From the NCBI GenBank assembly GCA_037441385.1, contig JBBISH010000152.1, forward strand, positions 1 through 13,480: a stretch of 13,480 nucleotides of DNA. Direction: 5' to 3'. A program made the translations under genes and the position numbers. The DNA is from Myxococcales bacterium (lineage in GTDB: Bacteria > Myxococcota_A > UBA9042). Shown one piece after another: positions 1-13,480 of the stretch (positions within the stretch are counted from its first letter, which is position 1; the number at the start of each line of letters is the position of its first letter). The notes beneath the pieces are model-generated. The model did not search any database, had not been told where the DNA came from, and worked only from the letters and a program-made list of their open reading frames with translations.

Positions 1-2823
1 GGCTGCACCACTGCGCCCAACGACCTGGCCTGCACCGACAACAACGTGTGCACCGAAGGCGACGTGTGCGCGGGCGGCCAATGCGCGAGCGGGGCAAGCA
101 AGGTCTGCGACGACGGCAATCCGTGCACGACCGACGCGTGCGACGCCGCCAAAGGCTGCGGCGCCACGGCCAACAGCGACCCATGCAGCGACGGCAATGT
201 GTGCACCAAGGGCGACACCTGCAAAGACAGCGTGTGCACGCCGGGCCCCGCCTGGGACTGCGACGACGGCAACCCGTGCACGTCGGACAGCTGTGACGCC
301 CTCAAGGGGTGCCAATACGCCAACAACACAGCGCCCTGCGACGACGGCAGCGTCTGCAGCGTGGGCGACGTGTGCAGCGGCGGCGCGTGCAGCGCGGGCA
401 AGGCGCAGAGCTGCGACGACGGCAACCCCTGCACCGACGATAGCTGCGACAAAGCCAACGGCTGTCAACACAGCAACAACACTGGCAACTGCGACGACAA
501 CAACGCCTGCACCACGGGCGACAAGTGCACGGGCGGCGTGTGCGTGCCCGCCAAGCCGAGCACCTGCGACGACGGCAACCCCTGCACCACTGAGACGTGC
601 GACCCCAAAGCCGGCTGCCAGAGCGCCAACAACACCGCGCCGTGCGACGACGGCAGCGTGTGCACCACCGGCGACACCTGCGCGGCCGCAGCCTGCGTGC
701 CCGGCAAACCCGTGGTCTGCAACGACGGCAACGTCTGCACCGACGACAGCTGCGACAAATCGAGCGGCTGCCAATTCGCCGCCAACACGGCCAAGTGCGA
801 CGACAACAACGCCTGCTCGACCGGCGACGTGTGCGCCAGCGGCAAGTGCGGTTCGACCGGCGTGGTGAACTGCGACGACGGCAACGTCTGCACCGACGAC
901 TCGTGCACACCGCAGGCCGGCTGCCAGCACGCCAATAACCTGGCCGGCTGCACCGACGGCAGCGTCTGCACCGCCAGCGACCAGTGCGCCGGCGGCACGT
1001 GCACGGCGGGCGCAAAGCTGGACTGCGACGACGGCAACCCCTGCACGACCGACAGCTGCGACGCCCAAAAAGGCTGCATGCATCAGGACAACACGGGCCC
1101 CTGCGACGACGGCAACCAGTGCACCACCGGCGATGCCTGCGCGGCCGGCAAGTGCGCGACAACGGGCGTGCAGAATTGCGACGACGGCAAGGTCTGCACC
1201 GACGATGTGTGCAACCCGCAGGCTGGCTGCCAACACAACAACAACGCGGCAAGCTGCAGCGACGGCAGCGTATGCACCGTGGGCGACACCTGCAGCGGCG
1301 GGGCGTGCGTGCCCGGCAAGGCCGTGACCTGCAACGACGGCAACGTGTGCACCGACGACAGTTGCGACGCCCAGAAGGGCTGCGTGCTGACCAACAACAC
1401 CGCGAGCTGCAACGACAACAACGGCTGCACCAGCGGCGACGTCTGCGCAGGCGGCACGTGCAAGGGCACCGTCGGCTGCTCGACCAACGCGGCTTGCACG
1501 CCCGGCGCTCAGTCCGTCAGCTGCGTGTGCAACGCCGGCTACACCGGCGACGGCTTCACCTGCAACGACGTCAACGAATGCCTGACCAGCAACGGCGGCT
1601 GCGCGCAAAACTGCACGAACAAGGTGGGCAGCTACGTCTGCTCGTGCAACAGTGGCTACAGCTTGAGCGTGGACGGCAAGGGCTGCGACGACATCAACGA
1701 GTGCGTGGTGGCCATGGCGCCGTGTGGTATGAACGGGACCTGCACCAACACCACCGGCAGCTACACGTGCGGCTGCCAGGCCGGCTTTGGCGACTGCAAC
1801 AACAACGTGCTCGATGGCTGCGAAGTCAACCTCAACACATCGTTGGCGAACTGCGGCAAGTGCAATACGACCTGCTCGAGCAACAACGTCGCGCAATTGT
1901 GCATGGGCGGCGTGTGCAGCGGCGCATGTAGCCCCGGATTTGCCGACTGCAACGGCGACAAGAAGTCCGACGGCTGCGAGGTCGACACGACCCAGACCGC
2001 CAGCAGCTGCGGCGCGTGCAAACAAGTCTGTTCGAACCAGAACATCACCTCGCCCACCTGCGCGGCCAGCACCTGCAACGGCAGCTGCGACGCCGGCTAC
2101 GGCGACTGCAACGCCGACAAGCTGAGCGACGGCTGCGAGACCGACTTGGCCACGGCGACCGCCCACTGCGGCAAATGTGGCAAGGCGTGCTCGAACAACA
2201 ACATCTCGTCGCCCACCTGCTCGGGCGGCGCCTGCAACGGCACCTGCGACACGGGCTTTGCCGACTGCAACCTGGACAAATTGGCCGACGGCTGCGAGGT
2301 CAACCTCAATACCGACAGCGCCAACTGCAACGGCTGTGGCAAGGTCTGCGCCAACGGCGCGAGCTGCGTCAACGGCAGCTGCGTCGTCGACAAATTGGTG
2401 CCGGGCAACACCACGCTGGTCGTTACGCGCCAGGGCTTCAAGGTGCAGTGCAAGTCGTGGAGCGGCACGACCTGCACGGCGATGTGGGTGGCGATGCCGC
2501 TCACGGCCATCACCAACCAGGCGTCGTGCGGGGTCGACGACTTCACCAGCTTGCGGCCGGTGTGGTGGGGCAGCGCGACGGCCCAATGCGCCTCGCTCTG
2601 TTGGATCGCAACGGGGGACAGTACTTGCGTCGCCGCCAACACAAGCGGCGGCAGCTTCACCGGCGGCGGCTGGATGTACACGGGCACCTCCGTCGGCTGC
2701 GACGCGTCGGGCCGCGCGTACAGCGAAGTGGACGTGCCGGTGGTCGGCAAGCAGATCTGGTCGTTCGACAAGATTTCTTGGTCCCGCACAGGCACTTACT
2801 CGACCTACACGTGCAAGTGGTAG
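1..2823 (+). CDS. Large Cys-rich extracellular repeat protein, 5'-partial (CTDC-like repeats, EGF/cbEGF domains, Cys-rich repeats of a second type, unique C-terminal domain)
   Basis: Frame 1 is open from base 1 (GCTTAPNDLACTDNNVC...), so the GTG at 46 is not the true start. TAG at 2821-2823. Third codon positions are almost all G/C. Nine 51-aa C(D/N)DG(N/K)xCTx(D/E)xC...GC units, three EGF-like modules (including DVNEC and DINEC with CxNxxGSYxCxC), four G(F/Y)xDCNxxxxDGCE...CxxCxxxC units, then a roughly 145-aa non-repetitive C-terminus. Confidence 0.92.
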   Translation, partial: GCTTAPNDLACTDNNVCTEGDVCAGGQCASGASKVCDDGNPCTTDACDAAKGCGATANSDPCSDGNVCTKGDTCKDSVCTPGPAWDCDDGNPCTSDSCDALKGCQYANNTAPCDDGSVCSVGDVCSGGACSAGKAQSCDDGNPCTDDSCDKANGCQHSNNTGNCDDNNACTTGDKCTGGVCVPAKPSTCDDGNPCTTETCDPKAGCQSANNTAPCDDGSVCTTGDTCAAAACVPGKPVVCNDGNVCTDDSCDKSSGCQFAANTAKCDDNNACSTGDVCASGKCGSTGVVNCDDGNVCTDDSCTPQAGCQHANNLAGCTDGSVCTASDQCAGGTCTAGAKLDCDDGNPCTTDSCDAQKGCMHQDNTGPCDDGNQCTTGDACAAGKCATTGVQNCDDGKVCTDDVCNPQAGCQHNNNAASCSDGSVCTVGDTCSGGACVPGKAVTCNDGNVCTDDSCDAQKGCVLTNNTASCNDNNGCTSGDVCAGGTCKGTVGCSTNAACTPGAQSVSCVCNAGYTGDGFTCNDVNECLTSNGGCAQNCTNKVGSYVCSCNSGYSLSVDGKGCDDINECVVAMAPCGMNGTCTNTTGSYTCGCQAGFGDCNNNVLDGCEVNLNTSLANCGKCNTTCSSNNVAQLCMGGVCSGACSPGFADCNGDKKSDGCEVDTTQTASSCGACKQVCSNQNITSPTCAASTCNGSCDAGYGDCNADKLSDGCETDLATATAHCGKCGKACSNNNISSPTCSGGACNGTCDTGFADCNLDKLADGCEVNLNTDSANCNGCGKVCANGASCVNGSCVVDKLVPGNTTLVVTRQGFKVQCKSWSGTTCTAMWVAMPLTAITNQASCGVDDFTSLRPVWWGSATAQCASLCWIATGDSTCVAANTSGGSFTGGGWMYTGTSVGCDASGRAYSEVDVPVVGKQIWSFDKISWSRTGTYSTYTCKW
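106..1476 (+). repeat. Coding tandem repeat, 153-bp (51-aa) period, 9 units plus a partial unit upstream
   Basis: Units start at TGC codons from 106 to 1330, and 106+8x153=1330 exactly. Each unit has two CxDxxxC(T/S)xxDxC-type halves that resemble the Dictyostelium CTDC repeat. Units are diverged at DNA level. Confidence 0.9.
1774..2385 (+). repeat. Coding repeat, four ~52-aa Cys-rich units (CxxG[FY]xDCNxxxxxDGCE...CxxCxxxC)
   Basis: CQAGFGDCNNNVLDGCEV, CSPGFADCNGDKKSDGCEV, CDAGYGDCNADKLSDGCET and CDTGFADCNLDKLADGCEV in the translation. This repeat type is typical of myxobacterial surface proteins. Confidence 0.85.
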
Positions 2824-2995
2824 GCGCCTCGCTGCGCAACGGCCCCGCGGGTCGCGCCGGCCACCCCGCGTGGCTGCAGGCCGGGATGCAGCCTGATCCA
2901 TGTCCAACGTCAGCGGTTCATACGAACCCCGTCTGATTCGCGCCTGTACGGCTTCTCTGACCCGGTCTGCAACCGGCGAGAATCAGGCGGGGACC

Positions 2996-3038
2996 CCGGT
3001 TCGGGCCCGAAGAATTGCCCGAGTTTTCGATCCGAGTC
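2996..3038 (+). repeat. Intergenic element, copy A (candidate promoter/operator)
   Basis: 38/43 identical, ungapped, to 7094..7136. Contains the perfect palindrome TTCGGGCCCGAA (3000..3011). Ends 36 nt before the ATG at 3075. Confidence 0.8.
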
Positions 3039-3074
3039 GGACGGAACTGGTAGTAGAGGTCTGGGGGGAACCAT

Positions 3075-6000
3075 ATGCAACGTGCCCAATTTGAGGGGCC
3101 GCATCTCCAAGCGGCCGCACAAGACGAATCCGCAGGAGCCGTCCACACCGTCGCGCCGCGCGCTCTGGGGCTCCTGCCCGCGGCGACCCCCGCGTACGGC
3201 TCACGCCGCCGGGTTCGCCAACGGCCGCAACCCCAAACGAGCTTGAGATTTGGCGTGCTAGCGCTGGGCGTGGCCATACTGCTGTTCGGCGGTTGCAGCG
3301 ACCAGCCCAAGGCAACCAACACCAGCACCGGCGCTGCGGTGGATAGCAGTGTGGTCGATAGCGATGACGCCGCCGGCGCGGAAGACGCTAGCGCGATCGA
3401 AGTGGACGCTGCCAGCACGGATATCGCCGTGGCCACCGACGCAGAGGACTCGGCACCTGCAGACAGCGACAGCTCGACGGGCACCGATGCGACGCCGCAA
3501 GAGGACACGCCGATTGATAGCCAGGACGATCAAGCGATTGCAGAGGAAGCCGGTCAGGACACCGCCGACGCTGTGCCGGACACGGCCGTGGAGCCAGATA
3601 CTGCAGCGGGCGAGGTCTTGGACGACGCGGACAGCCAGGCGGACGTCGATGCGGGCCCGGCGGATGCAGCGGCCGAGGACGCCGACGCGGGCGATGCCGG
3701 TTCCGCAGACGCCGCCGACACTGTAGACGCCGCCGACACTGCGGACGCCGCAGCCGGCGATGCGGACGGTGCTGGACCGGGCGATGACGCGACCAGCAAA
3801 GACAGCGGGCCCGACGACCCCTGCAGTTGCGGCGCGGCGTGCAACGGCAAGGCGTGCAACGACGGCAGTCTATGTACCACCGACGACAAGTGTTCCGCTG
3901 GGTCGTGCGCCGGCACGCCGGTGGTCTGCGCAAACTCGGGCCCGTGCACGGTGGGCCAGTGCGAGATCGCCACGGGCAGCTGCCAAATTGTCAGCGCCAA
4001 AGACGGCTTGGCCTGCGACGACGGCAAGGTGTGCACCACCGGCGACGCCTGCAGCGCGGGCACCTGCGCGGGCAAGGCCCAAGGCTGCGACGACGGCATC
4101 GACTGCACGTTTGACACCTGCAACGGCAGCGGTTGCGTGCACTTGCTCTCGACCAAGCCGTGCGACGACGGCGACGCCTGCACCACCGGCGACCTGTGCG
4201 CCAAGGGCGCTTGCTCGGGCTTGCCGATCTTGTGCGTAGACGGCAGTCCCTGCACGGCCGACGGCTGCGACCCGGCCAAGGGCTGTGTGTTCGTGGCGAT
4301 GGTCGGCGTGGCGTGCTCGGACGGCAGCAAATGCACCACCGACGACCTGTGCAGCGGCGGCAAGTGCGTAGGCGGCCCGCCTCTGAATTGCGACGACGGC
4401 AACCCCTGCACCGCCGACACGTGCAGCCCCACCGCGGGCTGCAACCACGAGGCCGCGGCGGGCGCGTGCAAAGTGGACGCCAGCGTGGGCACTTGCGTGG
4501 CCGGGGCGTGCTGTGTCCCGCAGTGCAGCGGCAAGGCGTGCGGGCCCGATGGCTGCGGCGGCGTCTGCGGGGCGTGCGCCGCCGGCCAAACCTGCCAGCC
4601 GGATGGCACGTGCCTGGTCGACGGCTGTGCCGGCATCTCGTACCAGGGCTGCTGCGACGCCGGAGTGATCAAGTGGTGCGAAGGCGGCCTGGCCAAATCC
4701 CTCACCTGCGCCAACGCCGCGCCGGCATGCGGCTGGGACGCCGCCAACCAGTTCTACAACTGCGTCAAAGTGGCGTCGGTCGACCCCAGTGGCCTCAACG
4801 CCTACGGCTGCCCCGGCGCTACCTGCAAGGCCGCCGCATTCACCGGCTGCTGCGCCGGCCACGTCTGCGAGTACGACAGCTGCGGCAAGAAGGGCGCGCA
4901 GGTTCAGTTCTGCGCCTTTGGCTGCGACGCGGCCACGCAAAAGTGCTATGCCGACCCGTGCCAGGGCGTGCCGGCCAGTGGCGTGTGCGCGGTGGACGGC
5001 GCGTCGTACAGCTACTGCGCCGCCGGCTCGGACGGCTCGAGCGCTCAAATCCACACCGAGGCCTGCAAGCCGTACGAAACCTGCAAGGAAGTTGGCGGCA
5101 TCACCAGTTGCGCCCTCAAGGCTGGCGCGTGCGAGCCCGGCACCGCACAGTGCACTGGGGCCGACGAGTACAGCGTCTGCGACGACAAGGGCGTACCCAC
5201 CAAGTACGCCTGCCCCGGCTGCAAGACCCACTACCTTGGCACGAGTTGCCAAAAGGCCATTGAAACCACCGTGTACACGGCCACCTTTGTGTACGACTAC
5301 AAAGTGCCGGCCGGCGACCTGTCGGATTGGAGCGCTTCGGTCGCCAGCGCACCGTTGGCTTTTGCGGCGGTCTATTCGATGCACAAAGATGCCTCGGGAA
5401 CTACGCTGAGCCTGCTGGACTCGACCTACACCGACGAGCAAGGCAAGTTCTCGATCTTGGTGGCGAAAAATCCCGCGAAAGAGGACTTTGTGGCGGTAAT
5501 GGCGGCGCGGGCCAACGGCAGCCAGCAAATCGTGCTGGGCGTGGGCAACGCCGACGTGCCGGCCGGCGAAAATCAGGTCAGCAACCCCGTGCCCGCCGAC
5601 ACGTCGCACCTGTGGTCGTGGTCCGTCCCGTCGTCGAACTGGGGGACGAGCGACTCGTGGTCGATTGGCATCGCCAACGGCTCGGGCGCCGCGCGGATCT
5701 TCTCGATCATGAACGAGGTGTACGGAAAGTCCCAGCAGATCACCGGCAAGGCCGGCAAGTCCGTGGTCGCCTGGCTACACTATGGTTCGACTTGGACGTG
5801 CGGTGCGTGCTTTGGCCCGTGGAACGCCCAAGTGAACAACACCGTTTTTGACTCGCAGCTGTGGTTTGGCGCCAGCGACGCCGACGAGGCCTACTGGTCC
5901 GACGCCGTGACCGCCCACGAGATGGGCCACTGGGCGATGGCCTCGTACGGCACGTCGCCCAACGAGGGCGGCACCCACATGCTGGGCGTGCCGACCTTCT

Positions 6001-6509
6001 CGGGCCAAGCCTGGTCCGAGGGCTTTGCCACCTGGCACAGCAGCCTGGTCCGCAACAGCCCGGTATACTTCGACAAACAGGACGGCACCTTCTTCTGGTT
6101 CAACATCGACAAAGCGGTGTACAGTGGCGGTGGCCCGCTGATCGAGCCGGATCCCCAAGGCGACCTGCTGCAAAAAATGGACGAAAATCGCGTCGCGGCC
6201 ATCGTTTGGGCGCTCACCGACACCACGACGGTGCCGTACGGCGCGGCAGTCAACAACGTGCTGTTCCAGGCGCTGACCGGCCCGCACATGAATACGGCGC
6301 CCTTCCCGCGCGGCTACAAGCGCCACGTGTGGACGCTGGACACGAGCAACTACCCCCCAGTATTCAAGGATGTGGTCGAGACCAGCGAGTCGGCGCCGAT
6401 GGTGGCCGATTTCTTGGACGCACTGGCATGCCTTGGGGTCAAGTCCACCAAGTTGCAGGCCGCGGTGCAGACCTACCCATTCCCAGTTGCCGCCCCCTTG
6501 TGCCCCTAG
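3075..6509 (+). CDS. Cys-rich lipoprotein with C-terminal gluzincin-like zinc metallopeptidase domain
   Basis: Purine-rich GGGGGGAA precedes the ATG. Hydrophobic stretch ending in lipobox-like LLFGGC. Long Asp/Ala-rich linker, CDDGxxCTxxDxC repeats and a CVPQCSGKACGPDGCGGVCGAC module. HEMGH at 5916..5930 with downstream WSEGFA (Glu codon 6018..6020). The start is uncertain; TTG at 3243 would give a normal-length signal peptide. Confidence 0.88.
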   Translation: MQRAQFEGPHLQAAAQDESAGAVHTVAPRALGLLPAATPAYGSRRRVRQRPQPQTSLRFGVLALGVAILLFGGCSDQPKATNTSTGAAVDSSVVDSDDAAGAEDASAIEVDAASTDIAVATDAEDSAPADSDSSTGTDATPQEDTPIDSQDDQAIAEEAGQDTADAVPDTAVEPDTAAGEVLDDADSQADVDAGPADAAAEDADAGDAGSADAADTVDAADTADAAAGDADGAGPGDDATSKDSGPDDPCSCGAACNGKACNDGSLCTTDDKCSAGSCAGTPVVCANSGPCTVGQCEIATGSCQIVSAKDGLACDDGKVCTTGDACSAGTCAGKAQGCDDGIDCTFDTCNGSGCVHLLSTKPCDDGDACTTGDLCAKGACSGLPILCVDGSPCTADGCDPAKGCVFVAMVGVACSDGSKCTTDDLCSGGKCVGGPPLNCDDGNPCTADTCSPTAGCNHEAAAGACKVDASVGTCVAGACCVPQCSGKACGPDGCGGVCGACAAGQTCQPDGTCLVDGCAGISYQGCCDAGVIKWCEGGLAKSLTCANAAPACGWDAANQFYNCVKVASVDPSGLNAYGCPGATCKAAAFTGCCAGHVCEYDSCGKKGAQVQFCAFGCDAATQKCYADPCQGVPASGVCAVDGASYSYCAAGSDGSSAQIHTEACKPYETCKEVGGITSCALKAGACEPGTAQCTGADEYSVCDDKGVPTKYACPGCKTHYLGTSCQKAIETTVYTATFVYDYKVPAGDLSDWSASVASAPLAFAAVYSMHKDASGTTLSLLDSTYTDEQGKFSILVAKNPAKEDFVAVMAARANGSQQIVLGVGNADVPAGENQVSNPVPADTSHLWSWSVPSSNWGTSDSWSIGIANGSGAARIFSIMNEVYGKSQQITGKAGKSVVAWLHYGSTWTCGACFGPWNAQVNNTVFDSQLWFGASDADEAYWSDAVTAHEMGHWAMASYGTSPNEGGTHMLGVPTFSGQAWSEGFATWHSSLVRNSPVYFDKQDGTFFWFNIDKAVYSGGGPLIEPDPQGDLLQKMDENRVAAIVWALTDTTTVPYGAAVNNVLFQALTGPHMNTAPFPRGYKRHVWTLDTSNYPPVFKDVVETSESAPMVADFLDALACLGVKSTKLQAAVQTYPFPVAAPLCP

Positions 6510-6535
6510 CCGGCCGTCCGGGCCGAGGAGGAACC

Positions 6536-7036
6536 ATGTCGAAAGTATTGGTGATTCTAGCCGTCGTCGTCACTGGGTGGGCAAGTTGGCTGGCGACGGC
6601 CCCCGAGGCTGCGGCCACCCCTGCCAAAAGCCCGCTCAAGGTCGCCCTGACGGGCCCAGAGAAGGTGGCGGTGGGCGAGACCATCGCGGTCGTGCTGACC
6701 ATCGAGCGAATGGCGTTCCAGAACTTGGAGGTTCAATGGCAGGTCGCGCTGCCGGCGGGCGCGCGCGCGGTACCGGGCGAGCCGCAAGCTGGGGTGTTGC
6801 CGGCGGGTGCAAGGCCCAACCTGGTGCAGACTCTGCACTTGATGGTGGATGAGCTGCCCAAAGACGATCTGGTGGTCACGGTGCGGATGGCCGGCAATGG
6901 CATGGGGCTGCAGAGCAAGGCGACCTATCGCTTTGGCCGGACAGCACCTGTGGGGCCGCGACCGAGCCCGGTACCGGTGCCTGGGAAGGTGAACGGCAAG
7001 AAGATTGGTGCCACGATTCCGCTGCCGGCGCGCTAG
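6536..7036 (+). CDS. Small secreted protein (166 aa), probable Ig-like beta-sandwich
   Basis: Strong RBS GAGGAGG before ATG 6536, 26 nt after the peptidase stop. N-terminus MSKVLVILAVVVTGWASWLATAPEAAA looks like a signal peptide. Alternating hydrophobic beta-strand pattern (LKVALTGP, IAVVLTIE, VQWQVALP, LVVTVRM). Pro/Lys-rich tail. Confidence 0.85.
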   Translation: MSKVLVILAVVVTGWASWLATAPEAAATPAKSPLKVALTGPEKVAVGETIAVVLTIERMAFQNLEVQWQVALPAGARAVPGEPQAGVLPAGARPNLVQTLHLMVDELPKDDLVVTVRMAGNGMGLQSKATYRFGRTAPVGPRPSPVPVPGKVNGKKIGATIPLPAR

Positions 7037-7093
7037 CGCCACCAAAGGCGGGCGCGTCCGACGTGGTCGACGGCGCGCTCTGGGATGCGAACA

Positions 7094-7136
7094 CCGGTTC
7101 GGACCCGAAGAATCGCCGGAGTTTTCGAGCCGACTC
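7094..7136 (+). repeat. Intergenic element, copy B
   Basis: 38/43 identical to 2996..3038, same orientation. TTCGG-AC-CCGAA at 7098..7109. Lies between convergent stop codons (7036 and 7181). Confidence 0.8.
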
Positions 7137-7149
7137 AAGCGGATTCCGT

Positions 7150-7173
7150 ATTACTGACCGAATGTTCAGTAAT
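7150..7173. promoter_or_regulatory. Inverted repeat ATTACTGA-N8-TCAGTAAT (operator-like; weak hairpin alternative)
   Basis: Perfect 8-bp arms at 7150..7157 and 7166..7173, AT-rich in a GC-rich context. Function is inferred only. Confidence 0.45.
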
Positions 7174-7180
7174 TGGTCGT

Positions 7181-8449
7181 CTAACTCGCTGCCCGGGCGG
7201 TTGCGTCCTTGGCCAGGCGGTAACCCTTGCCGTGAACGCTCTCGATGGTGTCGCGCGGTATTTCGGCGTCGGCCAAGTCGTCGCGCAAACGCTGGAGCAG
7301 CGCTTGCAGGCGGATGTGCGCCGACTGCCCCTGGTAGCCCAGAGCCGCCGCCAGGTCGGCGCGACTCGCTACGCCGGGGTGGGCCGCCGCCAGGGCCAGG
7401 ATCAATTTGGCGCGATCGCCTTCTAGGAAGATGGACTTGCCGCCAGTCGGGGAGCCCACTGCGAGTTCCGCGGCAGCCACGCGCCGCTGGGCCAGGACCT
7501 GCTCTGCGTCCGCACACTTGCGCAAGTAGCGGCCGGGCTCGCCGTCCAACATGCGGGGCTGACCGGCCTCGCTCCAGTCGCTCCAAGCCAAGCCGCTGCG
7601 CAGCAATTCCAGCTCCGCCTGCGGCGCCAGGTCCGCGCCGGCCGTTTTTCCTGGCTGCCAATTCGGCGGCAGCTGCGCCAGGGTCCCAGACTTGCGAAGA
7701 TCGCGAACAGCGCGTTCCACTGCCGGCATCCCGACTTGCGCGAGGTAGCGGGACAGCAGTTGCGCCTGCTCGGCCAGAGCATCGGGAGCGTCCTTGCGCA
7801 CGGGCGAGGTGACGGCCGTGGCCAACTGGCCGACCACGCTGGGATGGCCGCCAGCGGCGCTCAACATCGCAGTGCCCCAGGAAGGCAAGTGCTGCAACCC
7901 CCGATCGGAACTCAAGGCGTCTCGGTAGCTGGCAAGGTCGTCGGCGATGCGAAGGTGGACGCTGGGGATCTGCGCAACGGGGACCAGCAACTCGTTGCGG
8001 CAGCGCAGAGCCAACGCCGAGCTGTCGTCCAGCCGCCACCGACTGCACAGGTCATTCAGCGAGATCGTGGCGGTCATCGCCACCCAGTGCCCCCCATCCG
8101 CCGTCTCGGCAAACAGCTTGTTGATGCTGGAACTGGCCTGCCTGCCGTCCATATGATCCACGTCGTCGATCAGGATGCACGAGGGCTCGGCGGGCATTGG
8201 CACGCCGGCGGGACTCCGGCGACCGCTGGCACGGAAGACCGGCCGCCCCTGTTTCGCCAGCTCGCGCTCAAGCCAGTACAACAGGCTGGATTTTCCGATG
8301 CCGCGTCCGCCAAATGCGAGCAGGCGCAACCCATCGCCAGCCGAGACCCGGGCCAGTTCGGCCTCGACAAAATCCGGAAAAGCGCAATAGGGCGGCTGCA
8401 GGCTCGGCCGCTGCTCCTGCTTGCCTGGCGACGATTCACCCGCACTCAT
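7181..8449 (-). CDS. STAND-like P-loop ATPase with C-terminal OmpR/PhoB-type winged-helix DNA-binding domain
   Basis: RBS GGAGG 5 nt before the ATG. Walker A GGRGIGKS (aa 47-54), Walker B ILIDDVD, STAND-type GxP motif AAGGHP. C-terminal ~85 aa (7438..7184) SRADLAAALG...LQALLQRLRDDL...IESVHGKGYRL matches the Trans_reg_C pattern. No receiver domain seen. Confidence 0.85.
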   Translation of the reverse strand: MSAGESSPGKQEQRPSLQPPYCAFPDFVEAELARVSAGDGLRLLAFGGRGIGKSSLLYWLERELAKQGRPVFRASGRRSPAGVPMPAEPSCILIDDVDHMDGRQASSSINKLFAETADGGHWVAMTATISLNDLCSRWRLDDSSALALRCRNELLVPVAQIPSVHLRIADDLASYRDALSSDRGLQHLPSWGTAMLSAAGGHPSVVGQLATAVTSPVRKDAPDALAEQAQLLSRYLAQVGMPAVERAVRDLRKSGTLAQLPPNWQPGKTAGADLAPQAELELLRSGLAWSDWSEAGQPRMLDGEPGRYLRKCADAEQVLAQRRVAAAELAVGSPTGGKSIFLEGDRAKLILALAAAHPGVASRADLAAALGYQGQSAHIRLQALLQRLRDDLADAEIPRDTIESVHGKGYRLAKDATARAAS

Positions 8450-8464
8450 CTTTGCCTCCGTGCG

Positions 8465-11400
8465 TCAAAGGTGACGCGTATAGGCACGAACATAGGCCTG
8501 ACAAAGCTCGCTGGATAGGGCGTAGGTCAGCTGCTCGCTTTGGGGAAGGATTTGCCTGGCAATCAGGCCGGCCTGCCGCAGCGTTTGCAGCGTGAAGTCC
8601 AAGTCCCCCTGCGCAGTCCCCGGCTTGTCCCCGGCCACGGCGTTGATCAACTGCCCGTCGGGCAGCGGCCCGTGCTCGGCCAGACTGAGCAACACGTCGC
8701 GCGCGATCGGAAGCAAAGGCGCCGGAACCTCGTTGCGCCTGAGCAGGAAGGCCGCCTCGTCTTGCAGAACGTGTCGGAGGGCCGGTCCCACGTCGTCGTC
8801 GGTGTAGCGCAAGCTTGGACCGTTGCGTGCAGACGCGATGCGCCACAGCTTGTCGGCCAGCAGTCCGGTCCAATAGGGGTCGCCGCCGGTCACCTCGAAG
8901 ACGCGCGTCGCCACTGTACGCGGAACGTCCAGGTCCGACCGTGACCAACCCAGCTTGGCGGCGCGCAGCAGCGCCGTGGTTTCGGGCTGCAAGAAGGGCT
9001 GCATCTCGACCTGCCTGGCATCGTTGCGCAACGCCTTCCTCAATGGCTCCGACTTCAGCGACTCGGCCGCAGCCGACGGTCCGACCAGGACCAACGTGCA
9101 GCTGGACATGGCCCGACAGGTGGCGATGAACTGCAGAAATCCTTTTGTTTCCGCCGGATCCGATGCACAGGCCTTGGCAAGACGCACAGCCTCGTCCAGT
9201 ACGATCAGGACGCGCCGGCCCCGCAGGTGCTTTAGCCAGGCCTCGACCTTGTCCGCTTGGGGTGGCTTCAGGTCGGGCAGTCGCTCGGCAAATGCCGCCA
9301 CGAGGCGTGGTTCGCACTGCGACCAGCTCGCATCCAGGCATTCCAGGTAGACTCCGCGCGCCTCGGGCGCGTACTTCGCCTCGAATGCGGTGTGGAAGCG
9401 ATGAGCGAGCGAGGTCTTGCCAAACTTCAGGGCGCCCTTGAGAAAGACGAGCGAGCCCAGACCCGTCGCGTCCGGCGTGGCCAGCGCGGCCAAGCCAAAC
9501 AACTCGCCAAGCTCGTTTTCGCGGCCGTAGAAGCGCTCGTCGCGGCGCACCGGCTCGTTCACCACGTAGGGATTCTCTAGGCTTAATCCCCGGAGCGGGT
9601 TGTTGCTGCGCGGCGGTAGATCGCGCTCCAAGTCGCGGTCGCGTTCCAGGGGCCCAAGCGCGCGCCAGACGAAGTCCAAGGCCCCGATTTTGGCCACAAC
9701 ACGGTCGATCAACCGGGTGTCGTTGCAGTCCAGTAGCAGGCGGATCACGCCCACGCGCGGATTCAGGCGCCGCGCCGACACGTCGATGATGTCGATCTGG
9801 GCCTGGCGAAAGTGCCCCAGGATCTCGAACAGCGCGCCCACCCGGTTCGAGGTTTCCATGACCACATACTGGCTCACCGCGGCGCGCTCGACCGTTTCGA
9901 TCTTGCAGGCGTCTTTGGCGCAATGCGGCGGCCGGTGTTCAGCCCAGCGGTGCAGGACAAGCTCGCCGTCTTCTAGCGTGTAGCCGATGGGGTCAGACGC
10001 TCGCGGCCGGCACAGCCTGCAGACGCGGCGCCTTGTGTACTTGTCGCGCAGTTCTTCCGGCATGATCAGGTCGCGAACCAGCACCCGGCTGCGGCCGATC
10101 AGCTCCAGGATTCGTTCTGCATTGGCTTTGGTGGCACCGATGGCCCCAAGATCGACGCCGTGGGCCGACGCTCCCGACTGCACCGCCAGCCAAATCCCAA
10201 TGCGGTGCAGCCAAAGGCGCGAAGGAACCGCTCCCAGCAACGGCAATCGGCCGCTAGCGGAGTCCCGCACGGCCTGCCGCAACGCCAAGTCGACCATGTC
10301 GTCGATTTGGTCCAGGCGGGGCGGAAAATCCTCGGTGCCCTGCAACTGCTGGTGCACCCAGCACCGCCCGGCCTCGATGCGAAGCGGCTGCAGGGCCTGA
10401 CGGGCGGCTTCGCGCATGCGCCTGACTACGGTGTCGCCCACCTTGCTCTCCCAGCCGGCGGGCAAAACGTTGAACTCCGAGTACTCTGTCGCCTCGTGCC
10501 GAAGGATCTGCACCACGTCGCCGGACTGAAGGGGGTCCAGCGGGCCGAGCAACAACGATTGGCCGGCGCGCACAACCGTCGCCCCGCGCACAAAGCACGC
10601 GAGCTGTTCGTGGACGTCGAGCGCGAACTCCAGGACACAAGCCCCAGCGCGCAGCCGGTGCTCCTTGCGTGTCGGCGTGAGGACGCGCAAGGCCGTCGAT
10701 GACGCAATTGGCCGCAATTCATCCGTAATTTCGTCAAGCGACACGGGTGCAGCCGGGGTGGACGAATCTCGGACGACCAGGCGAAGCGGAATCTCAAGGC
10801 CACCGACATCGACCGCGGTGTGCACGGCTCGGTACCCCGTTCGGCCTGGCGCTGCGAAGTGACGGAAGCCATCGCGCTTGGGCTCATGCCGTTCGTGCAG
10901 TTGACCAAGTGCGGCATAGGCGTCGGCAAATTGCGCCACAGTTGCCGTAACAAAGCCGGATCCACGCAGAGTTCGACTCCACACAGCCGGCGGCAACGGG
11001 TCCAGCGCCGCGTGGATCGATGCCAAGTGCCGCCACTGCCAGGTCCATTCCAGGCTGCTGCTCAGCGCACTCCGGACGCGGGCCACGCCGTCGGCCACGG
11101 CGCCACCTTCGGCCACCAGCGCACGCATGTATCTGGACAGTTCTGTGCCGCGCGTTTGCGGGTTTTCGGCATGGCGCTTGGGCTGATCCACAAGCAAATA
11201 GCAGTCTTCTAGGTCGTTGCGCTCTTGCCACATGCCGAGCCGCCGCGCGATCGCGGCCGCGATGGGCACCATCCGGAGTTGCGGCGCCGCCTCGGTTGCG
11301 GGAACCGTTGCCCGCGGCTCAGGCACGGCGTTCTGCGGGTCCGACCGGGTCGCCGCCAGCCAGCTGCGCCGCTCACCCAGGGGATCGATGCGCCACAACT

Positions 11401-11749
11401 GTTCAAGAACAAACAGGGGCACCAGCATCGGGTGCGGCGCCAAGTCAAAGACGACGCGCGTGGCCTTTTGACTGTCGCTCGGTCCCAGTTGGCCCAGACC
11501 GGCCCGCAAGCGGACGTAGTCGGTCTGCAACTTCATCAAACTGGGCTCGTAGTGCCGAAGTTGACTGGCGAGCCACGCGGCCGGCTCGGGGCCGACTGCA
11601 ACGAGCAAGCTGGCCGCAGTCATGTGCTCCGAGCCAAAACGCGCATGCACCTCGCGAGCCAGCCCGACGAACGGGGCAAGGTCCGGGTTCTCCATCGCAA
11701 GGCGGATACACAGCATATCCGTTTGATGTTGCTGCATGAAGTCGACCAC
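8465..11749 (-). CDS. Degenerate long RelA/SpoT homolog (pseudo-HD, pseudo-SYNTH, TGS, ZFD, ACT) fused to STAND-type ATPase with C-terminal winged helix
   Basis: RSH landmarks in canonical order: IARRLGMWQERNDLED, ADAYAALGQLH, GYRAVHT, TGS (VLTP...LRAGACVLEFALDVH...LQSGDVVQIL, aa ~354-416), ZFD (CRLCRP..DPIGY..LVLHR, aa ~575-615), ACT (SNRVGALFEI...IDIIDV, aa ~627-697). Then NPYVV..FYGRENEL, Walker A GALKFGKT (9436..9413), Walker B VLIVLDE and TGGDPYW. ATG at 11737, preceded by GAGGTG, is an alternative start. Confidence 0.88.
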   Translation of the reverse strand: MVDFMQQHQTDMLCIRLAMENPDLAPFVGLAREVHARFGSEHMTAASLLVAVGPEPAAWLASQLRHYEPSLMKLQTDYVRLRAGLGQLGPSDSQKATRVVFDLAPHPMLVPLFVLEQLWRIDPLGERRSWLAATRSDPQNAVPEPRATVPATEAAPQLRMVPIAAAIARRLGMWQERNDLEDCYLLVDQPKRHAENPQTRGTELSRYMRALVAEGGAVADGVARVRSALSSSLEWTWQWRHLASIHAALDPLPPAVWSRTLRGSGFVTATVAQFADAYAALGQLHERHEPKRDGFRHFAAPGRTGYRAVHTAVDVGGLEIPLRLVVRDSSTPAAPVSLDEITDELRPIASSTALRVLTPTRKEHRLRAGACVLEFALDVHEQLACFVRGATVVRAGQSLLLGPLDPLQSGDVVQILRHEATEYSEFNVLPAGWESKVGDTVVRRMREAARQALQPLRIEAGRCWVHQQLQGTEDFPPRLDQIDDMVDLALRQAVRDSASGRLPLLGAVPSRLWLHRIGIWLAVQSGASAHGVDLGAIGATKANAERILELIGRSRVLVRDLIMPEELRDKYTRRRVCRLCRPRASDPIGYTLEDGELVLHRWAEHRPPHCAKDACKIETVERAAVSQYVVMETSNRVGALFEILGHFRQAQIDIIDVSARRLNPRVGVIRLLLDCNDTRLIDRVVAKIGALDFVWRALGPLERDRDLERDLPPRSNNPLRGLSLENPYVVNEPVRRDERFYGRENELGELFGLAALATPDATGLGSLVFLKGALKFGKTSLAHRFHTAFEAKYAPEARGVYLECLDASWSQCEPRLVAAFAERLPDLKPPQADKVEAWLKHLRGRRVLIVLDEAVRLAKACASDPAETKGFLQFIATCRAMSSCTLVLVGPSAAAESLKSEPLRKALRNDARQVEMQPFLQPETTALLRAAKLGWSRSDLDVPRTVATRVFEVTGGDPYWTGLLADKLWRIASARNGPSLRYTDDDVGPALRHVLQDEAAFLLRRNEVPAPLLPIARDVLLSLAEHGPLPDGQLINAVAGDKPGTAQGDLDFTLQTLRQAGLIARQILPQSEQLTYALSSELCQAYVRAYTRHL

Positions 11750-11846
11750 CTCGCGCGCGCCACTGCGGCTTGTGGCACCGTTGTAGTGTTCTCAACGACG
11801 GCGACCGCGTCAAGTTTGCAAAAAGTTTTTCACACTCAAATTGGAG

Positions 11847-11875
11847 TTGACATAAGTTGTATTCGGTTATATAGC
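11847..11875 (+). promoter_or_regulatory. Candidate sigma70-type promoter for the M23 gene
   Basis: Perfect TTGACA (11847..11852), 17-nt spacer, TATAGC (11870..11875). Lies in the most AT-rich patch of the window, 86 nt upstream of ATG 11962. Confidence 0.55.
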
Positions 11876-11961
11876 GTGGGTGCGGCCAGTACTTGCGGGC
11901 CGCGAGAGTGCCAGAGGCGCAAACGGCCGCGCGCCAAGGGGGCGCGGTCACCGGAGGTCCC

Positions 11962-13480
11962 ATGTTGCCCAATCGAAACGCTCGAAAACTGTGGTTCCAT
12001 AACGAAATCGCCTGGATCTTGCTGAGCACTCTGCTCCAGCTGGCCTGCACGGCGGCCAAGGACGGCGACGGGCCCGCGGCGCCCGAGCTGGCCGGCAGCG
12101 GGCAAATCGCGGGGGCTCTAAGTCAGCCGCTGCAGGCGCCGTTCGCGCCGGCCGCGGGGCCGCTGACGCCGTCGCAGTGCTTCAACGGGACGCTGACCCA
12201 CAACAGCGCGGCCCTGCAGTACGGGATCGACTACATCATGCCGATCGGCACGGATGTGCTCGCGGTTGGCCCGGGCAAGGTCGCCTTCACCAACGACACG
12301 TGCGCCAACAACCAGTCGGCCTGTGTAAAGGGTGTGGCCAACGCGACCTGCGACTGCTTCCACGGCATCGGCAACGTGGTGGTGGTCGAGCACGGGCCCG
12401 GCGACTACTCGCTGTACGCCCATCTGAACAAGGGGAGCCTGCTCGTCGCGGTGGGGCAGCAGGTGTGCACGGGCCAGGTGTTGGCCAAGTCGGGCTGGTC
12501 GGGCTGGGGCACCGGGGCGCATCTGCACTTCCAGATGCAGTCCACGGCCGGCGGCGCGACGACCTTGGCCGATGGCTACGTCAGCAAATCCTTTGACGGT
12601 TGGTATCAGCCCAGCGGCGGCCTCCAGAATCCCTGCGGCGCCCTCACATCCTACAACAATTCAACCACCTCGTGCGCCTCGGCGGTTGCGCTGCCCATCA
12701 ACCAAGTCACCAACGGCGCCGTGGCCAAGGGCGAGTGGGCCAAGTACTCGTTCAACAAGTTGGCGGGAAAGGCGTATTCGGTGCAGCTGCATCCCCTGGG
12801 CGGCGATCCGGATCTGTACGGCCACTTCGACCCGGCGGTCAGCGCCAGCAATTTTCAGCACAGTTCCGTCAACGGCGCCGGCAGCGACGACGTGATCAAG
12901 TTCAGCGCGTCTGCCGATGGGGTCTACTACATCGCGGTGCTGGGGTACTCGGCCGCAACCTACACGCTCAAGGTCGTTGAATCGGCCGGCGACGACCATG
13001 GCAACACGGCGGCTACGGCGACGCCAGTGGCACTGGGGGCGACAACCAGCGGTTCGATCGAGGTCGCGGGCGACGTCGATTTCTTCTCCTTCAAGACGGT
13101 TTCCGCCGGCTCGATCGCGGTGTCGACCTCGGGGACCACCGACACCTACTGCTACCTGATCGACGCCAATGGCAAAGTCCTGGCGGAAGACGACGACAGC
13201 GGCCCGGGTACCAACTGCCTGGCGGCAATGCCCTTGGTGCCGGCGGCCACCTATTTCGCCAAAGTACGCCACTATTCAAGCGGCTCTGGCCCGTACGCGG
13301 TGCAGGCGACGGCGACGGGTTCCGCTCCGCCCAGCTACAGCTGTCCCGGCAACTGCTCGGGCCATGGCACCTGCAACACCGCCAACGGCCTCTGCACCTG
13401 CAGCGGCGGCTACAGCGGCAGCAACTGTGCCACGCCGCCCAGCTACAGCTGTCCCGGCAACTGCTCGGGCCATGGCACCT
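11962..13480 (+). CDS. M23-family metallopeptidase lipoprotein with two PPC-like domains and EGF-like repeats, 3'-partial
   Basis: Translated by hand in frame 1; no stop to the window end, so it is absent from the ORF track. GGAGG at 11953..11957, then MLPNRNARKLWFHNEIAWILLSTLLQLAC (lipobox-like). M23 motifs THNSAALQYGID, GTDVLAVGPGKV, GNVVVVEH, YAHL and GAHLHF. PPC-like GGDPDLY...GVYYIAVLGY and DDHGNT...GDVDFF...EDDDSG. C-terminal CPGNCSGHGTC...CTCSGGYSGSNC. Confidence 0.9.
   Translation, partial: MLPNRNARKLWFHNEIAWILLSTLLQLACTAAKDGDGPAAPELAGSGQIAGALSQPLQAPFAPAAGPLTPSQCFNGTLTHNSAALQYGIDYIMPIGTDVLAVGPGKVAFTNDTCANNQSACVKGVANATCDCFHGIGNVVVVEHGPGDYSLYAHLNKGSLLVAVGQQVCTGQVLAKSGWSGWGTGAHLHFQMQSTAGGATTLADGYVSKSFDGWYQPSGGLQNPCGALTSYNNSTTSCASAVALPINQVTNGAVAKGEWAKYSFNKLAGKAYSVQLHPLGGDPDLYGHFDPAVSASNFQHSSVNGAGSDDVIKFSASADGVYYIAVLGYSAATYTLKVVESAGDDHGNTAATATPVALGATTSGSIEVAGDVDFFSFKTVSAGSIAVSTSGTTDTYCYLIDANGKVLAEDDDSGPGTNCLAAMPLVPAATYFAKVRHYSSGSGPYAVQATATGSAPPSYSCPGNCSGHGTCNTANGLCTCSGGYSGSNCATPPSYSCPGNCSGHGT
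13327..13480 (+). repeat. Exact coding direct repeat, 108-bp period (EGF-like unit)
   Basis: The 46 nt at 13327..13372 are identical to 13435..13480 (PPSYSCPGNCSGHGT). The second copy is cut by the window end. Confidence 0.9.

What the first reader, a model, noticed from the sequence alone, without database searches (positions are those of the whole stretch)
7181..11749. Two-gene operon pairing the pseudo-RSH-STAND with a STAND-winged-helix regulator: candidate new signalling or conflict module
Seen: the genes are co-oriented, 15 nt apart, and the second has a GGAGG RBS. Both carry Walker A/B and GxP motifs. The second ends in an OmpR/PhoB-type wHTH and has no receiver or obvious sensor domain. 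Known: paired STAND-like NTPases occur in prokaryotic conflict and signalling systems. Inference: one protein supplies the sensor and the other the DNA-binding output, coupled by ATPase hetero-oligomerisation. That would give a ppGpp-independent route from translation status (starvation, tRNA damage, phage) to transcription.
Basis: partly seen in the sequence, partly recalled or inferred. Interest (0 to 1): 0.85.

Follow-up and report, generated by a model that had tools for sequence, protein, structure and literature searches.

The report
Dead RelA fused to STAND switch
A two-gene operon pairs an enzymatically dead RelA-like protein fused to an ATP-driven switch with an orphan ATPase that ends in a DNA-binding domain; the fusion family is real and apparently undescribed, but a working link between the two genes is not shown.

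Summary
Two co-oriented minus-strand genes (8465..11749 and 7181..8449) lie 15 nt apart, with GGAGG 5 nt before the second ATG. Both have coding-type GC3.

GeneA is a complete long-RSH scaffold (pseudo-HD, pseudo-SYNTH, TGS, helical, Zn-finger, RRM/ACT) fused to an AAA+/STAND module. Its model is confident (pLDDT 86). The N-terminal 750 residues match ribosome-bound RelA. The C-terminal part matches archaeal PF01637-type ATPases, Orc1/Cdc6 and NLR NODs.

GeneA belongs to an unnamed family: 100 clusters at E<=1e-30, about 1100 aa each. In that family the (p)ppGpp catalytic residues are lost (D264 in 6 of 80, E323 in 2 of 80). TGS, the Zn-finger Cys/His and the Walker motifs are conserved.

GeneB has Walker A/B, a GGHP motif and an OmpR/PhoB-type winged helix. 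It has no detectable homolog.

The functional reading is only partly supported. Pair conservation could not be tested because the genome scans were swamped by ordinary relA genes. The two NTPase domains share only the P-loop. No defence genes are nearby. A complex prediction gave only weak support (0.34; best control 0.00).

I call it a new variant of a known kind; interest 0.6.

The parts
8465..11749 (-). geneA: pseudo-RSH-STAND protein (P0001, 1094 aa from GTG 11749; probable true start ATG 11737, 1090 aa)
   Evidence: ORF; translation; GC3 0.79; family of 173 hits; AF2 model with pLDDT 86.3
11375..11749 (-). pseudo-HD (hydrolase-like) domain, residues about 1-125, without the HD and ED catalytic residues
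   Evidence: Alignment with canonical Rel P0145: the Rel H77, D78, E81 and D82 positions hold V, A, P and E in P0001. The family consensus there is FLHG.
10760..11269 (-). pseudo-SYNTH (nucleotidyltransferase-like) domain, residues about 161-330
   Evidence: Matches RelA residues 180-338. The family profile matches RelA at E 1.4e-21. Catalytic positions are lost in the family.
10490..10693 (-). TGS domain, residues 353-420, retaining the His that stacks on the tRNA CCA end in Rel/RelA
   Evidence: Pfam TGS at 28 bits, above the 22.2 cut-off. The H420 equivalent is present in 51 of 80 members, including P0001. TGS is the most conserved domain at 2.13 bits per column.
10040..10489 (-). helical domain between TGS and the Zn finger, residues about 421-570
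   Evidence: Helices 439-553 in the model; collinear with RelA and SpoT in Foldseek
9905..10039 (-). Zn-finger (ZFD/RIS) domain, residues about 571-615, C577-x2-C580...H600...C610
   Evidence: C577, C580 and H600 are invariant in 80 of 80 members. The region aligns to the RelA CC..P...H..C region.
9650..9886 (-). RRM/ACT domain, residues about 622-700
   Evidence: Pfam ACT is weak at 15.1 bits. R670 is invariant. The model shows a beta-alpha-beta-beta-alpha-beta fold. Mean conservation is 1.87 bits.
8468..9544 (-). STAND/AAA+ module, residues 736-1094: FYGR motif, Walker A 772-780 (9410..9436), Walker B 847-854 (9188..9211), GGDP 955-958 (8876..8887), terminal winged helix
   Evidence: Pfam AAA_16, AAA_22 and NACHT all fall below their cut-offs. 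G777, K778, S780, D852, E853 and G956 are invariant. Foldseek: 2qen TMt 0.65, 2fna 0.59, then Orc1/Cdc6 and NLR resistosomes.
8450..8464 (-). 15-nt intergenic spacer with GGAGG (8455..8459) 5 nt before the geneB ATG
   Evidence: Read directly. No terminator-like site lies between the genes.
7181..8449 (-). geneB: orphan P-loop NTPase with a C-terminal winged helix (P0002, 422 aa). Walker A 8288..8311, Walker B 8162..8179, GGHP 7841..7852
   Evidence: ORF; GC3 0.81; motifs and shuffles; Atlas look-alikes; no homologs
7214..7438 (-). OmpR/PhoB-type winged helix of geneB, residues 338-412
   Evidence: Pfam Trans_reg_C E 3.7e-5, 24.1 bits against a 26.2 cut-off. NCBIfam PRK07239 C-terminus E 3.1e-5 and CseB E 0.0048. 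Atlas clusters are 79-100% Trans_reg_C.
7150..7173 (.). 8-bp perfect inverted repeat (ATTACTGA / TCAGTAAT) 8 nt after the geneB stop; possible terminator
   Evidence: (I16). It has no T-run and was not reported by the terminator scan.
11738..11961 (.). 224-bp divergent intergenic region between geneA and the M23-peptidase gene; candidate promoter/operator region
   Evidence: Read. No consensus sigma-70 site. Only short chance-level repeats.

Best explanation
GeneA encodes a long RelA/SpoT-type protein that keeps all six RSH domains in order but has lost the residues needed to make or break (p)ppGpp. It is fused at its C-terminus to an AAA+/STAND nucleotide switch (NBD, helical domain with GxP, winged helix). 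It is a divergent member of an unnamed family of about 1100-aa proteins. GeneB follows 15 nt downstream behind its own GGAGG. It encodes an orphan P-loop NTPase with a C-terminal OmpR/PhoB-type winged helix. The most likely mechanism has three steps. First, the dead RSH scaffold still docks on ribosomes or deacylated tRNA through TGS, the Zn finger and RRM; the conservation pattern is shown, the binding is inferred. Second, that docking governs the nucleotide state and oligomerisation of the STAND module; this is inferred from how STAND proteins work. Third, in this organism the state is handed to the co-transcribed geneB protein, which changes transcription; this is inferred and only weakly supported. 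The anatomy and the operon structure are near certain. The confidence given here is for the whole functional chain.
For: Operon: 15-nt gap, GGAGG, no terminator between the genes, closed on both sides. RSH scaffold: three stretches collinear with E. coli RelA. The family profile hits RelA at E 1.4e-21 over SYNTH, TGS and ZFD+ACT. The AF2 model has pLDDT 86.3, and its first 750 residues or so match ribosome-bound RelA 5iqr_8 at E 2.6e-18 over 746 columns, as well as full-length SpoT and Rel. Dead enzyme, counted in 80 family members against canonical Rel P0145: R241 and K243 fall in gaps in 80 of 80, K251 is kept in 0 of 80, D264 in 6 of 80, E323 in 2 of 80, Q325 in 1 of 80. D264G is the synthesis-dead mutant of B. 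subtilis Rel (PMC7797070, passages). Retained binding parts: TGS is the best conserved domain at 2.13 bits per column, and RRM/ACT scores 1.87. The TGS His equivalent to H420/H432, which stacks on the tRNA CCA end (PMC7797070), is kept in 51 of 80 members including P0001. Zn-finger residues C577, C580 and H600 are invariant. Switch: Walker A/B and the GxP glycine are invariant. The fold matches 2qen at TMt 0.65, Orc1/Cdc6 and NLR NODs. GeneB: motifs are beyond chance. Trans_reg_C scores E 3.7e-5. Atlas look-alikes are Trans_reg_C plus AAA/nSTAND proteins at 0.91-0.96, and AAA/STAND ATPases at 0.90-0.93 for residues 1-335. Coupling: complex prediction on geneA 725-1094 plus geneB gave weak support. 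The score was 0.34 and the best of 3 controls was 0.00. The mark was reached by 116 of 157 solved complexes and 2 of 215 mismatched pairs. At 0.60 or under, only 18 of those 157 solved complexes reached it, as did both mismatches that passed. The runs agree in at least 56% of contacts and the partner's pLDDT is at least 65.
Against: No homolog of geneB was found, so the pair is not shown to be conserved. The gene neighbourhoods of the other family members could not be read. The two NTPase domains share only the P-loop. The complex score is a weak pass that, by the tool's own calibration, is more often wrong than right without a strong prior. One of the three runs scored 0.00. My own alignment was used. 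AAA+/AAA+ packing resembles solved Orc/Cdc6-type assemblies, so the pass may come from likeness. GeneB's Trans_reg_C and all AAA-type Pfam hits of geneA fall below their gathering scores. GeneB's single-sequence model is poor at pLDDT 42.5. In STAND proteins the N-terminal module is usually the effector rather than the sensor (general knowledge; fungal RelA_SpoT-NLRs, PMC4986451). The TGS His is replaced in 29 of 80 members.
Confidence: 0.35

Rival explanations
1. This is an NLR-like conflict or abortive-infection protein in which the RSH scaffold is the effector. On activation the STAND module oligomerises and the clustered TGS/Zn-finger/RRM domains occupy ribosomal A sites or sequester deacylated tRNA, stopping translation. 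GeneB is then the local transcriptional regulator of the operon, like the wHTH regulators that accompany many defence systems, and not a signalling output.
For: The N-terminal position in STAND proteins is usually the effector. Fungal NLRs carry RelA_SpoT as an N-terminal effector domain (PMC4986451, passages). TGS and RelA nucleotidyltransferase domains are listed among effector-position domains of NTP-dependent conflict systems (PMC7159879, passages). Basal family members match nSTAND1, a clade named in counter-invader systems (PMC8195603, passage). The family is fast-evolving, with about 25-30% identity and long branches. P0140 and P0141 give faint hits to an anti-phage NCBIfam model and to PADLOC candidates.
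Against: GeneA, geneB and P0016 have no PADLOC match, and none of the four neighbouring genes has one. The neighbours are secreted Cys-rich repeat proteins and an M23 peptidase, not a defence island. The protein ends at the winged helix and has no C-terminal repeat sensor. The family length is uniform at about 1070-1160 aa, without the swapping of effector domains that is typical of conflict systems. No relatives were found in the phage or plasmid collections.
Confidence: 0.25
2. The two genes are co-transcribed but functionally independent. GeneA acts alone, as its roughly 100 relatives may. GeneB is a lineage-specific AAA+/STAND-type transcription factor in the manner of MalT/LAL or DnaA-like ATPase-plus-DNA-binding proteins. 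It would regulate its own operon or the neighbouring secreted-protein genes.
For: GeneB is an orphan while geneA has a large family. There is no detectable kinship between the two NTPase domains. None of the 150 listed family hits exceeds 1304 aa, and none of the 28 hits scanned with Pfam, which include the six longest, carries Trans_reg_C. GeneB has its own strong RBS.
Against: The tight 15-nt spacing, the shared strand and the closed two-gene unit favour a shared function. The complex prediction gave a weak pass (0.34 against 0.00).
Confidence: 0.25
3. GeneA is not a dead enzyme. It would be a re-tooled nucleotidyltransferase that makes or binds a different nucleotide signal in its remodelled SYNTH pocket, under control of the STAND module.
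For: The pseudo-SYNTH domain is not decaying. It scores 1.70 bits per column and has 22 columns above 3 bits. Its family-specific motifs include W237, W239 (WEWRH), G265, Y278 and H285. The Rel positions Y308 (77 of 80), H312 (69 of 80) and R327 (61 of 80) are kept.
Against: The ATP-phosphate and Mg2+ ligands are gone: R241/K243 fall in gaps in 80 of 80, K251 is kept in 0 of 80, D264 in 6 of 80 and E323 in 2 of 80. Pfam RelA_SpoT does not reach E 0.1 in P0001.
Confidence: 0.08

Closest known systems
Long RSH stringent factors (RelA, Rel, SpoT)
   Same: They share the same six-domain order: HD, SYNTH, TGS, helical, Zn-finger/RIS, RRM/ACT. The profile E-value is 1.4e-21 and the Foldseek E-value is 2.6e-18 to ribosome-bound RelA. 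The TGS His and the Zn-finger Cys/His are kept. E. coli RelA itself has an inactive HD domain (general knowledge).
   Different: Both catalytic centres are degenerate. TIGR00691 scores 29.4 bits against a cut-off of 499.2. A 360-aa STAND module is added at the C-terminus.
STAND / AAA+ switch ATPases: Pfam AAA_16, ATPase_2 (PF01637; PDB 2qen, 2fna), nSTAND1, Orc1/Cdc6, NLR NODs
   Same: The FYGR..EL lead-in, Walker A/B and the GxP helical domain are followed by a winged helix. Foldseek TMt is 0.65 to 2qen. Relatives pass the AAA_16 or nSTAND1 cut-offs.
   Different: There are no C-terminal TPR/WD40/LRR sensor repeats. P0001's own Pfam scores are below the cut-offs. The N-terminal partner module is an entire pseudo-RSH.
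Fungal NLRs with an N-terminal RelA_SpoT effector domain (PMC4986451)
   Same: An RSH-derived domain sits N-terminal to a STAND NOD (passages).
   Different: The fungal proteins carry only the SYNTH domain, followed by NACHT/NB-ARC and WD40 or other repeats. Here the whole long-RSH regulatory tail (TGS to RRM) is present, catalysis is lost, and no repeats follow.
STAND-type transcription factors (MalT/LAL regulators, AfsR/SARP) and ATPase-plus-DNA-binding initiators (DnaA/Hda, Orc1/Cdc6), as the nearest analogues of geneB
   Same: A P-loop NTPase is joined to a DNA-binding domain in one chain. GeneB's wHTH is OmpR/PhoB-type, as in SARPs. There is a weak Hda match at residues 41-132. Atlas look-alikes combine Trans_reg_C with AAA_22, AAA_16 or nSTAND.
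   Different: GeneB has its wHTH at the C-terminus, whereas SARP/AfsR have it at the N-terminus (recalled). It has no BTAD, TPR or LuxR domain. No AAA-type Pfam family reaches E 0.1. No sequence homolog was found.
CapRel and toxSAS: RSH-family proteins in defence and toxin-antitoxin systems (PMC7229694; CapRel recalled)
   Same: RSH-derived proteins are used outside the classical stringent response, and tRNA/translation is the target or cue.
   Different: Those are small, catalytically active synthetases with antitoxin partners. GeneA is a long, inactive RSH with a STAND module.

Membership tests
Long RSH (RelA/SpoT/Rel) | Domain order HD-SYNTH-TGS-helical-ZFD-RRM/ACT | tested here: met
   Collinear matches to RelA. 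Foldseek matches RelA, SpoT and Rel over 592-786 columns.
Long RSH (RelA/SpoT/Rel) | SYNTH catalytic residues (R241, K243, K251, D264, E323, Q325 in Rel numbering; roles recalled, D264G confirmed in PMC7797070) | tested here: not met
   0 of 80, 0 of 80, 0 of 80, 6 of 80, 2 of 80 and 1 of 80. By that alignment P0001 keeps only E323, and by A5 it keeps none.
Long RSH (RelA/SpoT/Rel) | HD hydrolase motif (H77-D78, E81-D82) | tested here: not met
   P0001 has V-A and P-E. The family consensus is FLHG. The N-terminal alignment is less certain.
Long RSH (RelA/SpoT/Rel) | Curated model score (TIGR00691 spoT_relA at or above 499.2 bits) | tested here: not met
   29.4 bits for P0001. The basal fusion proteins P0140 and P0141 score 372.8 and 364.9.
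Long RSH (RelA/SpoT/Rel) | Synthesis or hydrolysis of (p)ppGpp; binding to starved ribosomes | not testable with these tools
   Needs biochemistry
STAND NTPase (geneA C-terminal module) | Walker A, Walker B and a GxP-bearing helical domain followed by a winged helix | tested here: met
   Invariant G777, K778, S780, D852, E853 and G956. NBD-helical-WH fold. Matches 2qen, 2fna, Orc1/Cdc6 and NLR.
STAND NTPase (geneA C-terminal module) | Pfam NOD-type family above its gathering score | tested here: inconclusive
   P0001 scores AAA_16 26.5 against 32.6, AAA_22 24.3 against 27, and NACHT 21.2 against 26.7. Relatives pass: P0006 AAA_16 46.2 and P0140 nSTAND1 45.8 against 27.1.
STAND NTPase (geneA C-terminal module) | Sensor repeats (TPR/WD40/LRR) C-terminal to the NOD | tested here: not met
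   The protein ends with the winged helix at residue 1094. No repeat family was found.
STAND NTPase (geneA C-terminal module) | Nucleotide-dependent oligomerisation | not testable with these tools
   Needs SEC-MALS or EM with ATP analogues
OmpR/PhoB-type winged helix, Trans_reg_C (geneB C-terminus) | Pfam PF00486 at or above 26.2 bits | tested here: inconclusive
   24.1 bits, E 3.7e-5, covering profile positions 2-77 of 77. Supported by NCBIfam PRK07239 and CseB C-termini and by Atlas clusters. PDB phmmer gave nothing significant, with TcpP at E 1.8.
OmpR/PhoB-type winged helix, Trans_reg_C (geneB C-terminus) | Sequence-specific DNA binding | not testable with these tools
   Needs EMSA or DAP-seq
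Two-component response regulator (geneB) | N-terminal receiver domain | tested here: not met
   No Response_reg hit. A P-loop domain sits at the N-terminus instead.
STAND/AAA+ NTPase (geneB N-terminus) | Walker A/B plus GxP in order; family-level match | tested here: inconclusive
   The motifs are present and appeared in 0 of 20000 shuffles. No AAA-type Pfam family reaches E 0.1. Hda scores E 0.0011. Atlas leads score 0.90-0.93. hhalign to the geneA family aligns only Walker A.
Known anti-phage defence systems (PADLOC-DB 2.0) | Match of any operon or neighbouring protein to a defence model | tested here: not met
   0 families for geneA and geneB at E up to 0.1. 0 families for the four neighbours and for P0016 at E up to 0.01.

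The most novel reading that the evidence does not exclude
This would be a stringent-response-like pathway that works without any alarmone. A RelA scaffold stripped of catalysis still reads the charging state of A-site tRNA on the ribosome. It converts that reading, through ATP-dependent oligomerisation of its fused STAND module, into recruitment or activation of a partner ATPase-winged-helix protein that rewires transcription directly. The roughly 100-cluster RSH-STAND family would then be a widespread, overlooked class of ribosome-coupled NTP switches.
Probability: 0.12. Interest if true: 0.85.

Novelty: new variant of a known kind. Interest (0 to 1): 0.6.

Why it matters
RelA/SpoT proteins are known as enzymes whose regulatory tail reads the ribosome. 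Here the tail and the scaffold are kept under selection while the chemistry is discarded, and a STAND switch is bolted on. If the scaffold still binds ribosomes or tRNA, this family would be a natural case of ribosome-state sensing wired to an NTP-dependent oligomeric switch instead of a small-molecule alarmone. That would interest both the stringent-response field and the bacterial NLR/STAND field. It also offers a clean test of what the RelA C-terminal domains do when freed from catalysis. The geneB partner would give one such switch a direct transcriptional output, but that part rests on a single locus.

Tried and rejected
Genome neighbourhoods:
- The search for related loci with A1 matched 271 stretches, and none was confirmed.
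- A4 used the pattern L[PG]xGATVL[ND]F, which is also present in the TGS of ordinary RelA/SpoT. All 80 kept loci (L001-L080) match only query residues 149-691.
- tblastn with the geneA STAND part and with geneB found nothing in those loci.
- No genome scans remain. The contigs of P0004 (420 kb) and the other members therefore stayed unread.

Plasmids and phages:
- tblastn of P0001 against plasmids and phages, of P0002 against plasmids, and of P0016, P0022 and P0019 against plasmids found either nothing or ordinary relA/rel genes only.

GeneB homologs:
- The word-index search at near and longer lengths found none. Shorter lengths were not searched.
- The geneB single-sequence AF2 model was too poor to use, at pLDDT 42.5, so no fold search was run on it.
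- PDB sequence searches with geneB gave nothing.

Regulatory DNA and RNA:
- There is no sigma-70 consensus site, and terminator-like sites are at the chance level of 4 against 4.2 expected.
- Repeats in the upstream intergenic region are short and unremarkable.
- No Rfam family and no tRNA were found.

Literature:
- No paper describing a long-RSH-STAND fusion was found in the listings of searches.
- Passages were read in PMC7159879, PMC8195603, PMC3153485, PMC7229694 and PMC4986451.
- Their supplements, where such architectures might be tabulated, were not opened.

Rejected idea:
- GeneB as a paralog of the geneA NOD was rejected.


Full report
1. THE OBSERVATION

The window has 64-71% G+C and many chance ORFs. 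Two minus-strand ORFs match the finding: 8465..11749 (1094 aa) and 7181..8449 (422 aa).

One search shows the junction. The TGA stop lies at 8467..8465. A 15-nt spacer follows, holding GGAGG at 8459..8455, and the ATG is at 8449.

Both frames have the codon-position G+C of real genes: 0.71/0.48/0.79 for geneA and 0.70/0.53/0.81 for geneB, steady along their length. The overlapping ORFs have GC3 of 0.46-0.56.

The protein libraries hold geneA as a 1090-aa form that starts at the ATG at 11737. A GAGGTGG sequence precedes that ATG.

The unit is closed on both sides:
- Upstream, a 224-bp gap separates it from a divergent M23-peptidase gene that starts at 11962 behind its own GGAGG.
- Downstream, a perfect 8-bp inverted repeat at 7150..7173 follows the geneB stop.
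- A convergent 166-aa signal-peptide gene at 6536..7036 (RBS GAGGAGG, GC3 0.79) ends at 7036.

The Walker A, Walker B and GG.P motifs occur in order in both proteins. In 20000 shuffles of each protein, Walker A plus Walker B appeared 5 and 6 times, and all three motifs appeared 0 times.

2. GENE A

Sequence matches. Pfam finds TGS above its cut-off (28 bits against 22.2). ACT, AAA_16, AAA_22 and NACHT fall below theirs. NCBIfam gives only a 29-bit trace of spoT_relA. phmmer against the PDB aligns three collinear stretches to E. coli RelA: SYNTH, TGS and Zn-finger+ACT. A three-sequence family profile raises the match to E 1.4e-21 against a mycobacterial RelA.

The family. The word-index search found only two relatives at 30% identity. 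One is named by JGI '(p)ppGpp synthase/HD superfamily hydrolase/... ATPase ExeA'. The exhaustive HMMER search found 173 cluster representatives at E<=0.001, 129 at E<=1e-10 and 100 at E<=1e-30, counting the query's own entry. Most are 1070-1160 aa and match in one stretch over nearly the full length. So geneA belongs to a real family with uniform architecture.

Structure. With an 80-member alignment (A2) AlphaFold gives a confident model, with mean pLDDT 86.3 and pTM 0.68. Foldseek against the PDB places the parts as follows:
- N-terminal 750 residues or so: ribosome-bound RelA (5iqr_8, E 2.6e-18, 746 columns), full-length SpoT (7qpr) and B. subtilis Rel (6yxa).
- C-terminal 360 residues: the archaeal Walker ATPases 2qen (TMt 0.65, rmsd 5.4 A) and 2fna (0.59), then Orc1/Cdc6 and plant NLR resistosomes.

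The protein ends with the winged helix of the NOD. No repeat sensor follows it.

3. DEAD ENZYME, LIVE SCAFFOLD

I aligned a canonical Rel from the hit list to the family. This is P0145, with HD_4 at 143 bits and RelA_SpoT at 119 bits, and its motif numbering equals that of Rel. I then counted identical residues in the 80 members.

| Rel position | Role | Kept in family |
|---|---|---|
| R241, K243 | SYNTH catalysis | gaps in 80 of 80 |
| K251 | SYNTH catalysis | 0 of 80 (His in 70) |
| D264 | SYNTH catalysis | 6 of 80 |
| E323 | SYNTH catalysis | 2 of 80 |
| Q325 | SYNTH catalysis | 1 of 80 |
| Y308 | structural | 77 of 80 |
| H312 | structural | 69 of 80 |
| R327 | structural | 61 of 80 |

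The catalytic and structural role labels are recalled, except that D264G is confirmed as synthesis-dead. D264G is the standard synthesis-dead mutant (PMC7797070, passages).

The HD and ED motifs are absent. P0001 has VA and PE at those positions, and the family consensus is FLHG. The N-terminal alignment is less secure.

By contrast, the ribosome- and tRNA-binding parts are conserved:
- TGS is the most conserved domain at 2.13 bits per column. RRM/ACT scores 1.87, pseudo-SYNTH 1.70 and the NBD 1.69.
- The TGS histidine that stacks on the CCA end of deacylated A-site tRNA (H420 in B. subtilis Rel, H432 in RelA) is present in 51 of 80 members including P0001.
- Zn-finger C577, C580 and H600, RRM R670, Walker A G777/K778/S780, Walker B D852/E853 and the GxP glycine are invariant.

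The pseudo-SYNTH domain has its own family motifs (WEWRH, G265, Y278, H285). It has been remodelled and is not simply decaying.

A FastTree of 88 rows, rooted on P0145, places P0140/P0141 and P0138 at the base. These proteins still score 365-373 bits on spoT_relA and pass HD_4, RelA_SpoT, ACT_4 and nSTAND1. A long, fully supported stem (1.39) then leads to the degenerate clade of 84 rows that holds P0001, which has an end branch of 1.75. The tool warns that long branches are placed unreliably. Even the basal forms lack D78, R241, K243 and K251.

4. GENE B

Pfam gives Trans_reg_C at residues 338-412 over the full profile length (E 3.7e-5, 24.1 bits against a 26.2 cut-off). There is no receiver domain and no AAA family at E<=0.1.

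NCBIfam matches the OmpR-like C-termini of PRK07239 and CseB. It also gives a weak Hda match at residues 41-132.

The ESM Atlas look-alikes of the whole protein are clusters that are 79-100% Trans_reg_C, often with AAA_22, AAA_16 or nSTAND1/2, at scores of 0.91-0.96. For residues 1-335 the look-alikes are small AAA/STAND/DnaA-type ATPases at 0.90-0.93. These are leads, not alignments.

The best match there had E 0.0098 and covered the P-loop only.

The single-sequence AF2 model is poor at pLDDT 42.5. Its N-terminal strand-helix pattern nevertheless suits a P-loop domain.

GeneB is not a paralog of the geneA NOD. BLASTP found nothing, and hhalign aligned 34 columns at Walker A with 58% probability.

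5. CONTEXT

The neighbours are secreted proteins:
- two large Cys-rich proteins with Dicty_CTDC and cEGF repeats, one with a weak MXAN_6577-like match;
- an M23 peptidase with PPC and EGF domains.

Together with 66% G+C this suggests, but does not prove, a myxobacterium-like source. PADLOC finds nothing in the operon or its neighbours. No Rfam family or tRNA is present.

6. THE LINK BETWEEN THE TWO GENES

Conservation of the pair was the decisive test, and it could not be done. The first genome scan confirmed nothing. The second used a TGS peptide that ordinary RelA/SpoT genes of Bacteroidales and others also carry. None of them holds a STAND part or a geneB-like gene.

The one complex job used geneA residues 725-1094 with the A2 alignment, plus geneB without an alignment. 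It returned weak support:
- The score was 0.34 (runs 0.35, 0.34, 0.00), and the best of 3 controls was 0.00.
- The mark was reached by 116 of 157 solved complexes and 2 of 215 mismatched pairs.
- At 0.60 or under, only 18 of those 157 solved complexes reached it, as did both mismatches that passed.
- The runs agree in at least 56% of contacts, and the partner's pLDDT is at least 65.
- The tool rates such a pass as more often wrong than right unless the pairing was already likely. AAA+/AAA+ packing may also be recalled from solved assemblies.

I count this as a small push towards binding and no more.

7. MECHANISM

Shown:
- the two-gene operon;
- a long-RSH scaffold without catalytic residues;
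- conserved TGS, Zn-finger and RRM domains;
- a conserved, apparently competent Walker A/B switch;
- an NTPase-wHTH partner.

Inferred:
- the scaffold still binds ribosomes or deacylated tRNA;
- this gates STAND oligomerisation;
- geneB receives the signal.

I put 0.35 on this chain. The rivals are:
- an NLR-like conflict protein whose RSH half is the translation-blocking effector, with geneB as the local regulator (0.25). This is helped by fungal RelA_SpoT-NLRs (PMC4986451) and by the listing of TGS and RelA domains among conflict-system effectors (PMC7159879). It is hurt by the lack of any defence context;
- two co-transcribed but independent genes (0.25);
- a re-tooled enzyme (0.08).

8. 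COMPARISON AND NOVELTY

GeneA works like, and descends from, a long RSH. It fails three of that family's defining tests: the SYNTH residues, the HD residues and the curated score. Its C-terminal half meets the structural definition of a STAND/AAA+ NOD but lacks sensor repeats.

I found no description of a long-RSH-STAND fusion in nine searches. I also found none in the passages read from the two RSH surveys (PMC3153485, PMC7229694) or the two conflict-system surveys (PMC7159879, PMC8195603). Supplements were not opened, and subscription journals are not covered.

STAND proteins are known for recruiting almost any domain, and RelA_SpoT-NLR fusions exist in fungi. I therefore rate this a new variant of a known kind. 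The pairing with geneB rests on this one locus.

VERDICT

Interest is 0.6. The bold reading, alarmone-free stringent signalling to transcription, has a probability of about 0.12.

Noticed in passing
window 90..1462 (within the ORF 1..2823, + strand): Tandem repeats of 153/306 bp (9 and 3.9 copies, 65-71% matches) encode the Dicty_CTDC/cEGF Cys-rich repeats of a large, probably secreted protein that runs off the window start. The region also has a strong A-over-T skew of 0.38.
   Followed up: partly
window 3075..6509 (+): This 1144-aa protein has an Asp/Ala-rich low-complexity N-terminal part, Dicty_CTDC repeats and a C-terminal HEMGH (HExxH) motif, seen in the translation. It may be a secreted zinc metalloprotease. 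No Pfam protease family was reported.
   Followed up: no
window 6536..7036 (+): An unannotated-looking 166-aa gene with a signal-peptide-like N-terminus, RBS GAGGAGG and coding-type GC3 of 0.79. It is hidden inside a longer chance ORF (5861..7036). It has no Pfam or PADLOC match.
   Followed up: partly
window 11962..13479 (+), runs off the window end: An M23 peptidase with two PPC domains and EGF-like repeats, transcribed divergently from geneA. Its N-terminus looks like a lipoprotein signal (LQLAC). If geneB binds DNA, this gene is a candidate target.
   Followed up: no
proteins P0140, P0141, P0138: These basal RSH-STAND fusions still score 365-373 bits on spoT_relA and pass the HD_4, RelA_SpoT, ACT_4 and nSTAND1 cut-offs. 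They already lack D78 and R241/K243/K251. They look like intermediates between working Rel enzymes and the degenerate clade.
   Followed up: partly
protein P0119 (236 aa): Its residues 7-173 match the ACT-to-Walker-A part of geneA and are followed by a Fis-type HTH_8 domain (47 bits). It is either a truncated or chimeric gene call, or a short variant that joins the RRM/NOD start to a DNA-binding domain.
   Followed up: no
loci L001-L080: The TGS peptide L[PG]xGATVL[ND]F, chosen as a family signature, is also common in ordinary RelA/SpoT genes of Bacteroidales, Campylobacterales and others. This is why the genome scan was swamped. A signature from the WEWRH motif or the FYGR/Walker A junction would be more specific.
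   Followed up: partly
geneA residues 237-241 (window about 11027..11041) and the family alignment A2: A family-specific W-E-W-R-H motif replaces the RxKxxxSxxxK ATP-binding motif of active synthetases and is among the most conserved columns (W237 and W239 above 4.1 bits). Its role is unknown.
   Followed up: no

Follow-up and report, generated by a model that had tools for sequence, protein, structure and literature searches.

The window analysed here is a stretch of 13,480 nucleotides from a Myxococcales bacterium, and its reverse strand carries two adjacent genes, A and B (Table 1). In gene A, a long RelA/SpoT homologue (RSH) with the domain order HD–SYNTH–TGS–helical–ZFD–ACT is fused to a STAND ATPase of the ORC/Cdc6-like kind; gene B, which follows A directly, codes for a STAND-like partner protein that carries an OmpR-type winged helix. 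The start of gene B lies 15 nt past the stop of gene A and is preceded by GGAGG. The initial annotation had treated gene A as a single-gene unit, a view that gives way here to a two-gene system in which gene B supplies the likely output. In the region upstream of the pair, no site passed a sigma-70 scan and an operator-repeat search returned no repeat.

Table 1. Features of the RSH–STAND locus in order of position
Feature	Position	Strand	Description
Gene B	7181..8449	-	422 aa; STAND/AAA+-like domain and C-terminal OmpR/PhoB-type winged helix
OmpR-type winged helix of gene B	7214..7474	-	aa 326–412; Pfam Trans_reg_C, E 3.7e-5, below curated cut-off
Gene A, pseudo-RSH–STAND fusion	8465..11749	-	1094 aa (1090 aa from ATG at 11737)
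C-terminal winged helix of STAND module	8468..8737	-	about aa 1005–1094; model, Foldseek
STAND NTPase core and helical domain	8750..9580	-	aa 724–1000
ACT/RRM domain	9650..9877	-	aa 625–700; N-R-x-G at 635–638
Zinc-finger/RIS domain	9914..10042	-	aa 570–612; ligands C577, C580, H600, C610
Helical (AH) domain	10070..10462	-	about aa 430–560
TGS domain	10496..10696	-	aa 352–418
Pseudo-synthetase	10760..11224	-	about aa 176–330; Pfam, phmmer, alignment
Pseudo-hydrolase (HD)	11225..11749	-	about aa 1–175; fold match; boundaries approximate
Intergenic region	11750..11955	.	A+T-richer; shared with a divergent M23-peptidase gene; presumably holds the promoter of the pair

Gene A is open over 1094 codons, and its database copy begins at Met5 (1090 aa). 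GC3 stays at 0.69–0.88 from end to end with no break at the junction, and the codon bias is that of the neighbouring genes. The AlphaFold model has a mean pLDDT of 86; in Foldseek its ranks 1–9 are RelA, SpoT and Rel (best E 1.8e-17), followed by the archaeal STAND/ORC-type ATPases 2qen, 2v1u, 2qby and 2fna. Pfam places TGS above cut-off (355–416) and, below cut-off, RelA_SpoT (271–317), ACT (631–691) and AAA_16/AAA_22/NACHT (739–929), while phmmer aligns E. coli RelA with gene A in SYNTH, TGS and ZFD–ACT. The long-RSH domain order running into a STAND ATPase, as first read from the DNA, is thus borne out by Pfam, phmmer and AlphaFold with Foldseek taken together, and by domain order and fold gene A belongs by descent to the long RSH superfamily. 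Misassembly near 9600 or chance read-through is excluded as the source of the fusion, because more than 100 divergent relatives carry the same junction; the unbroken GC3 agrees. Positions 7000–11950 are also unchanged in one contig of run X1, which is possibly the source of this DNA and hence not independent.

As judged from its residues, the gene A protein is a complete long RSH that lacks both synthetase and hydrolase catalysis. Aligned with the host Rel, HD becomes V50-A51 and DRLHN becomes EQLWR, and none of the four HD metal ligands (His, His, Asp, Asp) is present. In the pseudo-synthetase, GRPK becomes WQWR, the catalytic Asp becomes G263 and the catalytic Glu P321 (D264 and E323 in RelSeq; PMC7983052); the ATP-site Arg/Lys are also gone, and a family motif, W-[EQ]-W-R-H, occupies aa 237–241. 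The catalytically dead RSH part of the initial annotation therefore stands, as do its motif replacements at the places given, except for GYRAVH, which counts as retained: its Y306 and H310 are the conserved guanine-site residues. The guanine loop of this copy has H297 where the loop Asp is expected and lacks the G-loop Lys; together with the missing HD ligands, this means that the gene A pocket may be degenerate.

The fusion is one of more than 180 divergent sequences from at least two phyla. A full HMMER search gave 173 matches; a word-index search proved insensitive (3 matches, and only 2 real ones with the partner profile), a related-locus search returned one genome locus and no metagenome loci, and 21 matches of a metagenome pattern search were reduced to 7 family members after 14 were dropped. 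The genome of locus L024 belongs to the same sampled phylum as genome G000 and so adds no evidence for another phylum. Conservation was counted in two overlapping sets, 114 full-length relatives and 82 Chloroflexota-type relatives, with nine sequences common to both. Many members are labelled GTP pyrophosphokinase in databases, a label that their sequences contradict.

The full-length relatives share a mean identity of only about 25%, and the residues that they keep are selective. The synthetase Asp occurs in 4 and the Glu in 3 of the 114, never both; the HD Asp is found in 6 and the HD metal set in 3. On the other hand, the stacking Tyr (105) and the loop His and Asp (94 and 105) of the guanine site are retained, as are the zinc ligands (108–112). 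The best-conserved domain is TGS, at 37% versus 19–27% elsewhere. In the Chloroflexota-type set, synthetase Asp plus Glu are again found in 0/82 and the catalytic ED pair of the HD domain in 0/82, the four HD metal ligands in 69, the TGS His in 78, and the G-loop Asp, Lys, Asn, Tyr and His in 82, 63, 81, 81 and 78, respectively; compared with the host Rel, eight of nine Chloroflexota-type relatives reach E 1e-47 to 1e-77. Steps of the change are preserved within the family: Chloroflexota-type members retain the HD pocket for metal though not its catalytic pair, and losses in the main clade go further. The RSH part had initially been called a scaffold; since ligand-binding residues are selectively kept, it appears to be more than that. 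The conserved Tyr, His and zinc ligands could also be structural.

These counts bear on two further explanations. In the first, the protein would be an active enzyme with altered chemistry, using its W-E-W-R-H-x-A-S motif or metal-holding HD domain on RNA or a different nucleotide. In its favour are residues newly and strongly conserved at the former ATP site (Trp 104, Glu 78, Trp 101 and His 92 of 114) and the Chloroflexota-type HD metal set; nevertheless, the synthetase fold is left without any pair of metal-binding carboxylates, the HD Asp is lost in the main clade and every HD ligand is lost in gene A, and we regard this reading as highly improbable. In the second, the gene A copy is simply decaying, whatever the function of the family. 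Its HD domain is more eroded than the family norm, lacking histidines found in 93 and 89 of the 114 relatives, and it sits on a long terminal branch. However, both reading frames are intact, residues of the Walker motifs, zinc site, TGS domain and G-loop remain, codon bias equals that of the neighbours and the partner is intact; decay is the least probable of the explanations considered.

The ATPase part of gene A retains FYGRE (740–744), Walker A (772–780), Walker B (D852-E853) and GxP (956–958), as originally described, and the winged helix then called probable is seen in the AlphaFold model and its Foldseek matches. Walker A and B, the N-terminal hhGRE, a GxP helical domain and a winged helix are hence all present, as in STAND NTPases, and no repeat sensor or effector follows the winged helix. 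The best structural matches are of the archaeal STAND/ORC type (2qen, TM 0.68 on target). Walker A G-K-[TS]-S and Walker B D-E are invariant (114/114 each). A conserved arginine finger was not seen in A, the best column having Arg in no more than 37 of 114 (the expected position being set by judgement), and a ring-like active assembly is therefore not assured.

Protein B has its own Walker A (47–54), a D-D Walker B and GxP (201–203). A second STAND-like gene adjoins the stop of A in 13/13 distinct loci, a sample that includes no Chloroflexota-type members, and starts -23 to +15 nt from that stop; L025, L028 and L035, duplicates of L033, L021 and L019, were left out of the locus counts. Most full-length partner copies end in an OmpR-type winged helix. 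Trans_reg_C was found in 6 of 11 scanned partners, all below cut-off, in addition to the gene B of the window; a Pfam scan of the partners in L020–L023 gave no match, and the best ESM Atlas matches for the partner were Trans_reg_C clusters, at 0.96. Walker A of B is intact in 11 of 13 loci and eroded in L022 and L023. Neither A nor B contains a toxin or nuclease domain. Prediction of a complex between the STAND module (712–1090) and B gave a weak score, 0.36 against 0.00 for the best control, with one of three runs at 0.01; 116 of 157 solved complexes score 0.36 or higher, as do 2 of 215 mismatches, yet scores between that mark and 0.60 cover only 18 of the solved complexes and both mismatches. 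The runs share at least 59% of contacts, with a partner pLDDT of at least 72.

The two quick trees differ as to whether the fusion arose once or twice, and either history may apply. The RSH-part tree, built from 29 sampled fusion rows and with long branches meeting, places the 10 canonical enzymes on one side of a branch (SH-aLRT 98). The STAND tree (63 rows) separates the main from the Chloroflexota-type clade and puts non-RSH STANDs on the Chloroflexota side, for closeness to which those rows had mostly been picked.

The host carries a separate, intact canonical Rel on C76, which rules out gene A as its main Rel. A separate RelA_SpoT gene was also found in 5/5 other carriers checked (6/6 with the host). 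This would suit a pseudoenzyme regulator of the host Rel that vies with it for ligands, ribosomes or dimer partners and whose availability is set by the ATPase pair. Because nearly all bacteria have Rel (11/14 control genomes), the co-occurrence says little, and such a regulator leaves the DNA-binding partner unexplained; we consider it very unlikely.

The pair occurs in 8 of 401 genomes and in 0 of 28 other genomes of the same family. Defence systems, too, typically show patchy occurrence, strong divergence and a changing neighbourhood. Flanking genes mostly encode housekeeping, membrane or secreted proteins, with one TIR gene among 74 flanking ORFs, figures that have no background rate beside them. 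Stable inheritance is suggested by three genomes of family f24 that have flanking genes in common. Mobile-element cargo was rejected: for 3/3 queries no plasmid record reached at least 80% coverage, and phages gave none. In viral contigs, one search returned nothing and another only partial RSH/STAND matches in 22 loci. A known defence system was likewise rejected, PADLOC having no match for the pair and only weak P-loop matches (E 5e-4 or worse) in 3 of 9 A/B proteins. A related STAND on an Acinetobacter plasmid is fused to a type I methylase/specificity module, with hsdR before it and a second ATPase after it.

The main rival to the reading that we favour below draws on this context. The pair would be an anti-phage guard, in which the dead RSH is a bait for phage inhibitors of RelA/SpoT, binding trips the STAND pair, and B on DNA arrests the cell or induces defence genes. 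PMC13483052 describes how both RelA, at its C-terminal domains, and SpoT are bound and inhibited by the T7 portal Gp8, and PMC8195603 predicts two-gene STAND operons to be counter-invader systems; the Acinetobacter fusion with its hsdR and the patchy, fast-evolving distribution point the same way. However, a bait should resemble its target, and gene A has only about 22% identity to the host Rel; small-ligand pocket residues are kept but the ribosome-facing surface is not, and an effector domain is absent. The blank PADLOC result for this pair, the ordinary flanks, the shared f24 neighbourhoods and the lack of full-length copies on the plasmids, phages and viral contigs searched also argue against a guard, which we judge unlikely.

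A ribosome-docked sensor of uncharged tRNA is less likely still. Here A would sit on starved ribosomes like RelA, with the STAND pair rather than (p)ppGpp as output and guanine nucleotides not serving as input. According to PMC4974054 and PMC7058999, P411 and H432 hold the CCA end in RelA, and the ACT domain of RelA occupies a cavity of the 50S subunit. All C-terminal domains are present in order, the P411 and H432 equivalents (P359 and H380 in gene A) occur in 85 and 76 of 114 relatives, and TGS is the domain best conserved. Nevertheless, the equivalents of K412, R438, R629 and R670 are lost in gene A, as in most sampled family members, although R438 and R670 vary among 10 canonical controls as well; the D675 position has Asn in gene A. 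The 390-aa C-terminal ATPase would be hard to fit into the 50S cavity, and the conserved G-loop is left unexplained. Poor retention of ribosome contacts also weakens the tRNA arm of the favoured reading.

That reading, which we put forward as plausible but still tentative, is of a sensor of guanine nucleotides or (p)ppGpp, perhaps also of uncharged tRNA, driving a putative paired-STAND transcription switch. The selective keeping of guanine-loop, TGS, zinc and Walker residues at about 25% identity argues for it, and none of the data conflicts with an RSH chassis as the putative input to an ATPase switch. The old acceptor site of the dead RSH would still take up a guanine nucleotide, be it (p)ppGpp or one from the GTP/GDP pool; Chloroflexota-type members could have a second ligand site in their HD pocket, which would hold metal without hydrolysing, and uncharged tRNA may be recognised at its 3' CCA by the TGS histidine. 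The ligand-driven open/closed movement that regulates Rel enzymes would reach the STAND module by way of the ACT domain; this module would exchange ADP for ATP, and A would then assemble with B through the AAA+ domains in the manner of ORC/Cdc6-type ATPases. Clustered winged helices of B would then bind DNA and alter transcription, so that alarmone made by the ordinary Rel of the host is read by the A/B pair.

On the whole, the pair probably serves as a stress sensor of an undescribed kind, acting on genes instead of making alarmone. A more doubtful extension is a new stringent-response branch, with an RSH turned receptor for alarmone and uncharged tRNA that uses a hetero-oligomeric STAND ATPase to switch a dedicated DNA-binding factor, RNA polymerase/DksA being unneeded as a target. 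With a doubly dead full-length RSH conserved in more than 180 sequences, the superfamily would gain a class of receptors and, if the sensor reading is true, a transcription factor would be linked directly to (p)ppGpp or uncharged tRNA. The pair would then exemplify a modular cassette whose paired STAND switches take dead housekeeping enzymes (RSH, type I methylase) as interchangeable sensors.

The RSH–STAND fusion and its partner form an unnamed family for which an earlier description was not found in the literature within reach (subscription papers and bioRxiv supplements lay outside it). The initial remark that no characterised protein is known to have this architecture agrees with these searches; a one-off it is not. 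A term search of PMC3153485 and PMC7229694 gave no mention of AAA or ATPase, the seven supplementary files of PMC13581612 lack RelA/TGS terms, and the supplements of PMC8195603 except file 13 hold one canonical Rel, as a neighbour.

Compared with known systems, the family is closest in its first part to the long RSHs Rel, RelA[hS], SpoT and A. baumannii SpoT[Hs], sharing the six-domain order and fold, zinc ligands, G-loop Tyr/His and TGS His. The long RSHs described in the literature covered keep at least one catalytic activity, and known pseudo-domains leave one site active (PMC3153485, PMC9974481), whereas here both are dead, a C-terminal STAND and a partner gene are added, and the protein is accessory to a canonical Rel. 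Archaeal MJ/PH/SSO-type STANDs and ORC1/Cdc6 (2qen, 2fna, 2qby) have the same AAA+ core, GxP helical domain and winged helix; gene A differs in being bacterial and in having a large N-terminal RSH module and a transcription-factor-like partner. MalT and AfsR/SARP are ligand-gated STAND switches with DNA-binding output, and AfsR uses an OmpR-type winged helix. In contrast to these, the pair lacks a TPR sensor or BTAD, divides the sensor and DNA-binding parts between two STAND proteins and has its putative sensor at the N-terminus. If the anti-phage guard were true, the pair would be a bacterial counterpart of paired plant NLRs with integrated decoys. Both these NLRs and the antiviral Avs/bNACHT STANDs (PMC13581612) resemble the pair in the STAND switch, the possible dead-copy bait and the paired genes; the N-terminal effector, C-terminal repeat sensor and defence context of Avs/bNACHT are absent in the loci seen. 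At E 0.01 the nSTAND2 profile PF20702 matched 0 of 24 members and nSTAND1 matched six weakly; one Chloroflexota-type member matches nSTAND2 below cut-off. The two-gene nSTAND2 system, a prediction in PMC8195603, likewise has adjacent STAND genes, the second of which tends to erode and bears the output domain. However, its output is GT4 or HEPN on an inactive partner, whereas gene B ends in an OmpR-type winged helix and mostly keeps its Walker A, A shows no conserved arginine finger, and the input of the pair is a whole pseudo-RSH.

The pseudo-RSH–STAND fusion, gene A, is a single open reading frame of 1094 residues with no internal stop, and its codon bias is even on both sides of the RSH–STAND junction; the misassembly that the initial annotation had allowed for at this point is not borne out. 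The host genome comprises 6.6 Mb with 67% G+C, and the window is an entire contig of it (C152). Pfam detects TGS above the cut-off and, more weakly and in the expected order, RelA_SpoT, ACT and AAA_16/AAA_22/NACHT; NCBIfam spoT_relA matches with an E value of 2.5e-7, and phmmer aligns E. coli RelA at three places. An AlphaFold model calculated from a 64-row alignment (pLDDT 86, pTM 0.61) retrieves RelA, SpoT and Rel first, followed by archaeal STAND and ORC1/Cdc6 ATPases. All of these agree with the RSH domain order running into a P-loop ATPase that had been proposed at the outset, and the ATPase ends in the winged helix then considered probable, after which we found no repeat sensor or effector.

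The architecture, for which the initial annotation had suggested a search across genomes, is that of a family: a full HMMER search returned 173 matches, 150 of them listed. The alignment of 114 rows contains 112 listed matches of 980–1320 aa, the window protein and a further family protein (P0005), shorter matches being excluded. In the ESM Atlas, three clusters (53, 87 and 63 members, scores 0.94–0.95) combine TGS and RelA_SpoT with AAA/nSTAND1. The ATPase of a divergent member used as the query found 91 proteins, most of which share the RSH–STAND architecture and several of which carry the source labels Chloroflexi or Anaerolineae; for main-clade relatives and one partner the labels are Myxococcota or Myxococcales, from which the host's phylum is taken. 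The Chloroflexota-type rows number 82: the divergent-ATPase search supplied 73, each at least 1000 aa long, and the full HMMER search the other nine.

Residues were scored against the intact canonical Rel of the same genome (host Rel). The 114 rows have the synthetase Asp in 4/114, the Glu in 3/114 and both together in none, the ATP-site Arg in 8/114, the Lys in 2/114 and the HD Asp in 6/114. According to PMC7983052, D264 and E323 are catalytic and Y308 stacks on guanine; PMC9974481 reports that changes at E82 or D83 abolish hydrolysis, and describes a synthetase-dead SpoT without the Tyr and without the TGS His. The guanine-stacking Tyr is present in 105/114 rows, the loop His in 94/114, the TGS His in 76/114 and each of the four zinc ligands in 108–112, while Walker A (G-K-[TS]-S) and Walker B (D-E) occur in all 114, at a mean pairwise identity of 19–27% per domain (37% for TGS). 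The initially proposed dead RSH part and intact STAND ATPase are both upheld at the level of residues, and the accompanying list of replaced motifs is correct overall, except that GYRAVH is a retention and not a loss. The RSH part is predicted to be catalytically dead in gene A as across the family, in which the pocket residues are retained, and gene A, by descent a long RSH and a STAND, falls outside the Rel, RelA and SpoT enzymes by its catalytic residues. An active enzyme with new chemistry is very unlikely. Decay of the window copy alone, which is more eroded than most members (zero HD ligands, loop Asp replaced by His), is the least probable reading of all.

The Chloroflexota-type rows carry the synthetase Asp and Glu pair in 0/82, an almost invariant G-loop, the HD metal set in 69/82 and the ED pair in 0/82. 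Host Rel is matched at E values of 1e-47 to 1e-77 by eight of the nine members of this type that were tested, and at only 1e-2 to 1e-10 by main-clade members. This reads as a probable gradient of loss: the synthetase first, the ED pair second and the HD metal site last. The fusion would have arisen once or twice, quick trees being compatible with either. Other long RSHs were also seen: those of four f52-family genomes (L011–L014) are RelA-like, combining a dead HD motif with intact motifs in the synthetase, and these genomes show a second RSH match; two from family f34 are tabulated.

The ribosome contacts of RelA give a mixed picture. According to PMC7058999 and PMC4974054, the CCA end of the tRNA is held in E. 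coli RelA by H432 and P411, and R629, R670 and D675 are important at the ribosome. Aligned with E. coli RelA, the window copy has P359, H380 and N635, and K412, R438, R629 and R670 are replaced by Thr, Phe, Gly and Val; R438 and R670 also vary in ten canonical controls, so that these contacts weigh clearly neither for nor against docking. Among the readings of the family as a whole, a ribosome-docked sensor is improbable.

Gene B, directly behind gene A, encodes Walker A and GxP motifs, a Walker B of the D-D type and, at its C-terminus, an OmpR-type winged helix. Its model (pLDDT 72) matches AAA+ ATPases, 2qen ranking first by query-normalised TM-score (0.41) among the matches listed, and its ESM Atlas neighbours combine STAND with Trans_reg_C and come mostly from Chloroflexota and candidate phyla. 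A homologue starts -23 to +15 nt from the gene A stop in 13/13 distinct loci (that of the window, those of seven genomes from a 401-genome survey, L024 and four metagenome contigs), with two of the 13 partner genes cut by contig ends; this shows an apparently obligatory winged-helix partner for gene A. Walker A is intact in 11/13 partners (eroded in loci L022 and L023), a D-E Walker B occurs in 0/10 aligned partners, and Trans_reg_C matches 6/11 scanned partner ORFs, every one below the cut-off and one a duplicate (L025). Predicted as a complex, the gene A STAND and gene B score 0.36 against 0.00 for the best control, weak support for an assembly. This mark is reached by 116/157 solved complexes and 2/215 mismatches, among which 18 of the 157 and both mismatches score at or below 0.60. 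The contacts agree to at least 59%, and the partner has a pLDDT of at least 72; the score may owe something to likeness with solved AAA+ assemblies. Our leading, still tentative, reading is that the RSH part is a guanine-nucleotide sensor gating a two-protein STAND switch with a DNA-binding output. It would bind guanine nucleotide, and perhaps uncharged tRNA too; its conformational switch would gate nucleotide exchange in the STAND module, protein A would assemble with protein B, and protein B would bind DNA.

Full-length matches were found in 8/401 genomes of the phylum, this host included, with two candidates scored per genome and the genomes incomplete; they occur in 4/15 genomes of family f24 and in 0/28 other genomes of the host's family, seven of its genus among them. 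Plasmids, phages and viral contigs yielded no full-length copy. The separate canonical rel that the initial annotation proposed to look for is present as the 754 aa host Rel, and a separate match to RelA_SpoT above the cut-off occurs in 5/5 other carriers (at the Pfam level, motifs aside). That gene A regulates host Rel is decidedly unlikely. A dead RSH could instead be bait in an anti-phage guard, phage proteins that bind it tripping the STAND pair. According to PMC13483052, the portal protein of T7 binds both RelA and SpoT; PMC8195603 predicts two-gene STAND defence operons, and a related STAND forms a fusion with a type I methylase module and has a second ATPase behind it. However, identity to host Rel is only about 22%, pocket rather than surface residues are retained, there is no effector and the neighbours are ordinary, so we regard the bait as a rather unlikely alternative to the nucleotide sensor. 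PADLOC gave no match for the window pair. Pfam on 74 flanking ORFs from 12 loci besides the window (heuristic calls, poor on three low-GC contigs) found mainly metabolic, membrane and secreted proteins, with one TIR protein, one kinase–ATPase–TPR protein and one transposase; sigma-54-type activators flank the pair in three loci.

The large secreted-type proteins that flank the pair in the window include Cys-rich repeats of the Dictyostelium type, a protein containing HExxH and a divergent M23 peptidase that also carries PPC and EGF domains; PPC/peptidase genes also lie downstream in L020. The window further contains a 135 bp intergenic repeat. Of its 369 blastn matches, spread over 143 contigs of the host genome, 262 are 110 nt or longer, and 141 of those reach 90% identity or more. 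Its predicted fold has two long hairpin arms (-57.5 kcal/mol), and the repeat appears MITE- or REP-like.

Features of the window and of related loci
Locus	Position	Strand	Description
Window	8465-11749	minus	Gene A
Window	7181-8449	minus	Gene B, 422 aa, start 15 nt after gene A stop
Window	1-2823		Large secreted-type protein
Window	3075-6509		Large secreted-type protein
Window	6557-7036		Large secreted-type protein
Window	11956-13480		Large secreted-type protein
Window	2918-3052		Intergenic repeat, 135 bp
Window	7091-7136		Partial copy of the repeat
L020	12259-13281		Sigma-54-type activator, divergent, just upstream of gene A
L024	265-1554		Sigma-54-type activator, divergent, just upstream of gene A
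L023	4184-6963		Serine dehydratase subunits and seryl-tRNA synthetase-like gene, divergent, upstream of pair; one genome
L025	3-1852		Copy of the L033 gene in two overlapping frames, split inside the ATPase; assembly error or frameshift
L015 (f34)	976-3156		Long RSH, HD ligands intact, synthetase eroded (hydrolase-only type)
L016 (f34)	601-2820		Long RSH, HD ligands intact, synthetase eroded (hydrolase-only type)
L077, Acinetobacter ursingii plasmid	2089-9854		hsdR, methylase–specificity–STAND fusion, overlapping second ATPase gene; layout equal to gene A/B, N-terminal module different
L076, viral contig	407-3652		1081 aa protein, related STAND in the middle; near the end, what we take to be a phosphoribosyltransferase-like motif

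The RSH–STAND architecture was found neither in literature searches of openly available papers, nor by term search in PMC3153485, PMC7229694, PMC7159879, PMC13581612 and bioRxiv 10.64898/2026.10.19.760177, nor in the supplements of PMC8195603 (all but one file) and PMC13581612. The pseudo-RSH–STAND protein and its partner are a real, undescribed two-gene family. The pair differs from nSTAND2 in profile, arginine finger and effector; it is a paired-STAND system with a surprising input module. By analogy, its mode of action would be closest to that of a STAND transcription switch divided between two proteins, the known counterparts presumably being the STAND transcription regulators MalT and AfsR.

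Follow-up and report, generated by a model that had tools for sequence, protein, structure and literature searches.

The 13,480-base Myxococcales contig analysed here (the window) carries a conserved two-gene operon, in which an open reading frame predicted to join a catalytically dead long RelA/SpoT homologue (RSH) to an intact ATPase (P0001, minus strand, 8465-11749) is followed by the gene for a smaller ATPase with a C-terminal winged helix (P0003, minus strand, 7181-8449). The fusion is uninterrupted in a single frame and encodes 1094 aa from a GTG at 11749 to a TGA at 8467-8465; translation is likelier to start at ATG 11737, four codons after the GTG, where the database gene call (P0006, 1090 aa) begins. 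A preliminary description of this DNA, which named no strand, had delimited the same reading frame, and all of the motif strings that it quoted were located in the translation: AASLLVA (45-51), VLEQLWR (114-120), WQWRHLASIHAA (237-248), GSGFVT (263-268), GYRAVH (305-310), PLRLVV (321-326), NPY..FYGRE (726-744), GALKFGKT (772-779), VLIVLDE (847-853) and GGDP (955-958).

Residues 1-700 of P0001 are, on sequence comparison and predicted fold, a genuine long-RSH homologue with the domain order HD, SYNTH, TGS, helical, zinc finger (ZFD) and ACT. With P0001 alone as query, only the Pfam TGS model exceeded its cut-off (28 bits, cut-off 22.2), AAA_16, AAA_22, NACHT, ACT and RelA_SpoT remaining sub-threshold, and phmmer against the PDB retrieved E. 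coli RelA (E 7e-4) over three collinear stretches. A profile of 95 family sequences matched mycobacterial RelA (8fr8_I, E 3.7e-54) and E. coli RelA (5iqr_8, E 1.2e-52), with the RelA matches spanning profile positions 27-342 (HD and SYNTH) and 358-698 (TGS to ACT), and the AF2 model of P0001 (pLDDT 88.0, pTM 0.66) was matched by Foldseek to 70S-bound RelA (5iqr_8, E 9.4e-19 over 747 columns) and to full-length SpoT (7qpr, E 1.2e-15). The preliminary description had proposed this domain order for the first ~700 residues and had suggested Pfam, AlphaFold and Foldseek as checks; the single-sequence matches, the family profile and the model all bore it out.

The individual domains, all on the minus strand, were delimited as follows. 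The pseudo-hydrolase (HD-like) domain (aa 1-160, 11270-11749) was placed by aligning it with SpoT and RelA of E. coli, by a profile that matches HD domains in solved Rel/RelA structures and by its all-helical model, and the pseudo-synthetase (SYNTH-like) domain (aa 161-330, 10760-11269) by alignments and a TIGR00691 match (273-314, E 2.5e-7). The TGS domain (aa 353-420, 10490-10693) was identified from Pfam, alignment and conservation, and the helical AH/RIS-like region (aa 421-570, 10040-10489) from a collinear RelA profile match, model helices at 439-553 and RelA_AH_RIS matches in relatives of a second clade (clade B, see below). In the ZFD (aa 571-620, 9890-10039), C577, C580, H600 and C610 align with the Cys/Cys/His/Cys set of E. 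coli RelA and SpoT, while the ACT/RRM domain (aa 621-700, 9650-9889; includes G638) was recognised from Pfam ACT (E 0.021), a profile match to the RelA C-terminus, the invariant R670 and a beta-alpha-beta-beta-alpha-beta order in the AF2 model.

Both catalytic centres of this scaffold are predicted to be dead, making the fusion a double pseudoenzyme. Alignment with E. coli RelA and SpoT (NC_000913), the comparison recommended in the preliminary description, upheld its claim that hydrolase and synthetase catalytic residues had been lost. V50 and A51 stand in place of the SpoT His-Asp dyad and P26 in place of SpoT H48, leaving P0001 with neither His of the HD site. In the synthetase, GRxK has become W237-Q-W239-R, the Mg-binding Asp is G263, ExQIRT has become PLRLVV and the helix following IRT in RelA and SpoT is deleted in P0001 and its clade, GYxxxHT being retained (Y306, H310 and T311). 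The earlier equation of ExQIRT with PLRLVV holds in profile alignments, which place P321 under the Glu, but not in the pairwise alignment, which places E319 there; the Gln and the Mg-binding Asp are absent under either. Among the 95 family members, acidic residues are found in the Mg-Asp column of 6 sequences and in the ExQ Glu column of 2, and the HD dyad keeps its Asp in 2. GRxK is generally W-E-W-R/H (the two W in 92/95 and 91/95), the acceptor-side GYxxxHT persists (Y 89/95, H 81/95, T 88/95) and the pseudo-synthetase carries nearly invariant residues of its own, namely W237, W239, G265, Y278 and H285.

These losses, together with the missing helix, make it very improbable that the RSH half has remained enzymatic, with an altered chemistry regulated by the ATPase and the role of an effector. 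Such a role would suit its position N-terminal to the NTPase, and the second clade of fusions, absent from the preliminary description, is less degenerate, with HD_4 and RelA_SpoT signatures still strong; some of its members (P0139, P0156) retain both the HD dyad and KLADRLHN, and hydrolase-like metal binding may survive there. Clade B nevertheless likewise lacks the GRxK, Asp and ExQ residues, as read from the alignment. A parallel for an enzymatic effector is found in the fungal RELA_SPOT-NACHT-WD40 NLRs, which, in the account given in passages of Dyrka et al. 2014 (PMC4986451), likewise combine, in a single polypeptide, a STAND NTPase with an RSH-derived domain on its N-terminal side. As described in those passages, the fungal proteins contain the synthetase domain only, presumed to be an active enzymatic effector, and C-terminal WD40, ANK or TPR sensor repeats, whereas the bacterial fusion has the whole long-RSH scaffold, catalytically dead, no repeats and a DNA-binding partner.

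The regulatory half is under sequence constraint. In RelA and Rel, this half attaches to the ribosome and checks the A-site deacylated tRNA at its CCA end. Across the family the TGS domain is the most conserved (2.22 bits per column; other domains 1.30-1.83), and each residue of the ZFD Cys/Cys/His/Cys set is present in 92/95 members. H380 of P0001 aligns with H432 of E. coli RelA; because only 62/95 members have His there, inspection of the CCA end may be confined to part of the family. Also retained are the FTP hairpin and GDxV strand, which passages of Arenz et al. 2016 (PMC5291266) name as the CCA-end contact areas, P0001 itself having LTP where RelA has FTP. In addition, the first Met of three relatives (P0117, P0121 and P0135) lies at TGS strand 1; these are possible natural forms without the catalytic half, or they may be gene-call or contig artefacts. 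The superior conservation of the tRNA/ribosome-binding half, with these possible short forms, indirectly suggests that the RSH part acts as a sensor.

The same pattern bears on a switch that would dispense with the ribosome, in which a metabolite bound in the pseudo-synthetase pocket (a guanine nucleotide or (p)ppGpp) and/or in the ACT domain (an amino acid) licenses the fusion to assemble with the DNA-binding partner in an ATP-dependent manner. In many proteins the ACT domain is a module for ligand binding, and the STAND regulator MalT is gated in this manner by maltotriose. Survival of the acceptor-side GYxxxHT, replacement of the catalytic and ATP-side residues by the new, nearly invariant W-x-W-R/H and the invariance of R670 would all fit such gating. 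It would leave unexplained, however, the retention of the whole ribosome-binding set (TGS, helical region and zinc finger), the top conservation of TGS and the possible short forms without any pseudo-synthetase, and we regard it as unlikely.

Beyond a conserved ACT-ATPase linker (aa 701-735, 9545-9649; LE..LPPR ... NPY, with P712 in 90/95, R714 in 85/95 and P727 in 87/95 members), the remainder of the protein is predicted to be an intact ATPase of the STAND/Orc1-Cdc6 kind, again encoded on the minus strand. It comprises a P-loop NTPase core (aa 736-900, 9050-9544), a GxP helical domain (aa 901-1000, 8750-9049) and a winged-helix-like domain (aa 1001-1094, 8468-8749). The core contains the FYGR helix (740-743), Walker A (772-780, nt 9410-9436) and Walker B (847-853, nt 9191-9211), and G777, K778, S780, D852 and E853 of the Walker motifs occur in 95/95 members. 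The GxP domain bears the motif T954-G-G956-D-P958-Y-W960 (G956 95/95, P958 87/95, W960 86/95), and the winged helix was modelled as helices and a beta hairpin (1063-1078) with pLDDT >90. For the C-terminal third, Foldseek with the AF2 model retrieved the Walker-type ATPase 2qen, 2fna, archaeal Orc1/Cdc6 and plant NLRs, the best structural matches to residues about 736-1094 being 2qen (TM 0.67 on target, rmsd 5.4), 2fna (TM 0.61), 2v1u, 2qby and 1fnn. As the matches to 2qen and Orc1/Cdc6 span whole ATPase-winged-helix proteins, they agree with the AF2 model on the terminal winged helix that the preliminary description had thought probable, and its intact STAND ATPase is likewise supported, as one of the STAND/Orc1-Cdc6 kind. 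The archaeal Walker-type ATPases of Pfam ATPase_2 (2qen, 2fna) and the Orc1/Cdc6 initiators have the layout of ATPase, lid and C-terminal winged helix in common with the fusion, but no RSH moiety and a sequence identity of 14-18%. STAND membership of P0001 is satisfied only partly by curated models (NACHT 21.2 bits, cut-off 26.7). Orc1/Cdc6 proteins form heteromers of paralogues, according to the title of 2qby.

The fusion is not unique to this contig but is real and conserved. An exhaustive homologue search at E<1e-30 returned at least 100 representative clusters, nearly all of them of full length, and the same fusion was found at 8 genome loci, labelled as Myxococcota, Gemmatimonas, Thermoanaerobaculia, Acidobacteriota, Proteobacteria and 'Rickettsiales' MAGs, one of which is a complete 5.3-Mb chromosome. 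The caveat in the preliminary description that uncharacterised homologues might exist in databases was therefore well placed, and the search for this architecture across genomes that it advised has yielded about 100 cluster representatives. A misassembly at the junction near 9600 is ruled out by the same occurrences. A chimeric assembly or decaying pseudogene might have been suspected from the shortness of the contig (13,480 bases) and the weak scores of P0001 against single-domain models; given the independent loci, the uninterrupted frame and an AF2 model that is confident across the junction, we consider it hardly conceivable. P0001 departs from 5 of 72 highly conserved columns, the family median, and judged by its sequence is an ordinary family member. 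The automatic JGI name for one homologue reads '(p)ppGpp synthase/HD superfamily hydrolase/...predicted ATPase ExeA', and our literature search found no paper describing the fusion-partner pair.

The second gene of the operon was overlooked in the preliminary description. Its ATG lies 15 nt beyond the fusion stop, a gap containing a GGAGG ribosome-binding site (8455-8459, minus strand) 5 nt before the ATG, and its 422-aa product is an AAA+/STAND-like ATPase in which Walker A (G47..G52-K53), Walker B (D95..D98) and GGHP (200-203) are followed by an OmpR/PhoB-type winged helix at the C-terminus (about 338-412). The latter was assigned from Pfam Trans_reg_C (E 3.7e-5; 24.1 bits, cut-off 26.2), a model that the orthologue at locus L006 matches above cut-off (30.0 bits), and was predicted with pLDDT about 90, in a partner model that is only moderate overall (pLDDT 67). 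The partner and fusion NTPases are homologous by hhalign (97% probability, E 1.2e-10), which places the GxP motif of the fusion on the TGGHP motif of the partner. Classical AAA proteins (Cdc48/p97, E about 1e-11) are also among the matches of the partner core, and the Atlas look-alikes of the partner are NTPase-Trans_reg_C proteins. A partner homologue lies directly downstream of the fusion in 8/8 related loci as well as in the Myxococcales contig, and no other common neighbour was found across the 8 loci. Identities of fusion and partner correlate across loci with r 0.95, a value resting on one close pair (L009/L010).

This context was also weighed for a conflict or anti-phage system, in which the dead stringent factor would serve as a guard or built-in decoy, in the manner of integrated decoys in plant NLRs, a bait for phage or toxin factors targeting Rel/RelA or the ribosome whose binding triggers STAND assembly and a response executed or relayed by the partner. 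Many bacterial STAND NTPases are phage sensors according to published abstracts, and the NTPase of several relatives reaches Pfam nSTAND1 (P0143 45.8, P0144 33.2, P0146 31.8 and P0111 28.0 bits; cut-off 27.1), a clade described from counter-invader systems in passages of Kaur et al. 2021 (PMC8195603). Passages of Kaur et al. 2020 (PMC7159879) further suggest that inactive enzyme domains could serve as decoys in such systems, and a Uma2 nuclease-like neighbour was seen at one locus and a TraG P-loop neighbour at another. Like the antiviral Avs and bNACHT proteins, the fusion attaches a STAND-like NTPase to a large recognition module; unlike them, it matches no PADLOC model, has no nuclease, TIR or protease effector and lies in a context that is not defence-like. 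Specifically, PADLOC assigned no family to 4 of the 5 proteins scanned and a weak, chance-level PtuA match (E 0.017) to the fifth, no recognisable toxic effector (nuclease, TIR, protease or pore) was found in either gene, and neighbours are mostly housekeeping genes that are not conserved (LeuRS, PEP carboxylase, amine oxidase). With no sign of hypervariable sensor repeats and a DNA-binding winged helix as the sole output domain, a defence role appears doubtful.

We tentatively propose, at somewhat less than an even chance, that the fusion and its partner form a (p)ppGpp-independent sensor-switch-regulator pair. The fusion shares with the long RSHs (E. coli RelA/SpoT, Rel of Firmicutes and Actinobacteria) its domain order, the residues of TGS that contact the CCA end and the Cys/His set of the ZFD, and a pseudo-hydrolase HD occurs in RelA too; what differs is that the synthetase is dead as well, its post-IRT helix being deleted in the fusion's clade, so that no (p)ppGpp output is plausible, and that about 390 C-terminal residues (the NTPase switch) and an obligate neighbouring ATPase-wHTH gene have been added. 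The sensor would probably be the retained TGS, helical, zinc-finger and ACT half, possibly assisted by those pseudo-synthetase residues that survive on the guanine-nucleotide side. Once a signal is sensed, the fused NTPase would be freed to assemble with the partner ATPase in an ATP-dependent manner, through the similar NTPase modules of the two proteins, and the partner winged helix would then bind DNA and alter transcription. MalT and AfsR (SARP-NB-ARC-TPR) carry DNA-binding domain, NTPase and sensor in one chain, the sensor being a repeat or SUPR domain and the winged helix of AfsR being of the OmpR type; the operon would resemble them in coupling a DNA-binding domain to an ATP-dependent NTPase switch, but it places that domain on a second, paralogous ATPase and has a pseudo-RSH as its putative sensor. 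Against a ribosome sensor, the RSH part occupies the N-terminal position usual for STAND effectors, the nearly invariant pseudo-synthetase residues hint at some function for which the ribosome model has no use, and it is awkward for one complex to combine a sensor on the ribosome with an output on DNA. In textbook STAND proteins the effector is usually N-terminal to the NTPase and the sensor C-terminal, and the RSH-NTPase polarity is accordingly taken to argue neither way. The new element is the conserved smaller-ATPase neighbour, which would supply the DNA-binding output; if the proposal is true, starvation or translation stress would be reported to promoters without (p)ppGpp.

The fusion protein P0001 is encoded at window positions 8465–11749 on the reverse strand by a single unbroken ORF of 1094 aa, counted from a GTG at 11749. 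The public gene call of the same sequence, P0006, starts from an ATG at 11737, with GGTGG 8 nt upstream of this start, and gives a protein of 1090 aa. Spurious long ORFs are common in the window because its G+C content is 64–71% (73 ORFs reach or exceed 80 aa), and it is by family-level evidence that the ORF at 8465–11749 is a genuine gene. When 1.84 billion representatives were searched exhaustively with HMMER, 173 proteins were recovered at E ≤ 1e-3, 129 at E ≤ 1e-10 and 100 at E ≤ 1e-30, the last being nearly all 1070–1160 aa in length and matched end to end; a word-indexed search was insensitive by comparison, retrieving 2 relatives of P0001. The preliminary description had allowed for uncharacterised homologues in databases, and the representatives at the strictest threshold are such homologues. 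Three ESM Atlas clusters (53, 87 and 63 members) also carried the architecture TGS+RelA_SpoT+AAA_22/nSTAND1, with a score of 0.95. The fusion is real, and neither a singleton nor an artefact. For family-wide comparisons we assembled the alignment A2 from P0001 and 94 hits of 1000–1200 aa taken from the database relatives P0007–P0109. By this alignment P0001 is a typical family member: of the 72 columns with conservation of 85% or more, it is off-consensus at 5, equal to the family median.

The assignment of residues 1–700 of P0001 to the long RelA/SpoT homologues (RSH) is weak when the protein is taken alone but strong at the family level. Alone, P0001 scored 28 bits against the Pfam TGS model (cut-off 22.2) and stayed below the cut-offs of RelA_SpoT (12.4 bits, cut-off 27), ACT (15.1 bits) and AAA_16 (26.5 bits); against the whole-protein model TIGR00691 spoT_relA it scored 29.4 bits, with a cut-off of 499. 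A phmmer search of PDB sequences aligned it with E. coli RelA over three collinear stretches (E 7e-4). RelA_SpoT scores were higher in relatives, at 31.8 bits for the protein of locus L006 and 44–58 bits in a second set of fusions (clade B, discussed below). The A2 profile matched solved RelA/Rel structures at E 3.7e-54 (8fr8_I) and E 1.2e-52 (5iqr_8), the matches spanning positions 27–342 (HD and SYNTH) and 358–698 (TGS to ACT). An AlphaFold2 model of the fusion built on A2 (mean pLDDT 88.0, pTM 0.66) retrieved RelA on the 70S ribosome as the top Foldseek match in the PDB (5iqr_8, E 9.4e-19, 747 columns), followed by 5kpv, full-length SpoT (7qpr, E 1.2e-15) and B. subtilis Rel (6yxa). Together with the alignment to RelA and SpoT, these matches bear out the long-RSH domain order HD-SYNTH-TGS-helical-ZFD-ACT that had been read from the first ~700 aa.

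Long RSH enzymes depend for catalysis on a hydrolase HD dyad and on the synthetase GRxK motif, Mg-binding Asp and Glu and Gln of ExQIRT; the HD dyad and the ED pair are present in SpoT and Rel and are also missing in RelA. All the motif strings quoted in the preliminary description were found in the P0001 translation at the positions that it implied, and we aligned E. coli relA and spoT (from NC_000913) with the 95 family sequences to compare the catalytic residues. The hydrolase His-Asp dyad (SpoT H72 and D73) is replaced in P0001 by V50 and A51, and among the 95 members the His is found in 74 and the Asp in 2; no ED pair could be aligned in P0001 or in the family. In the synthetase, GRxK is replaced by W237-Q-W239-R, with the two tryptophans in 92 and 91 of the 95 members and Glu as the middle residue in 74. 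The Mg-binding Asp (RelA D275, SpoT D259) is G263 in P0001 and acidic in 6/95. At the ExQIRT site P0001 has PLRLVV, with P321 in the Glu column (acidic in 2/95) and R323 in the Gln column (Arg in 71/95); a pairwise alignment places E319 in the Glu column where profile alignments place P321, and the conclusion is the same. The helix that follows IRT in RelA and SpoT is deleted in the window's clade. Loss of the catalytic motifs was thereby confirmed against both E. coli enzymes, for P0001 and across the family, and from the roles of these motifs both the hydrolase and the synthetase centre of P0001 are judged to be dead. An altered enzyme activity persisting in the RSH half is, with these residues replaced, very improbable.

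Part of the pseudo-synthetase is nevertheless strongly conserved. GYxxxHT is kept in the family (Y in 89/95, H in 81/95 and T in 88/95), and W-x-W-R/H, G265, Y278 and H285 are nearly invariant. The nearly invariant set is left unexplained by the ribosome-based model proposed below and keeps alive the rival reading as a MalT-type switch gated by a metabolite, even if we consider it unlikely.

Within the RSH part, the conserved half is the regulatory one. TGS has the highest information per column (2.22 bits, against 1.30–1.83 bits in the remaining domains and 0.94 and 1.61 bits in the linkers). In the zinc finger, C577, C580, H600 and C610 align with the Cys/Cys/His/Cys of RelA and SpoT and are found, each of them, in 92/95 members, and R670 of the ACT domain is invariant in the family. 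The area that touches the A-site tRNA at its CCA end has been described as His432, Phe409–Pro411 and Val461–Ile463 (Arenz et al. 2016, PMC5291266). P0001 H380 is aligned to RelA H432, with His in 62/95 members; the FTP hairpin and the GDxV strand are likewise retained, the hairpin with F in 59/95 and Y in 24/95, T in 58/95 and P in 71/95, and the strand with D in 90/95 and V in 85/95.

A Pfam scan of 56 weaker matches revealed clade B, a second and less degenerate set of long-RSH-ATPase fusions that comprises P0139, P0141, P0143, P0144, P0146, P0147, P0150, P0155 and P0156 and the fragment P0152. Its RSH signatures are much stronger than those of the window's clade, with HD_4 at 65–97 bits (six members), RelA_SpoT at 44–58 bits and TGS at 65–77 bits; RelA_AH_RIS was also matched. 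By reading of the alignment, several members have the HD dyad (LLHD) and two have KLADRLHN, while all nine full-length members are without the ED pair, GRxK, Mg Asp and ExQ residues. Given the strong HD_4 scores and these surviving motifs, hydrolase-type metal binding may persist in some clade B proteins (P0139, P0143, P0144, P0146, P0147 and P0156). Since the full-length clade B members also lack GRxK, the Mg Asp and ExQ, the synthetase appears to be dead in every fusion examined. In a tree of the RSH region (47 rows, LG+G4, SH-aLRT support only) a basal grade was formed by clade B, the window's clade being a derived group on a long stem of 0.88 with support 100; the tree includes just 3 canonical RSH rows, so a single origin of the fusion is not provable from it.

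Several representatives depart in length from the family norm. P0117, P0121 and P0135 (740–790 aa) start with a Met located at TGS strand 1 and extend from there across ACT and into the ATPase; they could be natural proteins that lack the pseudo-catalytic half or, equally, gene-call artefacts, and, if real, they would make the pseudo-catalytic half dispensable. P0114, P0129 and P0131 (about 1265–1304 aa) carry ~120–190 extra residues between their RelA_SpoT and TGS matches. P0122 (236 aa), which matches the ACT-to-ATPase junction, has a Fis-type HTH_8 (E 1.5e-12) just after the start of its AAA_16 match, and could represent either a fragment or another arrangement of the output.

The ACT domain is joined to the ATPase by a conserved linker, LE..LPPR...PY..G....D..FYGR. 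In P0001 the Walker A motif GALKFGKTS lies at 772–780 and the Walker B motif VLIVLDE at 847–853. Walker A G777, K778 and S780 and Walker B D852 and E853 are found in 95/95 members; in the motif T-G-G-N/D-P-Y-W, G956 is present in 95/95 and P958 in 87/95. The model continues in helices and a winged-helix-like end. This layout agrees with the tripartite NOD of STAND proteins, in which the NTPase is followed by a GxP-bearing helical domain and then by a winged helix. The best fold matches of the C-terminal third were the Pyrococcus abyssi Walker-type ATPase 2qen (TM 0.67 by target, rmsd 5.4) and 2fna (TM 0.61), followed in order by archaeal Orc1/Cdc6 (2v1u, 2qby and 1fnn) and the NODs of plant NLRs (9ria_B and 6j5t_C). 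The preliminary description had called this module an intact STAND ATPase, of which the Walker motifs, the GxP motif and the winged-helix-like end stand; P0001 itself passed no curated STAND model, with 21.2 bits against NACHT (cut-off 26.7) and no match to nSTAND1. The nSTAND1 cut-off of 27.1 was exceeded by the relatives P0111 (28.0), P0143 (45.8), P0144 (33.2) and P0146 (31.8). As the curated models are passed only by relatives, we label the module STAND/Orc1-Cdc6-like and not a proven STAND member; from its motifs and model it is predicted to be an intact NTPase switch module.

Directly after the fusion gene, at 7181–8449 on the same strand, lies a gene for a partner protein of 422 aa, P0003, whose start is 15 nt past the fusion stop and is preceded by GGAGG. 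P0003 carries Walker A GGRGIGKS, Walker B ILIDDVD, GGHP and a probable C-terminal OmpR/PhoB-type winged helix. Against Pfam Trans_reg_C (cut-off 26.2) it scored 24.1 bits, and its orthologues in loci L006, L010 and L012 scored 30.0, 18.3 and 19.6 bits, respectively. Its ESM Atlas neighbours are NTPase+Trans_reg_C proteins (79–100% Trans_reg_C). The partner model had a pLDDT of 67 overall, ~80 in the ATPase core and ~90 in the winged helix (330–420), and its fold matches were generic AAA+ proteins. A word-indexed search with the partner alignment yielded only the Gemmatimonas orthologue and generic AAA proteins, and the partner profile also matches Cdc48/p97 (E ~1e-11). BLASTP of P0003 against P0001 gave no similarity (best E 2.2); the relationship is visible solely by profile-profile comparison, which aligned partner residues 22–223 with fusion residues 766–989 (probability 97%, E 1.2e-10), taking in Walker A, Walker B and the GxP motif.

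To survey the gene order, one genome per species was scanned with a 4-sequence alignment as the query, and 8 of 45 pattern matches were confirmed as loci. These stem from just two peptide patterns, a small and possibly biased sample with no clade B locus. By record title they come from a Myxococcota MAG, a Gemmatimonas chromosome, a Thermoanaerobaculia MAG, an Acidobacteriota MAG, two Proteobacteria MAGs and two 'uncultured Rickettsiales' MAGs. In the last two (L007 and L010) the G+C content is so high that antisense ORFs of >1600 aa overlap real genes, and the Rickettsiales label looks doubtful for such a composition. A partner homologue directly follows the fusion gene on the same strand in 8/8 loci; no further neighbour is common to the 8 loci, the neighbours being mostly housekeeping genes. 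A mirror-tree comparison of fusion and partner genes gave an identity correlation of r 0.95 (Mantel p ~0.004), which we discounted because it is driven by one close pair, L009/L010. The fusion and a paralogous ATPase with a predicted DNA-binding domain form a two-gene cassette. The conserved partner gene had not been part of the preliminary description and was added here along with the family-wide pattern.

The cassette is flanked by genes of other kinds. Upstream, at 11893–13479 on the forward strand and divergent from the fusion gene, an ORF running off the window end encodes an M23 peptidase (E 5.7e-20) that also carries EGF-like repeats and two PPC pre-peptidase domains; the intergenic region common to both genes (11750–11892, 143 nt) is AT-richer. 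A search for operator-like repeats at 11730–11900 gave two trivial palindromes only. Between 6400 and 12100 no sigma-70-like promoter was found and the count of terminator-like sites was at shuffled expectation, and Rfam and tRNA scans of the whole window gave no match. Just past the partner stop at 7181, a perfect 8-bp AT-rich hairpin lies at 7147–7172 on the reverse strand (ATTACTGA, an 8-nt loop and TCAGTAAT, without a T-run); it went unreported by the consensus terminator scan and may be a signal for the 3' end of the operon. An ORF at 6557–7138 on the reverse strand was considered as a third gene downstream of the partner and rejected, having no Pfam match and an Arg-rich, nonsense-like translation. 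The ~670 bases at 6510–7180 that separate P0002 from the convergently oriented partner contained no convincing gene, their ORFs being without a Pfam match. P0002 (3075–6509, forward strand, 1144 aa) combines an acidic low-complexity N-terminal part with Dicty_CTDC repeats, and its C-terminal region contains a HEMGH string (HExxH, zincin-like) without a Pfam match. In P0004 (1–2823, forward strand, open at its 5' end) the Dicty_CTDC repeat was matched 9 times (E 1.7e-35), and cEGF was matched as well. Both proteins are very large, Cys-rich and apparently secreted.

On sequence and modelling evidence, the fusion is best described as a double-pseudoenzyme long RSH joined to a conserved NTPase switch. 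The sensing scaffold is under purifying selection, both catalytic centres have been lost, and an invariant ATPase and a putative DNA-binding partner have been gained, from which we infer that the scaffold would have a signalling use of its own. The functional suggestion of the preliminary description, that the RSH scaffold serves as the input of an ATPase switch, is plausible. We tentatively propose that the RSH regulatory half senses the state of ribosome and tRNA: the dead RelA scaffold would bind stalled ribosomes and inspect the A-site tRNA for an uncharged CCA end, no alarmone would be made, and the fusion NTPase would co-assemble, in an ATP-dependent manner, with the NTPase module of the partner, whose winged helix would give a transcriptional output directly at promoters and without (p)ppGpp. 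Such an arm of the stringent response, independent of (p)ppGpp and connecting the A site to transcription through proteins alone in several phyla of mostly uncultured bacteria, is a possibility that we hold with considerable doubt. The cassette could alternatively be a defence system with the RSH half as an integrated decoy. PADLOC-DB 2.0, which includes Avs and bNACHT, yielded no family for P0001, P0003 or two of the three partner orthologues, the third (L006) giving one weak PtuA match (E 0.017), and no toxic effector is visible; both points lower the standing of the decoy reading, which we regard as improbable.

Full-text literature searches turned up no account of an ATPase joined to a long RSH, and supplementary tables could list the family. 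Term look-ups in the RSH classification papers PMC3153485 and PMC7229694 gave no such fusion, nor did those in the STAND and conflict-system papers PMC13581612, PMC7159879 and PMC8195603; an entry could stand in the subfamily tables of Jimmy et al. 2020 or in the architecture tables that accompany Kaur et al. 2020. The closest printed precedents are an N-terminal RelA_SpoT domain in fungal NLRs (Dyrka et al. 2014, PMC4986451) and RelA nucleotidyltransferase and TGS domains as rare effectors on vWA components (Kaur et al. 2020, PMC7159879). To judge by the JGI automatic name of P0007, annotation pipelines already detect both halves of the fusion.

The family pattern is that of a dead enzyme and a live ATPase, with a conserved sensor half and a putative DNA-binding partner. 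On either the ribosome-sensing or the decoy reading this is a pseudoenzyme family of at least 100 divergent clusters for which we found no describing paper. Textbooks present the long RSH enzymes as connecting the state of the ribosome to bacterial physiology, a connection taken to run through (p)ppGpp. Should the decoy reading hold, bacteria would have in this family an equivalent of plant NLR integrated decoys, one directed at the stringent response. If, on the other hand, the RSH half does sense ribosome and tRNA, the family would offer a tractable natural experiment on the regulatory half of RelA uncoupled from catalysis, and would represent a new class of input for STAND/AAA+ switches.
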